Source of the DNA: an uncultured Gammaproteobacteria bacterium
GTDB taxonomy: Bacteria; Patescibacteriota; Microgenomatia; UBA10105; UBA927
DNA: 64,000 nucleotides
Assembly: GCA_964573695.1 (NCBI GenBank)
Contig: CAZNKB010000004.1
Coordinates: 78,214-142,213 of the forward strand
Direction of reading: 5' to 3'
In this document: piece by piece, positions 1-64,000 of the stretch
Layout of the letters: each line of letters starts with the position of its first letter
Numbering within the stretch: the stretch's first letter is position 1
Program-made: the position numbers and the translations under genes
Notes under the pieces: generated by a model
Databases searched by the model: none
Told to the model about the DNA's origin: nothing
What the model saw: only the letters and a program-made list of their open reading frames with translations

Positions 1-9492: not shown

Positions 9493-11720
9493 CTTCTGCC
9501 TGCCGGCCACGAAGAAATGATAAGTGGTTCATGATTTTCCTTTGAAAGCTTGCTCCAGATTTCTTCGGTTACAAACGGCATGAATGGATGAAGGAGCTTT
9601 AAATACACCAATAATCCTTGCTTGAGTTGCTTGTTTGAAATCGCACCTTCTTTGGCCTGTTCTATGGCCTGATCACAGAACCAGTGCCAAAAGGTTTCAT
9701 AAAGAATTTCTGCCGCTTCGTTAAATCGGTACCGGTCGATAGCTTTGGTTGTTTTTTTTATCACCTCATCCAGCTTGCTGGTAAATTCTGTTTCTTTGTT
9801 TTCGATACCAGGCATTGCTTCCAGCTCCGCTTGCGTCTGTTGCATTTCCACAAACCGGGCTGCGTTCCAGATTTTGTTGGCGAAGTTCCTCATGCCGCGG
9901 ATCTTGTCTTCCGAAACAGGGATATCACTTCCCGGGCCGGCTCCGAACATAAGCGCCATGCGGAGTGCGTCTGCACCGTATTTTGCCACCATGTCAATCG
10001 GATTCATGACATTTCCCTTGGATTTACTCATTTTCTGGCCCTTGGCGTCGACGACGCGGGAGTGGAGGTGAATGACTTCAAACGGTACGTCGCCGGTCCT
10101 GTATATCCCGAGCATCATCATGCGGGCGACCCAGAAGAAGAGGATGTCCCACATGGTATCAAGGACCGAGGTGGGATAAAAGTATTTGAAGTCTTCATTG
10201 TCGGGAAACCCGAGAGTGGTGATAGGCCACTGACCTGAGAGAAACCATGTATCAAACGTATCGGTCTCGCGGATCCAATTCCCTTCGGCAGGTGCGGTTT
10301 CACCGATATGGATTTCCGGCTGGTTTTCTTTACGTTCGTAAATAGGAACCATGACGCGTTGGATACCTTTGGATATTTCTTCCAGGGAAGCGTGTACTGG
10401 ATAGTATTGGCCGATAGAGCCCTGCTTCAATGTTTTGTTTTTGTCCAGAAACGATACCCAGATACGATGTTCGTGCCCGTCGATTTTGTGCCAGACGGGA
10501 ATTCTGGGACCCCATACGACCTGACGGGAGATGTTCCAGTCGAGGATATTTTTCATCCAGTCGAAGTACATTTTTTCAAACCGTTTAAGCGGAACGATTT
10601 TGGTTTTCCCTTTTTTGACCGCTTCTATCGCCGGTTTAGCAAGATTTTGAGTTTTTACGTACCACTGGGGGAGGGGGAGGGGTTCGATAACCGTGCCGCA
10701 TTTGTAGCATGTCGCCACAGAATGCACGTAGTTTTCGTCCACATGATCCATGAGCCCCTTTGCTGTTAAATCGGCGACCACCTTTTCCCTCGCTGCCTTG
10801 ACCTTAAGACCTGCATACGGGCCGGTTTCTTGAGTTAACCGTCCGTCGAATCCGATTATTTGCTTAAGCGGCAGGTTGTGGCGTTTGGCAATTTCAAAAT
10901 CGGTAAAATCATGTGCCGGCGTGACCTTTGCCGCGCCTGTGCCGAATTTTGGATCTATGGCATCGTCGCTAACGACCTTGACCGTAAACGGTCCGAGCAA
11001 GCCTTCCACCTCAATTTCCTTACCAATCCACGGCTTATACCGCTTATCCTTGGGGTTGACCGCGACGGCGGTATCGCCGAATTTAGTTTCCGGCCGGACG
11101 GTGGCAAGGATAAACGGTCCGTATTTCATGTAGTAGAGTGGGTCGGTTTGCTCCACGCGTTTGACCTCGAGATCGGAGTAGCTTGTACCGCACTTAGTGC
11201 AGTAGTTGACGAGTCGGTCGTCACGATATAGAAGGCCGTCTTTGTGAAGTTTGTAGAAGGTATCAAAGACAATATGGACGATGTTTGGATCCAGTGAATA
11301 TTTATATCTGGTCCAGTCCAGGGAAAACCCCAGGCGTTTCATCTGGTCGCGATTGAGGTTCTTGTTCTGCTCGACGAAGTCGGAGATCATTCCATAAAGC
11401 GTCTCCCTGTCAAAATCAAACCGGCTTTTTCCTTCTTTGGCAAGTCGTTTTTCAAATACATATTGGGTTTCTATGCCGGCATGATCACCGCCGGGGAGCC
11501 ACAGGGTGGGGTCACCCTTCATGCGGTGGTAGCGGATAAGGATGTCTTGCACGGTAAACATGGCGTGTCCCATATGCATTGGGTCGTTTGCGTTAGGGAG
11601 GGGGAGTAGGATAGTGAACGGCTTTTTCTTTTTGTCGATTTTCGGCGTGAAGTAGCCGCCGTTTTCCCACATGCGGTAGATTGCTTCCTCAACTGTTTTC
11701 GGATCGAAGTTTTTGTCCAT
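9489..11720 (-). CDS. valS: Valine--tRNA ligase (class I aaRS, compact form)
   Basis: 743 aa; HIGH-type HMGHA, KMSKS (KMSKSKGN), ValRS-like LWLPGGDHAGIETQ block. Confidence 0.7.
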   Translation of the reverse strand: MDKNFDPKTVEEAIYRMWENGGYFTPKIDKKKKPFTILLPLPNANDPMHMGHAMFTVQDILIRYHRMKGDPTLWLPGGDHAGIETQYVFEKRLAKEGKSRFDFDRETLYGMISDFVEQNKNLNRDQMKRLGFSLDWTRYKYSLDPNIVHIVFDTFYKLHKDGLLYRDDRLVNYCTKCGTSYSDLEVKRVEQTDPLYYMKYGPFILATVRPETKFGDTAVAVNPKDKRYKPWIGKEIEVEGLLGPFTVKVVSDDAIDPKFGTGAAKVTPAHDFTDFEIAKRHNLPLKQIIGFDGRLTQETGPYAGLKVKAAREKVVADLTAKGLMDHVDENYVHSVATCYKCGTVIEPLPLPQWYVKTQNLAKPAIEAVKKGKTKIVPLKRFEKMYFDWMKNILDWNISRQVVWGPRIPVWHKIDGHEHRIWVSFLDKNKTLKQGSIGQYYPVHASLEEISKGIQRVMVPIYERKENQPEIHIGETAPAEGNWIRETDTFDTWFLSGQWPITTLGFPDNEDFKYFYPTSVLDTMWDILFFWVARMMMLGIYRTGDVPFEVIHLHSRVVDAKGQKMSKSKGNVMNPIDMVAKYGADALRMALMFGAGPGSDIPVSEDKIRGMRNFANKIWNAARFVEMQQTQAELEAMPGIENKETEFTSKLDEVIKKTTKAIDRYRFNEAAEILYETFWHWFCDQAIEQAKEGAISNKQLKQGLLVYLKLLHPFMPFVTEEIWSKLSKENHEPLIISSWPAGRS

Positions 11721-11782
11721 AGATATAGTTTACACCACAAAAAAAGTACCGTTTTTCTATAAGGACCCAACTTTTCTTGAAA

Positions 11783-11805
11783 GGCTGGGTGGTACCACCT
11801 TAGTT
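11783..11805 (-). promoter_or_regulatory. T-box-like antiterminator core in valS 5' leader (candidate)
   Basis: On minus strand AACTAAGGTGGTACCACCCAGCC resembles T-box consensus AAUUAGGGUGGUACCGCGG; UGGU bulge would pair with an A73 discriminator as in tRNA-Val. Confidence 0.35.
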
Positions 11806-11953
11806 GCTTCTCATTTTTTGCTATTACGGGCAATACCGTCCCGATTACTTATTTTACAAAAAATGTTGATCGGGAAGCTCGTCTGGTGACTAATCAGACT
11901 CGGACGCTTTTCAGACTAACATATCTGATTATAGTTGATGCGTATTGAGCCTG

Positions 11954-12250
11954 TCAAAGAAGCCAGTCCAAAAAGATATTTCGTTTTGTCGCCTTTTCCC
12001 ATATCTGTTTTTTTTTGATTGAGCCAAGCTCGGTGAGTTGTGGGTCCCATTTGATCCGAATTTCGGCAAGCCGCCCTTCATAGTACCGTCTCGCTGCTAT
12101 TTGTACTTGTTCCGCTGACATCATAGTGCGAGCTCCAACCATTGCCAGAAATTCCGGATCACGCTGCAGGCGTAATATGTTTTCATGGAGGCGGCTCTCT
12201 CTGCGCGCACGTACGATATCCCGGTGAATTTCGTGAGCAAGTGAAGGCAT
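11954..12250 (-). CDS. hypothetical protein
   Basis: 98 aa ORF between valS leader and recombinase; no motif recognised. Confidence 0.25.
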   Translation of the reverse strand: MPSLAHEIHRDIVRARRESRLHENILRLQRDPEFLAMVGARTMMSAEQVQIAARRYYEGRLAEIRIKWDPQLTELGSIKKKQIWEKATKRNIFLDWLL

Positions 12251-12288
12251 AAGCGCTTTTTGGGCCGGTTACCTGAGGTGAAAAAAGT

Positions 12289-13149
12289 TTAGAGCTCTTC
12301 GAGTTTGACGTGATCAGCGGGTTTGTCCTTGATAAACTCAAGATATTTTTCCGTTGTGGAGAGACGTTTGTGACCCACGAGTTTGCTTATGGTCGTAATT
12401 GGTGTGCCGCTCATAAGGTGATGAGCGATAAAGGTGTGTCGCAGATCGTTTACTTTTGCGTCCTCGATCCCCGCGACTTTAAAATACCGGTCTATGGCTG
12501 TTCGTATATTGCGAATAAGCAGTGGCCGTCCTGTTTTTGTAATAAACAGCGCTTGTGATTTGGCGGTTGTGCTTTTGATTTTGATCCAGTTGTCGAGCGC
12601 TTCCCGGCCTGCCCGATTTAGGGGGACCATACGTTCAATATGGCCTTCCTGAGCCGCAACATGAAGCTCGTTTTCCCGTACGTCGCCAACGGTGAGATTG
12701 GCAAGCTCTCCGATACGCAAGCCCGTTTGCAAAAAGAGTTCGACAATCGCGTAGGTTCGAAGATCTCCTCGACAGGCATCACGAAGTGCGCGGTATTCAA
12801 GTTTTGAAAGAATTCTTGGCGGTTTGACGTCGTATTTGGGATGTTCTATATCTCCGGCCGGATCAACAGCTATGACACCGGTCGTTTTGAGGAACCGGTA
12901 AAATGTTTTCATCGAATTGATTTTGCGTGAAATAGATTTTGGGGTGTAACTGTCTGCCGCGAGTTTTTTTAGGAATGCCTCAAGCTCTTCGCGGGAGACT
13001 GTCGATATGTCTTTTTTGCCGGCATTGGTCAAAAAGGCGACAAGCTGCTCAATATCTTTGCTGTATGCTACTATGGTAGCGTGAGCCCGACGTCGGGATT
13101 CAAGGTGTTCGACGAACTGTTTGTGGGCGGCTTTTAGGTCAAGTGTCAT
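12289..13149 (-). CDS. Tyrosine site-specific recombinase (XerC/XerD family)
   Basis: 286 aa; catalytic region LRHTFIAHHLMSGTPITTISKLVGHKRLSTTEKYLEF with terminal Tyr. Confidence 0.75.
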   Translation of the reverse strand: MTLDLKAAHKQFVEHLESRRRAHATIVAYSKDIEQLVAFLTNAGKKDISTVSREELEAFLKKLAADSYTPKSISRKINSMKTFYRFLKTTGVIAVDPAGDIEHPKYDVKPPRILSKLEYRALRDACRGDLRTYAIVELFLQTGLRIGELANLTVGDVRENELHVAAQEGHIERMVPLNRAGREALDNWIKIKSTTAKSQALFITKTGRPLLIRNIRTAIDRYFKVAGIEDAKVNDLRHTFIAHHLMSGTPITTISKLVGHKRLSTTEKYLEFIKDKPADHVKLEEL

Positions 13150-13265
13150 AGTGTGAAATCAGGAAACAGAAGCATGACTCAATTTTCGTTTAGAATTGAG
13201 GGACAGAGTATCGCTCCGTTTTCTTAAAGCCTATAATATCATATACTAGCCCAAAGCGCAACAGC

Positions 13266-13613
13266 ATGAGACATATACAGCCTCATTTACGCACGATTAT
13301 CATATGGGGAATTAGCCTCATTTTGTGCGTAAGTGCCGGCGGTACCATTATAAACCTCTGGGCTCGTCGCGGCATAGTTCGGGAGCGCGAGCAGGAACTT
13401 CGCAACTTACAACAGGAGAATCGAAGCCTTGAGGGCGAGCTTCAGGATATCCGTGGGGAGGCATACGTCGAGCGGATAGCGCGGGACAAGCTCGGAATGG
13501 TGCGGGAGGGAGAGTCGATAGTGCTTTTGCCCAACCCACGTGACGACCCAGGGAATGGGGATAACACTGCAAATCTACCCAATTGGAAAAAGTGGTGGAA
13601 CTTGTTTTTTTAG
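13266..13613 (+). CDS. ftsB: Septum formation initiator FtsB/DivIC family protein
   Basis: 115 aa; N-terminal TM then coiled coil RELRNLQQENRSLEGELQDIRGEAYVERIARDKLGMV. Confidence 0.6.
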   Translation: MRHIQPHLRTIIIWGISLILCVSAGGTIINLWARRGIVREREQELRNLQQENRSLEGELQDIRGEAYVERIARDKLGMVREGESIVLLPNPRDDPGNGDNTANLPNWKKWWNLFF

Positions 13614-13629
13614 GTGTCGAGTAATTGTG

Positions 13630-13704
13630 CTGGTGCCAGCGGCAGGGATCGAACCTGCGACAAATGCCTTATGAAGACACTGCTCTACCACTGAGCTACG
13701 CTGG
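13630..13704 (-). tRNA. tRNA with CAT anticodon (elongator tRNA-Met or lysidine-modified tRNA-Ile2)
   Basis: Reverse complement GCCAGCGTAGCTCAGTGGTAGAGCAGTGTCTTCATAAGGCATTTGTCGCAGGTTCGATCCCTGCCGCTGGCACCA folds as cloverleaf: 7-bp acceptor, TTCGATC T-loop, anticodon loop TTCATAA, encoded CCA. Confidence 0.8.
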
Positions 13705-13948
13705 CTATACGAACTATTTAGTTTATTAACACTGCTCCCGCCTCTTCGGCGGGTCGCCGATGAGGCGACTACCACTGATACACCGGCCTGTATATGCACA
13801 TTTTATCAAATTGGCCTGATAAGGCAACCCGTACAATATCCTGTTTACATGATACAATAGAGCTATTCAACCACTCTGATCGTATGCTTTGCTCTTGTGC
13901 TTAACAGGTACGTGATAGATTGGTGTAAGTGGGAGGTGAGTATAATTC

Positions 13949-14377
13949 ATGGCAGCTAAATTATTTGTTGGGGGACTATCCTGGGATACGACAGAAGACA
14001 CGCTCAAAAATCACTTTGCCCAAGTTGGGCCGGTGGCGAGCGCACAGGTTATCACTGACAAGTTTACCGGTAAGTCTCGAGGATTTGGATTTGTCGAGAT
14101 GAGTAATCCCGACGACGCACAAAAAGCAATCCAGGATCTCAACGGCACGCAACTCGACGGACGGTCGATTGTCGTTAACGAAGCCAAACCTATGGCTCCC
14201 CGCGAAAATCGCGGAGGCGGAGGTGGTGGGTATCGAGGCGGCGGAGGATTTGGTGGTAATAGAGGAGGCGGAGGAGGGAGAGGTGGATTCGGAGGAGGGA
14301 GACGCGACGATCGTGGAGGTCGGGGCGGTTACGATAGGCGAGGGGGTGGAGACGACCGCGGAGGAAGAGATTGGTAA
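13949..14377 (+). CDS. RRM-domain RNA-binding protein with Gly/Arg-rich (RGG) tail
   Basis: 142 aa; RNP-2 KLFVGGL and RNP-1 RGFGFVEM; C-terminal GGGGYRGGGGFGGNRGGGG repeats. Confidence 0.8.
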   Translation: MAAKLFVGGLSWDTTEDTLKNHFAQVGPVASAQVITDKFTGKSRGFGFVEMSNPDDAQKAIQDLNGTQLDGRSIVVNEAKPMAPRENRGGGGGGYRGGGGFGGNRGGGGGRGGFGGGRRDDRGGRGGYDRRGGGDDRGGRDW

Positions 14378-14400
14378 CTATTTTTGAATTCAAAAAGAAA

Positions 14401-14428
14401 ATCACCCCGGGAGACCGGGGTGATTTTT
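14401..14428. terminator. Bidirectional rho-independent terminator between convergent genes
   Basis: ATCACCCCGGGAGACCGGGGTGAT perfect hairpin followed by TTTT; flanked by A-run on other side. Confidence 0.65.
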
Positions 14429-14671
14429 GTTGTGAGAGGCAAGCATCCTTATCTTCTTTTTCCTTGGCCACTTTTTAATTTCTGCTTCCCGCCTGAGCGC
14501 ACCTGATTTGGTGGATCGGCGCTCAATATAGAGAATTTTGACCGGCGTATGGGAGCGGGTATAAGCACCACCATTACCAGCTAGATGAGTTCTAAATCGT
14601 TTCTCTACATTATTGGTCGATCCAGTATATAAAGATCGATCTTGGCACAGCAGGATATAAACAAACCACAT
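14402..14671 (-). CDS. GIY-YIG nuclease family protein (small standalone)
   Basis: 89 aa; FVYILLC…LYTGSTNNVEKRFRTH…YTR motif typical of GIY-YIG. Confidence 0.7.
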   Translation of the reverse strand: MWFVYILLCQDRSLYTGSTNNVEKRFRTHLAGNGGAYTRSHTPVKILYIERRSTKSGALRREAEIKKWPRKKKIRMLASHNKNHPGLPG

Positions 14672-14722
14672 GGTTTTATGTATCTATGATATGCTTGAAA
14701 AAAGCAAGTTTGGCTTCAGTAT

Positions 14723-15661
14723 ATGCGGGTAAGACAGCTCTTTGTTATCGTCTCTTCCGTTGTCCTTTCCCTCGCAGTGTTTGAAGAGGGGCTGAGGCTG
14801 TTGAATTACCCGTATATCGGGTGCAAAGAGCTTGATGAAGTTGCTGAGTACCAGATTGGTCAGTTCGACCCAGTATTGGGCTGGAGTTATAAACCTTCTT
14901 ATTCCGTTCGCCATTGGGATAACAAAACCTATTCATTTAGCGTTGAAGGATATCGGGCGTTATCCACAGAGGATCACAGCGACTCCGCTAAACCCACGAT
15001 TCTCATCGTTGGGGATTCGTTTATGTTCGGGCATGGTCTGGATTTTGAGGAAACATTCGGGTATAAACTTGAGGAGGCACTGAGCCACTCGTACAACGTG
15101 CTCAATTTTGCCGTTCAGGGATATGGGTTGGATCAGACATATCTTCATCTCCGGCGGCTTATGGACGTATATGCGCCGCTATATGTAATCGTTGATATCC
15201 ATGAGGATCAGGATTATCGAAATATCAATCGCGATCGTAGGGCTTTTTTCCCATGCAGCAGGCTTACGGGTACCAAGCCTGTCTTTTCACTCAAAAACGG
15301 AGCGCTTGTGCAAACCCACGCACCGGAGCGGTTTGAGTCTTATGATAGTCCGCGGTTACGTTTGGTGCTTCGGAGAGTGGGAGAGGTGCTGAACCAGAGA
15401 AGTAGTGGTAAGACGGCGCTGTCCCAGAAAATATACGAGGAAATGCGGCGGTACGTTGCGAGTCGTGGAGCAAAGCTTTTTGAGATAAATTATCAGCTGG
15501 CTATACGCGACTATCAGATTGACCCCAATACCTCCAGCGCATCGGCAATAGTTGTGGATTACGGCAATGAATACCTGGTTGACGGAGTACACCCAAACGG
15601 GTTAGCCACTACCAGAATGGTGAAAGAGTTCCTTGAACGGTTTAGATTACAGATTAAATAA
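14723..15661 (+). CDS. SGNH/GDSL hydrolase family protein
   Basis: 312 aa; N-terminal signal/TM, ILIVGDSFMFGHGL block (GDS(L) motif); C-terminal DGVHPN resembling catalytic D-x-x-H. Confidence 0.5.
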   Translation: MRVRQLFVIVSSVVLSLAVFEEGLRLLNYPYIGCKELDEVAEYQIGQFDPVLGWSYKPSYSVRHWDNKTYSFSVEGYRALSTEDHSDSAKPTILIVGDSFMFGHGLDFEETFGYKLEEALSHSYNVLNFAVQGYGLDQTYLHLRRLMDVYAPLYVIVDIHEDQDYRNINRDRRAFFPCSRLTGTKPVFSLKNGALVQTHAPERFESYDSPRLRLVLRRVGEVLNQRSSGKTALSQKIYEEMRRYVASRGAKLFEINYQLAIRDYQIDPNTSSASAIVVDYGNEYLVDGVHPNGLATTRMVKEFLERFRLQIK

Positions 15662-15712
15662 GCCTTGGTTGCGGGGGTTACGTGAAATCCGCACCTATTT
15701 CTTCACCCGCTC

Positions 15713-16735
15713 TTGCTATGCTACGATAATACCATGAAGATCGGGTTTTTTGAAACAGAAGAGTGGGAAAAGGAATATCTCGAAAAAGCGCTTTCCGATC
15801 ACCAGCTCGTGTTCAATAGTGAGCCCCTTACAGTGGATACTGCCAACGACGTGATCGACTGCGATGTTCTCTCGACTTTCATCTACTCTCCTCTCAAAGG
15901 CGACCTCCTCGCTCGTTTTTCCAATCTCAAGCTCATAGTAACACGCTCAACCGGCTATGACCATATTGATTTGGAATACTGCAAGAACAAAAATGTCGCT
16001 GTTTGTAATGTGCCCACCTACGGGATAAACACCATTGCCGAACATACATTCGCCCTGATGCTTGCACTGACCCGACGCCTTATTCCCTCTGTGGACCGCA
16101 CGCGCCGGGGAAACTTTGCTCTTGACGGTCTCAGAGGAGTTGAGCTGGCTGGAAAAACATTGGGCATCGTTGGCTTTGGACACATCGGGAAACGCGTCAT
16201 GGAGCTAGCAAAGGCGTTCCGGATGAACGTGGTTGTCTATACAAGACATCCAGAGGCATCATCCCCAGACGAACACGTCCAGTTTGTCGACCTGCCGACA
16301 CTTTTGGGTACGTCAGATATCGTGAGCCTCCATGTGCCTCTAATCGCTGAAACAAAGCACATGCTCAATAAGAAGAATATCCCGCTCATGAAAAAAGGCA
16401 GCATCCTTATCAACACCGCCCGCGGAGCAATTGTGGAGACAGAAGCAATCTTGTGGGCACTGGAGCAAGGTGTTCTTTCCGGTGTAGGGCTTGATGTGTT
16501 GGAAGAAGAATGCGTGCTCAAAGAAGAGCGGGCACTTCTGACGCACGAGTTTTTGGCAACGTGTGACCTCAAAACGCAGCTTCTTAACCATGTTTTGATT
16601 ACGAAAGAAAACGTTATTATTACTCCGCACAATGCCTTCAATAGCCAGGAGGCATTGCAGGAGATTCTCCTGACTACTGTGAAAAACATCGAGGCGTGGC
16701 AAGAGGAGAGGTCTCAAAATAGAGTGACCTCATAA
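15713..16735 (+). CDS. D-isomer-specific 2-hydroxyacid dehydrogenase (D-lactate/phosphoglycerate dehydrogenase family)
   Basis: 340 aa; NAD-binding GIVGFGHIGKRVMELAKAF; catalytic region …TPHNAFNSQEA. Confidence 0.75.
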   Translation: MLCYDNTMKIGFFETEEWEKEYLEKALSDHQLVFNSEPLTVDTANDVIDCDVLSTFIYSPLKGDLLARFSNLKLIVTRSTGYDHIDLEYCKNKNVAVCNVPTYGINTIAEHTFALMLALTRRLIPSVDRTRRGNFALDGLRGVELAGKTLGIVGFGHIGKRVMELAKAFRMNVVVYTRHPEASSPDEHVQFVDLPTLLGTSDIVSLHVPLIAETKHMLNKKNIPLMKKGSILINTARGAIVETEAILWALEQGVLSGVGLDVLEEECVLKEERALLTHEFLATCDLKTQLLNHVLITKENVIITPHNAFNSQEALQEILLTTVKNIEAWQEERSQNRVTS

Positions 16736-16769
16736 AAAATGGACGCAAATTCTGCACCCATTTCTACTC

Positions 16770-16842
16770 TGGTTGCGGGGCTGGGAATCGCACCCAGCCT
16801 AGGAGATTATGAGCCTCCTGTGCAACTTTACACTACCCCGCG
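16770..16842 (-). tRNA. Initiator-type tRNA-fMet (CAT) with C1·A72 mismatch
   Basis: Reverse complement CGCGGGGTAGTGTAAAGTTGCACAGGAGGCTCATAATCTCCTAGGCTGGGTGCGATTCCCAGCCCCGCAACCA; 5' CGCGGGG and 3' CCCCGCAACCA ends identical to E. coli tRNA-fMet; anticodon loop CUCAUAA. Confidence 0.75.
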
Positions 16843-16933
16843 GCATATGCTGCTTGTATAGTATAGCCGACTATCGAGCCTAGGTCAAAGTTTAGGTTGT
16901 AATAATAATAGTTATAGGATATAATATGACCTT

Positions 16934-17236
16934 ATGAATTCAGCTGATTACGAAAGCGTATTGAGATCACATCAGATCATTGCCGATTTGCAGGCTCTTC
17001 ATCGAAACAAAAAACGTGAGGAAGAGTATGCATTATGCACGGGAAAACCCCCTTTGCGCACGAAGCTTTCTATGAATCTTGAGTGGACCGCGAGGCTACA
17101 TGGAGCATCCGGGGAAGCAATACGACATGCCGAGGTCACGAAAGACATGACACACAGGATCAGTGCAATATCTGGTTTTTTGGCCGATTTAAACGCTTCA
17201 CGACCCACGGCGCAACGTACATTATCACTCCAGTAA
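16934..17236 (+). CDS. hypothetical protein
   Basis: 100 aa ORF, no motif; overlaps a minus-strand ORF at its 3' end so one of the two may be spurious. Confidence 0.2.
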   Translation: MNSADYESVLRSHQIIADLQALHRNKKREEEYALCTGKPPLRTKLSMNLEWTARLHGASGEAIRHAEVTKDMTHRISAISGFLADLNASRPTAQRTLSLQ

Positions 17237-17441
17237 TCATCTGCAGACCAAATACCACACTGAAGTATAAGGCTGTTTGAAAATGAAGCAAACGCGCCTG
17301 CTCCTGATCAATCATCGGTAAAGCGAGCGGGTATCTCAAGGTGAGCCCTGTAATCATCTGTACGAGCCCCAAAATCACAACAAGCAGTAACACAAATCTG
17401 TGTACCCTGCGGGCGTAATAGGTGATCTTTCCTATGTCCAT
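17160..17441 (-). CDS. small hypothetical membrane protein
   Basis: 93 aa with two clear hydrophobic helices. Confidence 0.25.
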   Translation of the reverse strand: MDIGKITYYARRVHRFVLLLVVILGLVQMITGLTLRYPLALPMIDQEQARLLHFQTALYFSVVFGLQMITGVIMYVAPWVVKRLNRPKNQILH

Positions 17442-17461
17442 ATTATGCGTATTGTATCAGG

Positions 17462-18019
17462 TTAGAGGAACCTCGGAACTCGTTTCATGTATGAAGCGTA
17501 CCGCTGTCCGAAATATGCTCTCAAGAGCTTTTCTTCCGTTTGCACTGCGCGCCTCACGGCGAGACCAAACAATAGTATAAGCACGATTCCATAGCTTTGT
17601 AAGGCGACTTGTTGACCAAAAAAAAGCATCATTAATCCGACATAAATAGGATTACGGGTAAACGAAAAAGGTCCGGTCATGATAAGTCGCGATTGTATGT
17701 TTTTGTCATGTTGTGCGGGCCTTCCCCAGCTTGTTCCCATGACGACTTTTGCCCAGGAAGCGAGTATCGTACCAAAAACGGCAATAAGGAGCCCTAATTC
17801 TTCTACATGAGGAATCCCGAGGTCATAAGGAAACGTAAGACGGGGAATCATGAGAAGCTGTATAAATCCCAGGATTTCAAATAGTACGATCGGAATAGAG
17901 CGAACGTTCTTCCATGTTCCGAAGAAGCTTTCGATGTTTCTGCCCTTGCTTGTCACTGTCCACAAAAACTGGATGAAGACATGGCAGGTTATGCATATTA
18001 GGATAATAGGCGTCATCAT
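17462..18019 (-). CDS. Isoprenylcysteine carboxyl methyltransferase (ICMT)/phospholipid methyltransferase family membrane protein
   Basis: 185 aa polytopic; C-terminal FTRNPIYVGLMMLF…EEKLLRAYFGQRY block characteristic of ICMT/PEMT family. Confidence 0.6.
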   Translation of the reverse strand: MMTPIILICITCHVFIQFLWTVTSKGRNIESFFGTWKNVRSIPIVLFEILGFIQLLMIPRLTFPYDLGIPHVEELGLLIAVFGTILASWAKVVMGTSWGRPAQHDKNIQSRLIMTGPFSFTRNPIYVGLMMLFFGQQVALQSYGIVLILLFGLAVRRAVQTEEKLLRAYFGQRYASYMKRVPRFL

Positions 18020-18065
18020 TTTTATGATACCAAAATTTTGTCCTATTTGACGTTTATGTTATACT

Positions 18066-18402
18066 GTGGGTCACAAGTAAACCCCGATGAGATCGGGGTA
18101 AATAAAAGCGCATGAGGAAATTGATTGGGATTTTCTCTTTTTAGCCTCAAGCTAAGCGCTGACAAGGCTATCCGCCGATAAGGCAGAATGTATTGTCCGG
18201 AGCCGAAACCGTCAAAAGACAGGAACGAGTGTCGTAAACAAACGGAGCTCGTCAAGAATGAGGTTATCCTCAACTGACGCCCCGATCTGATCGGGGTTAT
18301 TTGTAGGGAGAGGATAATACAAGCAGGGTGGCACCGCCGTAAGAAGGCCCCTGCAAGTTTTTCAGGATATTCCTGAGGAATTTGCAGGGGCTTTTTTGAT
18401 GC
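18066..18402 (+). promoter_or_regulatory. T-box riboswitch leader (predicted tRNA-Trp responsive) with intrinsic terminator
   Basis: T-box core AGCAGGGTGGCACCGCCG at 18322-18339 (consensus AGGGUGGNACCGCG, N=C); terminator GGCCCCTGCAA…TTGCAGGGGC + TTTTTT at 18346-18397; ~330-nt untranslated leader upstream of an operon ending in trpS. Confidence 0.65.
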
Positions 18403-18424
18403 GGAAAACAAATAGGAAAATTTT

Positions 18425-18826
18425 ATGAAAACACATATTACGTTGGTCAATATTCGAAAGCTTATAGCACATGAGCGGGTTGATGCAGCGCGCCTGCGTT
18501 CGGTGCGTGCGAATATACGTGCAAAACAGGTAATCCGCAGGCCTGTGATAGTTGACAGAGCCTCGCATGTGATCCTGGACGGTCATCACCGTGTCCGTGT
18601 GCTTTGGGAGATGGGAGCAAAACGGGTGCCGGTTTTATACGTCCGGTACAAGGATGCCAAAATCTGTGTGCAGCTTCGCAGAAAAGATATGTTGTCGGCT
18701 ATATTGAAGCGCTATGTACTGGATATGGCCGTAAATGGAAAGCTTTTTCCGTCAAAAACGACGCGGCATATCCTTCCCGGCAGAAGGGCAATGCGGGCAA
18801 TACGCATAAAAGAATTGCTGGAGTAA
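18425..18826 (+). CDS. ParB/Srx (ParB N-terminal domain-like) small protein
   Basis: 133 aa; HVILDGHHRV motif typical of ParB/sulfiredoxin-fold domain; first gene after T-box leader. Confidence 0.45.
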   Translation: MKTHITLVNIRKLIAHERVDAARLRSVRANIRAKQVIRRPVIVDRASHVILDGHHRVRVLWEMGAKRVPVLYVRYKDAKICVQLRRKDMLSAILKRYVLDMAVNGKLFPSKTTRHILPGRRAMRAIRIKELLE

Positions 18827-18847
18827 CACTATGCATACATATATGTT

Positions 18848-20245
18848 TTGGAAAAGCAGGGGGAGGGAATATTGGCGGTATACGCTTCGTCCGTGGTGTC
18901 GGTGAATATAAAAAGCAAGAAAGGAACTATATTTATGAACATACAAACAACATATAAACAGGAGATGCCGGATTCGTATCTGAATATCTCCTATTACTTA
19001 AACAAATACCTGCATGAATTGCCGGAGCCGCCGTTGGATCCTAAAACCAAGCGGCCGATAGGTCCCGAAGCGCTTGCACGGTTGTTTCCGCAGGAATTGA
19101 TTAGGCAGGAGGTAACACTTGCAGAATTCGTGCCGATTCCGGAAGAGGTGCAGGAATTGTACCGAATGTACCGGCCTACGCCGTTATTACGGGCGACAAG
19201 GTTGGAAAAGGCGTTGGGTACTCCGGCAAGGATATATTTTAAATACGAAGGAGTTTCCCCGGTGGGGAGCCATAAACTCAATACGGCACTCGCGCAGGCA
19301 TACTACAACAAAAAAGAGGGTGTCCGAATGCTTACGACGGAAACAGGGGCAGGTCAGTGGGGATCGGCACTTGCACTTGCCTGCAGGCTTTTTGACATGA
19401 AGTGCAAGGTGTTTATGGTCAAGAGTTCGTATGCCCAAAAGCCGTACCGTAAAACCGTCATGCATCTTTATGGGGCAGAGGTGACGGCGAGTCCGTCACG
19501 GGAAACACACTCAGGAGCCGAATTTCTTTCCCGCGACCCTGATACGACAGGGAGTCTCGGAATGGCGATATCCGAAGCAATAGAGGTGGCAGCAACGACC
19601 GAAGGCGCGCATTATGCCTTAGGAAGCGTGTTAAATCACGTGTTGCTTCACCAGACCATTATCGGGCAGGAGGCAAAACTGCAGCTTATGAAACAGGATA
19701 TTGCCCCTGACGTTGTGATCGGCTGTTGCGGGGGAGGGAGCAACCTGGCGGGTATCAGTTTTCCGTTCCTAGCGGATAAGCTGTCCGGAAAAAGGAAGGC
19801 GCTCCGCGTGGTGGCGGTAGAGCCCGAGGCGTGCCCGTCACTCACCCGCGGAGAATACCGGTACGACTCCGGTGATTCTGCAGGCATGACGCCTCTTATG
19901 AAGATGTATACGGTCGGAAGTGATTTCGTTCCGCCTGCGATTCATGCCGGCGGCCTGCGGTATCATGGGGATTCGCCGCTCATAAGTTTTCTGTATCATA
20001 AGAAGCTTATTGAAGCAGCGGCCTTCAGTCAGCAGGATGTGTTCAGGGCAGCAGAACTATTTGCGCAAACAGAGGGGATTATTCCGGCGCCGGAATCGTC
20101 GCATGCCATAGCACAGGTAATCTATGAGGCGGCGCGCGCGAAAAAGGAAGGTAAGAGGACCGTTATACTGTTTAATCTTTCCGGGCACGGGCTGCTGGAC
20201 CTCGGGGCATACGAGGAATTTTTGCAGGGAGGACTGTACACATAA
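18848..20245 (+). CDS. TrpB2-type tryptophan synthase beta-like PLP-dependent enzyme (standalone, no trpA nearby)
   Basis: 465 aa; PLP-lysine region [24 protein letters not shown] glycine loop; TrpB2-length N-terminal extension. Confidence 0.7.
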
Positions 20246-20296
20246 ATAACGGTACGTGATTCCTGCCCGGTTTTCGGGCAGGAATCACGTGATACA

Positions 20297-21724
20297 ATGC
20301 AAAGGAGGAAATCTATGAAACGATTATTATCAGGAATTACACCAAGCGGGGACGGAAGCTTACATATCGGTAATTATTTGGGGGCCGTGCGGCAGTTTAT
20401 TGAGCTTGCAAAAACCCACGAAACATACCTGATGGTGGCTGATCTCCACGGGCTTACGACTATTCAGGATAAAACCCGATTGCAGCATAACATCGAAACG
20501 CTTGTGTTAAATGAACTTGCCTTGCTCCGGGGATTTTTGACGGAAGAACAGTTCAGTAAAATCATATTTTTCCGTCAATCCGATGTGACCATGCATACGG
20601 AGTGCCAGTCGATTCTTAACAACGTGACGCCCTTGGGACTTCTTAAGCGGGCCCACGCGTATAAAGATAAATTGCAAAAAGATGTCATGGAAGATGATAT
20701 AAATGTCGGTTTATTTAGCTATCCGATGCTCATGGCGGCGGATATTTTGTTGTACAAACCGGATTTGGTCCCGGTTGGTAAAGATCAGAAACAGCATATC
20801 GAAATAACCCGGGATATCGCTGAGAGATTTAACAAAATTTACAAAAAGAACGTGTTTAAGCTCCTTGAGCCCTATATTCCGGATGAAGTCGCGGTGATCA
20901 TGGGTACGGACGGAAAACGGAAAATGAGTAAAAGCCTGGGTAATGTTATCGCCATATTTGAGTCTGAAGATGTGATACGTAAACAGGTTATGGGGACGTA
21001 TACCGACCCCACTAGAAAACACGTAACTGATCCGGGTCATATCGAAGGGAATATGGTGTTTACGTACCTTGAATTTTTTGGAGAGCCGGCCCGCATCGAT
21101 TCGCTTAAAGAATCCTATAAAGCCGGCAACGTATCCGACGTGGAGGTGAAAGAATATTTATTTGATAGTCTCATGACATTTTTTGGTCCAGCACGGAAGG
21201 CTTATGAAGAATTAAAGAGCAATCCGGAAGTGGTGAAGGATATTCTTAAGTACGGCCAGGCTAGGGCACTAGCTGTCGCCGTAGAAACCATGAAAGGCGT
21301 CCGTGAAGCCACAGGAATCACAACGGGTTATTCGTTTTTCGAGTACGCGAAGCCTAGAGCGGGAAGTTCTATTTCCATAGAGGATTTTGCCCGGGTGGAG
21401 GTTCGTGTGGGGCGCGTTGTGAAAGCTACCAACAAAGAGGGGAGTGAGAAACTTATCCGTTTGGTGGTAGACATAGGAGAGAAAGTGCCCCGCATTGTAT
21501 TTACAGGGGTTCGAGGATTTGGGTACACGCCAAAAGATTTTGAAGGTAAACAATTTCTTTTTATCACCAACCTCATGTTTCGGAAGATGATGGACGAGGA
21601 AAGTCAGGGGATGATCCTTGCTGTGGACTCGCCTCGCTTAAGCTCCGGCGAAGCGGGCGGGGTAGATAAGAAGCCACAATTTATTTCCGCCGAAGGTATG
21701 CCGGTTGGATCCAAAATTCGCTAA
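20297..21724 (+). CDS. trpS: Tryptophan--tRNA ligase fused to C-terminal tRNA-binding (Trbp111/EMAP-like OB-fold) domain
   Basis: 475 aa; HIGH-type GDGSLHIGNYLGA; KMSKS (KRKMSKSLGN); C-terminal FARVEVRVGRVVKATNKEGSEKLIRLVVDIGE typical of the tRNA-binding OB-fold found on MetRS/PheT. Confidence 0.8.
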   Translation: MQRRKSMKRLLSGITPSGDGSLHIGNYLGAVRQFIELAKTHETYLMVADLHGLTTIQDKTRLQHNIETLVLNELALLRGFLTEEQFSKIIFFRQSDVTMHTECQSILNNVTPLGLLKRAHAYKDKLQKDVMEDDINVGLFSYPMLMAADILLYKPDLVPVGKDQKQHIEITRDIAERFNKIYKKNVFKLLEPYIPDEVAVIMGTDGKRKMSKSLGNVIAIFESEDVIRKQVMGTYTDPTRKHVTDPGHIEGNMVFTYLEFFGEPARIDSLKESYKAGNVSDVEVKEYLFDSLMTFFGPARKAYEELKSNPEVVKDILKYGQARALAVAVETMKGVREATGITTGYSFFEYAKPRAGSSISIEDFARVEVRVGRVVKATNKEGSEKLIRLVVDIGEKVPRIVFTGVRGFGYTPKDFEGKQFLFITNLMFRKMMDEESQGMILAVDSPRLSSGEAGGVDKKPQFISAEGMPVGSKIR

Positions 21725-23660
21725 GTATCCGCGGGTGATTCTCTCTATCGAACGTGGTATACTTGTGGCTCGTATGGCAGAAAAACGAAATCAAACAGGG
21801 AAGAAAAACGGCAACGGTAAGAAATCCAAAAAAATCTTCCAACTTCAACTGCAACTTAACTTTAAGAATGTGGTCATCGGGCTTTTTGCTCTTTTTTTCC
21901 TTTTTTCCGTGTTGGGGAGTATGGGGAGTCAGGCCGGTTCAGCAAATGCAAAGCCGCTTTCGACTGTTGTGGCAGACGTAAAAGAAGGAAAGGTAAAAGC
22001 AATAGACGTGGAGGATTCTAAGCTCACGGTGATTAACAAAGACGGAAGCAAATACGTGTCGATCAAGGAATCCCAGGATTCACTGATTACGGTTTTGGAG
22101 CGATCCGGAGTAGATCCCAAAACCGTTGAAATAAACATCAAAGATTTGAGTATGGGCGCTATCTGGCTGGGACTTATTTCCAATGTACTCCCGTTGGTTC
22201 TCACGGTTGTATTTTTTCTGTTTCTTTTCCGGCAAGCACGGGGAGCGCAGGATAATATTTTCCAATTCGGGCAAAGCAAGGCGAGAATTTGGAATAAAGA
22301 TTTACCCAAAGTAACATTCAAGGATGTGGCGGGGGTTGATGAGGCAAAAAAAGAGCTTGAAGAGGTGGTCGACTTTCTGAAAAATCCCGCTAAGTATACG
22401 ACACTTGGAGCGCGTACACCTAAAGGTGTGATTCTCGTTGGGCCGTCAGGAACGGGAAAAACGCTTCTTGCCAAAGCTATGGCGGGTGAGGCACGAACCG
22501 CTTTTTACTCCATAGCCGGGAGCGAGTTTATGGAGATGCTGGTTGGCGTGGGAGCTGCGCGCGTACGGGACCTTTTTGCACAAGCCAAGAAAAACGCTCC
22601 GGCTATTATTTTTATCGATGAGGTTGATGCGATAGGACGCATGCGAAGTGTGGGTGTTATGGGTGGACATGACGAACGTGAGCAGACGCTCAACCAGATT
22701 TTAGTGGAAATGGACGGGTTTGAACCAAATACTGCAGTATTGATCGTTGCTGCAACTAACCGCGGTGATTTGCTGGATCCGGCCTTGACCCGTCCCGGAC
22801 GGTTTGACCGGCGTGTCGTTTTGGATTTGCCTGATTTGGAAGGACGGAAAGCAATTCTTTCTATTCATGCAAAGGGTAAGCCGTTCGGTACGAACGTAAA
22901 TTGGGATAAGGTTGCCAAGCGCACCGTTGGATTTTCCGGAGCGGATTTGGAAAATATGTTAAATGAAGCAGCTATTCATGCAGCTCGGGCAGCAAAAAAG
23001 GAAATCGATATGCCCGATATTGAAGAGGCAGCTACCAAAGTGAAATTGGGTCCGGAAAAGAAACGCTTACAAAGTGATTTGGACCGCAAAATGACTGCGT
23101 ATCACGAAGCAGGGCACGCGATTGTCAATTACTATAGCCCGCACTTGGATCCGGTGCATCGCATCAGTATAGTATCTCGCGGTATGGCACTCGGATTTAC
23201 CATGGCGCCTCCTGAAAAGGATCGGCTTCACGAAACGAAATCCCGCTTATTAGAAGAAATGGCTATGACCATGGGGGGCAGAGCTGCAGAACAGGTGGTG
23301 TTTAAAGAGGTAACGAGCGGAGCAGCAAATGATATTGATCAGGCCACCCGGATAGCCCGATTTATGGTGACAGAGTGGGGGATGAGTGATTTGGGACCGA
23401 TTAACTTCGGACCGGTTACGGATGTCACCGAGTGGGGAAAAGGATTTTATGAACAGCAAAGCGTGTCGCAGGAGATGCAGTCCGCTATAGACCGCGAGGT
23501 GAAAAAATTGATTGATGTCGCTCACGCTCAGGCGCTTGCTCTTATCAAGAAATATCGTAAAGATCTCGACGTCGTGGCCGAGGCCCTTATTAAAAAAGAG
23601 ACTCTCGAGGGTGATGATTTTTCCGCATTGTTAGGGAGTGAAAAAAAGAGAAGCATCTAA
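21705..23660 (+). CDS. ftsH: ATP-dependent zinc metalloprotease FtsH (true start probably ATG at 21774)
   Basis: Walker [19 protein letters not shown]; second region of homology; zinc site HEAGHA; two N-terminal TM helices. Confidence 0.9.
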
Positions 23661-23668
23661 CTTACTCC

Positions 23669-24640
23669 ATGAACCGATTGGTACTGATAGACGGCAACGC
23701 TATTATGCATCGGGCGTATCATGCGCTTCCGCCTTTGACTTCACCGTCTGGCAGACCGGTGCATATCGTTTACGGCTTCGTTTCGATGATGATTAAGATT
23801 TTTCATGATCTCAAACCGACCCACGTGGCTGTTGCATTTGACCGACCCGGACCCACATTCCGTGAAAAATTATTTCCGGCATATCAATCACAACGACCAA
23901 AAATGGAAGATGACTTTGTTAGCCAGATACCACTTGTCCACGATATGGTGTCAGCCTTAGGGATTCCTGCGTATGAAAGCGACGGATTTGAAGCAGATGA
24001 TGTAATCGGGACTATATGCAGACAAGTCAGTGGCAAACAGGTAACGGGTAATACCCAACGCATTGATCAGGTGGTTATTATCACGGGCGATCGGGATATA
24101 TTGCAGCTTGTGTCGGATGAAAAAGTGCTCATATTCATGCCAACAAAAGGACTTTCTGAAGGGAAATTATACGGAGAAAAGGAAGTCGTTGAGCGTATGG
24201 GGGTTATACCCGCACGCATAGCGGATTTAAAAGCGCTAATGGGAGATGCGTCAGATAATTACCCCGGTGTGGCTGGGGTTGGGCCCAAGACCGCCGTTTC
24301 TCTCCTTGATCAGTTCGGATCCGTTGAAAAGATATACAAAGCATTGGACAGGGTCAACGGTGATATGACGAAAACCAAGTTGCAACATGGCCGTGAGAGT
24401 GCATTTTTGGGCAAATATCTTGCAACCATACGAACAGATGCTCCTGTGACATTTGAACCGGTAGCAGCTCGACTTACGACCCTAGACACCCCGAAAGCGA
24501 GGGCAATGCTGGAGACGTTACATTTTCCGTCGCTTCTTAAGCGTTTAAGCGGGCAGATGCCGGTTGAAAAGAAAACCAAGCAAACGAAGGAGCTTAAAAA
24601 ACAAAAAACGGTAAGCGACGATCAGCAGGTGATGTTTTGA
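23669..24640 (+). CDS. Standalone 5'-3' exonuclease (Pol I N-terminal domain homologue / FEN-like)
   Basis: 323 aa; LVLIDGNAIMHRAYHA N-terminus, acidic clusters; C-terminal H3TH region, basic tail. Confidence 0.8.
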   Translation: MNRLVLIDGNAIMHRAYHALPPLTSPSGRPVHIVYGFVSMMIKIFHDLKPTHVAVAFDRPGPTFREKLFPAYQSQRPKMEDDFVSQIPLVHDMVSALGIPAYESDGFEADDVIGTICRQVSGKQVTGNTQRIDQVVIITGDRDILQLVSDEKVLIFMPTKGLSEGKLYGEKEVVERMGVIPARIADLKALMGDASDNYPGVAGVGPKTAVSLLDQFGSVEKIYKALDRVNGDMTKTKLQHGRESAFLGKYLATIRTDAPVTFEPVAARLTTLDTPKARAMLETLHFPSLLKRLSGQMPVEKKTKQTKELKKQKTVSDDQQVMF

Positions 24641-24643
24641 AGC

Positions 24644-25012
24644 ATGAGCAGATTGGAGTCAAAGGCAAATTGTATAGGATGTGCACTGTCGGCAAGGGGA
24701 TTAGCCCCGGACGGATTTTATGATCCGGCATTCGTTGACGCATATCTTGAAGACGTGCCGCTTTCGCAAGCGAATCTCGTGGTGGGCGTAGTTAATGGCG
24801 TTGTTTGCCACGTGGTACCGTTTGACTTTATGCATCCGATCACCGTTGTGCACAGGCGTAAGACCGGCGACCGGATTAAGTGGAAAGAGTCGTTTTTTGC
24901 CGCCATAGGTCATTTGTATCACGATTTCTCTCGTGATGGGCGTACTCTGGCTCGGTTGCGGTATATGGCACCGCGTAAAGGTGTAAACTTGCTTCAGTGG
25001 CGACGGGTATAA
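24644..25012 (+). CDS. hypothetical protein
   Basis: 122 aa, no motif recognised. Confidence 0.3.
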   Translation: MSRLESKANCIGCALSARGLAPDGFYDPAFVDAYLEDVPLSQANLVVGVVNGVVCHVVPFDFMHPITVVHRRKTGDRIKWKESFFAAIGHLYHDFSRDGRTLARLRYMAPRKGVNLLQWRRV

Positions 25013-25016
25013 ACAT

Positions 25017-26132
25017 ATGAAAATTGCTCTTATCCATGATTATTTGCGTGAATATGGCGGTGCTGAGCGGGTTGTCGAAGCAATGCACGACATATGGCCT
25101 CTAGCGCCCTTATATACCTCGTTTGTAGATTGGCAATCCCTCGGCAGTCATGCAACAAGGTTCAAGGATTGGGATATACGGACAAGTTGGGTGCAAACAA
25201 ACCCTATTGTCAAAGCATGGCATTCGCCCCTTAGATTTTTGGCTCCGAAAGTGTGGGAGAGCTTTGATCTTTCCGGATACGATGTTGTGCTTTCGAGCAG
25301 CGGCTGGTTTATCTGTCGTGGGGTGAAAGTTATTCCTCCGACAAAACATATTTGTTATATTCATCACCCGCCAAGAAATCTTTACGGGTATGCCACCGGC
25401 CGGACATTCCAAAAATACGCAGCCGTAAGGGCATATGCGACGTTTATCAATTTTTTTATGCGGCAATACGACTACAAAACAGCGCAACTGGTGGATTATT
25501 TTGTCGCAAACTCTTTGGAAACCCAACGAAGGGTCAAGAAGTTTTACCGACGGGAATCAACAGTGATTTATCCTCCTGTTGATATGCCGCCCCTAAACGA
25601 AAAAGCAGTTCCCGTTCAAAGAACATACTACTTAAGCGTGGGAAGGTTGGTATGGGCAAAACAGATTGACCTTATCGTAAAGGCCGCAAATATGAGAAAG
25701 TTTACGCTAAAAATTGTTGGAACGGGTCCAGAAGACGAACATCTCCGCGCCCTTTCGGGTCCCACTGTCGAGTTTTTGGGATCGGTTTCCGACGAAGAGC
25801 TCAACGCGTTATATCGGGGGGCGAAAGCAACGATATTTTGTGCACAGGACGAGGATTTCGGTATGGTACCTATAGAATCTATGGCACATGGGACTCCGGT
25901 CATCGCCCTTTCTCAAGGAGGAGTTAGAGAGACCGTGATTGACTCTGAAACGGGTATCTTATTCAATGTCGGGGATGTGCCGTCGCTTGTCAGTGCAATC
26001 GGAAAGTTTGAGCGAAAGCACACGGACTGGTCAGCGGCATGTCAAAGACAAGCCGCCAGATTTTCGAAGGCACGTTTTCAACGGGAGATCGTGGATTTTG
26101 TCAATAAACATATGACAAAACGTCTCATATGA
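25017..26132 (+). CDS. Glycosyltransferase family 4 (GT-B fold)
   Basis: 371 aa; EDFGMVPIESMAHGTPVIA (E-x7-E-like retaining GT motif). Confidence 0.75.
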   Translation: MKIALIHDYLREYGGAERVVEAMHDIWPLAPLYTSFVDWQSLGSHATRFKDWDIRTSWVQTNPIVKAWHSPLRFLAPKVWESFDLSGYDVVLSSSGWFICRGVKVIPPTKHICYIHHPPRNLYGYATGRTFQKYAAVRAYATFINFFMRQYDYKTAQLVDYFVANSLETQRRVKKFYRRESTVIYPPVDMPPLNEKAVPVQRTYYLSVGRLVWAKQIDLIVKAANMRKFTLKIVGTGPEDEHLRALSGPTVEFLGSVSDEELNALYRGAKATIFCAQDEDFGMVPIESMAHGTPVIALSQGGVRETVIDSETGILFNVGDVPSLVSAIGKFERKHTDWSAACQRQAARFSKARFQREIVDFVNKHMTKRLI

Positions 26133-26220
26133 CGTTTTGTATATTACTTTAAGAATTCATTACTGTGTGGTAGGATAAAAAGCATCACAGTAACCAGATG
26201 TATAGAAGGAGCATGCTGAA

Positions 26221-26922
26221 ATGGCACAAGACCCAGAAGTTTTTGTACTTTCCTTAGGGGGATCATTAATCGTTCCGAACGAGGGAATTGATACTGCGTT
26301 CCTTAAGGAATTCCATGAATTTATCCGCAATCAAATCTCCTCAAAAAACAGGAGATTTTTTATAACTGTCGGCGGCGGGTCTATTACCAGACATTATCAG
26401 CAGGCAGCTCGAGAAGTGAGAAATCATGATTTGAGCGATACGGATGCGGATTGGTTGGGAGTTCACGCCACGCGTCTCAACGCGCAGCTTATGCGGGCAA
26501 TATTTCAGGATTTGGCCGATCCCAGGGTTATCAAACATTATGAAATAATTCTTAAGATTCAGTCACCCGTAGCAATTGCTGCCGGCTGGAAACCAGGATG
26601 GAGCACGGATTACTGTGCGGTCACGGTTTGTCAGGATTACGGACTCACGCAAGTGGTGAATATGACCAACGTCGATCAGGTATATGATAAGGACCCAAAT
26701 AAATTCAAGGATGCCAAAGCGATTACGAATATTTCATGGGATGAATATCGGGATATGGTCGGGGATGTATGGAAACCCGGTATGAACGCGCCGTTTGACC
26801 CGATCGCAAGTAAATTGGCACAGGACCTCGGGGTGACCGTAAAAATCGTCAACGGGAAAAATTTATCCAATCTCGACCTGGCCCTAGACGGAAAAGAGTT
26901 TGTCGGAACGACCATAAAGTAA
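26221..26922 (+). CDS. pyrH: UMP kinase, archaeal-type (amino acid kinase family)
   Basis: 233 aa; N-terminal VFVLSLGGSLIV and ITVGGG glycine motifs of the AAK fold. Confidence 0.55.
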   Translation: MAQDPEVFVLSLGGSLIVPNEGIDTAFLKEFHEFIRNQISSKNRRFFITVGGGSITRHYQQAAREVRNHDLSDTDADWLGVHATRLNAQLMRAIFQDLADPRVIKHYEIILKIQSPVAIAAGWKPGWSTDYCAVTVCQDYGLTQVVNMTNVDQVYDKDPNKFKDAKAITNISWDEYRDMVGDVWKPGMNAPFDPIASKLAQDLGVTVKIVNGKNLSNLDLALDGKEFVGTTIK

Positions 26923-26928
26923 ATCCAC

Positions 26929-27987
26929 ATGACGTTTTTGTCACTCGTGTTACAGCACTTCCGCAGTTATCCCGATAAAACCTGGTCGTTTACTCCGGGA
27001 ATTACCTGCATTGTCGGGCCAAATGCAGCAGGCAAAACCAATATATTGGAAGCGATTATGCTGCTTGCTACCGCCAAAGGGTTTCGCGCTGGGCTTGACC
27101 GGGAGATGATCGAGTGGGGAGCCGATGTAGCCAGGGTGAGGGGCACATGCGATGAAGAAAAATTAGAGATTGTCCTTACGACTGGCGCAGTCGCCGGGCA
27201 GCCTGCCTCGCTAAAAAAACTTCTTGTGAATGGGGTGGCCCGCCGAGCCATAGATTTTGTCGGTGTATTACGGGCAGTATTGTTTTGGCCGGAAGACATG
27301 GAAATAGTGACCGATAGTCCGAGTATCCGTAGAAAATATCTTGATACGGTACTCACGCAAACAGACCGCGAATACCGGAGAAATCTGGTGTCTTTTGAGC
27401 GTGGCGTACGTCAGAGGAATAAGCTGCTGGATCTTATAAGCGAAGGGAAGGCTTCCCGATCCCAATTGATCTTCTGGGATCAGTTGCTTATCCGTGCAGG
27501 AGGGTTTATAACACAGCGGAGGGCAACATATATCGAATTCGTCAACGGAACGACTCTCAAAAACCATCGTTTCCATATATCGTATGACAAAAGCGTCATA
27601 TCCGAAGCGCGACTTACACAATACAAAAACGAGGAGATAGCTGCAAAATCCACCCTTGTCGGGCCGCATCGTGATGATTTTACTCTTTTTAGTCGGGAAC
27701 ATGCGGCGGCGACCGATACGGGGCTTCGCAACATCAGCACGTTCGGTTCCCGGGGAGAGCAACGGCTCGCTGTTTTGTGGCTCAAATTGGCAGAACTGGT
27801 TTATATTGAAAAAGAAACCGGGAGTAGGCCGATATTATTACTTGACGATATATTTTCTGAGTTAGATGAAGCGCACCGCGCATTGGTAGGGGAGGTCATA
27901 CACAAACAACAGACAATTATCACCAGCGCTGATTTTGAGTCGTTGCCCGAGGATATACAGAAGAAGGCATATATCATTCGGTTATAA
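26929..27987 (+). CDS. recF: DNA replication and repair protein RecF
   Basis: 352 aa; Walker A GPNAAGKTNILEAI; signature LFSGGEQR-like GSRGEQRLAVLWLKLAE; Walker B LLLDDIFSELD. Confidence 0.85.
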   Translation: MTFLSLVLQHFRSYPDKTWSFTPGITCIVGPNAAGKTNILEAIMLLATAKGFRAGLDREMIEWGADVARVRGTCDEEKLEIVLTTGAVAGQPASLKKLLVNGVARRAIDFVGVLRAVLFWPEDMEIVTDSPSIRRKYLDTVLTQTDREYRRNLVSFERGVRQRNKLLDLISEGKASRSQLIFWDQLLIRAGGFITQRRATYIEFVNGTTLKNHRFHISYDKSVISEARLTQYKNEEIAAKSTLVGPHRDDFTLFSREHAAATDTGLRNISTFGSRGEQRLAVLWLKLAELVYIEKETGSRPILLLDDIFSELDEAHRALVGEVIHKQQTIITSADFESLPEDIQKKAYIIRL

Positions 27988-27993
27988 TACCTA

Positions 27994-28858
27994 TATGAAA
28001 GACGTCACCATAGCGGATGTACAGAAGGTGAAAATCGCGTATCCAGGGACACACAAAGGACAAAACGGAAGACTGCTTATCATTGGTGGTAGCCACCTGT
28101 TTCATGCGGCAAGCATTTGGGCGCTGGAAGTCGCTTCCCGCATTGTTGATCTTGTACATTATTCTTCTGTCCCTGAAAACAATGCATTGGTCATGTCCGT
28201 CAAAGAGCAATTTAGGGACGGTATTGTCGTGCCTCGATCAGATATTGAAGCGTATATCTTGGAAGATGACTGCATCCTCATCGGTCCAGGTATGACGCGG
28301 GACAAGGAAACGGCCGATATTACCCATACGTTGCTGCAAGCCTACCCCGACAAAAAGTGGGTAATAGATGCGGGTGCGCTCCAGATGCTTGATTTAAACG
28401 ATATACCTCATAATGCCATACTTACGCCACATCATCACGAGTTTATTTCCCTATGGGAAAAGGCGAAAGCCGCTCACCCGCAGTTTTCGCAGGCTGTTCT
28501 GGATGAAGATAGGGTGAAGGTGCTTGCCAAACAGTATCATTGCACCATTTTGCTCAAAGGACAAACCGATATTGTGTGTTCTGGAGGGGATTGTGACACA
28601 AATGTATGTGTTCCTGGGGAGACGTTTTTTGTACACGGTGGCAATGAAGGGATGACAAAAGGGGGGACGGGGGACGTACTTGCAGGTCTGGTAGCTGCAA
28701 TTGCCTGCAAAAATGATCCGGTTTTGGCTGCAATGGCCGGAAGTTTTATAAACAAAGCGGCGGGGGATGAACTTTTTTCGACTGTCGGGCAGTTTTTTAA
28801 CGCGTCTGATTTAGCCAAACAGGTGCCAAAAACATTAAAAAGGATTTTTTACCCCTAA
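27994..28858 (+). CDS. nnrD: ADP-dependent NAD(P)H-hydrate dehydratase (YjeF C-terminal domain; Nnr)
   Basis: GGNEGMTKGGTGDVLAGLVAAI ribokinase-like motif; start taken at ATG 27994 just after recF stop (ORF track start 27935 overlaps recF). Confidence 0.7.
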
Positions 28859-28869
28859 TTAAGTTGCTA

Positions 28870-28898
28870 TTGTAAAGCTATGTGAATGCGGGTATTAT
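28870..28898 (+). promoter_or_regulatory. Sigma70-like promoter upstream of fic
   Basis: TTGTAA -17 bp- TATTAT. Confidence 0.4.
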
Positions 28899-28938
28899 AC
28901 AGGAATAGTGCGGGAATTCCGTATGTAGGTAATTCGTT

Positions 28939-29982
28939 ATGTACCAGCCTCAATTTACTATCACCAATAAGATTCTCAAGACCATAGGTATTATAGAAGC
29001 TGCCAAGGAGGTTATTGAGAATAGTCCGCTTGTGCCTGCATGGGAGGCAAAGTTTCGAGAGGACGCGTTGGTGCGCACCGTGCATCATGGAACGCATATT
29101 GAGGGTAACGATTTATCCAAGACAGAAGCAGAAAAAGTTTTGGCAGGTCATACGATTGTCGGCAGAGAACGCGATATTCAGGAAGTATTAAATTATCGTA
29201 ACGTGCTTAAATTTATCGGTGATTTTAAGGGTAAGCAAATTTCTGAAGAAGTGATTAAGCACCTGCACGCCCTGATCGCGCACCGTATGTTGCCGGATGA
29301 GCAGGTGGGGGAGTATCGGAAGACCCAAGTCGTCGTGAAGAATGCACAGACGGGCGAAGTGACGTTCCGTCCTCCGCCGGCGGTGGAAGTGTCATTTCTT
29401 GTAGCGGATTTTGTTGATTGGGTCAACAGTGTGGGAAGTGACGATATACACCCTGCGTTGAAGGCGGGCATGGTCCATTACGAACTCGTCAGAATTCACC
29501 CTTTTTTGGACGGGAACGGAAGAGTGGCCCGCGCAGTGGCCACGCTTATTCTTTTTAGCGAGGGGTACGACATAAAACGATTTTTTTCCCTTGAGGAATA
29601 TTATGATCGTGAACCTATACACTATTATGACGCGCTGCAAAGTGTGGGAAGACAAGAAGGGAACCTTAACGCGTGGCTGGAGTATTTTACGGAAGGACTA
29701 GCTATTGAGTTAACCCGGATCAAAGATAAAGTAAAAGCTTTATCTACCGATCTCAAGATTAAAAAGTCTTTGGGTGGTCAACAATTGGCTCTTACGGAGC
29801 GTCAGATTAAAATCATGGAGTTTATTCAGGAGCAGGGATTTCTTCAGAATAAGGCTTTTTTTGAGTTATTCCCCCAGGTGTCCGAAGATACAGTACTACG
29901 AGAATTGAAGGACTTGTTAAAAAAAGGTATAGTCAAAAAAGAAGGATCTACAAAGGGAGCGAAATACGTCCTACGGACGTAA
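28939..29982 (+). CDS. Fic family protein (AMPylator-type Fido domain) with C-terminal winged-helix domain
   Basis: 347 aa; canonical HPFLDGNGRVAR motif (HPFx[DE]GNGR). Confidence 0.85.
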   Translation: MYQPQFTITNKILKTIGIIEAAKEVIENSPLVPAWEAKFREDALVRTVHHGTHIEGNDLSKTEAEKVLAGHTIVGRERDIQEVLNYRNVLKFIGDFKGKQISEEVIKHLHALIAHRMLPDEQVGEYRKTQVVVKNAQTGEVTFRPPPAVEVSFLVADFVDWVNSVGSDDIHPALKAGMVHYELVRIHPFLDGNGRVARAVATLILFSEGYDIKRFFSLEEYYDREPIHYYDALQSVGRQEGNLNAWLEYFTEGLAIELTRIKDKVKALSTDLKIKKSLGGQQLALTERQIKIMEFIQEQGFLQNKAFFELFPQVSEDTVLRELKDLLKKGIVKKEGSTKGAKYVLRT

Positions 29983-29985
29983 ATC

Positions 29986-30183
29986 GTGCTAGACGGTATG
30001 GACTTAACAAGCCCCGCAATCACCTATTCACTGCTTATTATTCCGACTTTTTTTGCATTAACCGTCGTCGGACAAGGGGTTGGTAAGATCATCAAGGAGG
30101 AAAAAGATGGGCCGATTGCCGTAGGGCTGGGAATGTTTCTGCTTGTCCTTATTGGGTTAGCCTATTGGTTTTTTATCCGTTAA
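29986..30183 (+). CDS. small hypothetical membrane protein
   Basis: 65 aa, two hydrophobic helices. Confidence 0.3.
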   Translation: MLDGMDLTSPAITYSLLIIPTFFALTVVGQGVGKIIKEEKDGPIAVGLGMFLLVLIGLAYWFFIR

Positions 30184-30192
30184 AATATCTCC

Positions 30193-31920
30193 ATGCTATT
30201 TTCGACGCTTGCTTCATACCTCAAGAAACTTGAGGAGACACGTTCTCGAAACACCATCACCGAAATTTTGGCGGATGTATTACGGCGTGCAAATGATCAG
30301 GAGATCGGAAAAATGTGTTATCTCCTGCAGGGAAGAGTGGCGCCACTTTATGAAGATACGGAGTTTGGGATGGCCGATAAGTTTATGATTAGGGCGATTG
30401 CATCCGCGTATCGCACTTCACAAGAAGACGTCCTGAAAAAATTTAAGGAGCTTGGAGATTTAGGTAAAGTCGCAACAGCGCTCCACAATGGGAAAACACA
30501 AAAACTGGAAGTATGTGAAGCATATGACCAGTTCCGTGTGATTGCCGAGTCCGGTGGACCCGGGTCCCAAGAGAAAAAGATCCAACTGCTCGCGTCGTTG
30601 CTCGCGCGCGTCGATGCTACCGCTGCGTGCTATGTCGTGCGCATACCACTAGACAAGTTGCGCCTTGGATTTTCAGAAACAACTATATTAGATAGTCTTT
30701 CGTGGATGCTGGTTGGTGACAAAACGCTGCGTCCGACGCTTGAAGATGCCTATAATGTCCGGCCTGATATAGGGTATATATCGGAGACCGTGAAAAAAGA
30801 GGGTATATCTGGTTTGTCTCATGTGAAGGCGCACGTCGGATCACCAGTGTTGGCCGAGCTTTGTCAGCGACTGCCAGACGCTCAGGAAATGATAAAAAAA
30901 ATGGGTACGGTTGCGGTAGAGCCAAAGTACGACGGGGTGAGAGTACAAATTCATATGATGCGCCATAAAAACGGTACGGTTTCGGTGACTACCTACTCGA
31001 GGAATTTAGAGCGTACTACCGATATGTTTCCTGAGCTTACCGAAATCAGGAAAGAGATAGATGCCAACGATGTCATCTTGGATTGCGAAGCTGTCGGATT
31101 GGATCCGAAGACCGGTAAAACCATATCGTTTCAGGAGACATCGACGAGAAAGAGAAAGCACGGTATTGATGAGGCACAGAAAAACGTTCCCCTTAAGTTT
31201 TTTGTTTTTGACATCCTGTATAAAGACGGCCGGGATTTGTTGGGGACTGTCCTTTCAGAACGCCGGGAAATGCTTCTGCGCGTCGTAAAACCCGGACGAT
31301 TGCTTGCTATATCGCCACAGATTGTGACCGATGACGCATCGGTGCTGCGTACATATCACGATGATCAGCTTCGGCTTGGACTTGAAGGAGTCGTGGTGAA
31401 AAAGTGGAACAGCTTCTACGAGCCAGGGAGGAGAGGATATAGCTGGGTGAAATTTAAAGAAGAAGAGGGAAAGGACGGTAAGCTGACCGATACGATAGAC
31501 GCCGTGGTCATGGGATATTATTTAGGAGAGGGGAAACGTACCGGGTTCGGCATAGGGGCACTTCTTGTCGGGGTGCGTTCGGGAGACTGTTTTGAGACAG
31601 TGACAAAGATTGGGACAGGGGTAAGCGATGATCTGTGGAAGAATTTACGAAAACAGCTCCATGTGCTTGAAAGTCGTCGGGTGCCTATTGAATATCCGCA
31701 CGTCCACAAAACACTCGTGCCCGACGTATGGGTGCGCCCTCACATCGTCATCGAAATAGCAGGAGATGATCTTACCAAGTCGCCGACCCACGGGGCTGGT
31801 TTTGCGGTGCGGTTTCCACGACTTGTTCATATACGAAGCGACAAGCACCCTACTGCCGCGACAACCGTGTCAGAGCTTACCCAAATGTTTGAAAATCAGA
31901 AGCGCCACGCGAAAACGTAG
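30193..31920 (+). CDS. lig: ATP-dependent DNA ligase (archaeal/eukaryal Lig family)
   Basis: 575 aa; adenylation motif I KYDGVRVQIH (KxDGxR); DNA-binding, NTase and OB domain length. Confidence 0.85.
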   Translation: MLFSTLASYLKKLEETRSRNTITEILADVLRRANDQEIGKMCYLLQGRVAPLYEDTEFGMADKFMIRAIASAYRTSQEDVLKKFKELGDLGKVATALHNGKTQKLEVCEAYDQFRVIAESGGPGSQEKKIQLLASLLARVDATAACYVVRIPLDKLRLGFSETTILDSLSWMLVGDKTLRPTLEDAYNVRPDIGYISETVKKEGISGLSHVKAHVGSPVLAELCQRLPDAQEMIKKMGTVAVEPKYDGVRVQIHMMRHKNGTVSVTTYSRNLERTTDMFPELTEIRKEIDANDVILDCEAVGLDPKTGKTISFQETSTRKRKHGIDEAQKNVPLKFFVFDILYKDGRDLLGTVLSERREMLLRVVKPGRLLAISPQIVTDDASVLRTYHDDQLRLGLEGVVVKKWNSFYEPGRRGYSWVKFKEEEGKDGKLTDTIDAVVMGYYLGEGKRTGFGIGALLVGVRSGDCFETVTKIGTGVSDDLWKNLRKQLHVLESRRVPIEYPHVHKTLVPDVWVRPHIVIEIAGDDLTKSPTHGAGFAVRFPRLVHIRSDKHPTAATTVSELTQMFENQKRHAKT

Positions 31921-31993
31921 TCGTGCCTTATCTAGCCCGAGTATTTGCTCCGAATCCCTATTCTTCGTATAATATGAACGATATTATTCCATT

Positions 31994-32818
31994 ATGAAGA
32001 GGCCGCTGTTTTCTATAGTCATTCCGACACTCAACGAAGAAAATTATTTGCCGAAATTACTCGAATCTCTCGCCACGCAAACCACGCGTGATTTTGAAGT
32101 GATCGTGGTGGACGGCTCATCCAAAGACAGAACTGTCGTTGCCGCGCGTCGGTTTGCGAAGCGGTTACCCTTGCTGTCGGTACAAATAAGTAAACAGGCT
32201 AACCTCTCCCGGCAACGCAATATGGGAGCAGAATCGGCAAAAGGGGAATGGGTAGTTTTCCTCGATAGTGATAACGTTATGCTGCCGTATGCACTTGAGC
32301 GGTGCCGTAATTACGTAAGGGAGCATGCGCACGTCAAGTTTTTTACCACATGGTTTATGCCGGATAGTGAGATTTCGGGTGATGCAGTCCTTATTCTCAT
32401 TTCAAACTTATTTATCGAGTCAGGAAAGATTGTGAAGCGGCAAATCGCCCCCGGACCGTTTGCAGCGGTCCGTCGAACTGTATTCATTGCGTCAGGAGGA
32501 TATGACGAACATCGGGGATACGGCGAAGATCAGGAATTTTCGATGCGATTATACGAACAGGGCGTTGAGTTGGAGTTTTTACGGGAGACCCTTTATGTCT
32601 ACTCTCTTCGTCGGTTTCGAAAACAGGGGACACTCAAAATGATGCAATTTTACGCAAAAAATTCCCTCATCGCCTTGATCACCAAGCGTGCACCTAATAA
32701 TATTCCCGGCTATATTATGGGTGGGCATCTGTACGGAAAAAAACAAACCCTCAAGCGGTCGGTACTGAACGAATATGAGCGGAAGCTCAAAACGCTCATG
32801 AAAGAATTATTCTCATAA
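31994..32818 (+). CDS. Glycosyltransferase family 2
   Basis: 274 aa; SIVIPTLNEE N-terminus, DxD-like FLDSDN. Confidence 0.75.
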   Translation: MKRPLFSIVIPTLNEENYLPKLLESLATQTTRDFEVIVVDGSSKDRTVVAARRFAKRLPLLSVQISKQANLSRQRNMGAESAKGEWVVFLDSDNVMLPYALERCRNYVREHAHVKFFTTWFMPDSEISGDAVLILISNLFIESGKIVKRQIAPGPFAAVRRTVFIASGGYDEHRGYGEDQEFSMRLYEQGVELEFLRETLYVYSLRRFRKQGTLKMMQFYAKNSLIALITKRAPNNIPGYIMGGHLYGKKQTLKRSVLNEYERKLKTLMKELFS

Positions 32819-32846
32819 ATTTGAGATGCTATACTAGCATCACGTC

Positions 32847-34010
32847 ATGAATATTCTCCTCGTCTCCGATGTATATCTTCCGACGGTAAGCGGCGTTGCT
32901 TCTTCCACTGACTCGATTGCCAGATTTATGGCATCCGAGGGTCACAGTGTCACCCTTGTATGTCCTAAGCCGCTTCATGCATATGCCCCTTCTAAGGTGC
33001 CCGGTCTGGAAGTTGTTTATACGCCGGGAGCAAGTGATGCGTTATTTGTGAATAAATCCATGACGGTATTTCCCCTCGGGTTTCCCGTGTTGTGGCGTGT
33101 GTTTAGACAGTGCAGGTTTGATGTGATACATATTCAGGAACCCGGCTCACTAGGTATCACGGCCCTTTTTATCGGTAAGTTTTTTCATGTGCCCATAGTC
33201 GGCGCCCAGCATTTTTCCTGGCCGCAAATTGAGCGAGTGGCGCCTCCGCTGATCCGTTGGATTAGCGTTCCGTTTATGAAGCTCTACGTTCGTGTAATTT
33301 ATGCTACCTATGACGCGATTATGGTTCCGACTGAGACTGCGGCACGCGATCTTATCAAGCTTATCGGACGCGCGCCGTTAATCCACGCGGTTTCAAATGG
33401 CGTTGATACGACCGTATACACCCCGCGGGTTGGGCCGGTAACGGCTCTTCGTAATAAATATCATCTGCCTGCGGATAAGCAGGTGTATCTTTATATCGGA
33501 CGCCTGGATGCTGACAAAAATATTGAAACCATGCTTCGCGCCTTGTCGCGTGTCACCAGGCCAGTTCATATGATTATAGCTGGCGTAGGTAGGCAAAAGG
33601 AGCAACTTCAGAGCCTTGCAACCTCGCTTAAACTAACGAATATTACCTGGATAGGAGAAGTACAAAAGCAGATGATTATTGACCTTTACCAATTATCAGA
33701 TGCTTTCGTTATTATGTCTCCGGTTGAAACGCAGAGCATTGTCGCGCTTCAAGCGATTTCCTGCGGCTTGCCGCTTATTGCCGCGCGGGCGGGCGCGCTG
33801 CCGGAATTGGTAGACGGAAGTAACGGAGTGTTGGTTGATACGTTTGATGTTCTATCACTTGCCGCGGTATTGGATCGATTGTCACAAGACGGTATACTTC
33901 GTAAATCCATGGGGGGCCGTAGCAGAGAAATAAGTCTTCGACATCATAAGCCGACTGTGCTAAAACAACTGGAAACGCTTTACGTACAGGTGGCAAAAAA
34001 ACGCATATGA
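32847..34010 (+). CDS. Glycosyltransferase family 4 (GT-B)
   Basis: 387 aa; MNILLVSDVYLPTVSGVA N-terminus typical of GT4; C-terminal SPVETQSIVALQAISCGLPLIA. Confidence 0.75.
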   Translation: MNILLVSDVYLPTVSGVASSTDSIARFMASEGHSVTLVCPKPLHAYAPSKVPGLEVVYTPGASDALFVNKSMTVFPLGFPVLWRVFRQCRFDVIHIQEPGSLGITALFIGKFFHVPIVGAQHFSWPQIERVAPPLIRWISVPFMKLYVRVIYATYDAIMVPTETAARDLIKLIGRAPLIHAVSNGVDTTVYTPRVGPVTALRNKYHLPADKQVYLYIGRLDADKNIETMLRALSRVTRPVHMIIAGVGRQKEQLQSLATSLKLTNITWIGEVQKQMIIDLYQLSDAFVIMSPVETQSIVALQAISCGLPLIAARAGALPELVDGSNGVLVDTFDVLSLAAVLDRLSQDGILRKSMGGRSREISLRHHKPTVLKQLETLYVQVAKKRI

Positions 34011-35437
34011 CAGACATCATTGCAGATTTACAGATTCACTCAAGATTTTCCAGAGCTGTTTCGCCGCAGATGACCATACCAAATATTGCTATGTGGGCGA
34101 GGCGCAAGGGAATCGGATTGGTCGCGACCGGGGATTGGACGCATCCTATGTGGTTTCGAGAAATTGAGCGTGATTTGGAAGAGACGGGAAACGGGTTATT
34201 ACGGCTTAAACCGCAGGTTCAAAGCCCGTCGTCAACGGTAAGCGGTGAGCGTTTTGCTGCAAACGGTGGTTTTACAACTAACGACCCGTTATTTCTTCTT
34301 GCTACAGAGGTTTCCTGCATATACTCCCAAAACGGTAAGGGGAGAAGGGTACACACGCTCATCTGGGTGCCGTCTATTGAATCGGCGAGGAAAATTAGCC
34401 AGGAGATGACAAAACGAGGATGCAATTTATTAAGTGACGGGCGGCCGATTATCGGACTCACGTCAATAGATGTGGCAGAGTTAGTCCTCACGATAGAACC
34501 GAAGGCGCTTGTCATCCCGGCCCACGCGTGGACGCCTTGGTTTTCTGTATTTGGCTCGATGAGCGGGTTTACCAGTCTGGATGAAGCATTTGGGTCATAC
34601 GCCAAACATATTTATGCGGTTGAGACTGGTTTGTCGAGTAACCCTTCTATGAACTGGCAAATCGCTGAGTTGGATTCCCGGGCGATCGTGTCGTTTTCAG
34701 ATGCGCATTCGGGTCCGAAACTCGGGAGAGAGGCGACAGTATTTAAGCTTAAGGATGATAGAGACACGATAAGCTATCAGCATATTTATGAAGCGATTTC
34801 TGCGCGGAGTCTCAATAGTGATGAAAAAAAGTTACGGGCGACAATCGCCTACACGATAGAATTTTATCCGGAAGAAGGGAAATATCACTGGTCGGGACAT
34901 CGGGCATGTTCTATTCGTTGGGGGCCTGAGGAAACCCGAAAGAACGGCTCTACTTGTCCTGTATGCGGAAAACAATTAACCCAGGGGGTAGAACAGCGGG
35001 TGAGTGAGTTGTCCGGGCGATCCGAGACCGATGTACAGCTTTCAGTGTACGAGCACGCGATGAGTGAATCCTCAGCCGTGCAAATGACAAAAAGCAATGC
35101 ATTTTCGGATAGGCCGCCGTTTCTTATGATGGTGCCGCTTGTCGAAATTATCGCAGAGGCGATTGGATCTCCCGTGTCGAGTCCTAAAGTGCAAACGCCG
35201 TACTTTCGGTTGACCGACGAAGTAGGGAGTGAATTTTTCATATTACTTGAGGCGGATACGCGCGCCATAGCTGCTGTAGCCGGTGAGCGCGTTGCCCTTG
35301 GAGTAGACATGGTTCGAAAGGGGAAACTGACGATAGACCCGGGTTACGACGGCGTATTCGGTGTCGTAAAAATCTGGAATGCTGAAGGAAAAAGTATTGC
35401 TCAGGGTGACAAAGAACAACTCACCTTGTTGTCATGA
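34007..35437 (+). CDS. PHP-domain protein, EndoQ-like (TIGR00375-like) with C-terminal zinc-finger CxxC
   Basis: 476 aa; N-terminal IADLQIHSRFS PHP motif, CPVCGK zinc ribbon; overall length/architecture similar to endonuclease Q. Confidence 0.45.
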   Translation: MTDIIADLQIHSRFSRAVSPQMTIPNIAMWARRKGIGLVATGDWTHPMWFREIERDLEETGNGLLRLKPQVQSPSSTVSGERFAANGGFTTNDPLFLLATEVSCIYSQNGKGRRVHTLIWVPSIESARKISQEMTKRGCNLLSDGRPIIGLTSIDVAELVLTIEPKALVIPAHAWTPWFSVFGSMSGFTSLDEAFGSYAKHIYAVETGLSSNPSMNWQIAELDSRAIVSFSDAHSGPKLGREATVFKLKDDRDTISYQHIYEAISARSLNSDEKKLRATIAYTIEFYPEEGKYHWSGHRACSIRWGPEETRKNGSTCPVCGKQLTQGVEQRVSELSGRSETDVQLSVYEHAMSESSAVQMTKSNAFSDRPPFLMMVPLVEIIAEAIGSPVSSPKVQTPYFRLTDEVGSEFFILLEADTRAIAAVAGERVALGVDMVRKGKLTIDPGYDGVFGVVKIWNAEGKSIAQGDKEQLTLLS

Positions 35438-35547
35438 CCCAAATAGCGATTGACGCATTGAAAAAAAACATGGTATGGTGGAAATAGACCCGCCTGCCAG
35501 CGCCTGAGCGCAGGGATGGCGGGCAGGAAGCGAGGAGGTGAGAAACA

Positions 35548-35877
35548 ATGGCAGATAAAGGAAATGAAAACATGATGGGGGCTGTAAGCTACCTGCTCGG
35601 ATTTGTCACCGGTATTATCATGCTGCTTTTGGAAAAGCAGAGTAAATTCGTGCGCTTTCATGCAATGCAATCAACGATCCTGTTTGGTGGAGTATTCGTT
35701 GCAAACATAGCGCTCGGATTCCTTCCGATAATCGGATGGCTTCTTGGGTTGTTGCTGAGCTTTACGTCGTTTATCCTCTGGATCGTGTGTATGTGGAAAG
35801 CGTTCCAAGGAGAAATGTACAAAGTTCCGTACGTCGGTGAGCTTGCAGAAAAGCAATTGGCAAAAATGGGCAAGTAA
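35548..35877 (+). CDS. DUF4870 family membrane protein
   Basis: 109 aa; AVSYLLGFVTGIIMLL…RFHAMQSTILFGG characteristic of DUF4870. Confidence 0.6.
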   Translation: MADKGNENMMGAVSYLLGFVTGIIMLLLEKQSKFVRFHAMQSTILFGGVFVANIALGFLPIIGWLLGLLLSFTSFILWIVCMWKAFQGEMYKVPYVGELAEKQLAKMGK

Positions 35878-35944
35878 CCGGTTATGTGTTGATCAACACA
35901 TGATTGGCACCTGATTGTATATGGACTAAGAGGGTGCTAATCAC

Positions 35945-36568
35945 GTGTTATTCAAAGATAGAAAACACGCTGCAATTCTTCTTTCTGACGCGTTGGTAGC
36001 CTTTAGGGATGCGTCACCTTTTTTTCTTGGGCTAGCGCGTGGCGGAGTAGAGGTCGCCTCGGTGATCGCAAAACGCTTTCATGCGCCTTTTGACACGCTG
36101 GTCGTTAAAAAGATTTCCAGCCCCCATAATTCTGAGCTAGCAATCGGCGCCGTTACCCAGGACAATATATCGTTTATTAACTGGAAAGAGGCGCTACGCG
36201 CAGGTGCTGACCAACACTACGTAAATGAACAAGTGTCTCGGTTGACTCAAGACATACGGCGACAGTGCAAGATATATCGCAAAGGGAAAAGGTTGTTATC
36301 GGTTGAAGGACGTCTTGTTGTTTTGGTGGACGACGGAATAGCTACTGGGGCGACTATGGAAGCAGCTGTACGCTGGGTGAATATGAAAAGGGCAAAAAAG
36401 ATTATTGTGGCCACCCCGATAATTTCTGACTATGCGGCAAGCCGCATCTCTCCCGAGGTGGATGAGCTCATCGCTTATAAAAGGATCGCTTCCTTTGGGG
36501 CAGTGAGTCAGTGCTATGAAGTATTTGAACAGGTAACGGACAAAGAAGTGATAGAATTGCTACACTAG
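35945..36568 (+). CDS. Phosphoribosyltransferase (type I PRTase fold)
   Basis: 207 aa; PRPP-binding VVLVDDGIATGATM. Confidence 0.6.
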   Translation: MLFKDRKHAAILLSDALVAFRDASPFFLGLARGGVEVASVIAKRFHAPFDTLVVKKISSPHNSELAIGAVTQDNISFINWKEALRAGADQHYVNEQVSRLTQDIRRQCKIYRKGKRLLSVEGRLVVLVDDGIATGATMEAAVRWVNMKRAKKIIVATPIISDYAASRISPEVDELIAYKRIASFGAVSQCYEVFEQVTDKEVIELLH

Positions 36569-37167
36569 TGGTTGCTATGAAAATAATCATTGGACTTGGA
36601 AATCCGGGGGATAAATACAGGGATACCCGTCACAACGTGGGATTTATGGTAGTGGAAAAGCTTGCCCATGAATTAGGAGGGGCAGATATCCGTTGGGAAC
36701 GTATCCAAAAGCATAAGGCCTGGATTGCAAAAACCGGCGAAGTTATACTCGTGAAACCGGAAACATATATGAATGCAAGCGGGGTGGCAGCCAAAAGTAT
36801 CGCCGATTTTTATAAAGTAAAACCGGAGGATATTTGGGTCGTGCAAGATGATTTAGATTTGCCCCTCGGGAAGATCAGAATCAGAGTTGGAGGAGCATCG
36901 GCCGGACATCACGGCATCGATTCGCTCATACGCGAGTTGGGTAGTGATAAATTTGTCCGCATCAGGTTAGGGATAGGCAGAGGAAAAAGCGGGAGCTCCG
37001 TCGTTGCCGATAGAAAGTTACACCAGTCTTCCGTGGTGCAATTTGTCTTGTCCCGATTTGGTAGAAGCGAAGCCGGAGATATGAAGCATTTGGTGCAGCA
37101 CGGGGTGGAGGCAGTGCGCGTTGCATTATTTAAAGGAATCGACAGGGCAATGAACCGCTTTAACTAA
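36568..37167 (+). CDS. pth: Peptidyl-tRNA hydrolase
   Basis: 199 aa; IIGLGNPGDKYRDTRHNVGF N-terminal signature. Confidence 0.9.
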   Translation: MVAMKIIIGLGNPGDKYRDTRHNVGFMVVEKLAHELGGADIRWERIQKHKAWIAKTGEVILVKPETYMNASGVAAKSIADFYKVKPEDIWVVQDDLDLPLGKIRIRVGGASAGHHGIDSLIRELGSDKFVRIRLGIGRGKSGSSVVADRKLHQSSVVQFVLSRFGRSEAGDMKHLVQHGVEAVRVALFKGIDRAMNRFN

Positions 37168-37169
37168 CC

Positions 37170-37433
37170 ATGCAGAAAGTCAGTGCAATTCTTAAGAAAT
37201 TTAATCCATTGGAAGATAAATATATTTCCCGTGAATTCCAATCATACGGCATATACCTTGCTGAGACGTTGGGAGATTACGCTCATAAATCGCTCTATAT
37301 TCGCCTAGCAAAAACCGTACCCCGGGCGATTCTCGAGAAAGCCCTCACGTTTGTCAAAGACGCCAATGCCAACAGTAAGGCGAGATTATTTATGTGGAAA
37401 ATGAAAGAGCTACGATCAAACCCTACGCAATAA
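37170..37433 (+). CDS. hypothetical protein
   Basis: 87 aa basic protein, no motif. Confidence 0.3.
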   Translation: MQKVSAILKKFNPLEDKYISREFQSYGIYLAETLGDYAHKSLYIRLAKTVPRAILEKALTFVKDANANSKARLFMWKMKELRSNPTQ

Positions 37434-37460
37434 GAGGCGCTTAGATTACAATAGAAATAC

Positions 37461-37922
37461 ATGGATAGCGTGAAGGCGTTAATTGCCCAAAAACCACGAA
37501 TATTTGTCTATATTTCCCTGGTGTATCTGCTTGTCGTGATTCTGGCAAAATGGGTTATTCACCCTTCGCTCGACGCGCTTTGGTTTTTTGTCGGGGGAGT
37601 AATCGGCGTATATTTTTTGGATGCGGCAGAAATTTTTTTTGCCCTGAATCCTTCTCCATTTCGGTCGGTTGTGTTTGGAGGATTGTTTTCCGGAGTCGCG
37701 TTTTTTGTGGTGACAAGCTCTACGGGAACCATAGGAAGTGGCCTCGTGTTGTCTCTTTATCTCCAAATGCTTCTCTGGCAGATAGGGGAATGGAGAATTA
37801 ACCATAACCTCAATAGTTGGTATCGTATGGTAGCCGGGCCGGTTTCCCAGTCAACGCAGCAAATCATCCTTATCGTATCCGTGGCTGTTTTTGTTATGGA
37901 GTCGGCTATTTTTGTCCGCTAA
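37461..37922 (+). CDS. hypothetical polytopic membrane protein
   Basis: 153 aa, 4 hydrophobic helices. Confidence 0.35.
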   Translation: MDSVKALIAQKPRIFVYISLVYLLVVILAKWVIHPSLDALWFFVGGVIGVYFLDAAEIFFALNPSPFRSVVFGGLFSGVAFFVVTSSTGTIGSGLVLSLYLQMLLWQIGEWRINHNLNSWYRMVAGPVSQSTQQIILIVSVAVFVMESAIFVR

Positions 37923-38445
37923 TATGATCAAAGTCGGTTCGCTTTTGTGGCAATACATGAGTCCTACGCAGCAGCAGCTTGCGTTGGACGGTCAGCTGCT
38001 TATTGAAGACAGGGAGCGGCATCCAAGCGAACATTTGAGTGACTATTCCTATCTGGTATTCCCGTTTGCCAAGCTCTACGAGGGATTTCTCAAAGAGTTG
38101 TTTCGGGATCTGGATATTATTTCCGAGCGGGAGTATATGAGTACTCATTTCCGGCTGGGAAAAGTGTTGAGTCCCAATCTCATCCGCAGGTTGGGAAGCC
38201 GAAGTGCGTACAATATCGTTTCAAAGCGGTATAGCTTGCAGTTGGCAGATACCTTGTGGAATACATGGAAGCAAGGGCGTAACCTTGTATTTCATTACTT
38301 CCCGCACAATTTCAGGAAATTAACGATAGAAGATGCCAAACGGATCATTGACATGATCCTTGTCTCTATGGCCCAAGCGGTGGAGGAGATGCGTCCGCGG
38401 AAGCGTCCGGCAAAAGTCGTGCTTGCAACGAAGAGAATCAGCTAG
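37891..38445 (+). CDS. hypothetical protein
   Basis: 184 aa, no motif recognised. Confidence 0.3.
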   Translation: MLWSRLFLSANMIKVGSLLWQYMSPTQQQLALDGQLLIEDRERHPSEHLSDYSYLVFPFAKLYEGFLKELFRDLDIISEREYMSTHFRLGKVLSPNLIRRLGSRSAYNIVSKRYSLQLADTLWNTWKQGRNLVFHYFPHNFRKLTIEDAKRIIDMILVSMAQAVEEMRPRKRPAKVVLATKRIS

Positions 38446-38460
38446 TATCGTACTAATAGA

Positions 38461-39132
38461 GTGAAAAAAATATCCGTCGTTCCTCCCGTGAGTGTTGTGG
38501 AATCCATGTCGCGTGTGTGGGGTTGGATTGTGCTCGTGTGGGCGCTTTATCGATATTTTTTCCAACTCCCCGAATGGGCCGACGAATTTATTTTTAAACC
38601 TTTGGTATTCGTCCTTCCCGTGCTTTGGTACGTCAGAAAACGCGAAAAGAAGTCGCTGCAAACAATCGGACTTACCACCAAAAATTTGTTTACCAGCATA
38701 TATATCGGGCTAGGATTTGGTTTTGTGTTTGCTATCGAAGGCTTGGCGGCAAATGCAATTAAATACGGCAAGATTGAGATTATGCCGATTGCCGCGTTTG
38801 AGCAATATGGCATGGGAATGTTGATTTTGCTTTCCGCAGCCACCGCGTTTTCTGAGGAGGTGTTGAGCAGGGGATTTGTTTTTTCGAGATTTATGGAGGG
38901 GAAAAAGGGGCTAATGTATTCGGCAACCATGTCCGCTCTCATGTTTGTCGTACTACATATTCCGATATTGGCGTTTTCACTCAAATTACAGGGGTCTGCA
39001 TTATTGCTGTTTTTTGTGACGGATTTTGTTCTGGCGTTTGCCAATGCGCTGCTTCTTTATAACACGGGATCTCTGGTGGCGCCGATCCTTATCCATATAT
39101 TTTGGAATATGACCGTGGCGTTGTATCTCTGA
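38461..39132 (+). CDS. CPBP family intramembrane glutamic endopeptidase (CAAX protease-like)
   Basis: 223 aa; EEVLSRGFVFSRF and HIPIL…HIFWN motifs. Confidence 0.6.
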   Translation: MKKISVVPPVSVVESMSRVWGWIVLVWALYRYFFQLPEWADEFIFKPLVFVLPVLWYVRKREKKSLQTIGLTTKNLFTSIYIGLGFGFVFAIEGLAANAIKYGKIEIMPIAAFEQYGMGMLILLSAATAFSEEVLSRGFVFSRFMEGKKGLMYSATMSALMFVVLHIPILAFSLKLQGSALLLFFVTDFVLAFANALLLYNTGSLVAPILIHIFWNMTVALYL

Positions 39133-39257
39133 CTCGAGAGGACACCTTCGGTTTCCTCTCGACGTGCCGCGCCAGCCAAGCTGGCTGAATACCGGCACTG
39201 CACTTTTTCCGCACTAAAAATACGGGAAGAGGGTCGAGGTTTTGTCTCGAGAGGCGC

Positions 39258-40013
39258 TTATGTGGCGAGCCAGCCACCATCGACATAGAGAGTAGCCCCC
39301 GTTGTATACGCTGCTTCATCCGATGCGAAGTAAACGACGGCTGCCGCGATTTCTTCCGGTGTTCCTATGCGTTTAATAGGGAGGCGCGCAAACATGCCTT
39401 GTTTTTGCTGCTCGGTAATCCCTTGTGTCATTTCGGTTTCAATCGCTCCGGGCCCTATGGCGTTGACAGTAATTCCCATTGGGCCTAATTCTCCCGCTAA
39501 AGCCTCTGTAAGCCCGACAATGCCTCCTTTGCTTGCTACGTAGTGGGAGATCATGGGGTATCCTATGCCGACACCTCCTGAGGCGATAGAAGCGATGTTT
39601 ATGATACGGCCAAATTTATTTTTGGCCATTTCTCGGCCAGCTGCTTGAGCAGCGTAAAAGTAGCCTTTTAAGTTCGTGTCTATTACTTTGTCCCACGCCT
39701 CCTCCTTCATGTCTAGGAACGGGGAGTATTCGAGTACCCCGGCGTTATTTACCAAAATATCCAAACGCCCAAACGCTGATACGGCAGAGGCAACCGCAGA
39801 GTCCACTTCACTGCGTTTCGTGATATCCATTTGTACCGGGAGAGCCTCCTTGCCTCGGGATTTAATTTCTGCAGCAAGCGCCACGAGTTTTTCCATGCGG
39901 CGCGCAGCAAGGACGACTTTTGCTCCCTGGTTGGCTAATGCTATAGCGGTTGACCGACCCATTCCGCTGGATGCTCCAGTCACGAGTGCCACTTTTCCGG
40001 ACAAATCAAACAT
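39258..40013 (-). CDS. SDR family NAD(P)-dependent oxidoreductase
   Basis: 251 aa; TGASSGMGR cofactor motif; catalytic YVASKGG; NNAG. Confidence 0.85.
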   Translation of the reverse strand: MFDLSGKVALVTGASSGMGRSTAIALANQGAKVVLAARRMEKLVALAAEIKSRGKEALPVQMDITKRSEVDSAVASAVSAFGRLDILVNNAGVLEYSPFLDMKEEAWDKVIDTNLKGYFYAAQAAGREMAKNKFGRIINIASIASGGVGIGYPMISHYVASKGGIVGLTEALAGELGPMGITVNAIGPGAIETEMTQGITEQQKQGMFARLPIKRIGTPEEIAAAVVYFASDEAAYTTGATLYVDGGWLAT

Positions 40014-40034
40014 ATAGCCCTCCTTATAAGCTGC

Positions 40035-40538
40035 TTACTTTTGTAGTGTATGACTTTTGAGGAGCAATAGGAAGATAACGACCATATTGACCGCGGAGAG
40101 CGCACACCAGGTGCAGATACCCTTGATGACAAAAATTTCCGTATACGTAAACCACGATACGAATACCACCCCGAATGTCGCCATGCCGAGCATTCCCTTG
40201 AGCATCCAGGACTTATGGTGCGATGTGCGTAAAAATGCAAGAGTGGCAAGGATTGTGTATCCCACTAGCCCTACAGCAGGGACGGGGATGACGCCAAAAA
40301 GATAGCTCGCCGGATTTTTGCGTACCAATTCGCAGCCGCTTGTGACACATACGATTCCCGTTTTTCGGATGAAACTCTGGAGGACGTAAATCGCCATGGC
40401 GATACCGATTAACGAGAGTATGAAGATGATTCGGTTGAGATTGCGTGATTTGTCTTCTGTGGCTGATTTCGACATACAAATAGTATACATAAATTCCAAA
40501 ATATTTATGTGAGGTATCATACACACGAATTGTGACAT
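40035..40538 (-). CDS. Vitamin K epoxide reductase (VKOR) family protein (DsbB functional analogue)
   Basis: 167 aa; loop cysteines and CxxC active site in TM helix (…ICTWCALSAV…). Confidence 0.6.
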   Translation of the reverse strand: MSQFVCMIPHINILEFMYTICMSKSATEDKSRNLNRIIFILSLIGIAMAIYVLQSFIRKTGIVCVTSGCELVRKNPASYLFGVIPVPAVGLVGYTILATLAFLRTSHHKSWMLKGMLGMATFGVVFVSWFTYTEIFVIKGICTWCALSAVNMVVIFLLLLKSHTLQK

Positions 40539-40562
40539 GAAGATGTATACTCATTGTAAGGT

Positions 40563-41222
40563 ATGGCAAAAGCGGATCCTGAAGCGGTCAAAAATATCGA
40601 GGCGTTTTTTGTGCGCCACCAGTCGATGACCTACAAAAAAGGAGAGCTCATCTTGCGAGCTGAAGACGCGCCGTTTGGCGTTTACTACCTCCAGAGCGGG
40701 TACGTCCGGCAGTATTTACTTTCACCTTCGGGTGAGACGTTTATCGTTCATATTTATAAGCCCGGATCGTTTTTCCCGCTTACGTGGATATTAAACGATA
40801 CTCCTAATGTCTATCATTTTGAAGCAATGACGCCGGTGAGCGTCGTGCGGGCGCCAAAAGATGCGTTCGTGGAGTTTTTGAAGGCTCATCCTGAGGTATT
40901 GTTTTACGCAACTCAGCGATTGGCATTGGGGCTTGCCGGATTTGTAAGTCGCGTTGCTCAGTTGGTGCTTGATGACGCATATACAAAAACCATTCTTCTT
41001 ATTCTCTATTACGCCGACAACTTCGGAGAGAAAACCAAGGAGGGGATTGCGCTTAACATTCCCCTCACGCATCGGGAAATTGCATCATGGATCGGTACCA
41101 CCCGGGAAACAGCAAGCTTACAGGTGGAAACACTGGTAAAAAAAGGATTACTTTTTACCCGCGGCAGGCTGCTTATCGTTCGTGATTGTACACAGCTTCA
41201 GAAAGAGATAAACCGGAATTGA
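40563..41222 (+). CDS. Crp/Fnr family transcriptional regulator
   Basis: 219 aa; cNMP-binding beta-roll then C-terminal HTH REIASWIGTTRETASLQV. Confidence 0.75.
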   Translation: MAKADPEAVKNIEAFFVRHQSMTYKKGELILRAEDAPFGVYYLQSGYVRQYLLSPSGETFIVHIYKPGSFFPLTWILNDTPNVYHFEAMTPVSVVRAPKDAFVEFLKAHPEVLFYATQRLALGLAGFVSRVAQLVLDDAYTKTILLILYYADNFGEKTKEGIALNIPLTHREIASWIGTTRETASLQVETLVKKGLLFTRGRLLIVRDCTQLQKEINRN

Positions 41223-41230
41223 TTTTGTCT

Positions 41231-42424
41231 TTATGCTCCGCAACTGCCTCCGGTTGTCGGGCGGTTGGGAAGAGGGCCGACTTTTTTCGAGATTTCACCC
41301 GCGCCCTTTCCGCTGGAGAATTTTTCTCCTAGCACTTCTTTGGCGTTAACGTTGTTCCATGAAGTGCCCGATCGGGCAAAATATGTGGCAACCGTAAGAT
41401 AACTGTCCGGGAACCAGAAGCTATTAAAGCCCAGCACGTACCGGTATATATCGGTTTCCGGAATGTTGGCAGACACCAGAAGTTCTATGACTGCAAGTGC
41501 TGCCATGCCGTGATTACAATCCGGAAACCATGTAGAGTTTCCGCAGCACGGACGGTACACGTTTTTGGCGATTTCACCAACCTTCATCTGCTGGTCGGCT
41601 GTCAACGAGATAAAGTCAAATTTATTCAGATAATTAACAGCGTTTCCTTCGGATAAGCTCCAGCCACCTGTGGATGCGAAGTCTCCTTGTTGATTCGCAT
41701 ATTCTTTCCCTAATGGTCCGTCCGTATAGACGATGCTTTTTTGTGCTAATCCGAGCGCCCATAATACGTCAACTACGAACTGACTATTAGCAGCATTAAT
41801 GTTTATGTTGTCCTCTGAACCCTCCGTCAATATTTTGATCTGCTCGGGCGTCATGGATACAACTTTTTTAAATTCAGGATAATTGATAACACCGGCCCGC
41901 GTGAGCTTTTGTCCAATATCTTTCCAGGCGACAGGAAGTGTAATTCCGTCTTTCGGCAGAACTGATGCTTCAAGCGTGGAAAGGTTCAGAATTTTTCCGC
42001 CGGATTTTTCCCATTGTTCCATACCGCCGGAAAGATGTTTTACGTTCGTGTAGCCAAGCTTTCGGATTGTCAGCAGCGCTTCTTCGCTCATTCTGCCGGA
42101 TTTGCAGTAGAGGACAATAGGGGCATTCTTATCTTTCGGCAGCGCACTGCTTTGTTCAACGATTTTGTCGAACGCAATGATTGCGTTTGTCCGTTCGATT
42201 TCTCCTTCATACGGGGTATGAACGTTTATCAGCGTCGTATTTCCCTTTGCTATCATGTTTTTCAACTGACGAACTGACACCGTATCTCCAGCGGAGAGGA
42301 GCTCCGTTTGATTGCGTCCCAATAAGAATCCCAGCAGTAAGACACCTGTGACAAAAAGAAACACATATATTTTTCCCAATGAAGCGGGAGGTGTTTTGGG
42401 TAGCCGGAAAAGAAGTTTTTTCAT
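41231..42424 (-). CDS. Rhodanese-domain protein with Cys-rich C-terminal domain of unknown function, N-terminal TM
   Basis: 397 aa; rhodanese active-site loop LYCKSGRMS; C-terminal RPCCGNSTWFPDCNHGM. Confidence 0.55.
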   Translation of the reverse strand: MKKLLFRLPKTPPASLGKIYVFLFVTGVLLLGFLLGRNQTELLSAGDTVSVRQLKNMIAKGNTTLINVHTPYEGEIERTNAIIAFDKIVEQSSALPKDKNAPIVLYCKSGRMSEEALLTIRKLGYTNVKHLSGGMEQWEKSGGKILNLSTLEASVLPKDGITLPVAWKDIGQKLTRAGVINYPEFKKVVSMTPEQIKILTEGSEDNININAANSQFVVDVLWALGLAQKSIVYTDGPLGKEYANQQGDFASTGGWSLSEGNAVNYLNKFDFISLTADQQMKVGEIAKNVYRPCCGNSTWFPDCNHGMAALAVIELLVSANIPETDIYRYVLGFNSFWFPDSYLTVATYFARSGTSWNNVNAKEVLGEKFSSGKGAGEISKKVGPLPNRPTTGGSCGA

Positions 42425-43257
42425 GAATGTTTCCTTTCTTTTTGAATCAGGATTGCTATCGTTATAACGAGCAGCGCGCCAAAGAAATATTCACCATAGG
42501 GGAGTGAGCGTATATAGCGCGCGACGCCCCAGAATACCCCCAAACTGGTTTCCAGCGGTTGCGCCATGCCCATGGTAATGCGCCCCGTCAGCGCCAGAAC
42601 GCTAAACAGAATACCAACGAGTATATAAAGAATGCCGGCGATATAATCGGTTAACAGAATTGATTTTCCAAGTGCTTTGATCGTTTTAGTGCGAATTAGG
42701 GGAAGTGTCGTCCAATTTACTTTTTCTAACATAAGTGCTAATACGACAAGGGGGGTCACCATGCCGAAGACATATGAGAGTCCGGCAAGGCCGGCCCAGA
42801 GCATATTTATAGAGAGGAAGCTTATGGTGAGTACGCCTGCCAGAACCGGCGTACAGCATGAGGTCGTGATACCTGAAAAGATCCCGAGTACATATACAGA
42901 CCACGGATCGTGACGTTTGTTAAGATCAATGGTCAGATGAATCATAGGGAGCGTTATTTTCCGCCCGGTAATTTCCATAACGCCCAGCAACATCATAAAC
43001 AGTCCGCCGACGACATACGTTTGTGTGTGATAGCCCAAAAAAAGATCGCCGACGGCGCGTATTCCCAGAGCTACGGGAACTAATACAGTGGAGATACCGA
43101 GTCCGAAAATGAGCGTCATCCATACGACCCGGCCTTTTTCGCGAAAAATATTCGCCAAGTAAGAGGGCAGCAGAAACGTAATACAGCATGGCGCAAACAG
43201 CGCCACCATGCCGCCAAAGAATGCAGTAATAAGAGAAACACCAGTTACGAGGGTCAT
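42421..43257 (-). CDS. CcdA/DsbD-like thiol-disulfide transporter membrane protein (putative)
   Basis: 278 aa polytopic; paired cysteines in TM1 (FAPCCITFLLP) and TM4 (TSCCTPVLAGV). Confidence 0.4.
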   Translation of the reverse strand: MTLVTGVSLITAFFGGMVALFAPCCITFLLPSYLANIFREKGRVVWMTLIFGLGISTVLVPVALGIRAVGDLFLGYHTQTYVVGGLFMMLLGVMEITGRKITLPMIHLTIDLNKRHDPWSVYVLGIFSGITTSCCTPVLAGVLTISFLSINMLWAGLAGLSYVFGMVTPLVVLALMLEKVNWTTLPLIRTKTIKALGKSILLTDYIAGILYILVGILFSVLALTGRITMGMAQPLETSLGVFWGVARYIRSLPYGEYFFGALLVITIAILIQKERKHS

Positions 43258-43751
43258 AACACGTTTGCGTTTATTGATAGTTCAACTTCAGGATTTTTGG
43301 GGTCATTTGTGGAGAATCGAATTTGCCGGGATACTACGCCCAATACAGGCATAATTTTCGGGCGGTATATTGCCTTGAGTGTCGCGGTTTGACTGGCAGG
43401 TACTTCACCAATCCAATTTTTCATGGCGCTATTCATGTGTGTCGGCATATTGAATTCTCCCGTTTCAGATCCTCCAATCGTGACAGTTGCGTACGTGCAG
43501 TTGCATGATGTGGAAACTCCCCAAATCCGTAATGTTGTATCACTGGTATTTGTTATCGTAAACGTAGCTGTTTTGTCTTCGCTTACCTTCATAGAGCCGA
43601 AGTCTTCCTCTTTTTTGTCGATAGTCATAGAGGCAATTCCCATATTTTCCCGATTGGGAGCATTATCACGGCTTAATGTTACCGCCGCCCCAACGATGAT
43701 AAGAACGCTTACGATAATCGCCCCGAAAATAAATTTAGAATCAGAATTCAT
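43254..43751 (-). CDS. DUF1573-like secreted/membrane-anchored protein
   Basis: 165 aa; N-terminal [24 protein letters not shown] beta-rich domain. Confidence 0.4.
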
Positions 43752-45988
43752 ATTTTTGCCCCTTTAAGCCGGAGAGAATTACCCACAACGGAAATGCTGC
43801 TTGCTGCCATGGCAAACGCGGCAATGGCAGGGTTTAATAACCAGCCGGTAAACGGGTAGAGAATGCCGGAGGAAACCGGAATAAGGATGACGTTGTATGC
43901 GAATGCCCAGAAGAGGTTTTGTTTGATAATAGTAAGAGTCGTTTTTGATAGTTTTATTGCGGAAACGACGCTTCCCAAGTCTTTGTTCAGTAATGTGATT
44001 CCGGCTGATTCTATCGCGACATCAGTTCCGGTTCCCATGGCAATTCCGACATCAGCTCCGGCAAGCGCAGGTGCGTCATTGATGCCATCGCCGGCAAATG
44101 CGACAGCGGCGTGTTTTAGACTCTTGAGTTGCGTAATTTTTTCCGCTTTTTGTTGCGGAAGCACGCCGGCTAGCACGTTGGTAATTCCCGCTGTTTTTGC
44201 GACAGCTCTTGCTGTGCGTTCGTTGTCCCCGGTGATCATCCAGACGGTAATTCCAAGACGGATAAGCGCATTGACGGTATGTTTGGCGCTGGGTTTGAGC
44301 GTATCGGCAACGGCGATAAGCCCTAATAAATTTTTCCCTGCAGACAGCAGCATGACCGTCTTTCCTTCTTTTTCGAGAGAGCTCATTTTTTTCTCGGCTG
44401 AGCCCACGGAAATACCCTGAGACTCCATAAGCGTTCTGTTTCCGAGGTAGTAGGGTGTTTGATTGATACTGCCGGTAATGCCGCGGCCGGCAATAGCGCG
44501 AAATTTTATCACGCTGCTTGCGGTGATTGCATGGTCTTTGGCGTATGCAATAATTGCTTCTCCCAAGGAATGTTCAGAGCCTTTTTCAAGAGACGACGCG
44601 ATGCGGAGAATGTCGTTCTTCTGGTTTTTGCCTAACGGAATAATGTCGGTGACTACTGGTTTCCCGATAGTAAGCGTGCCGGTTTTATCAAAAACAATAG
44701 TGTTGATCTTGTGCGCTGTTTCCAGGCTGGACGCGTCTTTTATGAGTATACCGCGTTCTGCTCCCTTGCCCGTGCCGACCATGATTGCCGTGGGCGTTGC
44801 GAGCCCCAGCGCACAGGGGCAGGCGATAATAAGAACGGCAATCATATTGACGAATCCGGCAACGGGAAGACCAAAGTCGTACCAAACGACAAACGTCGCG
44901 ACAGCAAGCATAAGGACGACGGGAACAAAGTATCCGCTCACCACATCGGCAAGCCGTTGGATAGGAGCCCTTGTGCTTTGCGCTTCTGAAACCAACTTCA
45001 CGATTTGAGAGAGCATAGTGTCGGAGCCCACCTTCATGGCGACAAAAAGAAACGTGCCTGTTTTATTTATAGTAGAGCCGATAACCAAATCACCCGCGTT
45101 TTTATCGACCGGGATAGATTCGCCCGTGACCATGGATTCGTCTATCGAGCTCGTGCCGCTGGTTATTTTCCCGTCGACGGGAATTTTTTCTCCCGGACGG
45201 ACACGAATATTGTCGCCCACCTTTACCTCATTTATGGGAATATCGATTTCTTTGCCGTTTCTTATGACTCGGGCAGTTTTGGCTTGCAAGTGAAGAAGTT
45301 TTTTGATCGCGTCGCTGGTATGGGCTTTGGCTTGGGCCTCAAAGAGTCTTCCTAATAGTATAAGTGTGATAATGACCGCGGCCGTGTCATAGTACATAAC
45401 CATGGGGAAACCGAGAGTGTTCAGTTGTGTACCAAATACCGTTGTCATGAGAGAAAAGCCATATGCCGCAGTCGTGCCGACGGCAATCAACGTGTCCATG
45501 CTCGCGGCTCTGTTTCGGAGCCCCGACCAGGTTGCCTGATAGAAACTTTTGCCTGCCCAAAATTGTACCGGTGTTGATAATGCAAGCAGTACCATGGGGT
45601 TACTCAAGAGTTTATAGAATGGCGCTATGGCTGAAAAAACGCCGGTAAACCATTCGGGGAAGCTTCCCAGCAGTATGAGTACGCTTAGCACTCCTGATAC
45701 GATCACCTTTGTTTTGAGGTCTGCTAGCTCTGCTTTTTTTGCAGCCTCTTTTATGTCTTCGGGTTTTTCCTGGTTAGTTGTCGATATTGCTGCCTTGTAT
45801 CCGGCTGATTCTACTGAGGCCGCTATAGATTCTAACGTGCAGGAGGTGGGATCAAATTCTATGGCGGCTGATTCACTTCCATAATTGACGGACGCATCGG
45901 TAACACCCGGCGTTTTTTTGAGCTGTCGCTCAATAAGCCGGGCACAGCTAGCGCAATGCATGCCAATAACAGGAAATGAGGTTTTCAT
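43748..45988 (-). CDS. copA: Copper-translocating P1B-type ATPase
   Basis: N-terminal [15 protein letters not shown]; CPC ion motif ([11 protein letters not shown]); DKTGTLT phosphorylation site; [10 protein letters not shown]; start taken at internal ATG 45988 (ORF track 46027). Confidence 0.9.
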
Positions 45989-46347
45989 ATGACAATAATT
46001 TTTCCGTGAAACATGCTCATACCACAATGCATATCGTAAGTTCCTGCTTTGACAGGGGAGAGTGTTATGGTGACGGGTGTATTGAGAGGAAGAAATCTTT
46101 TTATTTTGAAATCGCTAACGAGAATTTCTTCTAGGCAACTATTGGGATCCGTCCGGGTGAGCGTGATTGTGGATTTTTTGTTGGCGGGCACAACAATGGT
46201 GTTTGGTTTGTAGCCACCGTCTACGAGGATATCCCATTTTTCCTTGGCGGAGCCATATCCGGATTCAGCAGATCTGTTTCCGAAAAAAAACCAGTAAATT
46301 CCGCCGATACCCAATATCCCAAGAAGCGTGACAAGAAATTTATCCAT
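45985..46347 (-). CDS. Cupredoxin-like domain protein, membrane anchored
   Basis: 120 aa; N-terminal TM; C-terminal [16 protein letters not shown] motif (Cys/His/Met copper ligands) typical of Cupredoxin_1-like domains; 4-nt overlap with copA. Confidence 0.5.
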
Positions 46348-46624
46348 GTTGTTTCTCCATGACCTTCATGACTTCTGCTATGACTTCCTCGGTGTTGCCT
46401 TTGCGGATTTCTTCGGCGACGCACGTTTCCATGTGGTTTCGTAAGATTTCCTGGTCAGTGCTGCGTAGTGCCGCCTGTACTGCTAATGATTGGTGAATGA
46501 CATCAACACAGTAGTTGCCTTGTTCCATCATTCGGATAACTTTGTCTAAATGACCGCGTGCTATCTTCATGCGGTGAAGGATTTTATTCTGAATTGATTG
46601 ATGTCGCGGTATTCCTTTTGGCAT
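46340..46624 (-). CDS. csoR: CsoR/RcnR family metal-sensing transcriptional repressor
   Basis: 94 aa; KILHRMKIARGHLDKVIRMMEQGNYCVDVIHQSLAVQAAL (conserved Cys/His copper ligands). Confidence 0.8.
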   Translation of the reverse strand: MPKGIPRHQSIQNKILHRMKIARGHLDKVIRMMEQGNYCVDVIHQSLAVQAALRSTDQEILRNHMETCVAEEIRKGNTEEVIAEVMKVMEKQHG

Positions 46625-46665
46625 ATAAATCCTCCTTGACCCCGATAAAGTCGGGGTTGACTTAT

Positions 46666-46682
46666 ATCCCCCCTATGGGGAT
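46666..46682. promoter_or_regulatory. CsoR operator-like GC-rich palindrome within divergent promoter
   Basis: ATCCCCCCTATGGGGAT inverted repeat between TTGACT (-35-like, 46657-46662) and TAGAAT (-10-like, 46682-46687). Confidence 0.5.
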
Positions 46683-46709
46683 AGAATCATCCTATCATGT
46701 TTTTGCGGA

Positions 46710-47750
46710 TTGTCAATTCTTTTGGTACACTTACTTAACTTTATGCCAAATCTTTGGATCATATTTACAACGGGACTGATCGCCGGGGGACTGACCTGTA
46801 TGGCCGTGCAGGGAGGAATACTGACCACTGCACTTACACGAGAGGAAGAGGCGGATCCGAAGGGTTCTCGGGTGGTAGGCGTGACGGCGTTTCTTATGGC
46901 CAAACTCCTTTCTCATGCGATCCTTGGGGCTCTTCTGGGGTGGTTGGGGTCATTCATCGCGCTCTCACCCAGAACTCAGGCAATCGGAATCGGGCTTGTC
47001 TCCCTGTTTATGATCGGAACCGCACTGTCATTTCTCGATATCCACCCTATTTTCCGATACTTCGTCATACAGCCTCCACGAATGCTCACGCGTTATATTC
47101 GCGGAACCGCGAAGGGGGGTAGTTGGTACGCACCGGTACTCATCGGATTGCTTTCTATCTTTATTCCCTGCGGGACGACGCAGGCGATGATGGTGTTGGC
47201 CGCAAGCACGGGGAGTCCTTTATGGGGAATGGCGGTACTGGGAGTTTTCGTTTTGGGAACGGCCCCGCTTTTCTTTCTTTTGGGAATTTCTATTGATGTG
47301 ATCAAAGCAACGCTGAAAGAAAAATTCGGTGTGGTAGCATCTGTACTCGTTATGTCGCTTGCGCTTATTAACCTAAATGCCGCGCTTACGCTCTACGGAT
47401 CACGAGTAAATTTGTGGTCGTTGCCGCGTGCTTTGTTTTGTGCGGTGACATTTTGTACCCCGCTAGAGGGTAATCTGGATGCGACGACGACGCCAACGAT
47501 CACCTTTTGGCTCAATGGATATAAAATTGATAACCCTGTTATTCCTAAAGGGGAATCGATTACTCTAACGCTCACAAACACGGCAGGGCAAGGGTGCGTT
47601 CAGGCGTTTACCATTCCGGCACTCGATATTCAGGAGGTAGTGCCTGTCGGGATAACCAAGACGCTCACCTTTACCGCCCCAGACAGGAGCGGAGAGTTAG
47701 CGTTTAGTTGTAGTATGGGTATGTACGGAGGAAAATTTATTGTGCGTTAA
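46710..47750 (+). CDS. Polytopic membrane protein (TauE/CcdA-like, Cys-containing TMs) fused to C-terminal cupredoxin-like domain
   Basis: 346 aa; TM cysteines (GLTCMAV, IFIPCGTTQ); C-terminal FSCSMGMYGGKFIV paralogous to 45985-46347 product. Confidence 0.45.
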   Translation: MSILLVHLLNFMPNLWIIFTTGLIAGGLTCMAVQGGILTTALTREEEADPKGSRVVGVTAFLMAKLLSHAILGALLGWLGSFIALSPRTQAIGIGLVSLFMIGTALSFLDIHPIFRYFVIQPPRMLTRYIRGTAKGGSWYAPVLIGLLSIFIPCGTTQAMMVLAASTGSPLWGMAVLGVFVLGTAPLFFLLGISIDVIKATLKEKFGVVASVLVMSLALINLNAALTLYGSRVNLWSLPRALFCAVTFCTPLEGNLDATTTPTITFWLNGYKIDNPVIPKGESITLTLTNTAGQGCVQAFTIPALDIQEVVPVGITKTLTFTAPDRSGELAFSCSMGMYGGKFIVR

Positions 47751-47762
47751 CACTATTTTGAT

Positions 47763-47972
47763 ATGAAAACAAAAAAGACATATAAAATAGTAGGCATGCA
47801 TTGTTCAAGTTGTGCCATGCTTATTGAAGGGGAGTTGGAGGACAGGGGTATCACCGGGCGGTGTAGTTATATCAAGCAAGTCGTTGAGGTGGAAGCCGCG
47901 GATACGGGGAAAATCGATGCGGTAGTAAAGGAAGCCGTTGAAGCGGCGGGATATCACGTGAGCGGGACATAA
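47763..47972 (+). CDS. copZ: Heavy-metal-associated (HMA) domain copper chaperone
   Basis: 69 aa; GMHCSSCAMLIEGEL (MxCxxC). Confidence 0.8.
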   Translation: MKTKKTYKIVGMHCSSCAMLIEGELEDRGITGRCSYIKQVVEVEAADTGKIDAVVKEAVEAAGYHVSGT

Positions 47973-48074
47973 ATTTCGGGTACCTATATAATTTGGAGCG
48001 TAATAACAGCACAAAAACATTGGGGTTTACAGGTAAGTAGCGGGTGGTATACTAAAAATCCTTAAAAACTGTTT

Positions 48075-48410
48075 TTGTGCGAAGGAGGCATTATGGCAGA
48101 TGTAACAGATCAGACGTTCGAGACAGACGTGCTAAAATCGGCTACTCCCGTGCTCGTGGATTTTTGGGCTGTTTGGTGCGGACCGTGTCAGGTGCAGGGG
48201 CCTATCGTTGAGGAGGTGGCGACAGCGCTGGGGGATAAGGCAAAAGTACTTAAGCTCAATGTTGATGAAAATCCCATGTACGCACAGAAATTTGGGATTA
48301 TGAGCATCCCGACGCTCATGATTTTCAATAACGGTTCTGTCGTGAAGCAATTTGTCGGTGTCACCAGTAAAGAATCGCTGGTCGGGGAGTTGAACAAGCT
48401 CATTTCGTAA
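48075..48410 (+). CDS. trxA: Thioredoxin
   Basis: 111 aa; WCGPC active site. Confidence 0.9.
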   Translation: MCEGGIMADVTDQTFETDVLKSATPVLVDFWAVWCGPCQVQGPIVEEVATALGDKAKVLKLNVDENPMYAQKFGIMSIPTLMIFNNGSVVKQFVGVTSKESLVGELNKLIS

Positions 48411-48427
48411 CATCCACTTACACACGC

Positions 48428-49390
48428 ATGACTTATGATGTCGTGATTATCGGGAGCGGGCCGGCGGGGTATACAGCAGCGCTGTATGCGTCACGCGCGT
48501 TCCTTAAGACGCTTGTCCTGTCCGGTCGTGAGCCGGGTGGGCAGCTTACGACGACGACCGAGGTTGATAATTTCCCCGGATTTCCCAAAGGGATACTCGG
48601 GCCTCAGCTTGTGACAGATATGAAAACTCAAGTTGAGCGTTTTGGCGCAGAAATACGGGTAGCAGTCGTTTCGCGTATCGCCAAATCCCCGGACGGAAAA
48701 ACATTTACACTGGTTACGGACACGGGTGACATTTCCACAAAAACAGTAATCGTCGCCACAGGAGCGTCCGCTATGTACCTCGGGTTGCCGTCGGAAGAAA
48801 AGCTGCGGGGGAAAGGTGTTTCGGCGTGTGCCACCTGCGACGGATTTTTTTTCCGTGGTAAAGTGGTCAGTGTCATCGGGGGTGGGGATACCGCCATGGA
48901 AGAGGCGACATTTTTGACAAAGTTTGCACCCAAGGTAACGGTGATTCATAGAAGGGACGAATTTCGGGCGTCGGCGATTATGCTTGACCGGGCAAAAAAA
49001 GATGAACGGATCAGTTTTCTCACAAATAAGATTGTGGAGGAAATACTCGGGGATAAGGAGGTTACCGGTATCCGGCTTAAGGATGCGAAAACAGGAGAGA
49101 CTATGGACTATCCGACACAGGGCGTATTTTTGGCAATCGGACACAAGCCCAGTACGGATTTTCTCAAAGGATTTGTCGAGTTAGACCCTAAAGGGTATGT
49201 GTTAATGAGTAGCAAACAGTTAACAGGTAACAGTTCGAATCGTGCATTATTACCACAAACGGAAACGAGCGTTCCTGGCGTGTTTGCCGCAGGAGACTGT
49301 GTTGATCCCCGATATCGGCAGGCGATCGTGGCTGCAGGACAAGGATGTATGGCAGCCATGGACGCAGAAAAATATTTAGAATCACATTGA
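48428..49390 (+). CDS. trxB: Thioredoxin-disulfide reductase
   Basis: 320 aa; GSGPAGYTAA FAD motif; redox CATCDGFF; NADPH GGGDTAMEEA. Confidence 0.9.
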   Translation: MTYDVVIIGSGPAGYTAALYASRAFLKTLVLSGREPGGQLTTTTEVDNFPGFPKGILGPQLVTDMKTQVERFGAEIRVAVVSRIAKSPDGKTFTLVTDTGDISTKTVIVATGASAMYLGLPSEEKLRGKGVSACATCDGFFFRGKVVSVIGGGDTAMEEATFLTKFAPKVTVIHRRDEFRASAIMLDRAKKDERISFLTNKIVEEILGDKEVTGIRLKDAKTGETMDYPTQGVFLAIGHKPSTDFLKGFVELDPKGYVLMSSKQLTGNSSNRALLPQTETSVPGVFAAGDCVDPRYRQAIVAAGQGCMAAMDAEKYLESH

Positions 49391-49425
49391 TTGCGTCATC
49401 ATTTTTTTAAACACGCTCGCCTGCT

Positions 49426-50151
49426 ATGGCACAAAAGATCACCCTTGAAGTCAGTAAAAAAGAACAAGTAACAGAGAATATTTTCTTTGTCACGTTTCGG
49501 CTTCTTAGCCCTCCTTCGATCGATTTTCGAGCGGGACAAAACATGATGCTCATGATCTCCCCGGGCGTCAATCGTACGATGTCGATCGCTTCTCCTCCGA
49601 GTTTGGCAGTACAGGCAGGCCAGAACAACGAACTCCTGATGATTCATGATGTGAGTCCTATGGGGCCGGGGAGCCTATGGACTATTGGGTTAAAGGTCGG
49701 GGACAAGGCGACGATCGTGGCTCCTACGGGGGGCGCCTTGTCGTTTATCGAATCCCCACGAAAAAAAGTCATGGTTGCGACCGGTACAGGGATTGCTCCG
49801 TTCCATGCAATGATTTTGGACTACATGAGTAAAGGAACTGTTTTGTCGCATGTACCTTTGGTGTTATATTGGGGATTACGCTTCGAGAGTGATATATATT
49901 GGAAAGAAGAGTTTGACCGGATAGCCGCTCTTAATCCGATGTTAACCTGGAGACTGATACTCTCGAAACCAACTGCAGCATGGCAGGGAGATCGCGGGCA
50001 TGTAACTGAGCACGTGCTGGAATCGGAACACGAGATGCACACTTCGGAATTTTATCTGTGCGGAAACAAAGCGATGATTGAAGACGTTCGGCAATCATTG
50101 CTTGCCCGACACGTACCGAGCGAATACATCAAAACAGAGTTGTTTTACTAA
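49426..50151 (+). CDS. FAD/NAD(P)-binding oxidoreductase (ferredoxin-NADP reductase-like fold)
   Basis: 241 aa; NAD-binding GTGIAPFHAMI; FNR-like beta-barrel N-terminus. Confidence 0.5.
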   Translation: MAQKITLEVSKKEQVTENIFFVTFRLLSPPSIDFRAGQNMMLMISPGVNRTMSIASPPSLAVQAGQNNELLMIHDVSPMGPGSLWTIGLKVGDKATIVAPTGGALSFIESPRKKVMVATGTGIAPFHAMILDYMSKGTVLSHVPLVLYWGLRFESDIYWKEEFDRIAALNPMLTWRLILSKPTAAWQGDRGHVTEHVLESEHEMHTSEFYLCGNKAMIEDVRQSLLARHVPSEYIKTELFY

Positions 50152-50191
50152 ACATTATATAAACTGAGTGCGTTTTACCTAAGGAGGTCGT

Positions 50192-51511
50192 ATGGTTGCC
50201 ATAAATCCGTTTGAGTCAGCAATGAAGCAGTTGGATGCCGCACACGCGGTTTTGAAAAAATCCAAAAAATCACTCAAAAATTTAGATCAAAAAGTCGCTG
50301 TCCTGAGGCAACCTAAACGACAACTCAACGTCACTGTTCCGGTAGTTATGGATAGCGGAGAACAACAAATATTTCAGGGTTTCCGTATTCAGTATAACGA
50401 CGCGAGAGGCCCCTACAAAGGCGGAATTCGATATCACCACAATGTGTCGCTTGATGAGGTCAAGGCATTATCGTTTTGGATGGCCATGAAATGCGCGGTT
50501 GCCGATTTGCCGCTCGGTGGTGGAAAGGGCGGGATTATTGTTGACCCCAAAACGTTGTCGCCGGGAGAGTTGGAGCGGTTGAGCCGGGGATACGGGAAAG
50601 CCATTGCGGACGTTATAGGTCCGGATCTCGACGTTCCTGCTCCTGATGTAAATACAAACGGTGTCATTATGGGGTGGATGGTTGATGAGTTTCTGAAGGT
50701 ACAACGTCATAAGGCGAAAGCTTTCGGCAAAACGTTATCAAAAACCGACGAAATGAAGCTGAAGAGCACATTTACCGGAAAGGCGATCAAAGACGGCGGC
50801 AGTGAAGGGCGGGAAGAAGCGACCGGGCTTGGCGGGCTGTTCGTCCTTCAGGCCATTCTCAAAAAACTAAAGCTTACAGGGAAATTGACTGCCGCGGTTC
50901 AGGGGTTTGGCAATGTCGGTTATAACGTAGCAAAATTTCTTGATGAGGCTGGGATCACTGTCGTTGCAGTGTCTGACAGTAAGGGGGGAATATATGTGCC
51001 CGAAGGTATTAATCCAGCGTTAACGCTAGAATGCAAAAAGAAAAACGGATATTTAGCGGGATGCTATTGTTCCGGTTCCGTCTGTGATCTGAAAAAGGGT
51101 AAACAGGTGACGAACGAGGCGCTACTTGAATTGCCGGTCGATATTCTGGTGCCCGCAGCGCTGGAAAATGCATTGACTCGGGAAAATGCGCAGAGGGTAA
51201 AAGCGAAAGTTGTGCTTGAAATGGCCAATGGACCGACCACGCCGGAGGCAGACGCAATACTTTACAAAAAAGGAATCCCGGTCATTCCCGATATCCTGAG
51301 TAACAGCGGAGGGGTCAGCGTTTCTGCCTTTGAGTGGGAGCAAAATCTCAAAGGACAACATTGGACAAAGGCTCAAGTGAATGCGAAGTTAGCCAAAAAA
51401 ATGGCGTCAGCAGCCGGTGCCGTTTGGGATGCATCGGTTCTCTACAAAACAAACTTGCGTACGGCAGCATTCGTTGTCGCACTTGAACGGATTTTGACGG
51501 CGATGAAGTAA
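50192..51511 (+). CDS. gdhA: Glutamate dehydrogenase (Glu/Leu/Phe/Val dehydrogenase family)
   Basis: 439 aa; catalytic GGGKGG lysine-glycine loop; dinucleotide GFGNVG. Confidence 0.85.
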   Translation: MVAINPFESAMKQLDAAHAVLKKSKKSLKNLDQKVAVLRQPKRQLNVTVPVVMDSGEQQIFQGFRIQYNDARGPYKGGIRYHHNVSLDEVKALSFWMAMKCAVADLPLGGGKGGIIVDPKTLSPGELERLSRGYGKAIADVIGPDLDVPAPDVNTNGVIMGWMVDEFLKVQRHKAKAFGKTLSKTDEMKLKSTFTGKAIKDGGSEGREEATGLGGLFVLQAILKKLKLTGKLTAAVQGFGNVGYNVAKFLDEAGITVVAVSDSKGGIYVPEGINPALTLECKKKNGYLAGCYCSGSVCDLKKGKQVTNEALLELPVDILVPAALENALTRENAQRVKAKVVLEMANGPTTPEADAILYKKGIPVIPDILSNSGGVSVSAFEWEQNLKGQHWTKAQVNAKLAKKMASAAGAVWDASVLYKTNLRTAAFVVALERILTAMK

Positions 51512-51530
51512 GTGTGTTTGGTTTACCGCC

Positions 51531-51622
51531 TTGACAGGCGAGTGAGCGGCTGTTTACTATAAGGTATATCAGCACGCGCTGCCCCAAGCTTGTTGACAAC
51601 CAGACGGAAAGTCCGCTACAGT
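51531..51622 (+). promoter_or_regulatory. Two tandem sigma70-like promoters upstream of the uncharacterised gene array
   Basis: TTGACA(51531-36)-18-TACTAT and TTGACA(51593-98)-18-TACAGT. Confidence 0.35.
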
Positions 51623-51965
51623 GAAGCTTAGTATGAATACAAAACAAGCCAAGTTTGAAGACCGTCTTACCGACATTGTTGTTCAGATAGAGAAGTCCGG
51701 GTGGACTGACGAGGATAAAAACGCGCTGTATGCCAAAATCAGCGAGTATCTCCACAGCGTCGTATTGCCGGTGCTACTTAAGTTTACCCCAGTCGATGAA
51801 TTAAAGGACCTTGCAAATAACCCCGCAAAAGATACCGTTGACGCGTTCGTTGAGGTTATGAAAAAACCATTAAGCGATCCAAAAATGGCTCAAGAGCTTG
51901 ATGCGACGGTCCACAGTGTGCTTGATGATGTCGAAACTGCCTTATCCAAAGGAGGGATAACATGA
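51621..51965 (+). CDS. Small acidic helical protein, paralogue A of a 3-member family (unknown function)
   Basis: 114 aa; shares …(D/E)KxxLYAxISExLxxxxxPVLLKxxPxxEL…NPxK…T… with 52513 and 53495 ORFs; likely true start ATG 51633. Confidence 0.55.
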   Translation: MKLSMNTKQAKFEDRLTDIVVQIEKSGWTDEDKNALYAKISEYLHSVVLPVLLKFTPVDELKDLANNPAKDTVDAFVEVMKKPLSDPKMAQELDATVHSVLDDVETALSKGGIT

Positions 51966-52507
51966 GTGAACAATCCATGGGTGCAGAACTAGGGACACCG
52001 AGAGATCGTGCCATTGCCTATCTGGAACTCCGGCAGCACGGAACATACAAAGGCGGAGCGGAGAAAAACGTCAAGACAGGATTGATTCCCGACAAAGTAC
52101 GTCGTACCGAGCCGCTTGTAGATGCGGTGACTGCCTATGAGCAGGTGATTGACCGCATGGGACAGAAGGGGTTTGTCGGGTCACAGCAAGCATTGGAAAA
52201 TCTTCGTCCGCAGGCCTATGACGCGATGCGCGGTGTGCAATGGGGAGCGAGAGCCGCGGACTTTTTGTTGACCGCAGCTATCTGGTTGGGACCAACGAGA
52301 CGGGTTATTCGAGGATTACCGCTTAAAGCAGCCGCAACGTGGGCCATGATGAGATTCCGTCCTCTTGAATGGGCCGCAGCTACGGCGACAAAGATAGGCG
52401 GATCCGTTGCCACAACGGAAACAGTGGCGCCCGTTGTCAACAAAATTCTGCAAGGCGGAGAACGCGTTCCGAAAACGCCCGCCGTACCTAAACCCATGGC
52501 GGCCTAA
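51962..52507 (+). CDS. hypothetical protein with Ala/Trp-rich hydrophobic segment
   Basis: 181 aa; 4-nt overlap with upstream ORF; ADFLLTAAIWLGPTRRVIRGLPLKAAATWAMM. Confidence 0.45.
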   Translation: MSEQSMGAELGTPRDRAIAYLELRQHGTYKGGAEKNVKTGLIPDKVRRTEPLVDAVTAYEQVIDRMGQKGFVGSQQALENLRPQAYDAMRGVQWGARAADFLLTAAIWLGPTRRVIRGLPLKAAATWAMMRFRPLEWAAATATKIGGSVATTETVAPVVNKILQGGERVPKTPAVPKPMAA

Positions 52508-52512
52508 CTATC

Positions 52513-52821
52513 ATGGAAGAGAAACTTAAAGCGATCCTTGCCCGCATAGAAGCCTCAAACCTCGAAGAGCAGGATAAGGTAAAGCTCTATGCCGTCATCT
52601 CCGAGTCTCTCAAGGCGGCGATTTGGCCTACACTTCTTGCCAAAATGCCGAAAAACGAGCTGGAAATGCTTGTGAAAAACCCCGGGAAAGCAACTGCTGA
52701 ATCATACCTTCATCTGATCGAAGAAGCGACCAAAGACGAAAAGGTGCTGGATGACGTGAATGAAGTGCTTATGAATTTGGTAAATGAAATAGATGCGGCC
52801 CTTACGGAGGAAAAGATATGA
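52513..52821 (+). CDS. Small acidic helical protein, paralogue B
   Basis: 102 aa; MEEKLKAILARIEASNLEEQDKVKLYAVISESL…WPTLLAKMPKNELEMLVKNPGKATAESY. Confidence 0.55.
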   Translation: MEEKLKAILARIEASNLEEQDKVKLYAVISESLKAAIWPTLLAKMPKNELEMLVKNPGKATAESYLHLIEEATKDEKVLDDVNEVLMNLVNEIDAALTEEKI

Positions 52822-53432
52822 CCGAGCAAACAGGAGAATTGGCAGCCCCAGTCGAACGGGAGAGCGGTGTGGTAAAACGGATTGCCGAGAAGGCCGGCAA
52901 GTTTTTGTCGGAAAACTACACATTGAAGGGTGCCAAGGCGCGGGAACTGAGAGCGCTTGATGCGGTGGTAGGGAGCTTTACCCCGGAACAGCAAATGGAG
53001 ATGCGGGCACATTTTGAGGCTAAGGCGGAGAAGAATGCAAAATGGAAAGTGATCCGTAATTGGGTTGCGACTGGTGCTGGTATTGCCCTTGGCGGAGCAG
53101 TAGTAATAGCCGGACCCGACAAAGCTGCTGCGGCAGTCGTGTTGGCTGCAGGAAAAGTAGCTGAATGGTGGACGGTGACAGCCGCTCCGGCGCTTGCAAA
53201 AGCGGCAGCGCCAATAATTGCAGTGGGAGAAGCGGTCAAGACAGGGATACACAAGGCCTGGACTACGGTGTATAACTATGTTGACTATATGTTTGATATC
53301 AAACCGTTTGCGGTTGATATCCCATGGACCCAAATCAAAGACGGGGCGCCGAAGATCCCGCCATTCCCCGATTTACCACCGTTTAATCCGCCAAAGATAG
53401 AGATTCCCTGGCCGAAATTCGGGATTAAATAG
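52818..53432 (+). CDS. hypothetical protein with Gly/Ala-rich hydrophobic hairpin
   Basis: 204 aa; WVATGAGIALGGAVVIAGPDKAAAAVVLAAGKVAEWWTVTAAPALAKAAAPIIAVG; Pro-rich C-terminus. Confidence 0.45.
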   Translation: MTEQTGELAAPVERESGVVKRIAEKAGKFLSENYTLKGAKARELRALDAVVGSFTPEQQMEMRAHFEAKAEKNAKWKVIRNWVATGAGIALGGAVVIAGPDKAAAAVVLAAGKVAEWWTVTAAPALAKAAAPIIAVGEAVKTGIHKAWTTVYNYVDYMFDIKPFAVDIPWTQIKDGAPKIPPFPDLPPFNPPKIEIPWPKFGIK

Positions 53433-53494
53433 GTGAGGGGATATTGACTTGACGGTGTCCTGATGCCATAGTATTAATTAAGAAAAGGAGTCTT

Positions 53495-53818
53495 ATGGAA
53501 GATAAACTGAAAGCAATTGTGACGAGAATCGAACAAAGTAAATTATCCGAAGCAGAAAAGGCAGAGCTTTATACAACTATCTCTGAGGGACTGCAGGTGA
53601 CCGTGTGGCCGGTGTTACTTAAATACATGCCCAAAGAGCAACTTGATTATCTTGCTGCCGATCCTAAGGGGAGAGTGACTGTCGAAAGTTATGCGCAACT
53701 CATTACCGATACGATCAAAGACGGTGTGGCACTCAAGGAAATTGATGACCTGATGAATCAGGTGCTTGATGAGGTCGATAAAGCACTTTCTGAAGAGGGG
53801 ATCGATACAGTAAAATAA
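53495..53818 (+). CDS. Small acidic helical protein, paralogue C
   Basis: 107 aa; MEDKLKAIVTRIEQSKLSEAEKAELYTTISEGLQVTVWPVLLKYMPKEQL…. Confidence 0.55.
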   Translation: MEDKLKAIVTRIEQSKLSEAEKAELYTTISEGLQVTVWPVLLKYMPKEQLDYLAADPKGRVTVESYAQLITDTIKDGVALKEIDDLMNQVLDEVDKALSEEGIDTVK

Positions 53819-53849
53819 ATTAAGTTTTCTTGCCCAAAGAAGAAAGGAT

Positions 53850-54377
53850 ATGACTATGGCAGAAATAGGAATGTCAATGGAACCACCGAAAAAAGGATTT
53901 GTCGAAGGGCTTCGTCGTGCATTCACGGTTGGGGGAGCGAAAGAGAAGTGGTATCAGGATCACAAAGATCTGGTGCTTAAATACACAGATGTGCATAATG
54001 GCCTGAACGACGAACAGCGTGCACAGGTGATGCAGCAGATAGAAAACGACGCGACTAAGTCGGCAAAGATCGCCGTTGGGAAGCATGTGGGTGCAGCCGT
54101 TCTCACAACTGCAGTTCTGGGATTTGGTGGAGGACTTGTGGGGAGTGAGCGGTTCCGAAATTTTGTAGCAAAAGGCAAATTGTTTAATTGGGAGTTTGGA
54201 AAAGGACTTGCAACACTAGGGGAGAAAGGGGCTGGTCATTTGGGTGATGCAAAAAAATGGCTGGACAAGGTAATTGATGGGCCAAAGCAGTGGGTGTATA
54301 AAAAAATACTTCCTGATTCTGCGCTTACCGGCGCGTTTGATGCAGGGGCTACTGTGGCTAGCGCAGTAAAGAAATAA
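53850..54377 (+). CDS. hypothetical protein with Gly-rich hydrophobic segment
   Basis: 175 aa; VGAAVLTTAVLGFGGGLVG. Confidence 0.45.
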   Translation: MTMAEIGMSMEPPKKGFVEGLRRAFTVGGAKEKWYQDHKDLVLKYTDVHNGLNDEQRAQVMQQIENDATKSAKIAVGKHVGAAVLTTAVLGFGGGLVGSERFRNFVAKGKLFNWEFGKGLATLGEKGAGHLGDAKKWLDKVIDGPKQWVYKKILPDSALTGAFDAGATVASAVKK

Positions 54378-54473
54378 AGCAAACGTTATCCCTCTTTTAG
54401 CGATCTCATATGGCTAGGGCATAGGTATTTTTGTGTTGCAATTCACGTTTGTATATGTTCTACTAATAGTAGA

Positions 54474-55235
54474 ATGTCTATGTCAGAAATACCCAAGGGT
54501 AATCCTCAATTTGTGGGCCAAGCAGATGCGAGTAAATTGCAGGCCGAAGCTCCCATAAAAGCCGAATTTACTATTTCCCCGGAACAGCAAAAGGTAGCCG
54601 ACGTTATGAAAGAGAGTGGTGATAAGCTTGCTGACTCCGTCATTGAGGCGCGGGCACGGGCAGCCGGTAAACTTCAGTCGTTGCGTGGTAAAGAACTCGT
54701 TGATGCGGGATTGAAGCAAATGGGAAGAGGAGCCTGGGAAACATTCAAGTCGGAACTCAAATGGGGGATACCAATGTACATATTAGGCACGGTTGGTGGA
54801 GCGACAGCAGGATATGCAGGTGTAAGAGGATTACGCACAGAAGAAGGGCGCCAGTCTCTAGCAAATAGTTTATCCAGTCTCTCGGATGAGCCAGTACCGC
54901 TTATGTCTGCGGAGGAAGCACGTTCTGCACAGCAATTCGCGACAGGTCTTGGTGCAACCATAGGGGGAACTATTGGTAAGGATGTAGGTGTGTTGTTGGG
55001 ATACGAAACCGCTGGGCTCAAATATAACAAGAAAATTGCGGTCAAGGAAAACTTACCGTCCACGAAATTTGTTGACTGGGTAGTTGGTAATGCTGCAAAT
55101 GTCGGGATACGGACGCTTCTTAAAGGGCGTTTCGGCTTTGTAGGTCAGCTTGTGGTAAATGAGGTTACAAATCCGATAACAATCGGGGGACTCCGCAATG
55201 TGGCGACCGGCATGTGGCAGATGAGAAAGGGATAA
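54474..55235 (+). CDS. hypothetical protein with Gly-rich hydrophobic segments
   Basis: 253 aa; IPMYILGTVGGATAGYAGV and GLGATIGGTIGKDVGVLLGYETAG. Confidence 0.45.
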   Translation: MSMSEIPKGNPQFVGQADASKLQAEAPIKAEFTISPEQQKVADVMKESGDKLADSVIEARARAAGKLQSLRGKELVDAGLKQMGRGAWETFKSELKWGIPMYILGTVGGATAGYAGVRGLRTEEGRQSLANSLSSLSDEPVPLMSAEEARSAQQFATGLGATIGGTIGKDVGVLLGYETAGLKYNKKIAVKENLPSTKFVDWVVGNAANVGIRTLLKGRFGFVGQLVVNEVTNPITIGGLRNVATGMWQMRKG

Positions 55236-55236
55236 T

Positions 55237-55521
55237 ATGCAGGCACTGAAACACAAAATACAGCATACAACTCTATTTTCTGATGACGATAAGATCGCTA
55301 TCCTTGCTGCAGTCGATACGTACACTGCGGAAGATGTAAAGGCGCTGGAGGGCATCATCGATGAGTTTGATGAGAAGCACCAGGAGGCTATTTCCGAGTA
55401 CAAAAAATCCGTGTACGGAGTACTCGATACGATCGTTGCAAAAGCGAACCCGTCAGACAAAAAACGCTTCCAAAATGCTGCAGCTGATGTCCGGAGCGGT
55501 TTAGACGCACTTCTACAATAA
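55237..55521 (+). CDS. small acidic helical protein (possibly distant relative of the 3-member family)
   Basis: 94 aa; 4-nt overlap (ATGA-type) with upstream ORF. Confidence 0.4.
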   Translation: MQALKHKIQHTTLFSDDDKIAILAAVDTYTAEDVKALEGIIDEFDEKHQEAISEYKKSVYGVLDTIVAKANPSDKKRFQNAAADVRSGLDALLQ

Positions 55522-55560
55522 AGTTTTTCCTCCTTCAGTTGTGTTTGCTATAATCGGAAT

Positions 55561-57726
55561 ATGACCGAGTACCCTCCGAAGCCCAAGCGTACTATAGAGG
55601 CGCCCACAAAGGAAATTCCCCGCGTAGACCCGAGCCCGCTTCAAGAATCCGCAAAGTTAGTAGGGGCTATAGATGCGAAAGATAAGCAGGGAATCGAGCA
55701 GCACTCAAGCGCATTGGTGGATGAAGTAAGAAAGGATTTTGCCCGTCAGAACGTACCACTTACTCCAAGCGAAACATCATCTCTGGGAAAAAAAGTGAAA
55801 GACTCTTTGAATAACGCCGGAAAGCGGACATCTGAAATGGTGTTTTCTAAAGAGATGCAGAAGGACTTGGCAGAGTATAGGAGTATCGTAACAGATATAG
55901 AGAAAACGTATAAATTTTCCTCAATAGCCCCTGAATTCTATAAGGCGGCAGATAAAATACGTACAAACACAGTGTTGGAAACATTAAGTATTTTTGGTAT
56001 TCAGCACGCATCTAACCCGGGACATGTCGAGCGTGCAGCGATAGAGGTGGCCAGATTTAGTGAAGCAAAGGGCGTAGGGGCAAAGCTCAAACACGCCATG
56101 TCTATCGGAAGGGAAGCACTGCCGTATGTCTACATACTTGGGCTTATACCGCCGCTCATTAACAGTAAGAACATCAGTAAACAATTTGAAGAAAGCACCA
56201 TGAAATTGCGATCAGCTATTAACACCCGGGTAGCACAGTCCGTTTTTATGAGGGATTTTGAGTTTATCCATGACAAGCCAGCCTCAGAAATCATGAATAT
56301 CGTCGATAAAGGCAAACAGGGTACCGTTGATCTTATGAGACTCACGTACAAGCAAATGTTGCCAAAGATTGCAGCTCTTGGTGCAATTACGACTACGGAA
56401 TTTCTTATTGCTCCTCCCGCGGGTATCTTGGGACTTATTCGGATACCGTTCTTGGCTAAACACGGGGAACAAACTGCCAGAAAAATTCTTTCTGAGCGCG
56501 CAGAGAATTTAAAGAGGAAGGATTTGATAGATGCTCGTGTGATGTCGTCGCTTCAGAGTCTCGAGGTGGTTCGGACGACAGATAGCATGGTGAATGCCAT
56601 GGAAGAGCTGCAAAGTAATATGTCCAAAAGCGACGAAGTGGATATTGCGGCGGATTCCTCAAGAAGTGAACGCGACATAAAGGAATCCTACTATGGTTTG
56701 GGGTATACCTATGGCATACCCATTGTAGCCGCCGGGTGGGAAGCGTTGATGAATTTAAATGCACTGAAAGGAAAAGATACGTCGTTTGATGCCGGCCAAG
56801 CGTCGCTCAATGTTATGCTCGCAGGAACCAGTACGTTAGCTTTGGAGGGTATTAACGGTGCGATGATGGAAGAGCTTGTACATGAATACACGGATAAAGT
56901 GCAGCCCGCACTTCAGGATATCCGTCGCATGAATGAGCTGTTGGGGCCGTATGATCAGGTCGATACGCCGGAGGGCCCACGGGAACAGGCGCGGATGCCG
57001 GCCGAAGCGTTGGGTAACTTTGATATTTCCATAAAAAATTTGAATTTCAAAAATATTTTACATAACGTGTCCATGGATATACCCCAAGGGTCGTTTGTGA
57101 CTATCAAGGGGCAGTCGGGAATAGGGAAGACGACCTTTTTACGTCATATGCTTGGGTTGTTTGGTGCAGAAGAGGGCAAGGTGTCATACGGCGGAACGGA
57201 TCTCGGGAGTATCAAAAAGTACGGAGAACACTCGATTTATTCTCAGCTTGCGTATGCCAATCAGAACCCTCAATATTTCGAAAACATGAGCCTTAGGGAA
57301 AACCTATTGCTTTGGACCAAAAAGCAGGTTGACACGGAAAAATTAACAACGGTACTACACGATCTCCACCTGGATCATATCGCAGACCGTATGGACAGCA
57401 ATGTGAAGCATTTTTCCGGTGGGGAACTCCGCAGAATCGGGATTGCCCGGGCGCTCCTTAAAGATCCGAAGGTGCTCTTCCTTGACGAGCCAACCGCAAA
57501 TTTAGACGAAGCTTCGGCAAAACAGGTGCTCGATATCATTAAACAGATGCGAAAGACGAGACCGGATATGACTGTGGTTGCCGTGACCCATGATCCGAAT
57601 TTCGAAGCGATCGCGGAAAAGATCGTTGATTTTGCCGAGGTGAATAAGCCTAACGATACGAAAGCCGAGTCACTCGGGAACCGGCAGGTGTTTTATGCGT
57701 CGAGTGCTTCTCCCTCGAAGAATTAG
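55561..57726 (+). CDS. ABC-type ATPase fused to ~480-aa N-terminal exporter-TMD-like but weakly hydrophobic domain; paralogue 1 of 3
   Basis: 721 aa; Walker A GQSGIGKTT, signature FSGGELRRIGIARALL, Walker B VLFLDEPTANLDE, H-loop AVTHD; N-domain motifs FMRDFEFIHDKPASEIMNIVDKGK and QPALQDIRRMNELLGPYD. Confidence 0.7.
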   Translation: MTEYPPKPKRTIEAPTKEIPRVDPSPLQESAKLVGAIDAKDKQGIEQHSSALVDEVRKDFARQNVPLTPSETSSLGKKVKDSLNNAGKRTSEMVFSKEMQKDLAEYRSIVTDIEKTYKFSSIAPEFYKAADKIRTNTVLETLSIFGIQHASNPGHVERAAIEVARFSEAKGVGAKLKHAMSIGREALPYVYILGLIPPLINSKNISKQFEESTMKLRSAINTRVAQSVFMRDFEFIHDKPASEIMNIVDKGKQGTVDLMRLTYKQMLPKIAALGAITTTEFLIAPPAGILGLIRIPFLAKHGEQTARKILSERAENLKRKDLIDARVMSSLQSLEVVRTTDSMVNAMEELQSNMSKSDEVDIAADSSRSERDIKESYYGLGYTYGIPIVAAGWEALMNLNALKGKDTSFDAGQASLNVMLAGTSTLALEGINGAMMEELVHEYTDKVQPALQDIRRMNELLGPYDQVDTPEGPREQARMPAEALGNFDISIKNLNFKNILHNVSMDIPQGSFVTIKGQSGIGKTTFLRHMLGLFGAEEGKVSYGGTDLGSIKKYGEHSIYSQLAYANQNPQYFENMSLRENLLLWTKKQVDTEKLTTVLHDLHLDHIADRMDSNVKHFSGGELRRIGIARALLKDPKVLFLDEPTANLDEASAKQVLDIIKQMRKTRPDMTVVAVTHDPNFEAIAEKIVDFAEVNKPNDTKAESLGNRQVFYASSASPSKN

Positions 57727-57750
57727 TACGTTTGGGTTACAATACCGTGC

Positions 57751-59682
57751 ATGGTTAACGTAGAGCGTCAAAAAGCGCCAATTTCTTTTGCTCCAGAGCT
57801 TTCTACAAGAGGATCGGATGAAAAACTTCCTGCAATATCCCTCAAGGAATATCAGGATACGTTTTTGTCCCTCTACACGCTCTATGGATTAGATAAACAT
57901 GCCGCAAAACTCGGATTGCTAGAAGGGACCATGATGACGCGTTCCGTTATGGGACAGCTCATGGGGCCATTTATTAACAAGCAGTTCCGCACTATATTCG
58001 TCGGGTCGTCACCTACAGGTGAGTTGAGCGAGGGTTTAGCGCGGCCAAATGATAAACAAGCGTTCCTTGCCGCTGCAAAAAAACTAGCATTCATTGTAGG
58101 TGGCGCTATGGCCGGGAATTTGTCGGTAAAGTTATTGGACGGGGTGGCCAGGAAAGCATACGAGGAAGAGTCGTTGTTTTTCCGAAAAGCGATAAATGAC
58201 CGTATCGCGCAGTCCATATTCATGCGTGACCTTGAGTTCGTGCAGAATAAGACTCCCGCAGAGATACTCAACATCATAGATAAAGGGAAGCGGGGGATAA
58301 TGACTGTCATTGATGAGACTATTACGGAAGTCGTACCTCACTTGACGGCAATCGTGGCCGCAAGTGCCGCCGGATTTACGGTGGACAAGAAAGTGGGAGG
58401 GTTGGGGCTCCTCCGTCTGCCGTTTCTGTATGCCACGAATAAGAAGGTGATAGAGCAGATGCTTGTGGACAGAAAGAAAGAGCTGGCGCAAAAGGACGCG
58501 ATAGACGCGCGTGTGATGTCATCGCTTCAGAGCGTAGAGTTGGTGAAGTCCTCCGATACTATGGAGCATGCAATCGGCGAATTGGGCAACACGATGCATG
58601 AACAGGATGCCATGATTATCAAATCCAAGCAAAAACGCGTTGCCAGAAGTCAGCAGGAGGCGTACCTTGATACATTGTTTGAAGATATATTGCCTATGGC
58701 GCTCGGGTACGCGGAATATAATGACTTGGTACAATCCGACCATAACCCTTTCGCTTCCGCGACCGTAGCCCTTCAGCACTACAGAACAATAGCGGGTGAA
58801 CAGCGCAGCATAGGCTGGCATGCATCCGCGTTAATGTCATCTCTCTCAGAGAGGATCCAGCCGGCGATTCAAGATATCAAAAGAATGGATGAGTTGCTTG
58901 GTCCGTATGATATGCTGGATAAGCCGGACGGGTTGTTGGAACAAGCAAGAAATCCTGTTTCCCAACTCCGTAACTTTGATATTCAGGTGCGGAATTTACA
59001 ATACAAAAATATACTCCACAACGTATCCCTTCATATACCTGAGGGGTCGTTCGTGACCATTCGAGGGCCTTCGGGTATCGGAAAAACAACACTTCTTCGT
59101 CATATGTTGGGATTGTTTGGGGCGGCGCATGGGGTCGTAACTTACGGAGATCAAGATTTGGGGAGTATAAAAAAATACGGTGAGCATTCTATCTATTCCA
59201 AGTTAGCATATGCGAATCAGGCGCCGTTGTATTTTGAAAATATGTCACTTCGGGATAACCTTCAGTTGTGGACGACGAATCACGTGTCCGACGAAACTTT
59301 ATTCCAGGTGTTGCACGATTTGAAACTCGATCATATCGCAGGTCGACTTGATAGCAAGGTAAAGCATTTTTCCGGTGGGGAACTCCGGAGAATTGGAATT
59401 GCCCGGGCGCTCCTCAAGAATCCGCAGGTGCTTTTTTTGGATGAGCCGACCGCAAATTTAGATGAAGGATCATTACAGCAGGTGTTGCAGATCATAAAAG
59501 ACATGCGTAAAAACAGGCCGGATATGACGGTTATTGCGATAACCCATGATCCGCATTTTGAAGCGATCGCGGAAAAGATTGTGGATTTTGCCGAGGTGAA
59601 TAAGCCAAACGACATGAGCGCGGAGACACTCGGGAATCGGAGCGTATTTTATGGGCCACCGCCCACAGGAAAGAATACATAG
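57751..59682 (+). CDS. ABC-type ATPase fusion protein, paralogue 2
   Basis: 643 aa; GPSGIGKTT, FSGGELRRIGIARALL, VLFLDEPTANLDE; N-domain FMRDLEFVQNKTPAEILNIIDKGK, DARVMSSLQSVELVKSSD, QPAIQDIKRMDELLGPYD. Confidence 0.7.
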   Translation: MVNVERQKAPISFAPELSTRGSDEKLPAISLKEYQDTFLSLYTLYGLDKHAAKLGLLEGTMMTRSVMGQLMGPFINKQFRTIFVGSSPTGELSEGLARPNDKQAFLAAAKKLAFIVGGAMAGNLSVKLLDGVARKAYEEESLFFRKAINDRIAQSIFMRDLEFVQNKTPAEILNIIDKGKRGIMTVIDETITEVVPHLTAIVAASAAGFTVDKKVGGLGLLRLPFLYATNKKVIEQMLVDRKKELAQKDAIDARVMSSLQSVELVKSSDTMEHAIGELGNTMHEQDAMIIKSKQKRVARSQQEAYLDTLFEDILPMALGYAEYNDLVQSDHNPFASATVALQHYRTIAGEQRSIGWHASALMSSLSERIQPAIQDIKRMDELLGPYDMLDKPDGLLEQARNPVSQLRNFDIQVRNLQYKNILHNVSLHIPEGSFVTIRGPSGIGKTTLLRHMLGLFGAAHGVVTYGDQDLGSIKKYGEHSIYSKLAYANQAPLYFENMSLRDNLQLWTTNHVSDETLFQVLHDLKLDHIAGRLDSKVKHFSGGELRRIGIARALLKNPQVLFLDEPTANLDEGSLQQVLQIIKDMRKNRPDMTVIAITHDPHFEAIAEKIVDFAEVNKPNDMSAETLGNRSVFYGPPPTGKNT

Positions 59683-59692
59683 CGCGTATTGA

Positions 59693-60502
59693 GTGGTATA
59701 CTATAGGTATATGAGCGAGAAACCACCAATGGGCGATATGCGCCCCAAACCAAAAGATATTCTCTTGCCGCCTGATAAGGCCAAAGAGATAAGTGACATT
59801 ATCCCCAAACCGGAGAATCAATTCCACTATAAAATTACCGGGGAATGGCAGCAGAATCGAGAGGTCTATCGGGTCATGGAGGGTAATAAAGTGATCAGCG
59901 ACTACTCATTCCCGGAAAAAAGTAACATGAGTAAGGTGCAGTTTGCCACCCGCAAGACGTATTCCAAAGAAGTGAATTTATTGGGAGCTTGGACGGATCA
60001 GCCCGTGCAATTTGACCGCAAAACCGGAACGTGGAAAAAGCTCAATATCCTTGAGCGCGTGAAGCAGACGTTTTCCAAAGAAGTGAATATCCCGGCGCAA
60101 GTGGTCATGGAAGTGGCTGGTGGTAAAGAGGTGCCGATCCTTCACACGCTTGAGCAGAAGCGCCCGGTAGGAGAGACGGTTGTCGAGGCTAAAGTAAATA
60201 CACTTTCCGAGGCGCAGGTTGACTTGGGTCTTAAGTATAAGCACGTGGATCACAAGATTTCAGAGCTTGAAGAGACTAATCGGGTGCTCAAAACTGAAGC
60301 AGCGACAAGTGCTGCCTTGATCGCGTCACTTCGCCAGCAAGTCGTTATCGCTAACCGAAAAGTTTCCGAATTATCGGCACAACTTCGTGTGGCGCAAATG
60401 AAGGCGCAGGATGCGGCTAATCAGGCAAACCCACATCATGAAGGGCCAATCTACTCCAAGCCGGACCCTGCGGATGTTGTCGAGGGTGAAGTCATAGGAT
60501 AA
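59693..60502 (+). CDS. hypothetical protein with internal short repeat and C-terminal coiled coil
   Basis: 269 aa; repeated (Y/F)SKEVN(L/I) motif; heptad-rich C-terminus ELEETNRVLKTEAATSAALIASLRQQVVIANRKVSELSAQLRVAQMKAQ. Confidence 0.4.
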   Translation: MVYYRYMSEKPPMGDMRPKPKDILLPPDKAKEISDIIPKPENQFHYKITGEWQQNREVYRVMEGNKVISDYSFPEKSNMSKVQFATRKTYSKEVNLLGAWTDQPVQFDRKTGTWKKLNILERVKQTFSKEVNIPAQVVMEVAGGKEVPILHTLEQKRPVGETVVEAKVNTLSEAQVDLGLKYKHVDHKISELEETNRVLKTEAATSAALIASLRQQVVIANRKVSELSAQLRVAQMKAQDAANQANPHHEGPIYSKPDPADVVEGEVIG

Positions 60503-60521
60503 TACTGTACAATAAGGGGAT

Positions 60522-62759
60522 ATGACGGCTGAACGACCGCTCAAACCACCCGTTCCGAAGGAGCCACACGTTACAACAGACGTGAGCTCTATAGTTACCC
60601 CAAAGGCAGTTGAGAGTACCACACCAGTTATAGAGCGTGTCGCAGAGGGTAAGCCGCCCGAATCCAAAGATTTGACCGCTATGGTAGAACAGGTTGCCAA
60701 GGACTTGCGTGAGCAGGGCATACCGGTTTCCTCGGATGATATACGCGCTGTCCAAAAGTTAGTAGAGCGGGGGTCATACCCGGCATCTTCTTCGGAGTCC
60801 CCAAAACCAGGACAAAAAAAGCCTGTTGAAACAGGACCGCTACCGGAAATCGATCTCAATGAGTATAAAACGGTAGTAGACGATTTGGTCCGGAACTACG
60901 GCGTAGATAAGCAGGCGTGGGGCAAGATCAGCCATATCATCGGCATTACCACACTGGTCGGGGATTTCCTGGGAGGCATGCAGCGGAAAATGTTTGCTAC
61001 GAAAGAGGGCCGGAAATATGTTTATCGCCGGTTCGGTGCAATCGGGCATGAATTGGGGCTCAAGAAATTCACGCCGAAAGAATTTTTCCAGAGTTTGCCG
61101 GTTATGAAAAAAGAAAAAGCGGCAAAAATGGGCAAGTGGTTACTGGAAAGTTCATGGCCGTTCCTCGCCAGTCCCGTGTATTGGTTGTTAGAGCGACAGG
61201 CAGGGAAAATTGCGGGGAAGATGTTTATGGCTGAGCGCACCAATCTGCAAGAACAGGTGAACAATCGGATAGCGGATTCGCTATTTATGCGGAATTTCGA
61301 ATTCCTCAATAACACGCCGTCGGGAGAAATGTTGGAGATTATTAATCGCGGTAAAGATGCCACTCTGGATCTCATGAGTGCGGTGCATGAGGAGCTTATC
61401 CCGCTCAAATACGCGACGGCGGGATCAATCGGGAAGCAGTGGCTGATTAATCCGGTAGATGCCGGAGCAGCGTTGTTCAAAAAAATGATGCTGGAAACCC
61501 GCGTGAAGCCAAATGCGCAACGTATACAAAAGCAGAATGATGAGGCCCTCAAACACTGGGATACCGTCAATACCAAGCTCCTGACGACTTTACAGGGTTT
61601 AGAAACGGTACGGACAACAGGTAATGCAGAAGCCGGATCGGATGTCCTCTATCAGGCGTTGGCGGATAGGGATTTCGTGGAATCGGGCGGCATGCGGGAG
61701 AAGCGTCAGCAGGATCGGACGATGAATAAGCTATTTGATCTTTTGGACATAAGTGTGCCGTTGACGACCGAGGGGTTGAAGTTGTGGCAAGAGATCAGGG
61801 GGGGAGTGAGCGAAACAGGGAAGCCGTATATGGCTGACGATATGTTTAATAGTTTGGCTGACGCGTATTTTCGGGTAACCGGTTCCAAGGGGGAGCAGCA
61901 GGATTTGCGTCAGATGACACTTCAGAAAACACATTTATATGTGAATCGTATCATCCCTGATATTCAGGATATCAAGCGCATGGAAGATCTACTGGGTCCG
62001 TACGATCTTCTTGATCATCCGCTTGGACTTCGGGAGACAGCCAGAAAGCCGGTGTCGGATATCAGCAGGTTTGACATCAAGGTGGAAAATTTGCGGTTTA
62101 AACATATCCTTCATGGGGTAAATTTGGATATCCCCCAGGGATCGTTCGTCACGATTAAGGGTCCGTCAGGAATAGGGAAGAGTACGCTATTTCGGCATCT
62201 TGTGGGGCTCTACCCGGGAGATTCCGGGTCGGTAAAATATGGTGATGTCGATATCGACGGCATCAAAAAATACGGTGAGCAGTCCATATTCACCAAAATC
62301 GCGTATGCCAACCAAAATCCCCAGTACTTTGAGGATATGACGCTCCGGGAAAACCTCCTCTTGTGGACGTCAAAAGATATTCCCAATGAGCGCATCGAGT
62401 CGGTGTTAAAGGATTTGAAATTGGATGCTATCGTTGATCGGCTGGATACGAAAACCAAACATTTTTCCGGAGGCGAAATGCGCCGCATCGGCATCGCCCG
62501 GGCGTTACTCAAGGATCCCAAGGTGCTGTATCTTGATGAGCCTACGGCAAACCTGGATGCTGCCTCCACGCTGCAGGTGATGAAGATTATTCAGGAACTC
62601 CGTAAATCACGACCGGATATGACCGTGGTTGCCATTACCCATGACCCGGTATTCGAGCGGATTGCTGAACACGTGGTAGATTTTGCCGATATCAACAAAA
62701 AATCCGAATCTGTCGCTCTCGGTGACGGCCAGGTATTAGAAGCGATCGCGAAGCCCTAA
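60522..62759 (+). CDS. ABC-type ATPase fusion protein, paralogue 3
   Basis: 745 aa; GPSGIGKST, FSGGEMRRIGIARALL, VLYLDEPTANLDA; N-domain FMRNFEFLNNTPSGEMLEIINRGK, QGLETVRTTGNA, IPDIQDIKRMEDLLGPYD. Confidence 0.7.
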   Translation: MTAERPLKPPVPKEPHVTTDVSSIVTPKAVESTTPVIERVAEGKPPESKDLTAMVEQVAKDLREQGIPVSSDDIRAVQKLVERGSYPASSSESPKPGQKKPVETGPLPEIDLNEYKTVVDDLVRNYGVDKQAWGKISHIIGITTLVGDFLGGMQRKMFATKEGRKYVYRRFGAIGHELGLKKFTPKEFFQSLPVMKKEKAAKMGKWLLESSWPFLASPVYWLLERQAGKIAGKMFMAERTNLQEQVNNRIADSLFMRNFEFLNNTPSGEMLEIINRGKDATLDLMSAVHEELIPLKYATAGSIGKQWLINPVDAGAALFKKMMLETRVKPNAQRIQKQNDEALKHWDTVNTKLLTTLQGLETVRTTGNAEAGSDVLYQALADRDFVESGGMREKRQQDRTMNKLFDLLDISVPLTTEGLKLWQEIRGGVSETGKPYMADDMFNSLADAYFRVTGSKGEQQDLRQMTLQKTHLYVNRIIPDIQDIKRMEDLLGPYDLLDHPLGLRETARKPVSDISRFDIKVENLRFKHILHGVNLDIPQGSFVTIKGPSGIGKSTLFRHLVGLYPGDSGSVKYGDVDIDGIKKYGEQSIFTKIAYANQNPQYFEDMTLRENLLLWTSKDIPNERIESVLKDLKLDAIVDRLDTKTKHFSGGEMRRIGIARALLKDPKVLYLDEPTANLDAASTLQVMKIIQELRKSRPDMTVVAITHDPVFERIAEHVVDFADINKKSESVALGDGQVLEAIAKP

Positions 62760-62794
62760 GGCTTGTCAAATATGAGAAAAATCCTCATACTGGA

Positions 62795-62947
62795 GATATG
62801 CCAGGTAGTAGAATTTCGATACGCTTTCGTTTCATTGCGCGTCGACTAGGCTCTCTGGAGATATGAATTAGTTTTTAATAAACAAAGGAGATTGAAATTC
62901 CGTCAGCGTAAAACGCAATGGTCGAAATTTCACTACCTGGTATGGAC
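62795..62947. repeat. Copy B of the ~150 bp TIR-bounded repeated element
   Basis: Ends CCAGGTAGTAGAATTTCGAT (62801-62820) and GTCGAAATTTCACTACCTGG (62921-62940); ~45 nt 5' and ~35 nt 3' segments closely match copy A at 4641-4790. Confidence 0.6.
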
Positions 62948-63949
62948 GAGACACCGGAAATTCCACAAAAAGAACAGATCGTAAGTTCTCCTGAACTTGA
63001 CGACCGAATTAGACAAGCTCAGACAGAGATATTGGCTCAAGGGAAAAACCCGGAAGCCGTTGCCGGACGTAATATCGCAGAGATGAGTTTCTTGAAGGCG
63101 CTAGGGGAAACCATTAAACCGCATGCGAAAAGGTTACGGGAAATTAACTTCAAACAATTTAAAGCGCAGGGTGCCGCAGTCCTTAGTCTTATTCCTATCA
63201 TCGGAGAAGGGAAGGCGTTTTTGAGCACGGTGGGAGTAGTGAAGGGATACGAGAAAGCGACAAGCGTCTACAAAGCAGAAAAGGGGTGGCGGAAAGTCAA
63301 AGCGATAGGGGCCGGATTTGGCCGCGCCATGGCGGAAAATGCGCCGACTGCCGCCAAAGCCGGGTCGTTTTTTGAAAAAGTACGCGCCGGCAATGTCGTT
63401 GGGAAAGTTGAAGCTGAAGCGGCACTCAGGGCTGAACATATAGCTGCCAATATCGCGCACGGAACCTACGAGAGCAGTAGGGAAGCGAGTAAGGCGCTCA
63501 AGGCCGGACTAAAGTATAACAAAGAAGTCACGAAGCAGGCGCTCAAAGCAGGCCTGGATGAAGCTGCGGATGCAGCAGGAAAAACAGGTGTAGCAAGGTG
63601 GGCGTTTAAGGAAATCGAAAAGCGGAAAATACCGACAATCAAAATTTTGGCAAACCCGGAAAAGCGTGCGGCGATCGGTGCGTTTTTGGACCTTACGCCG
63701 GACGTTCCGGGCTGGCTATCGCTTACGACTGCAGTGGGCGAAATGGTGGGCATACACGGTATAGACGTGATACCCGCTGCGTTACAAATGGGCAAAAACA
63801 CGATTGATACCGCCGTGACGTACGGTAAGCTGACGAGTGATGTGCTAAATCTTGCGATAGACCGGGTGACCGGCAGGGGTAAAGGAGTAGCAAAGGCAGC
63901 ACAATTGTTTTCGTCGTATTCGGCGAGCCCAGGTTTGCAAGGAGCATGA
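62918..63949 (+). CDS. hypothetical Lys/Ala-rich protein (true start more likely ATG 62942, downstream of the repeat)
   Basis: 343 aa; first 8 codons lie inside repeat copy B; helical, KA-rich, Gly-rich hydrophobic segment near C-terminus. Confidence 0.4.
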   Translation: MVEISLPGMDETPEIPQKEQIVSSPELDDRIRQAQTEILAQGKNPEAVAGRNIAEMSFLKALGETIKPHAKRLREINFKQFKAQGAAVLSLIPIIGEGKAFLSTVGVVKGYEKATSVYKAEKGWRKVKAIGAGFGRAMAENAPTAAKAGSFFEKVRAGNVVGKVEAEAALRAEHIAANIAHGTYESSREASKALKAGLKYNKEVTKQALKAGLDEAADAAGKTGVARWAFKEIEKRKIPTIKILANPEKRAAIGAFLDLTPDVPGWLSLTTAVGEMVGIHGIDVIPAALQMGKNTIDTAVTYGKLTSDVLNLAIDRVTGRGKGVAKAAQLFSSYSASPGLQGA

Positions 63950-64000
63950 GGGTATGACCGGGTAGTGAATTTTTAGAAGATTATGTTCTTTTATGTTTAT

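What the first reader, a model, noticed from the sequence alone, without database searches (positions are those of the whole stretch)
18066..18402. T-box riboswitch leader upstream of a ParB/Srx-like, TrpB2, TrpRS operon
The ~330-nt untranslated leader contains a near-consensus T-box sequence, AGCAGGGTGGCACCGCCG (18322-18339). It is followed by a strong intrinsic terminator, GGCCCCTGCAA…TTGCAGGGGC + T6 (18346-18397), ending 28 nt before the first start codon.

The UGGC bulge predicts pairing with a tRNA 3' end GCCA, i.e. discriminator G73, as in bacterial tRNA-Trp. The operon ends in trpS and contains a TrpB2 enzyme, so a tryptophan-responsive antitermination switch is the parsimonious reading. 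T-box control outside Firmicutes/Actinobacteria is uncommon. I cannot locate the UGG specifier confidently by eye; candidates include TGGG at 18127-18130.
Basis: partly seen in the sequence, partly recalled or inferred. Interest (0 to 1): 0.7.

Follow-up and report, generated by a model that had tools for sequence, protein, structure and literature searches.

The report
Platform-less tryptophan T-box in a CPR bacterium
This is a tRNA-sensing "T-box" RNA switch that should turn on a tryptophan-salvage operon when tRNA-Trp is uncharged, and it is unusual because it pairs a minimal tRNA-reading arm, so far described only for translation-controlling T-boxes, with a strong transcription terminator in a candidate-phyla-radiation bacterium.

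Summary

- **Expression platform (textbook).** Helix A1 GCAGGG/CCCUGC, 7-nt bulge UGGCACC and helix A2 GCC/GGC overlap a -41.5 kcal/mol terminator followed by U6.
- **Why Rfam misses it.** RF00230 scores 17 bits against a cutoff of 93, because Stem I is "ultrashort". It has a K-turn-type base, a short helix and an apical loop UGAU-UGG-G. The Trp codon is at 18126-18128. There is no tRNA-elbow platform.
- **Rest of the leader.** Stem II, a Stem IIA/B pseudoknot with F-box CCGUCA, one extra hairpin, and a long Stem III whose tip is a GC hairpin followed by a U-rich tract.
- **Support.** Twenty homologous leaders, mostly from Gottesmanbacteria-type genomes, covary strongly. A model built without the window or its close relatives hits 18101-18251 at E about 3e-23.
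- **Codon assignment.** A valS leader in the same window has the same design with GUC in the loop. In relatives a tRNA-Trp gene follows the terminator directly, and its discriminator base fits the bulge.
- **Operon.** A mini serine kinase, the O-phosphoserine-dependent enzyme TrpB2, and TrpRS.

I file it as a new variant of a known kind: a short-Stem-I T-box that acts through transcription termination. Function has not been tested experimentally.

The parts
18038..18065 (+). Promoter-like region: TTGTCC, 16-nt spacer, TATACT, with an extended -10 (TGTTATACT, 18057-18065). A conserved TTGACG at 18047-18052 lies only 7 nt upstream of the -10.
   Evidence: Consensus scan. The TGnTATACT and TTGAC motifs are conserved upstream of all related leaders. 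The transcription start, about 18072, is inferred and not shown.
18081..18099 (+). Palindromic hairpin ACCCCGAUGAGAUCGGGGU at the 5' end, found only in the window. It is a near reverse-complement copy of the Stem III apex.
   Evidence: It is absent from the closest relatives L173 and L001. Its function is unknown.
18107..18160 (+). Ultrashort Stem I built as a three-way junction. P1 is AGCG 18107-18110 with CGCU 18157-18160. The 5' strand carries the GA motif (AUGA). P2 is 18114-18121 with 18130-18137. The apical specifier loop UGAUUGGG is at 18122-18129. The variable hairpin P3 is UUAGC 18141-18145 with GCUAA 18151-18155.
   Evidence: Pair counts on 20 leaders: P1 94% paired, and P2 94% paired with 7 of 8 pairs changed on both sides. 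P3 changes sequence completely between leaders and is absent in 5 of them. No AG bulge or distal loop is present. RF00230 skips its Stem I core here.
18126..18128 (+). Specifier codon UGG (Trp), followed by the purine G18129.
   Evidence: TTGG is invariant in the loop of all 20 leaders. The valS leaders have GUC plus A at the same loop position. A tRNA-Trp(CCA) gene lies downstream in relatives.
18161..18197 (+). Stem II. The lower helix is GACAAG with AUUGUC. The conserved internal loop is GCUA (18167-18170) opposite AUGU (18188-18191), the candidate S-turn position. An upper helix follows.
   Evidence: 87% paired, with 6 of 10 pairs changed on both sides. RF00230 aligns its Stem II to this module in L122. 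The consensus S-turn motif (GAA/AGUA) is not matched.
18198..18223 (+). Stem IIA/B pseudoknot. IIA is CGG 18198-18200 with CCG 18209-18211. The F-box CCGUCA is at 18209-18214. IIB pairs loop CC 18203-18204 with GG 18222-18223.
   Evidence: IIA is 100% paired, with GC/AU exchange at one pair. IIB pair 112-135 is GC in 13 and CG in 7 sequences with none unpaired. Other leaders show GCUA/UAGC, GCUU/AAGC, GCC/GGC and GCCU/AGGC. The F-box is identical to the N. farcinica CCGUCA quoted in PMC7583486.
18226..18251 (+). Extra hairpin H-a: CGAG-UGU-CG...CG-GAG-CUCG. It has no counterpart in the canonical T-box model.
   Evidence: 100% paired. The outer helix switches between CGAG/CUCG, CAUG/CAUG and CAUA/UAUG. 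It is an unmodelled 28-nt insertion in the RF00230 alignment and is absent from the valS leaders.
18256..18322 (+). Stem III with its flanking purines. GAAUG (18256-18260) matches the RRRxG motif. The basal helix is GUUAUCCUC 18263-18271 with GAGGAUAAU 18310-18318. The apex is a GC hairpin at 18279-18297 followed by the U-rich UUAUUUGU. CAA precedes helix A1.
   Evidence: A basal helix is found in all 20 leaders. 92% are paired and 8 of 9 pairs change on both sides (anchored and partly hand-fitted alignment). RF00230 aligns its Stem III and the flanking 'AGuG...AAaUa' here, with the apex as an insertion. The apex is flagged as terminator-like.
18323..18354 (+). Antiterminator. Helix A1 is GCAGGG 18323-18328 with CCCUGC 18349-18354. 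The T-box bulge UGGCACC is at 18329-18335. Helix A2 is GCC 18336-18338 with GGC 18346-18348.
   Evidence: A constrained fold gives -14.1 kcal/mol. A1 is 99% and A2 98% paired, with 6 of 8 pairs changed on both sides. This is the best-aligned part of the RF00230 match.
18346..18397 (+). Intrinsic terminator: a hairpin of 20 or more pairs at 18346-18391, then U6 at 18392-18397. Its 5' strand includes the 3' strands of A2 and A1.
   Evidence: -41.5 kcal/mol. The SD at 18414-18419 stays unpaired.
18425..18826 (+). First gene: a 133-aa ParB-fold protein resembling a shortened free serine kinase (SerK/SbnI).
   Evidence: NCBIfam SerK 8e-16 and SbnI 4e-9, both partial matches. PDB chains 1vk1, 5x0b and 5uje match in two stretches, residues 5-80 and 91-131, the second including KTTRH. 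It sits next to TrpB2 in 35 of 80 loci.
18848..20245 (+). TrpB2-type tryptophan synthase beta-like enzyme.
   Evidence: PRK12391 691 bits and TIGR01415 628 bits. TrpB2 enzymes use O-phospho-L-serine (Busch 2014, as cited in PMC11917138).
20297..21724 (+). Tryptophanyl-tRNA synthetase with a C-terminal tRNA_bind domain.
   Evidence: TIGR00233 267 bits; PF00579 plus PF01588. The same architecture occurs in L173, L177 and L180.

Best explanation
The leader at 18066-18402 is a tryptophan-specific T-box riboswitch that works by transcription antitermination.

Proposed mechanism:
1. Uncharged tRNA-Trp pairs its CCA anticodon with UGG (18126-18128), which is displayed in the apical loop of an ultrashort Stem I.
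2. Stem I has no elbow-binding platform. [quoted passage not shown]
3. The free 3' end G73-C-C-A of the tRNA pairs with UGGC of the bulge (18329-18332). [quoted passage not shown]
4. The terminator (18346-18397) then cannot form, and RNA polymerase reads into the operon.
5. Charged tRNA-Trp cannot stabilise the antiterminator, so the far more stable terminator forms and transcription stops 27 nt before the first gene.

The operon encodes a mini serine kinase, the O-phosphoserine-dependent TrpB2 and TrpRS. The output would be salvage of indole to tryptophan and more charging capacity.

Shown here: all the sequence and structure elements, their covariation, the alternative pairing, the match between codon and gene, and the compatibility with tRNA-Trp discriminators in relatives.

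Inferred: tRNA binding, the role of Stem II and IIA/B, termination itself, and the enzymology.
For: **Expression platform.**
- A1, the 7-nt bulge UGGCACC and A2 fold at -14.1 kcal/mol.
- They share GGCCCCUGC with a -41.5 kcal/mol terminator followed by U6.

**Homologous leaders.**
- 20 non-redundant leaders were collected.
- In the 5' domain 91.3% of cells are paired, against 34-40% when partners are slid. 21 of 35 pairs change on both sides. The covariation score is 0.431, against at most 0.115 slid and 0.187 shuffled.
- In the discriminator domain 95.4% are paired, 14 of 17 pairs change on both sides, and the score is 0.694 against at most 0.179.

**Leave-out model.** A covariance model built without the window hits 18101-18251 at 116.3 bits, E 2.6e-23.

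**Link to the curated family.** RF00230 aligns over the whole leader of class members L122 (42.8 bits, E 2e-8) and L081 (30.3 bits). The K-turn start, Stem II, the IIA/B F-box, Stem III with its flanks and the antiterminator are all in register.

**Specifier.**
- UUGG is invariant in the loop.
- The valS leaders of the window, L002 and L003 have the same design with GUC plus A. The downstream gene is ValRS at 802 bits.

**tRNA-Trp.**
- A tRNA-Trp(CCA) gene directly follows the terminator in L002, L092, L118, L166, L170 and L177.
- The pairings are A73 with UGGU (3 loci), G73 with UGGC (1 locus) and G73 with UGGU, a wobble (2 loci).

**Transcriptional rather than translational control.**
- There is a U-run after the hairpin and the SD is unpaired.
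- In relatives the regulated unit begins with a tRNA gene, which cannot be controlled through SD sequestration.

**Regulon logic.**
- The operon is conserved in L001-L004, L173, L177 and L180.
- Canonical long-Stem-I Trp T-boxes precede trpB2 and the serK-like gene in Bacillota loci.
Against: - RF00230 is not significant on the window itself: 17.2 bits against a gathering score of 93.
- The elbow-binding platform is absent. The review PMC7583486 describes it as essential for transcriptional T-boxes.
- The K-turn's non-bulged strand is interrupted by a third helix in the window's version.
- The Stem II internal loop (GCUA/AUGU) does not match the consensus S-turn (GAA/AGUA).
- The tRNA-Trp gene of this genome is not in the window, so its G73 is inferred from relatives.
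- The discriminator-domain alignment (A3) was anchored and partly hand-corrected, so its percentage of paired cells is biased upward.
- A terminator-like hairpin with a U-rich tail sits inside Stem III, upstream of the T-box sequence. Its effect is unknown.
- There is no experimental evidence of any kind.
Confidence: 0.9

Rival explanations
1. Two-checkpoint switch. The GC hairpin plus U-tract at the tip of Stem III (18279-18304) is itself a working terminator or a strong pause site. Polymerase must pass it before the T-box sequence is made. This would give a platform-less Stem I extra time to capture tRNA, or impose a first decision on whether tRNA is bound before the second decision on whether it is charged. 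It is an addition to the best explanation and does not replace it.
For: - The hairpin is flagged as terminator-like.
- Hairpin plus U5-U8 is conserved at this position although the stem sequence differs: CCCCGAUC, GUGCUUCC, CUCCCC, CCCACC and UCCUGG.
- RF00230 has no counterpart; it is an insertion in the Stem III loop.
- T-boxes in another CPR lineage (L023, L024) also have a hairpin plus U7 before the T-box sequence.
- The review argues that transcriptional T-boxes need fast tRNA capture, which the platform normally provides.
Against: - I found no conserved alternative pairing that would switch this hairpin off.
- In the window and L001 the U-tract is interrupted (UUAUUUGU).
- Part of the U-tract can pair within the Stem III basal helix in some leaders.
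- The valS leaders of the same genomes have no such hairpin.
Confidence: 0.3
2. Translational T-box. As in Actinobacteria, the short-Stem-I leader controls ribosome access, and the 3' hairpin acts as a sequestrator and not as a terminator.
For: Short Stem I's with the codon in an apical loop have so far been described for translational T-boxes (PMC7583486 and PMC11297988).
Against: - The hairpin is followed by U6 and ends 27 nt before the ATG.
- The SD at 18414-18419 lies outside every predicted helix.
- In six relatives the element is followed directly by a tRNA-Trp gene, which is not translated.
Confidence: 0.04
3. Canonical class I T-box with a long Stem I that I failed to recognise. [quoted passage not shown]
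For: The leader is long enough at about 330 nt, and every other canonical module is present.
Against: - Every nucleotide between the K-turn start (18107) and A1 (18323) is accounted for by covarying helices that leave no room for an AG bulge and distal loop.
- RF00230 deletes 82-84 positions of its Stem I core in the window and in L122.
- Minimal relatives (L166, L170, L092) have a Stem I of only about 35 nt.
Confidence: 0.03
4. Not a tRNA switch. The element would be an ordinary terminator or attenuator, either leader-peptide or protein-mediated, with a chance T-box-like motif.
For: The T-box core alone is not significant in 64 kb, and RF00230 gives E about 0.1 on the window.
Against: - No small ORF in the leader contains a Trp codon.
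- The whole 5' domain, which does not include the T-box motif, is conserved with covariation and is detected at E 2.6e-23 by a leave-out model.
- The loop codon tracks the regulated synthetase: UGG with trpS and GUC with valS.
- The bulge base tracks the tRNA discriminator.
Confidence: 0.02

Closest known systems
Class I (transcriptional) T-box leaders, Rfam RF00230, for example B. subtilis tyrS and glyQS, and the Trp T-boxes of Bacillota
   Same: - The T-box sequence and 7-nt UGGN-ACC bulge between helices A1 and A2.
- A mutually exclusive intrinsic terminator.
- The AUAAAAGCG...UGA start with a GA motif.
- Stem II and the Stem IIA/B pseudoknot with F-box.
- Stem III flanked by RRRxG and AA.
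- A specifier followed by a purine.
- The regulated genes, here an aminoacyl-tRNA synthetase plus amino-acid supply genes.

Canonical Trp T-boxes precede the same trpB2 and serK-like gene pair in Bacillota loci.
   Different: - There is no distal Stem I: no AG bulge, no distal loop and so no elbow platform. The codon lies in an apical loop and not in an internal Specifier Loop.
- An extra hairpin (H-a) lies between IIA/B and Stem III.
- Stem III is elongated, with a terminator-like hairpin and U-tract at its tip.
- It falls far below the family's gathering score.
- The host is a CPR (Microgenomates/Gottesmanbacteria-type) bacterium.
Short or 'ultrashort' Stem I T-boxes of Actinobacteria (ileS of M. 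tuberculosis, M. smegmatis and N. farcinica; 'class II' in TBDB)
   Same: - A Stem I reduced to the K-turn plus a hairpin, with the specifier in the apical loop.
- No elbow platform.
- Stem II and the IIA/B pseudoknot retained. The F-box CCGUCA is identical to that of N. farcinica.
- Insertions in the discriminator domain, especially Stem III. The review notes these as frequent in this class.
   Different: - Those leaders regulate translation through an SD sequestrator. This one has a long GC-rich hairpin plus U6, a free SD, and in relatives a tRNA gene as the first regulated unit.
- Different amino acids (Trp and Val, not Ile) and a different phylum.
- A three-way junction at the base of Stem I in most members.
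- I could not run the TBDB class II model here.
Free serine kinases SerK (Thermococcus) and SbnI (S. aureus), as context for the first gene
   Same: - The ParB-like N-terminal domain with H-E and DGHHR motifs.
- The C-terminal F-x-x-KTTRH-(I/V)LP motif.
- Both known enzymes make O-phospho-L-serine (PMC5120207 and PMC12704722).
   Different: - It is 133 aa against about 242-254 aa; the middle ~100 residues are missing.
- It scores far below the NCBIfam cutoffs (58 against 380 bits).
- Its partner is TrpB2, whereas the known enzymes serve cysteine or siderophore pathways.
- Activity is untested.

Membership tests
T-box leader (RF00230) | T-box sequence forming helices A1 and A2 around a 7-nt bulge UGGN-ACC | tested here: met
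   GCAGGG-UGGCACC-GCC...GGC-CCCUGC at 18323-18354. A1 and A2 covary across 19 leaders. This is the best-aligned block in the RF00230 match.
T-box leader (RF00230) | Terminator (or sequestrator) mutually exclusive with the antiterminator | tested here: met
   The terminator at 18346-18391 plus U6 uses the 3' strands of A2 and A1. Energies are -41.5 against -14.1 kcal/mol.
T-box leader (RF00230) | Specifier codon matching the amino acid of the regulated genes, followed by a purine | tested here: met
   UGG-G at 18126-18129 lies upstream of trpB2 and trpS. It is invariant in 20 leaders. The valS leaders have GUC-A at the same loop position.
T-box leader (RF00230) | K-turn (GA motif) at the base of Stem I | tested here: inconclusive
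   Minimal relatives have a textbook arrangement, for example L170 AGC-GAU-GA...GA-GCU. In the window the 5' strand AGCG-CAU-GA is present, but the 3' strand is interrupted by hairpin P3, giving a three-way junction. The geometry cannot be judged from sequence.
T-box leader (RF00230) | Distal Stem I platform (AG bulge plus distal loop, the interdigitated T-loops) that stacks on the tRNA elbow | tested here: not met
   Stem I is only 18107-18160. P2 ends in the specifier loop. RF00230 skips 84 positions of its Stem I core, or 82 in L122.
T-box leader (RF00230) | Stem II with an S-turn | tested here: inconclusive
   The helix is present and covaries and aligns to the model's Stem II. The conserved internal loop is GCUA/AUGU and not GAA/AGUA.
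T-box leader (RF00230) | Stem IIA/B pseudoknot with F-box | tested here: met
   CGG...CCGUCA at 18198-18214. The IIB pairs covary: GC in 13 and CG in 7 sequences at one pair, and four different 3-4 bp combinations across leaders.
T-box leader (RF00230) | Stem III flanked by 5'-RRRxG and AA-3' | tested here: met
   GAAUG-AG-[18263-18271 / 18310-18318]-ACAA-A1. The helix covaries and is aligned to the model's Stem III. It carries a large apical insertion.
T-box leader (RF00230) | Score at or above Rfam's gathering threshold | tested here: not met
   17.2 bits against 93 on the window. The best class member reaches 42.8 bits, E 2e-8. The cutoff also misses canonical Bacillota Trp T-boxes.
T-box leader (RF00230) | Bulge base N complementary to the discriminator of the cognate tRNA | tested here: met
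   This was tested in relatives that carry tRNA-Trp next to the leader. All 6 are compatible, and 4 of the 6 are Watson-Crick with A73/U and G73/C exchange. The window's own tRNA-Trp gene is not in the window.
T-box leader (RF00230) | Binding of uncharged cognate tRNA and tRNA-dependent antitermination | not testable with these tools
   This needs in vitro transcription and binding assays.
Short-Stem-I translational T-box (TBDB class II, actinobacterial ileS) | Specifier in the apical loop of a truncated Stem I, with Stem II and IIA/B retained | tested here: met
   Described for this class in PMC7583486.
Short-Stem-I translational T-box (TBDB class II, actinobacterial ileS) | Expression platform that sequesters the Shine-Dalgarno sequence (no intrinsic terminator) | tested here: not met
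   The hairpin is followed by U6 and the SD at 18414-18419 is unpaired. A tRNA gene follows the element in relatives.
Short-Stem-I translational T-box (TBDB class II, actinobacterial ileS) | Match to the TBDB class II covariance model | not tested
Free serine kinase (SerK/SbnI), first ORF | Full-length match above the NCBIfam cutoff, including the central domain | tested here: not met
   57.9 bits against a cutoff of 380. Only profile positions 15-97 match in NCBIfam. The PDB alignments cover the N-terminal domain and the C-terminal KTTRH motif but skip chain residues ~98-200.

The most novel reading that the evidence does not exclude
This leader would represent an uncatalogued class of T-boxes in CPR/Patescibacteria that regulate transcription without the tRNA-elbow platform.

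- That would contradict the current generalisation that transcriptional T-boxes need the long Stem I.
- The class may compensate with lineage-specific additions: the H-a hairpin and a Stem III tipped by a hairpin plus U-tract that pauses or partly terminates polymerase.
- In some genomes it controls the tRNA-Trp gene itself.
- The operon it controls would be a minimal pathway in which a 133-aa mini serine kinase supplies O-phosphoserine to TrpB2 for indole salvage.
Probability: 0.4. Interest if true: 0.75.

Novelty: new variant of a known kind. Interest (0 to 1): 0.6.

Why it matters
**For T-box mechanism.**
- Current reviews state that transcriptional T-boxes generally require the long Stem I, because its elbow-binding platform speeds tRNA capture before polymerase reaches the terminator. 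Short Stem I's are treated as a feature of translational, actinobacterial T-boxes (PMC7583486, PMC11297988).
- A natural family that combines an ultrashort Stem I with a strong intrinsic terminator offers a direct test of that kinetic argument. In relatives the first regulated unit is a tRNA gene, which cannot be controlled at the level of translation.
- The Stem III hairpin plus U-tract offers a concrete candidate for how the time window might be extended.

**For annotation.**
- RF00230 at its gathering score misses this leader, and it also misses ordinary Trp T-boxes in Bacillota metagenome-assembled genomes (MAGs).
- T-box regulons in CPR genomes are therefore probably under-called. There are at least two in this 64-kb window.

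**For CPR physiology.** These bacteria have reduced metabolism. A tRNA-Trp-controlled operon of serine kinase, TrpB2 and TrpRS suggests that they make tryptophan from scavenged indole plus O-phosphoserine.

Tried and rejected
1. **Rfam as arbiter.** RF00230 gave no hit at the gathering score and 17 bits in a permissive search. I did not take this as refutation. The same cutoff misses canonical Trp T-boxes in Bacillota loci, and the model aligns class member L122 end to end at E 2e-8.

2. **My first reading of the middle of the leader.** I took it to be a separate hairpin 'H-b' (GAGG-UUAU-CCUC) followed by an independent terminator 'T1' and a purine linker. I abandoned this when folds and duplex searches showed a covarying long-range helix, 18263-18271 with 18310-18318, that encloses T1. 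Together they form one long Stem III. H-b may still be a transient co-transcriptional fold.

3. **The minimum-free-energy fold of the whole leader.** It pairs the 5' palindrome 18081-18099 with 18279-18297 (z = -9.1). I did not adopt this. Both segments are self-complementary hairpins, and the 5' copy is absent from the closest relatives.

4. **Other T-box-like motifs in the window.**
   - 41094(-) lies in coding sequence.
   - 45843(+) has no leader features.
   - The covariance-model hit at 25347-25448(-), E 0.6, is antisense within a 371-aa ORF.

5. **Leader-peptide attenuation.** No small ORF in the leader has a Trp codon.

6. **The ~130-nt insertion in some relatives as a dispersed mobile repeat.** nhmmer finds it only in or just after Trp leaders, and it is not in the window. 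It has no Rfam match.

7. **Automatic extraction of helix registers for the discriminator domain.** It failed for L002, L175, L165 and L177, and I corrected those rows by hand.

8. **Metagenome pattern scan.** It returned 92 loci, most of them chance matches in coding DNA. I kept 17 loci with true leaders (15 after removing duplicates), identified by a downstream T-box core or, for the truncated L140, by near-identity to L090.

9. **Literature searches.** Searches for T-box together with 'Candidate Phyla Radiation' or 'Patescibacteria' found nothing. This is weak negative evidence only. Sherwood et al. 2015 could not be read.
Full report
**1. Observation**

- AGCAGGGTGGCACCGCCG is at 18322-18339.
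- The hairpin is at 18346-18391, followed by T6 at 18392-18397.
- The first ORF starts at 18425.
- The consensus scan calls the hairpin terminator-like with 20 pairs. It also finds a promoter-like TTGTCC-16-TATACT with an extended -10 at 18038-18065.

Taken alone, the T-box core is not significant in 64 kb. Rfam's T-box model does not reach significance on the window: nothing at the gathering score, and 17.2 bits against a cutoff of 93 in a permissive search. In that weak alignment the antiterminator matches well, but 84 positions of the model's Stem I core are skipped.

**2. Genes and organism**

Downstream lie three genes, followed by FtsH and a 5'-3' exonuclease.
- A 133-aa ParB-fold protein at 18425-18826.
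- A TrpB2-type enzyme at 18848-20245 (PRK12391, 691 bits).
- TrpRS with a C-terminal tRNA_bind domain at 20297-21724.

The closest homologues of the small protein come from Candidatus Gottesmanbacteria and other Microgenomates/Patescibacteria MAGs. The window is therefore most likely from a CPR bacterium; this is an inference from homologue labels.

**3. Related leaders**

A genome scan with an alignment of the small protein, a metagenome scan with a pattern from the conserved 5' module and four contig look-ups gave 20 non-redundant leaders of the same kind. The T-box core with UGGC or UGGU recurs directly upstream of the gene family in Gottesmanbacteria-type loci.

In many Bacillota loci the core lies about 1.5 kb upstream, ahead of trpB2. 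Those leaders are canonical long-Stem-I T-boxes with GAA-UGG-A specifier loops.

RF00230 at the gathering score finds none of these, including the Bacillota ones. In a permissive search RF00230 covers the whole leader of L122 (42.8 bits) and L081 (30.3 bits).

The L122 alignment (E 2e-8) maps the modules one to one.
- The AUAAAAGCG...UGA start is matched.
- The Stem I core is shortened from 82 to 40 nt.
- Stem II is matched.
- IIA/B with its F-box is matched.
- A 28-nt insertion is not modelled.
- Stem III and its conserved flanks are matched, with an insertion at the apex.
- The T-box sequence and antiterminator are matched.

**4. Anatomy of the window's leader**

*Stem I (18107-18160).* It consists of a 4-5 bp base (AGCG/CGCU) with AUGA on the 5' strand, and an 8-9 bp helix (18114-18121 with 18130-18137) capped by the loop UGAUUGGG. 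A small variable hairpin (18141-18155) makes a three-way junction.

In the simplest relatives the variable hairpin is missing and the base is a textbook K-turn arrangement. An example is L170, AGC-GAU-GA-helix-loop-helix-GA-GCU. Nothing corresponds to the AG bulge and distal loop that form the elbow platform.

*Middle modules.*
- Stem II is at 18161-18197.
- The IIA hairpin is at 18198-18211 and the F-box CCGUCA at 18209-18214. That sequence is identical to the N. farcinica F-box quoted in the review.
- The IIB pseudoknot pairs 18203-18204 with 18222-18223.
- An extra hairpin H-a is at 18226-18251.

*Pair counts on the 20 leaders.*

| Measure | Named structure | Partners slid | Shuffled |
|---|---|---|---|
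| Cells paired | 91.3% | 34-40% | 77.6% |
| Pairs changed on both sides | 21 of 35 | 3-10 | 15.2 |
| Covariation score | 0.431 | at most 0.115 | 0.187 |

One pseudoknot pair is GC in 13 and CG in 7 sequences, with no exceptions. Across leaders the IIB pairing appears as GCUA/UAGC, GCUU/AAGC, GCC/GGC and GCCU/AGGC.

*Stem III and the antiterminator.* I first read the next stretch as a small hairpin followed by an independent terminator-like hairpin (18279-18297). Folds and duplex searches showed instead that GUUAUCCUC (18263-18271) pairs with GAGGAUAAU (18310-18318) around that hairpin. The same enclosing helix exists in all 20 leaders with different sequences. The whole is Stem III, flanked by GAAUG (the RRRxG motif) and AA, as the review describes for the discriminator domain.

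On an anchored alignment of Stem III, A1 and A2, 95.4% of cells pair and 14 of 17 pairs change on both sides. The covariation score is 0.694 against at most 0.179 for slid controls. That alignment is fitted, so only the covariation measures carry weight.

The antiterminator folds at -14.1 kcal/mol and shares GGCCCCUGC with the -41.5 kcal/mol terminator.

*Independent test.* A covariance model of the 5' domain was built from the 16 more distant leaders, leaving out the window and its three closest relatives. It hits 18101-18251 at 116.3 bits, E 2.6e-23, the only significant hit in the window.

**5. Specificity**

UUGG is invariant in the apical loop. Three independent lines tie it to tRNA-Trp.

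1. The same window holds a second T-box on the minus strand (about 11950-11735), upstream of ValRS (802 bits). It has the same short Stem I, and its loop is AUUA-GUC-AC. The valS leaders of L002 and L003 have CCA-GUC-A. The codon in the loop therefore follows the regulated synthetase.
2. In six relatives a tRNA-Trp(CCA) gene lies directly after the terminator.
3. The discriminator of those tRNAs fits the variable bulge base: A73 with UGGU in L118, L166 and L170 (L170 read by hand); G73 with UGGC in L177; and G73 with UGGU, a wobble, in L002 and L092.

The window has UGGC, which predicts G73. Its own tRNA-Trp gene is not in the window.

**6. Mode of action**

- The hairpin is followed by U6, and the SD is unpaired in the fold.
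- No leader ORF contains a Trp codon.
- In relatives the first regulated unit is a tRNA gene.

Control is therefore at transcription termination, not at translation initiation and not by leader-peptide attenuation.

The literature I could read equates short Stem I's with translational T-boxes and states that transcriptional ones generally need the long Stem I. [quoted passage not shown] Searches for T-box together with CPR or Patescibacteria found nothing.

I therefore rate this a new variant of a known kind. The open-access search is incomplete, and I could not read the original paper on actinobacterial T-boxes.

**7. Open points**

- The tip of Stem III is a GC hairpin followed by a U-run. 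It is strong in most relatives and interrupted in the window. It looks like a pause site or terminator and is transcribed before the T-box sequence. I found no conserved structure that would switch it off. A programmed pause that gives the platform-less Stem I time to bind tRNA is my preferred guess, but it is only a guess.
- H-a has an invariant 3x3 internal loop and no known role.
- The 5' palindrome at 18081-18099 occurs only in the window.

**8. Operon logic**

The small protein aligns to the solved free serine kinases SerK and SbnI in two stretches. One is the N-terminal ParB-like domain, in which the window protein's E17 aligns with E30 of SerK. The other is the C-terminal F-x-x-KTTRH-(I/V)LP motif. 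About 100 central residues are missing.

SerK and SbnI make O-phospho-L-serine. [quoted passage not shown] The small gene is adjacent to and co-directional with trpB2 in 35 of 80 loci from CPR bacteria, Bacillota and several archaeal phyla.

The operon thus reads as: serine to O-phosphoserine, then O-phosphoserine plus indole to tryptophan, then charging of tRNA-Trp. All three genes are under control of uncharged tRNA-Trp. The enzymology is inferred.

**9. Verdict**

The added finding is that this is a short-Stem-I T-box acting through a transcription terminator. My confidence that it is a functional Trp T-box acting by antitermination is about 0.9. My confidence that the class is undescribed is moderate.

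Noticed in passing
window 11735-11950 (minus strand), upstream of ORF 9489-11720 (-): A second T-box in the window, upstream of valS (ValRS, 802 bits). It has a canonical TTGACA-17-TATAAT promoter and the same ultrashort Stem I (AGC-GUCC-GA-GUCUG-[AUUA-GUC-AC]-CAGAC-GA-GCU). It also has Stem II, IIA/B (CGG-UAUUGC-CCGUAA...GCAA), the bulge UGGUACC and a U7 run. There is no recognisable Stem III and no H-a, and the terminator hairpin is weak and atypical (-16 kcal/mol fold). The L002 and L003 orthologues have clear terminators.
   Followed up: partly
window 18425-18826 (+); loci L001-L080: The 133-aa first gene looks like a 'mini' free serine kinase: the SerK/SbnI N-terminal domain plus the C-terminal KTTRH motif, with the middle ~100 residues missing. 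It is adjacent to and co-directional with a TrpB2 gene in 35 of 80 loci across CPR bacteria, Bacillota and archaea. This suggests that it supplies O-phosphoserine to TrpB2. I found no paper making this link, and neither Makino 2016 nor the 2025 survey of the ParB fold mentions tryptophan.
   Followed up: partly
L002 4926-4999; L092; L118; L166; L170 4162-4235; L177 3927-3999: In six related genomes the Trp T-box terminator is followed directly by a tRNA-Trp(CCA) gene, in some cases ahead of the serK-like gene. The T-box would then control transcription of its own ligand's gene. This is not the arrangement in the window.
   Followed up: partly
L090 484-622; L092 2455-2575; L115 4379-4518 and 4199-4306; L165 1753-1890; L140; L103 2280-2373; L122 947-1042: A ~95-150-nt two-domain structured element occurs only inside Stem III (just after the apical hairpin's U-run) or just after the final terminator of Trp leaders. 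The consensus fold has 19 of 40 pairs kept through changes on both sides. The first hairpin has a conserved symmetric loop with tandem GA. There is no Rfam match, no copy elsewhere in about 1.3 Mb of fetched loci, and none in the window.
   Followed up: partly
window 18081-18099, 18279-18297 and 46640-46656: The palindrome CCCCGAT-NNN-ATCGGGG occurs three times in the window against 0.2 expected by chance. The 5' copy in the leader is missing from the closest relatives (L173, L001). It could pair with the Stem III apex over 18 of 19 positions. The third copy was not examined.
   Followed up: partly
window 18047-18065 and the equivalent positions in L001-L004 and L173: All Trp leaders keep TTGAC(N) only 7-8 nt upstream of an extended -10 (TGnTATACT). 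That is too close to serve as a -35 element for this -10. It may be a regulator site or a feature of the promoters of these organisms.
   Followed up: no
window 20297-21724 (+); L175 6930-8411: TrpRS carries a C-terminal tRNA_bind (Trbp111/EMAP-II-like) domain, conserved in L173, L177 and L180. In L175 the operon differs: it runs serK-like, trpB2, an unknown ORF, an Asp/Glu racemase, and a TrpRS-family protein fused to a tRNA_edit domain.
   Followed up: no
L010, L012, L013, L019, L025, L041, L049, L068, L073, L074, L076: Bacillota and other MAGs carry canonical long-Stem-I Trp T-boxes (UGGC bulge, GAA-UGG-A specifier) ahead of trpB2 and the serK-like gene. None reaches RF00230's 93-bit gathering score among the loci tested.
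   Followed up: partly
L023 about 60-440; L024 about 2300-2680: T-boxes in another CPR lineage have a different 5' architecture containing GGGUUGGGU. They also have a hairpin plus U7 just before the T-box sequence. In L024 the T-box lies upstream of trpB2 and the serK-like gene.
   Followed up: no
L170 1992-2177(-); L166 2859-3064(+); L092 4827-5021(-); L115 7614-7805(+); L118 9375-9566(-): Group I introns (RF00028, 46-80 bits) lie within a few kb of the Trp leaders in five related contigs. None was found in the window.
   Followed up: no
window 16770-16842 (-) and 13631-13705 (-): There are two tRNA-Met(CAT) genes. The one at 16770-16842 has a C1-A72 mismatch at the top of the acceptor stem, the hallmark of a bacterial initiator tRNA.
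   Followed up: no
window 21705-21724: The FtsH ORF (TTG start at 21705) overlaps the end of trpS by 20 nt. FtsH and the following 5'-3' exonuclease may therefore be co-transcribed with the T-box-controlled operon. The gene order trpS-ftsH is conserved in L173, L177 and L180.
   Followed up: no

Follow-up and report, generated by a model that had tools for sequence, protein, structure and literature searches.

A 133-residue SerK-like protein encoded next to trpB2 in a CPR bacterium: a candidate serine kinase for the salvage of indole

The window analyzed here, a stretch of 64,000 nucleotides from one contig of a CPR bacterium, contains a gene for a small protein with the ParB/Srx fold, designated here mini-SerK, which is followed on the same strand by trpB2 and trpS and preceded by a T-box-like leader (Table 1). 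The spacer between the mini-SerK gene and trpB2 is 108 nt long and has no terminator-like site, and co-transcription of the two genes is plausible; in other lineages, their stop and start codons often overlap. In the promoter-like site upstream of the leader, the TATGnTATACT block is kept in related Gottesmanbacteria loci, and the number of such sites in this region is at the level expected by chance. The most likely start of trpB2 is the ATG at 18935, because the alignment of homologues begins at MNIQ... and this codon is preceded by a ribosome-binding site; for the same reasons, the TTG at 18848 was rejected. Similarly, the open reading frame of trpS opens at 20297, and the ATG at 20315 was chosen as the start because of the ribosome-binding site AAAGGAGG. 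Related loci have a hairpin at the same position between trpB2 and trpS with a different sequence. A gene for a 2-hydroxyacid dehydrogenase lies upstream (15713-16735) and was considered as a SerA-type link to phosphoserine. This candidate was dropped because it reached no family cut-off and because two genes on the minus strand and a tRNA gene lie between it and the operon.

Table 1. Positions of genes and predicted elements of the mini-SerK/trpB2 locus in the window
Feature	Position	Strand	Basis or remarks
Promoter-like site	18038..18065	+	TTGTCC, 16-nt spacer, TATACT, TG before -10; consensus and conservation only
T-box-like leader, predicted to be specific for tRNA-Trp	18100..18398	+	Motif, alternative helices, conservation
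Short specifier hairpin	18114-18121 pairs with 18130-18137	+	Loop UGAUUGGG, UGG at 18126-18128
Antiterminator	A1 18323-18328/18349-18354, A2 18336-18338/18346-18348	+	Bulge UGGCACC at 18329-18335
Competing terminator with U-run	18346-18392	+	20-bp
Gene for 133-aa mini-SerK protein, ParB/Srx fold	18425..18826	+	Open reading frame, profiles, AlphaFold model
Conserved small open reading frame with three Trp codons	18831..18905	+	In the spacer between the mini-SerK gene and trpB2
trpB2, stand-alone TrpB2-type PLP enzyme, 436 aa	18935..20245	+	Curated profiles, PDB relatives
Perfect 16-bp GC-rich hairpin	20254..20290	+	In the trpB2-trpS spacer; no U-run on the + strand
trpS, tryptophanyl-tRNA synthetase with C-terminal tRNA-binding domain	20315..21724	+	Open reading frame, profile matches

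The initial annotation had assigned the product of the first gene to the ParB/sulfiredoxin fold on account of a DGHHR motif, and the profile matches and the AlphaFold model agree with this assignment. The motif occupies residues 52-56. The only match in Pfam was ParBc_2, with a sub-threshold score (14.8 bits; cut-off 23.6). Mini-SerK is one of a large group of homologous proteins that has no annotation as a family, and most of its 150 best representatives are 125-160 aa long. At E<=1e-3, the search for family members gave 5,560 cluster representatives; a metagenome scan was also run from the family alignment. Thousands of these proteins currently carry the label 'ParB N-terminal domain-containing' or 'hypothetical', and one relative was named 'transcriptional regulator' by NCBI. 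The conserved residues of mini-SerK are His16-Glu17, Asp52-Gly-His-His-Arg56, Lys95, and Pro109-x-Lys-Thr-Thr-Arg-His115. Glu17 is invariant across 141 distinct family members. Regardless of whether a member is linked to TrpB2, to a cysteine synthase, or to neither, His16, Glu17, Pro40, Pro69, Tyr75, Lys95, Lys111, Thr112, and His115 are retained with few or no exceptions; that ILDGHHR never varies among the fetched loci was imposed by the search pattern. The calculated pI of mini-SerK is 11.6 and that of most relatives is between 10 and 12, with acidic members (pI approximately 5) in Poseidoniales. A pI of 10-12 would also fit a protein that binds nucleic acids.

We compared mini-SerK with characterized proteins of the same fold. 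A phmmer search with the single sequence detected 1vk1 (3e-9), SerK 5x0b (8e-8), and SbnI (1.5e-7), and the family profile detected SerK (E=6.8e-25) and SbnI (3.9e-13), whereas Noc, ParB, and sulfiredoxin all had values of 0.017 or worse. SerK and SbnI were also the only matches in NCBIfam, and the score with the SerK equivalog model NF053625 was 57.9 bits, below its cut-off of 380. The AlphaFold model (pLDDT 83, pTM 0.74) consists of an N-terminal-type ParB fold with only a short C-terminal strand and helix added. Foldseek superposed it on SerK with bound AMP with a TM score of 0.83 and on SbnI with bound ADP with 0.75, compared with 0.49 or less for ParB and Noc. In the alignment, residues 5-103 correspond to SerK 18-118, and residues 92-131 to SerK 202-241, including FP-x-KTTRH. 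Both DGHHR and KTTRH (111-115) thus have aligned counterparts in SerK, and Glu17 is aligned with Glu30 of Tk-SerK, the catalytic glutamate, which was mutated in the E30A and E30Q entries of the PDB (5x0e/f/g and 5x0j/k). Mini-SerK lacks a central segment of SerK of approximately 85-100 residues (SerK residues from about 119 to 201 have no counterpart) and therefore does not have the full two-part architecture of approximately 240-255 aa.

TrpB2 has been puzzling ever since its distinction from TrpB1: it is often found without TrpA, and its use of O-phosphoserine was demonstrated in vitro. The second large gene of the operon was assigned to this type in the initial annotation, and its product passed the cut-offs of both TIGR01415 (trpB_rel; 628.3 bits, cut-off 518.85) and NF009057 (690.9 bits, cut-off 366). 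Among solved structures, its best relatives are those of TrpB2 from S. solfataricus (6hul, 2e-131, and 4qys, 1e-117). At the position of the aspartate of TrpB1, the window protein has an arginine (GGLRYHG, aligned with AGLDYAG in TrpB1 of the related locus L026), and the same arginine (LRY) is present in 70 other TrpB2 proteins linked to the family. Replacement of the active-site aspartate of TrpB1 by arginine in TrpB2 was described by Merkl 2007 (PMC1854888). A tblastn search of the window with the bona fide TrpA of L026 found no TrpA (best E=0.85), as had been noted before, and a search with TrpB1 of the same locus found only one TrpB in the window. According to the works as cited in PMC11917138, TrpB2 enzymes are phosphoserine-dependent (Busch 2014) and bind indole tightly (Hettwer & Sterner 2002).

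The leader contains the T-box motif AGGGUGGCACCGCC, and mutually exclusive antiterminator and terminator helices can be read from the sequence. Between the specifier hairpin and the T-box sequence there are conserved internal stems. In eight leaders, 18 pairs have compensatory changes, and the antiterminator/terminator element is conserved, with compensatory changes in the terminator. The z-score of the leader fold is -8.8. The stem of the specifier hairpin varies by subtype (GAGGAAAU/AUUUUCUC versus GAUCCGG/CCGGGUC), whereas the UUGG of its loop is invariant across related leaders. Either UGGC or UGGU forms the antiterminator bulge, and G is the discriminator base in the tRNA-Trp genes of relatives. 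On the other hand, no canonical long Stem I was identified in the leader, and the Rfam T-box model (RF00230) scored 17.2 bits in the window against a gathering threshold of 93, among chance-level matches of a permissive scan. At the gathering threshold, Rfam found two tRNAs and no T-box in the window, and no T-box in five related loci. Because the curated model gives no support, the status as a T-box rests on the motif and the structure. We infer that the leader acts as a T-box responding to uncharged tRNA-Trp.

A small open reading frame with Trp codons was present in all eight loci with a spacer of about 100 nt between the mini-SerK gene and trpB2. Its core, K-S/T-x-G/R-R-E-Y-W-R, is kept through synonymous changes, one Trp is invariant, and in the last nine codons the numbers of variable sites at the first, second, and third codon positions are 4, 2, and 8. 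RNAalifold found no conserved pairs in this spacer, and the conserved block has no complementary partner nearby; an explanation by RNA structure was therefore rejected, and the block is read as a coding small open reading frame. A classical trp leader-peptide attenuator was also rejected, since the Trp codons are present but there are neither conserved pairs nor a terminator-like site in the spacer. It is possible that the product is a leader or regulatory peptide.

Co-occurrence of the small protein with TrpB2 in other genomes, on which the initial interpretation depended, was observed widely. In 75 of 160 related loci, TrpB2 is encoded immediately next to the family gene, in both gene orders, and these loci come from CPR bacteria, Bacillota, Ignavibacteriales, Thermoproteota, Nitrososphaeria, Korarchaeota, and Micrarchaeota. 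Adjacency by chance is ruled out by this number of loci and by the many bacterial and archaeal phyla. Linked loci also have a tryptophan context: trpS and trpR-like genes adjoin the pair, trpS doing so in at least 12 CPR loci, and in relatives a tRNA-Trp gene lies within the operon. In another 19 loci the family gene adjoins a cysteine synthase gene, including those for O-phosphoserine sulfhydrylases of the CysO type; for example, the neighbor in Acidilobaceae is closest to A. pernix CysO (1wkv, 3.5e-52, versus 1e-23 for acetylserine sulfhydrylases). Linkage to CysO, which the initial annotation had not foreseen, constitutes independent evidence for phosphoserine as the putative product of the family. 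In 66 loci no PLP partner was found nearby. One locus has the family gene after trpB1-trpA, where a need for phosphoserine is not expected. Furthermore, a mini-SerK domain is fused to CysK/M in one protein (P0177) and to a CysO-like enzyme in another (P0082), and there are fusions to unrelated enzymes, namely an adenylate-forming enzyme (L039), a nucleotidyl transferase (P0131), and an FNR-like domain (P0175). The N-terminal extension of CysO-type enzymes resembles a degenerate mini-SerK domain in which DGHHR is lost (P0082, L073, and P0142).

To our knowledge, neither a physiological source of phosphoserine nor a conserved genomic partner has been described for TrpB2. The initial annotation had proposed that a serine kinase and TrpB2 form an indole salvage pair, and every computational test that we ran supports this interpretation. 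Judging from the sequence comparisons, the structural model, and the gene linkage, mini-SerK is probably a minimal free serine kinase of the SerK/SbnI lineage that supplies O-phosphoserine to TrpB2 for the salvage of indole to tryptophan. In this scheme, mini-SerK would transfer a phosphoryl group from a nucleotide to the hydroxyl group of free L-serine; Glu17 would serve as the base, and DGHHR and KTTRH would hold the phosphates and the substrate. TrpB2 encoded next door would then form tryptophan by condensing O-phospho-L-serine with indole, with release of phosphate, TrpRS would charge the resulting tryptophan onto tRNA-Trp, and uncharged tRNA-Trp would switch the operon on through the T-box-like leader. 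In this CPR bacterium, which has no trpA in the window, the operon would act as a self-contained module leading from salvaged indole to Trp-tRNA. As for the phosphate donor, SbnI and the enzymes of Desulfurococcales reportedly use ATP. The donor of Tk-SerK is ADP (PMC5120207), and a SerK-like protein in a recent survey binds CTP, not ATP (PMC12704722); therefore, the donor of mini-SerK cannot be assumed.

The close linkage and the fusions would suit a physical complex equally well, and mini-SerK could be a non-catalytic partner of fold-type II PLP enzymes (TrpB2 and CysK/CysO), namely a nucleotide- or phosphoserine-binding regulatory or scaffold subunit that activates the enzyme or gates its substrate. 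The absence of the central SerK segment is in line with this idea, and the degenerate copies on CysO-type enzymes indicate that the fold can be a non-catalytic appendage. However, the glutamate, DGHHR, and KTTRH are invariant in hundreds of diverged members, including those without a PLP neighbor, and such invariance, typical of an active enzyme, argues against a non-catalytic partner. Moreover, the degenerate copies illustrate how such a domain changes once catalysis is lost, and mini-SerK does not resemble them; we consider a non-catalytic role unlikely. Another possible explanation is that mini-SerK, as a kinase or phosphotransferase of the SerK lineage, acts on a different small molecule, such as another hydroxy-amino acid, or in another direction (for example, phosphoserine + AMP -> serine + ADP), so that its link to TrpB2 and CysK is indirect. 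The variable donor specificity in this lineage, from ADP for Tk-SerK to the CTP binding mentioned above, and the fusions to unrelated enzymes would be compatible with it. Nevertheless, TrpB2 and the CysO-type synthases, the two recurrent partners, share exactly one unusual substrate, O-phosphoserine, which argues against an indirect link, and the residues common with SerK include both terminal motifs. This explanation seems improbable to us.

A role in nucleic acid binding, as a ParB-like protein that is either a nuclease or a regulator of the transcription or RNA of trp genes (compare the role ascribed to SbnI), was also considered. Mini-SerK has the fold of the ParB N-terminal domain and a high pI, as noted above; the SerK orthologue of P. 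furiosus was once reported as a nuclease (PMC5120207), SbnI was deposited as a 'bifunctional transcriptional regulator', and the label given by NCBI to one relative is similar. Nevertheless, neither Pfam nor the model indicates a helix-turn-helix or a dimerization domain in the 133 aa, the similarity to ParB and Noc is marginal both in sequence (E approximately 0.02 or worse) and in structure, and the family includes the acidic proteins of Poseidoniales. In addition, a DNA-binding regulator would be unexpected beside TrpB2 or CysO under three different set-ups (T-box, TrpR-like, and archaeal) or fused to CysK. We regard such a role as very improbable.

If mini-SerK is indeed a serine kinase, a dedicated kinase beside TrpB2 in dozens of lineages would explain why TrpB2 uses phosphoserine rather than serine, and the salvage hypothesis would become an experiment with two proteins. 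A function could also be assigned to thousands of proteins annotated as 'ParB N-terminal domain-containing' or 'hypothetical', and mini-SerK would be the smallest serine kinase known. The module bears on the acquisition of tryptophan and cysteine in CPR and DPANN organisms, and in biocatalysis the pair of kinase and TrpB2 would make the synthesis of tryptophan analogues effectively irreversible. Within the literature that we searched, nothing relevant was found that links TrpB2 or tryptophan synthase with a serine kinase or with ParB, and no publication links the two proteins, consistent with the earlier remark that the pair is apparently undescribed. We also put forward a broader proposal, tentatively and as one that is less likely than not. 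The family of approximately 130-aa proteins may represent the smallest catalytic unit of free serine kinases, similar in size to sulfiredoxin and widespread in CPR bacteria, DPANN, and many more archaea and bacteria; it may also be the source of O-phosphoserine that had been missing for both TrpB2 and CysO-type enzymes. The family member of Gottesmanbacteria may belong to a compact module induced by starvation, in the order T-box, tRNA-Trp (in some relatives), serine kinase, leader peptide with Trp, trpB2, and trpS, which would turn scavenged indole into charged tRNA-Trp, and the small open reading frame may encode a new kind of tryptophan-responsive regulatory peptide.

The window enzyme is clearly a TrpB2 comparable to those of Thermotoga maritima and Sulfolobus solfataricus (PDB 4qys, 6hul, and 6hte), with the same change from Asp to Arg. 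It is encoded without trpA and beside a kinase-like gene and trpS, whereas outside trp operons trpB2 was found to have no conserved neighborhood by Merkl 2007 (PMC1854888). CysO of Aeropyrum pernix, an O-phosphoserine sulfhydrylase (PDB 1wkv), is absent from the window itself, and its orthologues are the second recurrent neighbor and a fusion partner of the family. Sulfiredoxin, which catalyzes phosphoryl transfer, has the same fold and a similar size (approximately 110 aa) and is an ATP-dependent phosphotransferase; its structure with bound ATP-Mg (3cyi) was among the structural matches of the model. Because sulfiredoxin is a complete enzyme of this fold, the small size of mini-SerK is no obstacle to activity. 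However, its similarity to mini-SerK is marginal (E 0.04, TM approximately 0.4), and it acts on a protein sulfinic acid using a catalytic Cys in FGGCHR, whereas mini-SerK has no Cys at that position and its motif is DGHHR.

The best match in both sequence and structure is the archaeal free L-serine kinase, Tk-SerK (TK0378) and PF0380 (PDB 5x0b and 1vk1), also of the ParB/Srx fold. Tk-SerK and mini-SerK have in common the His-Glu pair that includes the mutated Glu30, DGHHR, and the C-terminal FP-x-KTTRH, although Tk-SerK consists of 242 aa and mini-SerK of 133 aa. Tk-SerK is likewise tied to a phosphoserine-using pathway, that of cysteine synthase (PMC5120207), whereas the partner of mini-SerK in the window is TrpB2. 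Makino 2016 found clear SerK homologues only in Thermococcales and Desulfurococcales (PMC5120207); in contrast to this narrow range, the mini-SerK family occurs in CPR bacteria, Bacillota, DPANN, and many other archaea. SbnI, the second-best relative of the family, is larger (approximately 254 aa), has DGVHR, lacks KTTRH, and has also been described as a regulator. Nevertheless, the SbnI-SbnA pair of Staphylococcus aureus follows the same logic as that proposed here, in which a SerK-like kinase is encoded in one operon beside the PLP-dependent beta-replacement enzyme that uses its product; the product of the SbnI-SbnA pathway is a siderophore precursor, and that of the mini-SerK/TrpB2 pathway would be tryptophan.

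The first gene of the operon encodes, as the initial annotation stated, a 133-aa protein with the DGHHR motif of the ParB/sulfiredoxin fold (see the table), for which Pfam gave one sub-threshold ParB-like match only. The top PDB matches in a phmmer search were the P. furiosus orthologue (1vk1, 3e-9) of the archaeal free L-serine kinase SerK, T. kodakarensis SerK itself (8e-8) and the S. aureus serine kinase SbnI (1.5e-7), followed by a ParB nuclease at 0.37. With a profile of 27 homologues, the values were 6.8e-25 for SerK and 3.9e-13 for SbnI versus 0.017-0.05 for Noc, ParB and sulfiredoxin. An AlphaFold model predicted from 69 sequences (pLDDT 83, pTM 0.74) gave query-normalised Foldseek TM scores of 0.83 against SerK-AMP and 0.75 against SbnI-ADP, but at most 0.49 against Noc and ParB and about 0.4 against sulfiredoxin; the suggested kinship with serine kinases was thus borne out. 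Two stretches match SerK, residues 5-103 its positions 18-118 and residues 92-131 its positions 202-241, and thus the small protein corresponds to SerK without about 85-100 central residues (hereafter, mini-SerK). PDB SerK entries that differ at position 30 alone are the E30A and E30Q mutants; the aligned residue of the small protein is Glu17, invariant across the family. With 57.9 bits, the protein stayed below the NCBIfam SerK equivalog cut-off of 380, and therefore should not be classed as an orthologue of SerK.

The mini-SerK family is large and unannotated. A word-indexed search turned up 75 clusters, which carry the names "ParB N-terminal domain-containing", "hypothetical" or "transcriptional regulator"; "L-serine kinase (ADP)" is the name of one JGI entry among the relatives. 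Run exhaustively against 1.84 billion cluster representatives, a profile search gave 5,560 matches at E<=1e-3, 1,904 at <=1e-10 and 337 at <=1e-30, the best 150 being mostly 125-160 aa long. Makino 2016 reported clear SerK homologues in four archaeal genera only (PMC5120207). His16, Glu17, Pro40, Pro69, Tyr75, Lys95, Lys111, Thr112 and His115 are conserved alike in TrpB2-linked, Cys-linked and unlinked members, while the invariance of ILDGHHR in the examined loci is uninformative because the search pattern demanded it.

Features of the operon, its surroundings and related loci (window positions unless a related locus, L, is named)
Feature	Position	Strand	Remark
tRNA-Met genes	13631-13705; 16770-16842	-	upstream
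D-2-hydroxyacid dehydrogenase	15713-16735	+	generic, below every family cut-off
Leader	~18040-18420	+	first element of operon
Leader hairpin copies	18081-18099; 18279-18297		ACCCCGATGAGATCGGGGT; GCCCCGATCTGATCGGGGT
133-aa ORF (mini-SerK)	18425-18826	+	DGHHR = residues 52-56
Conserved small ORF	18831-18905; L001 ~6407-6517; L082 832-906; also L002, L003, L004, L006, L083	+ (window)	
Spacer, 108 nt	between 133-aa ORF and trpB2	+	
trpB2 (PLP enzyme)	18935-20245	+	start set by homologue alignment
Hairpin in trpB2-trpS spacer	20254-20290		perfect, 16 bp, GC-rich
trpS	ORF opens 20297, ends 21724; likely start 20315	+	AAAGGAGG precedes ATG 20315
ftsH	3' of trpS	+	
tRNA-Trp (CCA)	L002 5926-5999; L006 5917-5990; L083, L084, L085 by eye		just 5' of kinase-like gene

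The PLP enzyme of the operon is a TrpB2, with 628 bits for TIGR01415 (cut-off 519) and 691 for NF009057, and its best solved relatives are the S. solfataricus TrpB2 structures. Its start was placed where homologues align, from MNIQ... onward. An active-site Asp of TrpB1 is replaced by Arg in TrpB2 (Merkl 2007, PMC1854888); the window enzyme has GGLRYHG versus AGLDYAG in the TrpB1 of the related locus L026, and Arg was found in 70 linked TrpB2s. Citing Busch 2014 and Hettwer & Sterner 2002, PMC11917138 describes TrpB2 enzymes as tryptophan synthases that depend on phosphoserine and bind indole with high affinity. As had been claimed, trpA is absent: tblastn with the genuine TrpA and TrpB1 of L026 found neither TrpA nor a second TrpB in the 64-kb window.

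Outside trp operons, trpB2 was described as having no conserved neighbourhood (Merkl 2007, PMC1854888). We examined the best 80 loci of 520 relatives in a one-genome-per-species scan and the best 80 of 428 in a metagenome scan; the two sets overlap in some assemblies and are incompletely independent. The immediate neighbour of mini-SerK was TrpB2 in 75 of these 160 loci, so that the anticipated co-occurrence extends over many phyla, and a cysteine synthase in 19. Linkage to TrpB2 occurs in both gene orders, commonly with stop/start codon overlap, in bacteria (Gottesman-, Roizman-, Magasanik- and Beckwithbacteria, Saccharibacteria, Gracilibacteria, Bacillota/Clostridia, Ignavibacteriales) and archaea (Nitrososphaeria, Thermoproteota, Micrarchaeota, Methanodesulfokora). 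At least 12 loci have an adjoining trpS, and 7 of the 80 in the first set an adjoining TrpR-like repressor gene. Three CPR loci (L006 7845-8549, L008, L015) have in or beside the trpB2/kinase-like/trpS cluster a gene of about 233 aa that, by eye, resembles the aspartate/glutamate racemase family.

The cysteine synthase neighbours are long forms in Acidilobaceae, Desulfurococcales, Sulfolobales and Thermofilum. CysO of A. pernix is an archaeal O-phosphoserine sulfhydrylase, and the one neighbour tested matched it (1wkv) at 3.5e-52 versus about 1e-23 for acetylserine sulfhydrylases; the CysO pathway is Cys2 in PMC5120207. Fusions are also found: protein P0177 is an intact mini-SerK fused to CysK/M (above cut-off, 395.7 bits), and protein P0082 consists of mini-SerK, a degenerate second copy and a CysO-like enzyme. 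The CysO-type N-terminal extension resembles a degenerate mini-SerK domain in P0082 (~165-260), the N-terminus of L073 4652-5845 (-) and P0142; in one such copy, "...APVIVNRQLEVIGNNETCDTLKRLGARFVPVVF", the DGHHR motif is gone. These sequences suggest that CysO-type phosphoserine sulfhydrylases once took in a kinase domain. In L039 4564-6399 (Kerfeldbacteria), mini-SerK is C-terminal to a protein of about 480 aa, resembling adenylate-forming enzymes by inspection only, and an aminotransferase-like gene follows. Further architectures (P0131, P0175 and the P0076-P0081 group) include mini-SerK fused after a nucleotidyl transferase, fused before an FNR-type NAD-binding domain, or in tandem duplications within long low-complexity proteins.

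The T-box (Trp starvation) control proposed earlier has support in T-box-like elements, although Rfam makes no T-box call in the window or related loci. In the leader, AGGGUGGCACCGCC can fold into helix A1 (pairing 18323-28 and 18349-54) and helix A2, with a UGGCACC bulge; this fold is mutually exclusive with a 20-bp terminator followed by a U-run, and a short hairpin has an invariant UUGG in its loop. The architecture is kept in eight related leaders with 18 compensatory pairs. A tRNA-Trp(CCA) gene whose discriminator, G, fits a UGGC or UGGU bulge follows the terminator and precedes the kinase-like gene in five relatives; therefore, a leader sensing uncharged tRNA-Trp would also control tRNA-Trp transcription. 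No such gene is at this position in the window. Instead of a leader of this kind, other CPR lineages carry a TrpR-like gene upstream. From motifs, fold and context, we infer that the operon is tied to tryptophan limitation. The leader also carries two near-identical hairpins, joined in a long-range helix in the minimum-free-energy fold; related leaders lack the first of the two. Other palindromic insertions lie after or inside related leaders, for example CCCCTCGAAGTCC...GGACGAAGTGGGG in L004 and L083 and an insert of about 130 nt common to L082 and L084.

A small ORF between mini-SerK and trpB2 is present in all eight loci with a spacer of about 100 nt and absent where the two genes abut. Its core, K-S/T-x-G/R-R-E-Y-W-R, is kept via synonymous codons (R AGG/AGA/CGA and CGG/CGC/CGA, E GAA/GAG, Y TAT/TAC), with changes mainly at third positions (4/2/8 by position), and the tail is variable in sequence and length. 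No conserved RNA structure was found in this spacer. The ORF may be a Trp-responsive leader or arrest peptide for trpB2-trpS, or encode a micro-protein. The 51-nt trpB2-trpS spacer contains a hairpin lacking a U-run on the + strand, and L003 and L004 have one of unrelated sequence at the corresponding position; a role as a signal for processing, stability or partial termination is possible. The annotated trpS start, ATG 20297, probably takes in the ribosome-binding site. The TrpRS has a C-terminal tRNA-binding domain (PF01588) resembling the MetRS C-terminus and CsaA. The upstream dehydrogenase and tRNA-Met genes show synteny with L001-L003; no evidence was found for their operon membership. 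The nearest loci, with 75% and 93% identity for the mini-SerK/TrpB2 pair proteins, are from Candidatus Gottesmanbacteria genomes, and therefore the window is from a CPR bacterium.

The simplest reading covering every observation, we propose, is that the mini-SerK family makes O-phosphoserine from serine; the window operon would couple this to TrpB2 and TrpRS, leading from indole to charged tRNA-Trp. This reading has several weak points. The central segment of SerK is missing; a domain of about 130 aa is plausibly sufficient, because sulfiredoxin, which shares the fold and is of comparable size, is a complete enzyme in itself, an ATP-dependent phosphotransferase. The donor is not fixed, with ADP, ATP, CTP and polyphosphate all precedented or reported. 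A strongly basic character is common to most members (pI 10-12 in alignment A2; 11.6 for the window protein, about 5 for Poseidoniales members). Many members lack a PLP neighbour (66 of 160 loci, several on contigs too short for one). In L026 3554-6381 (Moraniibacteriota), the gene follows not trpB2 but a canonical trpB1 (AGLDYAG) and a 271-aa trpA-looking ORF, a poor fit to a strict phosphoserine-for-TrpB2 role.

The literature searched, including a 2025 survey of the ParB-CTPase fold, contained nothing linking TrpB2 to a serine kinase or ParB-like protein; most subscription journals were outside its scope and prior mention is possible. Within that literature, the novelty lies in the minimal architecture, in how widely it occurs and in its pairing with TrpB2; the enzyme lineage and TrpB2 chemistry are already known. 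The closest precedent for the logic of a kinase plus a PLP enzyme is SbnI-SbnA.

What the first reader, a model, noticed from the sequence alone, without database searches (positions are those of the whole stretch)
51531..63949. 12.4 kb co-directional array of uncharacterised genes, the best candidate for an undescribed system
From the end of gdhA to the window edge, 13 ORFs lie on one strand with overlaps of 0-40 nt, consistent with a single operon. None has a recognisable canonical function apart from the ABC ATPase modules. The array has internal paralogy at two levels: three small acidic helical proteins and three large ABC-fusion proteins. It also has several Gly/Ala-rich hydrophobic proteins, and its last gene follows a copy of the repeated element seen at 4.64 kb. 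The composition resembles a dedicated transport or assembly machine with paired small partner proteins. It matches no secretion system, bacteriocin-export or known ABC importer layout that I can recognise.
Basis: partly seen in the sequence, partly recalled or inferred. Interest (0 to 1): 0.85.

Follow-up and report, generated by a model that had tools for sequence, protein, structure and literature searches.

The report
Conserved ABC-ATPase array with paired partner proteins
In one lineage of ultra-small uncultured bacteria (Candidatus Gottesmanbacteria), a conserved gene array of at least 20 kb combines ABC-exporter-like ATPases that appear to have lost their membrane-spanning hydrophobicity with about seven tightly coupled pairs of a small acidic protein and a fast-evolving basic protein; none of these partner proteins resembles anything described, so this is probably an undescribed protein-delivery or assembly machine.

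Summary
There are 13 same-strand genes after gdhA, with confirmed paralogy: three small acidic proteins and three ABC proteins. Only the ABC nucleotide-binding domains have a database match. The window shows only the first 12.4 kb. In relatives the array continues for about 8 kb with more large+small pairs.

The small proteins (85-118 aa, pI 4-6) share an N-terminal motif. Each is translationally coupled to a basic, Gly/Ala-rich protein without a signal peptide, and these large proteins evolve fast.

Best reading (confidence about 0.35): adaptor/chaperone-cargo pairs handed to an atypical ABC ATPase for delivery to the cell envelope. It is not a type I secretion system, a peptidase-containing bacteriocin exporter (PCAT), CydDC, a T3SS or T7SS chaperone set, or a toxin-immunity array. 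Function is inferred, not shown.

The parts
51621..51965 (+). g01: small acidic protein (114 aa, pI 4.8), family s3, paralogue of g03 and g05
   Evidence: ATGA overlap with g02. This coupling is conserved in relatives.
51962..52507 (+). g02: basic Gly/Ala-rich protein (181 aa, pI 10.1), family B19, partner of g01. N-terminus MSEQSMG.
   Evidence: No family hit.
52513..52821 (+). g03: small acidic protein (102 aa, pI 4.7), family s3
52818..53432 (+). g04: basic Gly/Ala-rich protein (204 aa) with a moderately hydrophobic hairpin (residues 82-137, KD19 1.4-1.56) and a Pro-rich C-terminus. Family f17, related to B15 and F7. Partner of g03.
53495..53818 (+). g05: small acidic protein (107 aa, pI 4.5), family s3. 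It is the most conserved array member (84-94% identity in the four nearer relatives compared, 59% in L016).
53850..54377 (+). g06: basic Gly/Ala-rich protein (175 aa), family B15, with a hydrophobic segment at 74-98 (KD19 1.54-1.72). Partner of g05.
54474..55235 (+). g07: basic Gly/Ala-rich protein (253 aa), family B13, followed 1 nt later by its small partner g08
55237..55521 (+). g08: small acidic protein (94 aa, pI 5.0), family s2. s2 is related to s10 and shares the N-terminal motif with s3.
55561..57726 (+). g09: ABC ATPase (721 aa). It has an N-terminal extension, a type-IV-exporter-like helical domain with a single hydrophobic hairpin, and an intact NBD.
57751..59682 (+). g10: ABC ATPase paralogue (643 aa) with a shorter N-terminal extension. 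Weak Pfam ABC_membrane hit at residues 145-267.
59693..60502 (+). g11: 269-aa protein found only here and in the closest relative (L007). It is not part of the conserved core.
60522..62759 (+). g12: ABC ATPase (745 aa) with the 'MTAERP' N-terminus type. ABCs with this N-terminus type occur in most related arrays seen and are the only ABC in the single-ABC genomes. Its pre-NBD region has no segment with KD19 above 1.1.
62796..62944 (+). About 149-nt repeated element with a closing inverted repeat of about 24 bp, ending at the conserved ATG of g13. A second copy lies at 4642-4786.
62942..63949 (+). g13: basic Gly/Ala-rich protein (335 aa from the conserved Met), family L5. It is the first of the downstream large+small pairs. 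Its small partner lies beyond the window edge.

Best explanation
The array is the 5' half of a lineage-specific, multi-component machine found in a subclade of Candidatus Gottesmanbacteria (Patescibacteria/CPR).

Engine. It consists of one to three paralogous ATPases descended from type IV (ABCB-like) ABC exporter half-transporters. They keep a catalytically complete NBD and the conserved NBD-coupling surfaces. Their six-helix 'transmembrane' domain has become hydrophilic, and they carry an extra N-terminal domain of 110-200 aa.

Clients. Around the engine lie about seven translationally coupled gene pairs. Each pair has two members:
- a small (85-118 aa) acidic protein with a shared N-terminal motif (h-x-x-I-x-x-S-x-L-[LS]-x-x-[EQ]-K-x-x-L-[YL]);
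- a basic, Gly/Ala-rich protein of 165-390 aa with no signal peptide, weak amphipathic or hydrophobic segments and a rapidly diverging sequence.

Proposed mechanism (inferred). The small proteins are dedicated adaptors or chaperones that keep their aggregation-prone partner soluble. They present it, through the shared motif, to the ABC ATPase. The ATP cycle of the ABC dimer then drives release of the cargo into or across the cell envelope. The most hydrophobic hairpin proteins (g04/g06 type) may provide the membrane part. The outcome would be a membrane or surface structure specific to this lineage.

Shown: the gene architecture, the paralogy, the pairing, the conservation, the ABC fold, the intact ATPase motifs and the hydrophilicity.

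Inferred: the chaperone role, the cargo role, the direction of delivery and the final location.
For: - Synteny. The order gdhA | (s3+B) x2-3 | B13+s2 | ABC x1-3 | L5+s2 | L1+s10 | L4+s2 | L1 | L1 recurs in most of the related loci.
- Rarity. The ABC N-domain family has only 24 hits in 5.8 billion proteins and 75 in 1.84 billion representatives. The s3 family has 59 hits, all E < 1e-21, none with a Pfam domain.
- Pairing. s3->B19 and s3->f17 overlap by 4 nt in 9 of 10 cases. L5->s2 overlaps by 4 nt in 6 of 12. B13->s2 is +1 nt.
- Shared N-terminal motif of the small families (hhalign s3 vs s2 E 6e-4, s2 vs s10 E 2e-7).
- Evolutionary rates against the five relatives that keep the housekeeping genes. 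gdhA and trxB are 73-86% identical, and the g05-type small protein is 84-94% in the four nearer ones. The large basic proteins fall to 26-60% or become undetectable outside the closest relative, as expected for exposed or exported clients.
- ABC engine. Walker A, signature FSGGE, Walker B-Glu and the H-loop are intact in g09 and g10 and in nearly all family members; g12 has LYLDEP, which the search pattern missed.
- Invariant residues of the N-terminal region cluster after the second long helix and in the linker before the NBD.
- The large proteins have acidic MxE... N-termini, not Sec-type signal sequences.
Against: - The ABC helical domain is too hydrophilic to form a conventional membrane conduit. 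GRAVY is -0.15 to -0.48 with 0-1 KD19 >= 1.6 segments, against +0.38 and +0.53 with five segments in MsbA and CydC. CopA and FtsH from the same window have normal TM segments.
- No obvious membrane channel gene lies in the array. The only candidates are the weak hairpins of g04 and g06.
- More distant hydrophilic ABC relatives occur as lone genes without any pairs. The ATPase therefore has, or had, a function independent of these clients.
- No physical interaction was tested. AF2 of the L5 client gave no confident fold (pLDDT 43.8).
- The helical nature of the small proteins was not verified by a structure prediction.
- The M-x-E N-terminus is shared by the ABCs themselves, so it cannot simply be a cargo signal.
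Confidence: 0.35

Rival explanations
1. A cytoplasmic, non-export machine. The hydrophilic ABCB-like ATPases are soluble remodelling or assembly factors. The paired proteins build an intracellular or membrane-peripheral scaffold, such as an amphipathic coat or filament. The small acidic proteins would be assembly inhibitors or chaperones.
For: - Hydrophilicity of the whole pre-NBD region across the family, including genomes whose only ABC has no hydrophobic segment.
- No signal peptides.
- The L5 client is predicted all-helical and flexible.
- Lone ABC homologues sit in housekeeping contexts in other CPR-like contigs.
Against: - Fast divergence of the large proteins is more typical of exposed proteins.
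- g09-type paralogues keep one hydrophobic hairpin (KD19 1.79), and g04 and g06 have hairpin-like segments.
- I know of no precedent for a soluble type IV ABC exporter fold (own knowledge).
Confidence: 0.22
2. An array of membrane-active toxins or bacteriocins (the basic Gly/Ala-rich proteins) with cognate small acidic immunity proteins, exported by dedicated ABC exporters.
For: - Adjacent basic/acidic pairs with tight coupling.
- Gly/Ala-rich hairpins reminiscent of pore-forming peptides.
- Fast evolution of the large proteins.
- NBD-level similarity to bacteriocin exporters.
- Toxin-antitoxin modules inserted in one relative.
Against: - Family order and content are conserved in most of the 14 genome loci instead of being hypervariable.
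- No C39 peptidase domain and no toxin domain hit.
- The g05-type small protein is as conserved as housekeeping genes in the nearer relatives.
- The small proteins share one N-terminal motif, which suggests a common docking partner rather than only toxin-specific binding.
- The ABC domain is hydrophilic.
- The array takes about 2% of a roughly 1-1.3 Mb genome (contig sizes).
Confidence: 0.13
3. Ordinary small-molecule ABC exporters (CydDC-like thiol/heme or multidrug type) that merely sit next to unrelated lineage-specific hypothetical genes. The apparent 'system' would then be genome-backbone synteny.
For: - The best NCBIfam matches are CydD and CydC.
- The array always follows the redox genes trxA-trxB-FNR-gdhA.
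- P0009 is a lone ABC in another context.
Against: - CydD/CydC scores are 124-136 bits against cut-offs of 329-435, and cover only the NBD and the linker.
- The helical domain lacks membrane-spanning hydrophobicity.
- In the array-bearing loci the ABC genes are flanked by paired families from the same repertoire, although the exact set differs in the most divergent loci (L001/L012/L013 type).
- ABC copy number varies from 1 to 3 inside an otherwise fixed frame.
Confidence: 0.1

Closest known systems
Type IV-fold ABC exporter half-transporters (ABCB-like: MsbA, BmrCD/EfrCD, TmrAB, CydDC, McjD, HlyB, PCAT1)
   Same: - The C-terminal NBD has all catalytic motifs.
- Domain order is helical domain then NBD.
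- One to three paralogues are compatible with homo- or heterodimers.
   Different: - The helical domain is hydrophilic (GRAVY -0.15 to -0.48, 25-26% charged residues, 0-1 hydrophobic segments), whereas MsbA and CydC have five clear TM peaks.
- It has an extra N-terminal extension of 110-200 aa.
- It has a family-specific conserved linker, LGPYDxxDxPxGxxE, before the NBD.
- Sequence similarity of the helical domain to Pfam ABC_membrane is only marginal (best E 3e-4).
Type I secretion systems and Gram-positive peptidase-containing ABC exporters (PCAT/ComA type)
   Same: An ABC exporter-family ATPase is encoded next to signal-peptide-less proteins that could be its substrates.
   Different: - There is no membrane fusion protein, no TolC-like gene, no C39 peptidase or C39-like domain and no RTX repeats.
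- Each putative substrate has its own small partner, which is not a feature of T1SS or PCAT systems (own knowledge).
Chaperone-substrate pairs of type III/flagellar export (e.g. FliS-FliC, class I chaperones), and T7SS small helical partners (WXG100, Lap-LXG)
   Same: Small (about 100 aa) acidic proteins are encoded immediately next to, and coupled with, a specific larger partner. Several such pairs cluster around an export ATPase. This is a resemblance in layout only.
   Different: - No sequence or profile similarity to FliS, CesT, WXG100 or any other Pfam family.
- No T3SS gate genes and no FtsK/SpoIIIE-type EssC ATPase appear among the genes read in the array and its relatives.
- The ATPase here belongs to the ABC class.

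Membership tests
ABC ATPase superfamily | Walker A, ABC signature, Walker B with catalytic Glu, and H-loop in one roughly 200-aa domain | tested here: met
   PF00005 at E 1e-28 to 3e-31 in g09, g10 and g12. A motif scan of 40 family members finds GxSGxGK[ST], [FYL]SGGE, hhhhDEP and [VI]THD in g09, g10 and nearly all others. g12 reads LYLDEP, outside the pattern used, but has DEP, FSGGE and ITHD in its sequence.
Type IV ABC exporter (ABCB-like half-transporter) | N-terminal domain with the six-long-helix exporter fold coupled to the NBD | tested here: met
Type IV ABC exporter (ABCB-like half-transporter) | Six hydrophobic membrane-spanning segments, i.e. an integral membrane permease | tested here: not met
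   KD19 >= 1.6 segments number 1, 0 and 0 in g09, g10 and g12. Pre-NBD GRAVY is -0.36, -0.15 and -0.48. E. coli MsbA and CydC give +0.38 and +0.53 with five segments each. The same holds for 34 family members and about 55 distant representatives. CopA and FtsH of the same window have normal TM segments.
Type I secretion system | HlyD-family membrane fusion protein and an outer-membrane factor encoded with or used by the ABC; substrates with RTX repeats or a C-terminal signal | tested here: not met
   No HlyD, TolC or RTX Pfam or NCBIfam hit in any array protein or in the called genes of the array in related loci.
Peptidase-containing ABC bacteriocin exporters (PCAT/ComA/SunT) | N-terminal C39 peptidase (or C39-like) domain on the ABC; short substrates with a double-glycine leader | tested here: not met
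   No Peptidase_C39 hit in g09, g10 or g12. The TIGR01193 and TIGR03796 scores (97-98 bits) are far below their cut-offs of 524 and 853. The neighbouring proteins are 165-390 aa. Double-glycine leaders were not scanned for systematically.
CydDC thiol/heme exporter | Score above the equivalog cut-off; heterodimer of two membrane half-transporters | tested here: not met
   Best NCBIfam hits are TIGR02857 and TIGR02868 at 124-136 bits, against cut-offs of 435 and 329. The alignments cover only the NBD and the preceding linker.
T3SS/flagellar chaperones or T7SS WXG100/Lap partners | Homology to FliS/CesT/WXG100/DUF3130-type families, and presence of the cognate export apparatus (FlhA/SctV gate or EssC ATPase) | tested here: not met
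   No Pfam hit at E <= 0.1 to any such family for g01, g03, g05 or g08. Profile searches of the s3 and s2/s10 alignments against PDB sequences give nothing better than E 0.012. No such apparatus appears among the called genes of the array in related loci.
Polymorphic toxin-immunity arrays | Recognisable toxin domains, and strain-to-strain cassette variability | tested here: not met
   No toxin or immunity family hit in Pfam, NCBIfam or PADLOC. The order of families is conserved in most of the 14 genome loci. Toxicity itself is not testable with these tools.

The most novel reading that the evidence does not exclude
The ABC proteins are natural water-soluble (or only peripherally attached) descendants of a type IV ABC exporter. 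Their former transmembrane cavity now works in the cytoplasm as an ATP-driven clamp. It accepts amphipathic client proteins from a set of dedicated small adaptors and injects or assembles them into the envelope. This would be a secretion or insertion principle not covered by any numbered secretion system, and possibly part of how these episymbiotic CPR bacteria build their host-contact surface.
Probability: 0.3. Interest if true: 0.88.

Novelty: new variant of a known kind. Interest (0 to 1): 0.68.

Why it matters
CPR/Patescibacteria make up a large share of bacterial diversity and have tiny genomes. How they build their envelope and contact their hosts is largely unknown.

This subclade of Gottesmanbacteria spends about 2% of a roughly 1 Mb genome on an array kept in the same order in most of the related genomes examined. 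That argues for an important function.

Two aspects would interest specialists. First, the ABC exporter fold appears to have been made hydrophilic in nature, which bears on how ABC exporters evolve and on the limits of the fold. Second, the "one adaptor per client" layout around an ABC ATPase is otherwise known only from type III and type VII secretion, which use other ATPase classes.

If the clients reach the surface, they are candidates for host-interaction proteins. The finding is directly testable with recombinant proteins, without culturing the organism.

Tried and rejected
- Family libraries. Pfam, NCBIfam, PADLOC and PHROGs scans of all 13 proteins gave only generic ABC NBD hits. The rest were sub-threshold noise such as PorA, HAUS4 and Avs1b.
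- Solved structures. Profile searches of the s3, s2/s10 and ABC N-domain alignments against PDB sequences gave nothing significant. The best hit for the N-domain was the ABCB6 transmembrane region at E 0.1.
- Client structure. AF2 of the L5 client g13 with 16 homologues gave pLDDT 43.8, so no fold search was run on it.
- Family relationships. hhalign of the ABC N-terminal extension against every partner family showed no relationship, the best being s3 at 7.6% probability. hhalign among L1, L4 and L5 found nothing, although by eye they share a C-terminal NP...IP.VG-like motif.
- Operon signals. The promoter and terminator scan shows no enrichment over shuffles, so it neither supports nor refutes a single operon.
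- Literature. Three searches (Gottesmanbacteria/ABC/secretion; Gottesmanbacteria/episymbiont; Patescibacteria/chaperone/secretion system) found no description of this array.
- Phage or defence island. Rejected: no PHROGs or PADLOC signal, conserved chromosomal synteny, and no GC shift.
- Gene-calling artefact. Rejected: 12 of the 13 ORFs have orthologues in several related genomes and g11 has one in L007.
- Not attempted. A fused small+large chain for complex prediction was not tried.
Full report
**Observation.** The region 51.5-64.0 kb holds 13 ORFs on the + strand directly after gdhA (50192-51511). Spacing runs from two 4-nt ATGA overlaps to gaps of 62, 96 and 158 nt.
- blastp confirms both levels of paralogy. 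g01/g03/g05 are 30-46% identical. g09/g10/g12 are 38-56% identical over about 500-700 residues.
- The small proteins are acidic (pI 4.5-5.0).
- g02, g04, g06, g07 and g13 are basic (pI 9.3-10.1) with 24-25% Gly+Ala.
- Only g04 and g06 have moderately hydrophobic hairpin-like segments (KD19, the Kyte-Doolittle mean over 19 residues, 1.5-1.7). g07 and g13 are weaker, and g02 has none.
- Pfam, NCBIfam, PADLOC and PHROGs recognise only the ABC nucleotide-binding domains.
- GC content and skew are the same as in the rest of the window, so this is not a foreign island.

**Origin and conservation.** The rest of the window encodes housekeeping genes: aminoacyl-tRNA synthetases, FtsH, an ATP-dependent DNA ligase, CopA and trxB.
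- The N-terminal 490 residues of g09 find only 24 proteins in 5.8 billion. The named ones are Patescibacteria or Candidatus Gottesmanbacteria.
- A scan of one genome from each of 185,579 species finds 14 loci. All are Gottesmanbacteria/Patescibacteria MAGs, four of them titled 'uncultured Gammaproteobacteria'.
- An exhaustive HMMER scan of 1.84 billion representatives with the three window N-domains finds only 75 proteins at E <= 1e-3.
- I called ORFs in 20 loci plus the window and clustered them. Most of the loci show this order: trxA-trxB-FNR-gdhA | (s3 small + basic B-type protein) x2-3 | B13 + s2 | ABC x1-3 | L5 + s2 | L1 + s10 | L4 + s2 | L1 | L1.
- The window stops after L5 (g13), so about 8 kb of the array lies beyond its edge.
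- In one distant relative the array is interrupted by toxin-antitoxin modules but keeps related gene families.

**The pairs.** Gene distances across genomes show tight coupling.

| Pair | Distance between the two genes |
|---|---|
| s3 -> B19 | -4 nt in 4 of 5 |
| s3 -> f17 | -4 nt in 5 of 5 |
| L5 -> s2 | -4 nt in 6 of 12 |
| L1 -> s10 | -8 to +1 nt in 6 of 10 (full range -47 to +10) |
| B13 -> s2 | +1 nt in 4 of 7 |

- Upstream of the ABC genes the small gene comes first, except in the B13/s2 pair. Downstream it comes second.
- The small families are related. s2 and s10 match at hhalign E 2e-7. s3 and s2 match weakly (E 6e-4) over 25 columns at their N-termini, where both alignments show the motif.
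- That motif is h-x-x-I-x-x-S-x-L-[LS]-x-x-[EQ]-K-x-x-L-[YL].
- Among the basic proteins, B15, F7 and f17 are related (E about 1e-7).
- The s3 family has 59 database members, all at E < 1e-21, with no Pfam domain and no tail of weak hits.
- Neither small family matches any solved structure by sequence profile.

**Evolutionary rates** differ sharply. Against the same five relatives:
- gdhA and trxB stay at 73-86% identity.
- g05 stays at 84-94% in the four nearer relatives (59% in L016).
- The ABCs fall to 38-46% in the more distant relatives.
- The large basic proteins fall to 26-60% or become undetectable outside the closest relative.

**N-termini.** The large proteins have no Sec-type N-terminus. 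Nearly all of them, and the ABCs too, begin M-[STADN]-E, often followed within about ten residues by Pro. The count is 112 of 163 against 6 of 97 other proteins in the same loci. Orthologues are not independent, but about 11 families are involved. I cannot explain this motif.

**The ABC proteins.**
- The NBD motifs are intact in g09, g10 and nearly all family members. g12 has LYLDEP, which the search pattern missed.
- The best NCBIfam hits are CydD and CydC, but at 124-136 bits against cut-offs of 329-435, and they cover only the NBD and the preceding linker.
- The AF2 model of g09, built from 24 sequences, has pLDDT 67.5. It shows an N-terminal helical extension, then long helices at 196-230, 241-283, 285-337, 343-397 and 411-461 before the NBD.
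- Foldseek aligns about 600 columns to CmABCB1, TmrAB, Atm1, CydDC, MsbA, PCAT1 and HlyB at E about 1e-13.
- Sequence support is marginal but points the same way. Pfam ABC_membrane is the most frequent family for isolated N-domains (3 of 10, best E 3e-4). It is also recorded as a weak hit for two distant relatives.

**The unexpected feature.** This exporter-like domain is not hydrophobic.

| Protein | Pre-NBD GRAVY | KD19 >= 1.6 segments | Charged residues (DEKR) in the 300 aa before the NBD |
|---|---|---|---|
| g09 | -0.36 | 1 | 25% |
| g10 | -0.15 | 0 | 26% |
| g12 | -0.48 | 0 | 26% |
| E. coli MsbA | +0.38 | 5 | 17% |
| E. coli CydC | +0.53 | 5 | 13% |

- CopA and FtsH from the same window have TM segments of 1.75-2.56, so this is not a property of the organism.
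- The pattern holds for all 34 distinct family members in the loci. It includes the genomes whose single ABC has a maximum KD19 of 1.15-1.38.
- It also holds for the distant tier of about 55 representatives. Those I could place are lone genes in other CPR-like contigs.
- Invariant residues of the N-terminal region concentrate just after the second long helix (N221...K252) and in a family-specific linker, LGPYDxxDxPxGxxE, before the NBD. The tips of the helices vary.
- This suggests that ATP-driven conformational coupling is retained while membrane embedding is not.

**Interpretation.** Shown:
- a conserved array of at least 20 kb, restricted to one lineage;
- an ABCB-fold ATPase engine with intact catalytic motifs and a hydrophilic helical domain;
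- about seven coupled small-acidic/large-basic pairs;
- a motif shared by the small proteins;
- fast evolution of the large proteins.

Inferred (confidence about 0.35): the small proteins are adaptors or chaperones that hold amphipathic clients and dock through their common motif on the ABC. The ABC then uses ATP to deliver the clients to the envelope.

The main weakness is the hydrophilic domain itself. It argues against a simple membrane pore and leaves room for a purely cytoplasmic machine (0.22). A toxin-immunity array (0.13) fits the charge-complementary pairs and the fast evolution, but not the fixed gene order, the conserved g05-type small protein or the shared motif. An ordinary small-molecule exporter next to unrelated genes (0.10) is contradicted by the hydrophobicity data. 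It also does not explain why, in the array-bearing loci, the ABC genes are always flanked by paired families from the same repertoire.

**Comparison with known systems.** The array works most like chaperone-assisted protein export: T3SS or flagellar chaperone-substrate pairs, or T7SS Lap-LXG and WXG100 partners. The difference is an ABC-class ATPase as in type I secretion or PCAT export.
- Membership fails for each of these. There is no HlyD or TolC, no C39 domain, no RTX repeats, no FliS/CesT/WXG100 homology and no EssC or T3SS gate. CydDC scores lie far below cut-off.
- Even membership in 'integral-membrane ABC exporter' fails on the hydrophobicity criterion.
- I rate it a new variant of a known kind, because the engine is recognisably of ABC exporter descent.
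- The more radical reading is a soluble descendant of an ABC exporter that powers a new delivery principle. It is not excluded (about 0.3).

**Repeated element.** The element upstream of g13 is real. About 149 nt at 62796-62944 matches 4642-4786.
- Each copy closes with an inverted repeat of about 24 bp. The stems differ by one compensatory change (CCAGG/CCUGG against CCGGG/CCCGG).
- Both fold better than shuffles (z -3.9 and -3.7).
- The 62.8-kb copy ends exactly at the conserved start codon of g13, Met9 of the ORF as first read. The 4.64-kb copy ends at an ATG (4784) read from the sequence.
- It is present at the same place only in the closest relative. It is therefore young, either MITE-like or a recently spread leader, and not part of the conserved system.

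Noticed in passing
window 4642-4786 and 62796-62944: Two copies of an element of about 145-149 nt closed by an inverted repeat of about 24 bp, with one compensatory change between the copies. RNA folds are z -3.7 and -3.9 against shuffles. The second copy ends at the conserved start codon of g13, and the first copy's alignment ends at an ATG (4784). It is found at the g13 position only in the closest relative (L007), so it is probably a young MITE-like or leader element.
   Followed up: partly
N-termini of g02, g04, g06, g07, g09, g11, g12 and g13, and of their orthologues in L001-L020: Nearly all large proteins of the array, including the ABCs, begin M-[STADN]-E, often followed by Pro within about 10 residues. 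The count is 112 of 163 against 6 of 97 other proteins in the same loci. None of the 69 small proteins has it. Its meaning is unknown: a signal, N-terminal processing, or a translation context.
   Followed up: partly
L001 1339-9538 and 12514-13265 (GCA_030679255.1, JAUXTO010000022.1): In this distant relative the array is interrupted by several toxin-antitoxin modules (MazE/PIN, Phd/PIN, AbiEii, HepT/MNT) and an AAA_14/DUF4143 gene. It nevertheless keeps related array gene families.
   Followed up: no
L007, L011, L013, L020 (CAYSAP010000010.1, CAYHFH010000022.1, CAZLDC010000033.1, CAZHOQ010000013.1): Four MAG records that carry the array are titled 'uncultured Gammaproteobacteria bacterium'. 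For the two with readable flanks (L007, L020), gene content and synteny match Gottesmanbacteria, so the label is probably wrong.
   Followed up: no
L021, L022, L023 (relatives P0106, P0104, P0112) and L002 (P0009): More distant hydrophilic ABCB-like ATPases (about 770-790 aa) occur as single genes without the small/large pairs, next to housekeeping genes in other CPR-like contigs. The ATPase family is therefore wider than the array.
   Followed up: partly
C-terminal regions of the L1, L4, L5 and B13 proteins (e.g. g07 residues about 228-245, g13 residues about 250-285; L003 15779-20204): By eye, unrelated large families share a short C-terminal motif of the type NP(x)T/V...h..IP.VG or PDVPG...G..G. 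hhalign does not link the families, so this may be a convergent signal or interaction motif.
   Followed up: no
window 55-2520 and 34007-35437: An 821-aa DUF4012 protein and a 476-aa ORF with no Pfam match lie elsewhere in the window. Both are uncharacterised.
   Followed up: no

Follow-up and report, generated by a model that had tools for sequence, protein, structure and literature searches.

A paired gene array at the front of a lineage-specific operon

In the 64,000-nucleotide stretch of DNA analyzed here (the window), three genes for small acidic proteins (A1 to A3) are each followed directly by a gene for a basic, Gly/Ala-rich protein (B1 to B3), and these pairs open a lineage-specific operon of which the region is the front half (about 12 kb, A1 to Y343 and beyond; Table 1). 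In arrangement it comes closest to an export system made up of a chaperone and its client. All open reading frames named in an earlier note on this DNA lie where that note had placed them, and beyond the ATPase domains no part of the operon matches a described family. The two promoter matches ahead of A1 mark a possible operon start, for which the evidence is positional since promoter-like sites in the region are no commoner than in shuffled sequences. Between A3 and ABC1, where the intergenic gaps are 1 to 96 nt, no terminator-like site separates the genes on the + strand, which we count in favor of the chaperone-and-client reading.

Table 1. Features of the array and of the genes that follow it, in window positions
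Feature	Positions	Strand	Description
Two sigma-70-like promoter matches	51531-51622	+	Within the 110-nt gap that separates A1 from the glutamate dehydrogenase gene; TTGACA-18-TACTAT (51531-51560) and TTGACA-18-TACAGT (51593-51622), both 10/12
A1	51621-51965	+	Small acidic helical protein, A family; pI 4.8; BLASTP E 3.6e-20 to A3
B1	51962-52507	+	181-aa basic G/A-rich partner of A1; pI 10.1, G+A 0.24; gap to A1 -4 nt, start overlapping the A1 stop (ATGA)
A2	52513-52821	+	Small acidic helical protein, A family; BLASTP E 3.3e-30 to A3
B2	52818-53432	+	204-aa basic G/A-rich partner of A2; gap to A2 -4 nt (4-nt overlap)
A3	53495-53818	+	Small acidic helical protein; most conserved A paralog
B3	53850-54377	+	175-aa basic G/A-rich partner of A3; gap to A3 +31 nt
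B4	54474-55235	+	253-aa basic protein, separate family, paired with A4
A4	55237-55521	+	94-aa acidic helical protein, separate family (a4); starts 1 nt after the end of B4
ABC1	55561-57726	+	721 aa; C-terminal ABCB-like nucleotide-binding domain with all catalytic motifs
ABC2	57751-59682	+	643 aa; 56% identical to ABC1
X269	59693-60502	+	269 aa, between ABC2 and ABC3; conserved in relatives
ABC3	60522-62759	+	745 aa; 38% identical to ABC1 and ABC2
Y343	62918-63949	+	343-aa basic G/A-rich orphan; next gene lies past the end of the window

The acidic and basic proteins each form a family

A1, A2, and A3, which the earlier note had taken for clear paralogs of about 105 residues, are 30% to 46% identical to one another, and their similarity stays significant after composition correction (BLASTP E 9.9e-17 to 3.3e-30); they are true paralogs and not an artifact of shared composition. 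The A1 reading frame starts with GTG at 51621, with an alternative ATG at 51633, and the family profile aligns to A1 from residue 12. With pI values of 4.4 to 4.8 and no hydrophobic segment above a Kyte-Doolittle value of 1.25, the A proteins belong to an orphan family that is small, numbering 89 clusters in a set of 1.84 billion representatives. The AlphaFold2 model built with A2 as query has five helices at a pLDDT of 93.5 and found no fold match among solved and viral structures, nor any match to a known chaperone fold. Searches of Pfam, NCBIfam, PADLOC, PHROGs, and PDB sequences returned nothing for A or B, in keeping with the earlier remark that WXG, prepilin, and toxin motifs are absent.

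The proteins encoded after A1 to A3 are 181, 204, and 175 residues long, as the range of 175 to 204 given previously implied. They had also been called unrelated in sequence, and this did not hold. Profile-to-profile comparison joins the B2 and B3 groups (hhalign 94.8%, E 5e-8), and an iterated profile seeded with B3 picks up 43 of 52 dereplicated partners, B1 among them, with 0 matches in 1040 shuffled and 52 reversed control sequences. When one group was left out at a time, the B2/B3 group was found at E 1e-9 and 5 of 8 members of the B1 group were detected, the best of them at E 2e-6, a figure for the group and not the score of the window's own B1. Judged by these profiles, B1 to B3 are one fast-evolving family of remote homologs, of which B1 is the most divergent member in the window. 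All three are basic (pI 9.3 to 10.1) with 24% to 25% Gly+Ala, and no recognizable secretion signal was seen on B. A Gly/Ala-rich hydrophobic hairpin had been proposed for each. What the family shares is a G/A-rich hydrophobic peak at a conserved position near residue 84 (median Kyte-Doolittle 19-mer 1.57; at least 1.4 in 31 of 43 B proteins), but two arms are seen only in B2, where GPDK divides a stretch at residues 82 to 118 upstream of a Pro-rich C-terminal tail; B3 looks like a single hydrophobic helix at about 77 to 98, and B1 is barely hydrophobic (peak 0.94). GxxxG motifs are enriched in B (z = 4.6); the B1-3 family shows no enrichment of the strict GxxxGxxxG zipper (z = -0.9).

The fourth pair, described earlier as the same module in inverted order, is real and is kept in at least 6 other loci, with 22 a4-family reading frames in related loci, but it has no detectable homology to the other three. 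A4 has no BLAST match to A1-3 (hhalign probability 1%) and has nothing beyond a short N-terminal motif in common with A, and B4 compares with B at an hhalign probability of 6%. B4 bears a canonical glycine zipper, G160-x3-G-x3-G-x3-G-x3-G176, which B1-3 do not.

Pairing is conserved while B3 diverges at its C-terminus

A search for the family in related genomes found the partner conserved. Among 77 A-family reading frames, from 44 sequence sources, that have another reading frame downstream, 64 stand directly ahead of a same-strand gene for a basic G/A-rich protein, defined by a pI of at least 8.5 and at least 17% G/A. Spacing in these 64 pairs runs from -23 to +134 nt with a median of 5 nt, and 26 have the 4-nt overlap; median pI is 4.6 for A versus 9.7 for B. 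The pairing persists even in family members of about 25% identity (loci L014 and L017), all 8 B1-type proteins sit behind A1-type genes, and a natural fusion of an A domain with a B-like domain (P0042) occurs on contigs from two samples. Because B1 to B3 form one family, as A1 to A3 do, the A-B pair was duplicated as a unit. Adjacency, translational coupling, opposite charge, co-duplication, the preserved matching of A and B types, and the fusion all fit a cognate A:B pair.

Both proteins are under purifying selection (dN/dS 0.02 to 0.17 in close comparisons, where dS is saturated). In module 3, the best sampled, A3 has a dN of 0.05 to 0.13 versus 0.24 to 0.98 for B3, and in close relatives A3 is 90% to 94% identical versus 54% to 70% for B3. 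This divergence is concentrated in the C-terminal third: the N-terminal 100 or so residues of B3 stay conserved, and the last 70 or so are a variable cassette. One relative, P0107, is 100% identical to B3 over residues 1-98 and 32% identical over 101-175 without a frameshift, so that B3 C-termini are mosaic, with outright cassette replacement on an identical N-terminus. A slowly evolving A3 beside a B3 that diverges at its C-terminus is the pattern expected if A recognizes a conserved N-terminal handle on variable clients.

The ABC proteins and their link to the array

The carrier is an uncultivated groundwater bacterium of Candidatus Gottesmanbacteria, within the CPR. In core Gottesmanbacteria, the array always follows a glutamate dehydrogenase gene and precedes one to three ABCB-like ATPases, and it lies directly upstream of and co-oriented with 1 to 3 ABC genes in 18 of 23 distinct long related loci (at least 7 kb). 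Distant A-family loci (L015, L044, L045, and the P0040 contig) have A with basic partners and no ABC gene in the available sequence. The nucleotide-binding domains score best against exporter families (CydDC, bacteriocin, and type I secretion ABC) and against ABCB structures. The N-terminal 480 or so residues of ABC1 are divergent and poorly hydrophobic and resemble the membrane domain of an ABC exporter; in ABC2, residues 145-267 match Pfam ABC_membrane weakly (E 6.5e-4), the 19.9 bits falling short of the 28-bit cut-off, and the N-terminal domain of ABC3 has no 19-mer above 1.1 on the Kyte-Doolittle scale. All 22 distinct ABC homologs have 0 or 1 segments of at least 1.4 in a 450- to 530-aa N-terminal domain, compared with 8 such segments in genuine membrane proteins of the window. 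With so few clearly hydrophobic segments, it is doubtful whether these proteins make up a membrane channel at all. They were found to contain neither a C39 peptidase nor any other domain for substrate recognition, and X269 gave no domain above threshold, its sub-threshold Pfam and NCBIfam matches being to coiled-coil-type families only.

Resemblance to known systems

The LXG toxins of T7SSb have the targeting factors Lap1 and Lap2 (PMC9600955, PMC10801868), and some carry a glycine-zipper, membrane-damaging C-terminus (PMC12955049). The likeness to our array lies in small (about 100 to 130 aa), acidic, all-helical proteins encoded immediately upstream of a larger protein, in the conserved helical N-terminal region and variable C-terminus of the latter, and in several variant modules per locus. 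However, there is no LXG, WXG100, DUF3130, or DUF3958 match here, and A is a five-helix protein without a WxG motif rather than a two-helix hairpin. B is only 150 to 350 aa long without a recognizable toxin domain, and the operon's ATPases are ABC-type, with no FtsK/SpoIIIE (EssC) ATPase seen in the operon.

Other comparisons capture different parts of the layout. Chaperones of type III secretion and flagellar export are small acidic cytosolic proteins encoded beside, and specific for, a basic client, which has an N-terminal binding region and, in translocators, also a hydrophobic hairpin to be kept soluble. The small acidic A beside the basic B may be likened to these, but no injectisome or flagellar export genes occur here, A lacks a CesT, SycD, or FliS family or fold match, and in this CPR bacterium the ABC proteins are the only motor candidates. 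Class II bacteriocins use peptidase-containing ABC transporters (PCAT) and four-helix-bundle immunity proteins. Here too, ABCB-like half-transporter genes stand beside small helical proteins of about 100 aa and GxxxG-containing hydrophobic peptides, and the nucleotide-binding domain scores against NCBIfam models of bacteriocin exporters; unlike those systems, there is no C39 peptidase domain and no convincing double-glycine leader, B is 3 to 5 times longer than a bacteriocin precursor, and no immunity-protein structure matches the A model. The contact-dependent glycine-zipper bacteriocins (Cdz), for which a type I ABC system serves as exporter (PMC5380434), likewise combine Gly-rich hydrophobic small proteins, in several related copies, with an ABC exporter in one operon. 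CdzC and CdzD, however, are much smaller and true glycine zippers, Cdz immunity comes from a membrane protein whose gene follows those of the toxins, and our operon has no membrane-fusion protein and a non-hydrophobic ABC membrane domain.

Alternative explanations

The earlier note had likened the pairing to chaperone/substrate or immunity/effector arrangements. If the ABC proteins exported B to attack competitors or host cells, B being a membrane-damaging toxin with an exchangeable C-terminal warhead and A its immunity or neutralizing partner in the producer, then the mosaic B3 C-termini would be those of a polymorphic toxin, and the G/A-rich, GxxxG-enriched segments of B, the zipper of B4, the tandem variants in each genome, the bacteriocin-exporter-like nucleotide-binding domains, and the Cdz precedent would all find a place. 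Immunity genes normally come after the toxin and co-vary with the warhead, though, and in this array the small gene precedes its partner and A3 hardly changes even where B3 has exchanged its C-terminus; against membrane-acting bacteriocins, immunity usually comes from a membrane protein, and A is soluble. Nor is there a double-glycine leader with a C39 peptidase, and the fixed chromosomal position, universal presence in the clade, and GC content like that of the surroundings are unlike mobile toxin islands. We consider this unlikely, and favor a chaperone or targeting role over immunity because A is soluble, lies upstream of B, and in module 3 is the more conserved of a pair whose B varies at its C-terminus. 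The resemblance to type II toxin-antitoxin arrays, with a small acidic antitoxin upstream of and overlapping a larger basic toxin, extends to gene order, the 4-nt overlap, and the charge contrast, but seems highly improbable as an explanation: there is no toxin-antitoxin or defense family match in Pfam, NCBIfam, or PADLOC and no DNA-binding antitoxin fold match for the A model, the modules, neither scattered nor mobile, are syntenic and vertically conserved inside a long operon, and known type II toxins do not resemble B with its 150 to 350 aa and hydrophobic core segment.

Two further possibilities concern the ABC proteins. B might reside in the membrane or envelope, for instance as a factor for curvature, division, or attachment, with A as its soluble partner, the ABC genes being linked by lineage-specific gene order only. 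The distant members that keep the pair and not the ABC neighborhood would fit, as would the housekeeping setting of the locus (thioredoxin, thioredoxin reductase, and glutamate dehydrogenase). Yet the tight, operon-like spacing runs into the ABC genes (39 nt from A4 to ABC1), gene order is kept across genomes where B has diverged to 20% to 30% identity, and large-basic/small pairs also flank the ABC genes on their far side, where, in relatives, a small a4-like protein and additional large/small pairs come after the Y343 homolog; we regard this as quite unlikely. Alternatively, B, B4, and Y343 could be small membrane-anchoring subunits that complete ABC proteins whose membrane domain is depleted of hydrophobicity, with A and a4 as assembly factors or regulators. 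The scarcity of hydrophobic segments in all ABC homologs, the weak ABC_membrane match in 3 of 9, the confinement of the operon's clearly hydrophobic helices to B-type proteins, and the strict co-orientation and synteny in the core clade speak for such a composite machine. We find it very unlikely, since the number of A-B modules per locus (1 to 5) does not track that of ABC genes (1 to 3), C-termini swapped between close relatives would be unusual in a core subunit, distant pairs lack ABC genes nearby, and the N-terminal homology to exporter membrane domains stays below curated thresholds.

A putative chaperone and its client

The chaperone idea is consistent with the adjacency, charge, co-duplication, and fusion, and A folds confidently alone whereas B3 does not (low-confidence, all-helix model, pLDDT 54.7), which fits a client needing a partner or a membrane. 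For the ABC part, we count the upstream position of the array in most long loci and the exporter-like nucleotide-binding domains. Counted against the chaperone reading are the similar rates of A and B in close relatives for modules 1 and 2, the ABC link that is not universal, the missing secretion signal on B, the missing C39 or substrate-recognition domain and barely hydrophobic N-terminal domains of the ABC proteins, and the lack of a match between the A model and known chaperone folds. We therefore put it forward tentatively, as a possibility we prefer to the others: A would serve the conserved N-terminus of B as its putative cognate chaperone or targeting factor in the cytosol, and B would be a client handled by the ABC proteins. 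If so, the soluble, acidic, five-helix A would bind the conserved helical N-terminal 100 or so residues of the B encoded directly after it and, alternatively or additionally, may shield the G/A-rich hydrophobic segment. B itself would be a membrane-active, membrane-anchored, or surface protein whose exchangeable C-terminal 70 or so residues probably point outward or toward a partner cell, and the catalytically complete ABCB-like proteins may power the export, insertion, or assembly of B and of B4/Y343-type proteins.

A conserved operon of orphan families

The repeated two-gene modules are real and appear to belong to a conserved operon, specific to the lineage and composed of orphan families, whose layout is suggestive of a chaperone/client/ABC logic. 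The interval consists of 8 co-oriented ORFs on the + strand: three small acidic helical proteins (A1-A3), each directly followed by a basic, Gly/Ala-rich protein (B1-B3), and a pair in inverted order, B4 and A4. Five further + strand genes lie 3' of A4, coding for three ABCB-like ATPases (ABC1-ABC3) and two orphan proteins, X269 and Y343. A1/B1 and A2/B2 each overlap by 4 nt (ATGA), B4 and A4 are spaced by 1 nt, the remaining gaps as far as ABC3 measure 5-96 nt, and 158 nt separate ABC3 from Y343. Two promoter-like sites are found in the gap 3' of the upstream glutamate dehydrogenase gene, and a search from A3 through ABC1 returned no + strand terminator-like sites between genes. We infer that the whole region from A1 to Y343 is one operon.

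Coordinates of the operon genes (window positions) and of large/small gene pairs on the far side of the ABC genes in related loci
Feature	Position	Strand	Type
A1	51621-51965	+	ORF
B1	51962-52507	+	ORF
A2	52513-52821	+	ORF
B2	52818-53432	+	ORF
A3	53495-53818	+	ORF
B3	53850-54377	+	ORF
B4	54474-55235	+	ORF
A4	55237-55521	+	ORF
ABC1	55561-57726	+	ORF
ABC2	57751-59682	+	ORF
X269	59693-60502	+	ORF
ABC3	60522-62759	+	ORF
Y343	62918-63949	+	ORF
Far-side large/small pairs	L001 16369-20079; L012 13564-17375; L018, L019, L020, L037		

The dN/dS ratios of the A and B genes in close relatives are 0.02-0.17, with synonymous sites saturated. By this measure both are under purifying selection, and on that ground they are genuine genes and not chance ORFs. 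Nearly every long related locus has the same gene order: thioredoxin, thioredoxin reductase, an FNR-like protein and glutamate dehydrogenase, then 1-5 A-B modules, an optional B4-a4 pair (a4 being the small-protein family of A4), 1-3 ABC genes often accompanied by X269, and finally Y343-type pairs. The operon is present in every Gottesmanbacteria-type locus recovered in this analysis, and the GC content of the interval is like that of its flanks; the locus is chromosomal, has been conserved vertically and is no island. That the repeated genes are DNA-level repeats or part of a mobile element was considered and ruled out, since the only matches are of 16-41 nt, no RNA family is present and the GC content is like the surroundings.

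X269 and Y343 gave nothing above noise in Pfam, NCBIfam, PADLOC or PHROGs, and no account of the cluster turned up in the literature searched. Judged by these comparisons, the operon outside the ATPase domains consists entirely of families that are unannotated in any library searched.

Two other features of the window can be recorded here. A copper-handling cluster on both strands (43748-47972), coding for a CopA-like P-type ATPase, a cupredoxin-domain protein, a CsoR-like repressor, a DsbD_2/cupredoxin fusion and an HMA metallochaperone, lies directly upstream of the thioredoxin/glutamate dehydrogenase genes, a synteny kept in relatives. Farther away, an ATP-dependent DNA ligase with DNA_ligase_A_N/M/C domains (30193-31920) is of the archaeal/eukaryotic type, not the usual bacterial NAD-dependent LigA.

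The small acidic proteins

A1, A2 and A3 are true paralogues, as the earlier note had proposed, and their similarity is not compositional only: with composition-corrected BLASTP the E values are 3.6e-20 (A1/A3), 9.9e-17 (A1/A2) and 3.3e-30 (A2/A3), in full-length alignments with 30-46% pairwise identity. Their pI values are 4.4-4.8. A profile of A1-A3 and close hits, searched against 1.84 billion representative proteins, collected 89 clusters at E <= 1e-3, 72 of them at E <= 1e-10. Nearly all members are 100-113 aa long, none has a Pfam domain, and those with a source name are called 'hypothetical protein'. The protein sources name Candidatus Gottesmanbacteria or Patescibacteria as taxa, and so do most contig titles in a genome scan. 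A single Stutzerimonas match in that scan (L013, 39% over 63 residues) is taken as spurious, since the profile finds no A-family ORF there. The records of three MAGs with a Gottesmanbacteria-type locus (L005, L008, L010) carry the label 'uncultured Gammaproteobacteria'; an error of taxonomic labelling or of binning is the probable cause. By these assignments the window itself derives from a CPR bacterium of the same lineage.

An AlphaFold2 model of A2 from an 86-sequence alignment is confident (pLDDT 93.5, pTM 0.76) and has five helices, at residues 2-14, 19-42, 47-55, 62-72 and 76-99. Searches with this model by Foldseek returned nothing at E <= 1e-3 against either the PDB (best E 0.77, TM <= 0.37) or the viral models of BFVD. 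The A sequence profile had no match in the PDB (best E 0.053), A1-A3 gave nothing above noise in Pfam, NCBIfam, PADLOC or PHROGs, and a Pfam scan of the small proteins of the operon had no match at E <= 1. The best-conserved positions are L5, S15, K22 (98%), Y26, P39 and L97. A 464-aa protein from an ENA metagenome (P0097) carries four tandem copies of a unit of about 35 residues that corresponds to the first two A helices ('LSFLRxLIxRIKNSxMNDxDKAKLYQRIRNYL'), behind an N-terminus with what looks by eye like a hydrophobic, signal-peptide-like stretch; these two helices may constitute an independent repeat module.

The basic partners

The proteins encoded directly downstream have pI values of 9.3-10.1 and contain 24-25% Gly+Ala. 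BLASTP among B1-B4 finds no similarity to one another, and the partners had initially been described as unrelated in sequence, a description that does not survive profile comparison. Alignments of B3 and B2 orthologs match in hhalign at 94.8% (E 5e-8, 84 columns), these two groups being already linked through intermediates by BLAST single linkage, and an iterated profile seeded with B3 collects 43 of the 52 dereplicated A-following proteins, B1 among them. The final profile matched none of 1040 shuffled and none of 52 reversed B sequences. When each BLAST-defined group was removed from the profile and then searched for, the B2/B3 group was recovered with a best E of 1e-9 and the B1 group with one of 2e-6, 5 of its 8 members being detected. 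On this profile evidence B1-B3 are one family, in which B1 is the least secure member because its direct profile comparison with B3 is weak (E 0.007, probability 5%).

The shared architecture begins with M-[S/T/A]-E, found in nearly all members (e.g., MTEQ and MSEQ; at 51962, 52818 and 53850 in the window and in related loci), and continues with a helical stretch of some 75 residues carrying T-x-x-G-A-K and (T/N)-x-(E/D)-Q motifs, a Gly/Ala-rich hydrophobic peak at about residue 84 and a variable region, often ending in an amphipathic helix (VAxxVNKIL-like) and a Pro-rich tail. A recognition signal could reside at either of the two ends. The MTEQ start resembles what we take to be the N-terminus of ESAT-6. 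The hydrophobic peak is conserved and modest, with a median 19-mer Kyte-Doolittle value of 1.57 and 31 of 43 members reaching 1.4; that of B1 is only 0.94. What had been read as a Gly/Ala-rich hydrophobic hairpin in each partner thus holds as a peak, but two arms are evident only in B2. Single GxxxG motifs are enriched in the family (z = 4.6), and GxxxGxxxG is not (5 observed, 7.7 expected, z = -0.9).

The AlphaFold2 model of B3 is all-helical and of low confidence (pLDDT 54.7, pTM 0.34), with pLDDT of 72-79 only at residues ~30-80. The family alignment matched 39 clusters among 5.8 billion proteins, none with a recorded Pfam domain; its profile had no match in the PDB (best E 0.13), and B1-B3 themselves had none above noise in Pfam, NCBIfam, PADLOC or PHROGs. 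By these searches B is an orphan family to the same degree as A.

The pair as a conserved unit

Conservation of the partners was surveyed in 44 sequence sources (the window and 43 loci) with 81 A-family ORFs. A basic, Gly/Ala-rich ORF follows in 64 of the 77 cases in which there is a downstream ORF, so the pairing seen in the window is upheld in related loci. The gap has a median of 5 nt (range -23 to +134), with a 4-nt overlap in 26 cases. Cognate types remain paired, in that all 8 B1-type proteins follow A1-type genes. Arrays of the form A-x-A-x are kept even in very distant A members with ~25% identity (L014, and L017 with three repeats). In P0042, found on contigs from two samples (L015 1714-2385, L016 1413-2084), a natural fusion joins an A domain with a B-like one, whose homology to the neighbouring B is clear; tandem A-A fusions also occur (P0015, L026 8381-9022, L027 910-1635).

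The two partners of module 3 evolve at unequal rates. In close relatives A3 is 90-94% identical (dN 0.05-0.08) and B3 54-70% (dN 0.24-0.42), an asymmetry that is absent from modules 1 and 2. The divergence of B3 is mainly C-terminal: P0107 is 100% identical to the B3 of the window at residues 1-98 and 32% identical at 101-175, and at least three tail types exist (window 54150-54377; P0105, P0107, P0113). A frameshift was ruled out as the source, since the other two frames of 54150-54480 contain no alternative tail. The pattern suggests that the C-terminal ~70 residues of B3 are exchanged as cassettes by recombination.

Distant A members also occur in L044 (9032-15438) and L045 (5024-6089), beside basic partners (Gly/Ala-rich in 2 of 3 cases) in the opposite order and with no ABC gene nearby. 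In L044 a TraG/VirD4-like ATPase gene lies on the opposite strand, ~350 nt downstream, and the partner in L045 has an extended, glycine-zipper-rich C-terminus.

The inverted pair and pairs beyond the ABC genes

B4 and A4 had been counted as a fourth pair of the series. As a pair they are conserved: related loci contain 22 a4-like genes, and an adjacent B4-a4 arrangement recurs in at least 6 of these loci. Homology to the A-B modules was not detected: A4 has no BLAST similarity to A1-A3 and is rejected as a fourth A paralogue (hhalign probability 1%), B4 is not supported as a B-family member (hhalign probability 6%), and the only element common to A4 and A is an N-terminal motif, I-x-x-S/T-x-L-(S)-D/E-x-D/E-K. 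Neither B4 nor A4 matched anything above noise in Pfam, NCBIfam, PADLOC or PHROGs. B4 contains a glycine zipper of 5 glycines at residues 160-176 that is kept in its orthologues. Short DNA repeats with 90% identity, D1 and D3 (52978-52998/54574-54594, 21 nt; 53924-53943/54788-54807, 20 nt), tie B2/B3 to B4 at the 'TPEQQ'/'SPEQQ' and 'TVGGA' codons; they may be a remnant of distant homology between B4 and B, or a coincidence.

More pairs of a large basic protein followed by a small a4-like one are carried by relatives 3' of the ABC genes, in the combinations Y343-type then a4, 303 then 108, and 361 then a4. The large protein is basic and Gly/Ala-rich in the Y343 type; the small one matches the A4 profile weakly (E 5e-4 to 9e-3) and occupies the same syntenic position in 5 loci. 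Ten orphan proteins of these far-side pairs had no match in a Pfam scan. The window itself stops short of this part of the locus.

ABC proteins with hydrophilic N-terminal domains

ABC1-ABC3 match ABC_tran in Pfam with E values of 1e-28 to 3e-31. In NCBIfam the nucleotide-binding domain scores best against CydD/CydC and against exporters for bacteriocins or type I secretion; in the PDB its best matches are ABCB1, ABCB4 and ABCB11. A pattern search located Walker A, the FSGGE signature, the Walker B D-E and the H-loop in ABC1 and ABC2, and GPSGIGKS, FSGGE, VLYLDE and AITHD are seen by eye in the translation of ABC3. From these matches the nucleotide-binding domains are of the exporter type with complete catalytic motifs.

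What appears to us the most surprising element lies here, outside the interval that first drew attention: the 'membrane' domain of these proteins is predicted to be hydrophilic. The N-terminal domains are 450-530 aa long, and the sole family matched by more than one of them is ABC_membrane, to which ABC2 scores 19.9 bits, under the curated cut-off of 28, and which 3 of 9 homologue domains match weakly (best E 2.8e-4, below the curated cut-off); a profile search of the PDB gave ABCB6 at E 0.25. Segments with Kyte-Doolittle values >= 1.4 number 0-1 in these domains of all 22 distinct homologues; two other proteins of the window, one CopA-like and one DsbD-like, have 8 each. Loss of hydrophobicity from an exporter scaffold may account for the domain.

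Comparison with known systems

The A-B layout works most like that of the type III chaperone/translocator pairs and of the small helical Lap targeting factors that accompany LXG toxins in T7SSb (PMC9600955, PMC10801868), and in composition it is also like the ABC-exported glycine-zipper bacteriocins (PMC5380434). From the motif, family and fold comparisons of the operon proteins that follow, the operon is a member of none of these systems. WXG100 or Lap (DUF3130/DUF3958) membership would call for a helix-turn-helix hairpin with a WxG turn; the A model has five helices and no PDB match (Foldseek, E <= 1e-3); as had been noted from the sequence, a WxG motif is lacking from the A consensus, and A has no Pfam match at E <= 1. 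No LXG domain was found in B1-B4 by Pfam. EssC/EccC FtsK-SpoIIIE ATPases and Ess parts were sought among the operon proteins from A1 to Y343, and the only ATPases found are of the ABC_tran type. Neither a family nor a fold match connects A with CesT/SycE, SycD (TPR) or FliS/FlgN chaperones, and injectisome or flagellar export genes are absent from the operon. Pfam shows no C39 peptidase on ABC1-ABC3, only ABC_tran and weak ABC_membrane; judged by eye, the N-termini of the B proteins do not conform to the LSxxELxxIxGG spacing of a double-glycine leader; and Cdz-like tandem GxxxG repeats in the hydrophobic segment are not enriched in the B family, this feature belonging only to B4, which is of a different family.

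Possible roles of the A-B modules

Our preferred reading, held tentatively and at somewhat less than even confidence, is that A would be a dedicated chaperone or targeting factor handling B as its client, that B would be a membrane-active or envelope protein, and that the co-operonic ABC proteins would be the obvious candidates for the motor. We favor it because the pairs are conserved, translationally coupled, opposite in charge and co-duplicated, because a fusion of A with B exists, because A is predicted to fold stably while B is not confidently modeled alone, and because B combines a conserved N-terminal handle with an exchangeable C-terminus. The mosaic C-termini of B speak for an effector/immunity arrangement, which the earlier note had offered beside chaperone/substrate pairing; the gene order, the solubility of A and the conservation of A while the B tail changes all argue against it, and we regard it as unlikely. 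If the distant loci that lack ABC neighbours are taken as the guide, B could instead be a membrane protein with A as its regulator, both independent of the ABC proteins, a reading we consider distinctly unlikely.

That a composite ABC machine has the B-type proteins as its membrane subunits, a proposal to be set beside the hydrophilic N-terminal domains of ABC1-ABC3, seems to us improbable. Toxin-antitoxin-like modules are the least credible reading and would be a considerable surprise: Pfam, NCBIfam and PADLOC contain no type II toxin or antitoxin match to A or B, in agreement with the lack of a toxin motif remarked on at the outset, and the A2 model matches no DNA-binding antitoxin fold. A broader version of the chaperone and client proposal would extend it to an undescribed, CPR-specific protein-handling machine, in which ABCB-derived ATPases with hydrophilic domains would work with separately encoded small Gly/Ala-rich membrane subunits or clients (B, B4, Y343 types), each escorted by an orphan-fold chaperone (A or a4); this we put forward as a long shot.

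Attachment to host cells is the presumed way of life of CPR bacteria, and to our knowledge almost nothing is known of the proteins that are inserted into or cross their envelope. Should the modules turn out to be just lineage-specific membrane proteins with soluble partners, they would still define 2 or 3 new protein families and provide a clear case of a gene pair duplicated as one unit. If the chaperone/client/ABC reading is true, an ABC exporter scaffold would have been put to a new use, and with A as cognate chaperones of diversifying, membrane-active clients handled by atypical ABC proteins the locus would become a specific candidate for the apparatus by which this lineage interacts with its hosts or competes. 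A CPR-specific machine of the broader kind, if real, would amount to an ABC-driven system of a new class, by which episymbiotic, ultra-small bacteria secrete or insert surface or effector proteins that can be diversified.
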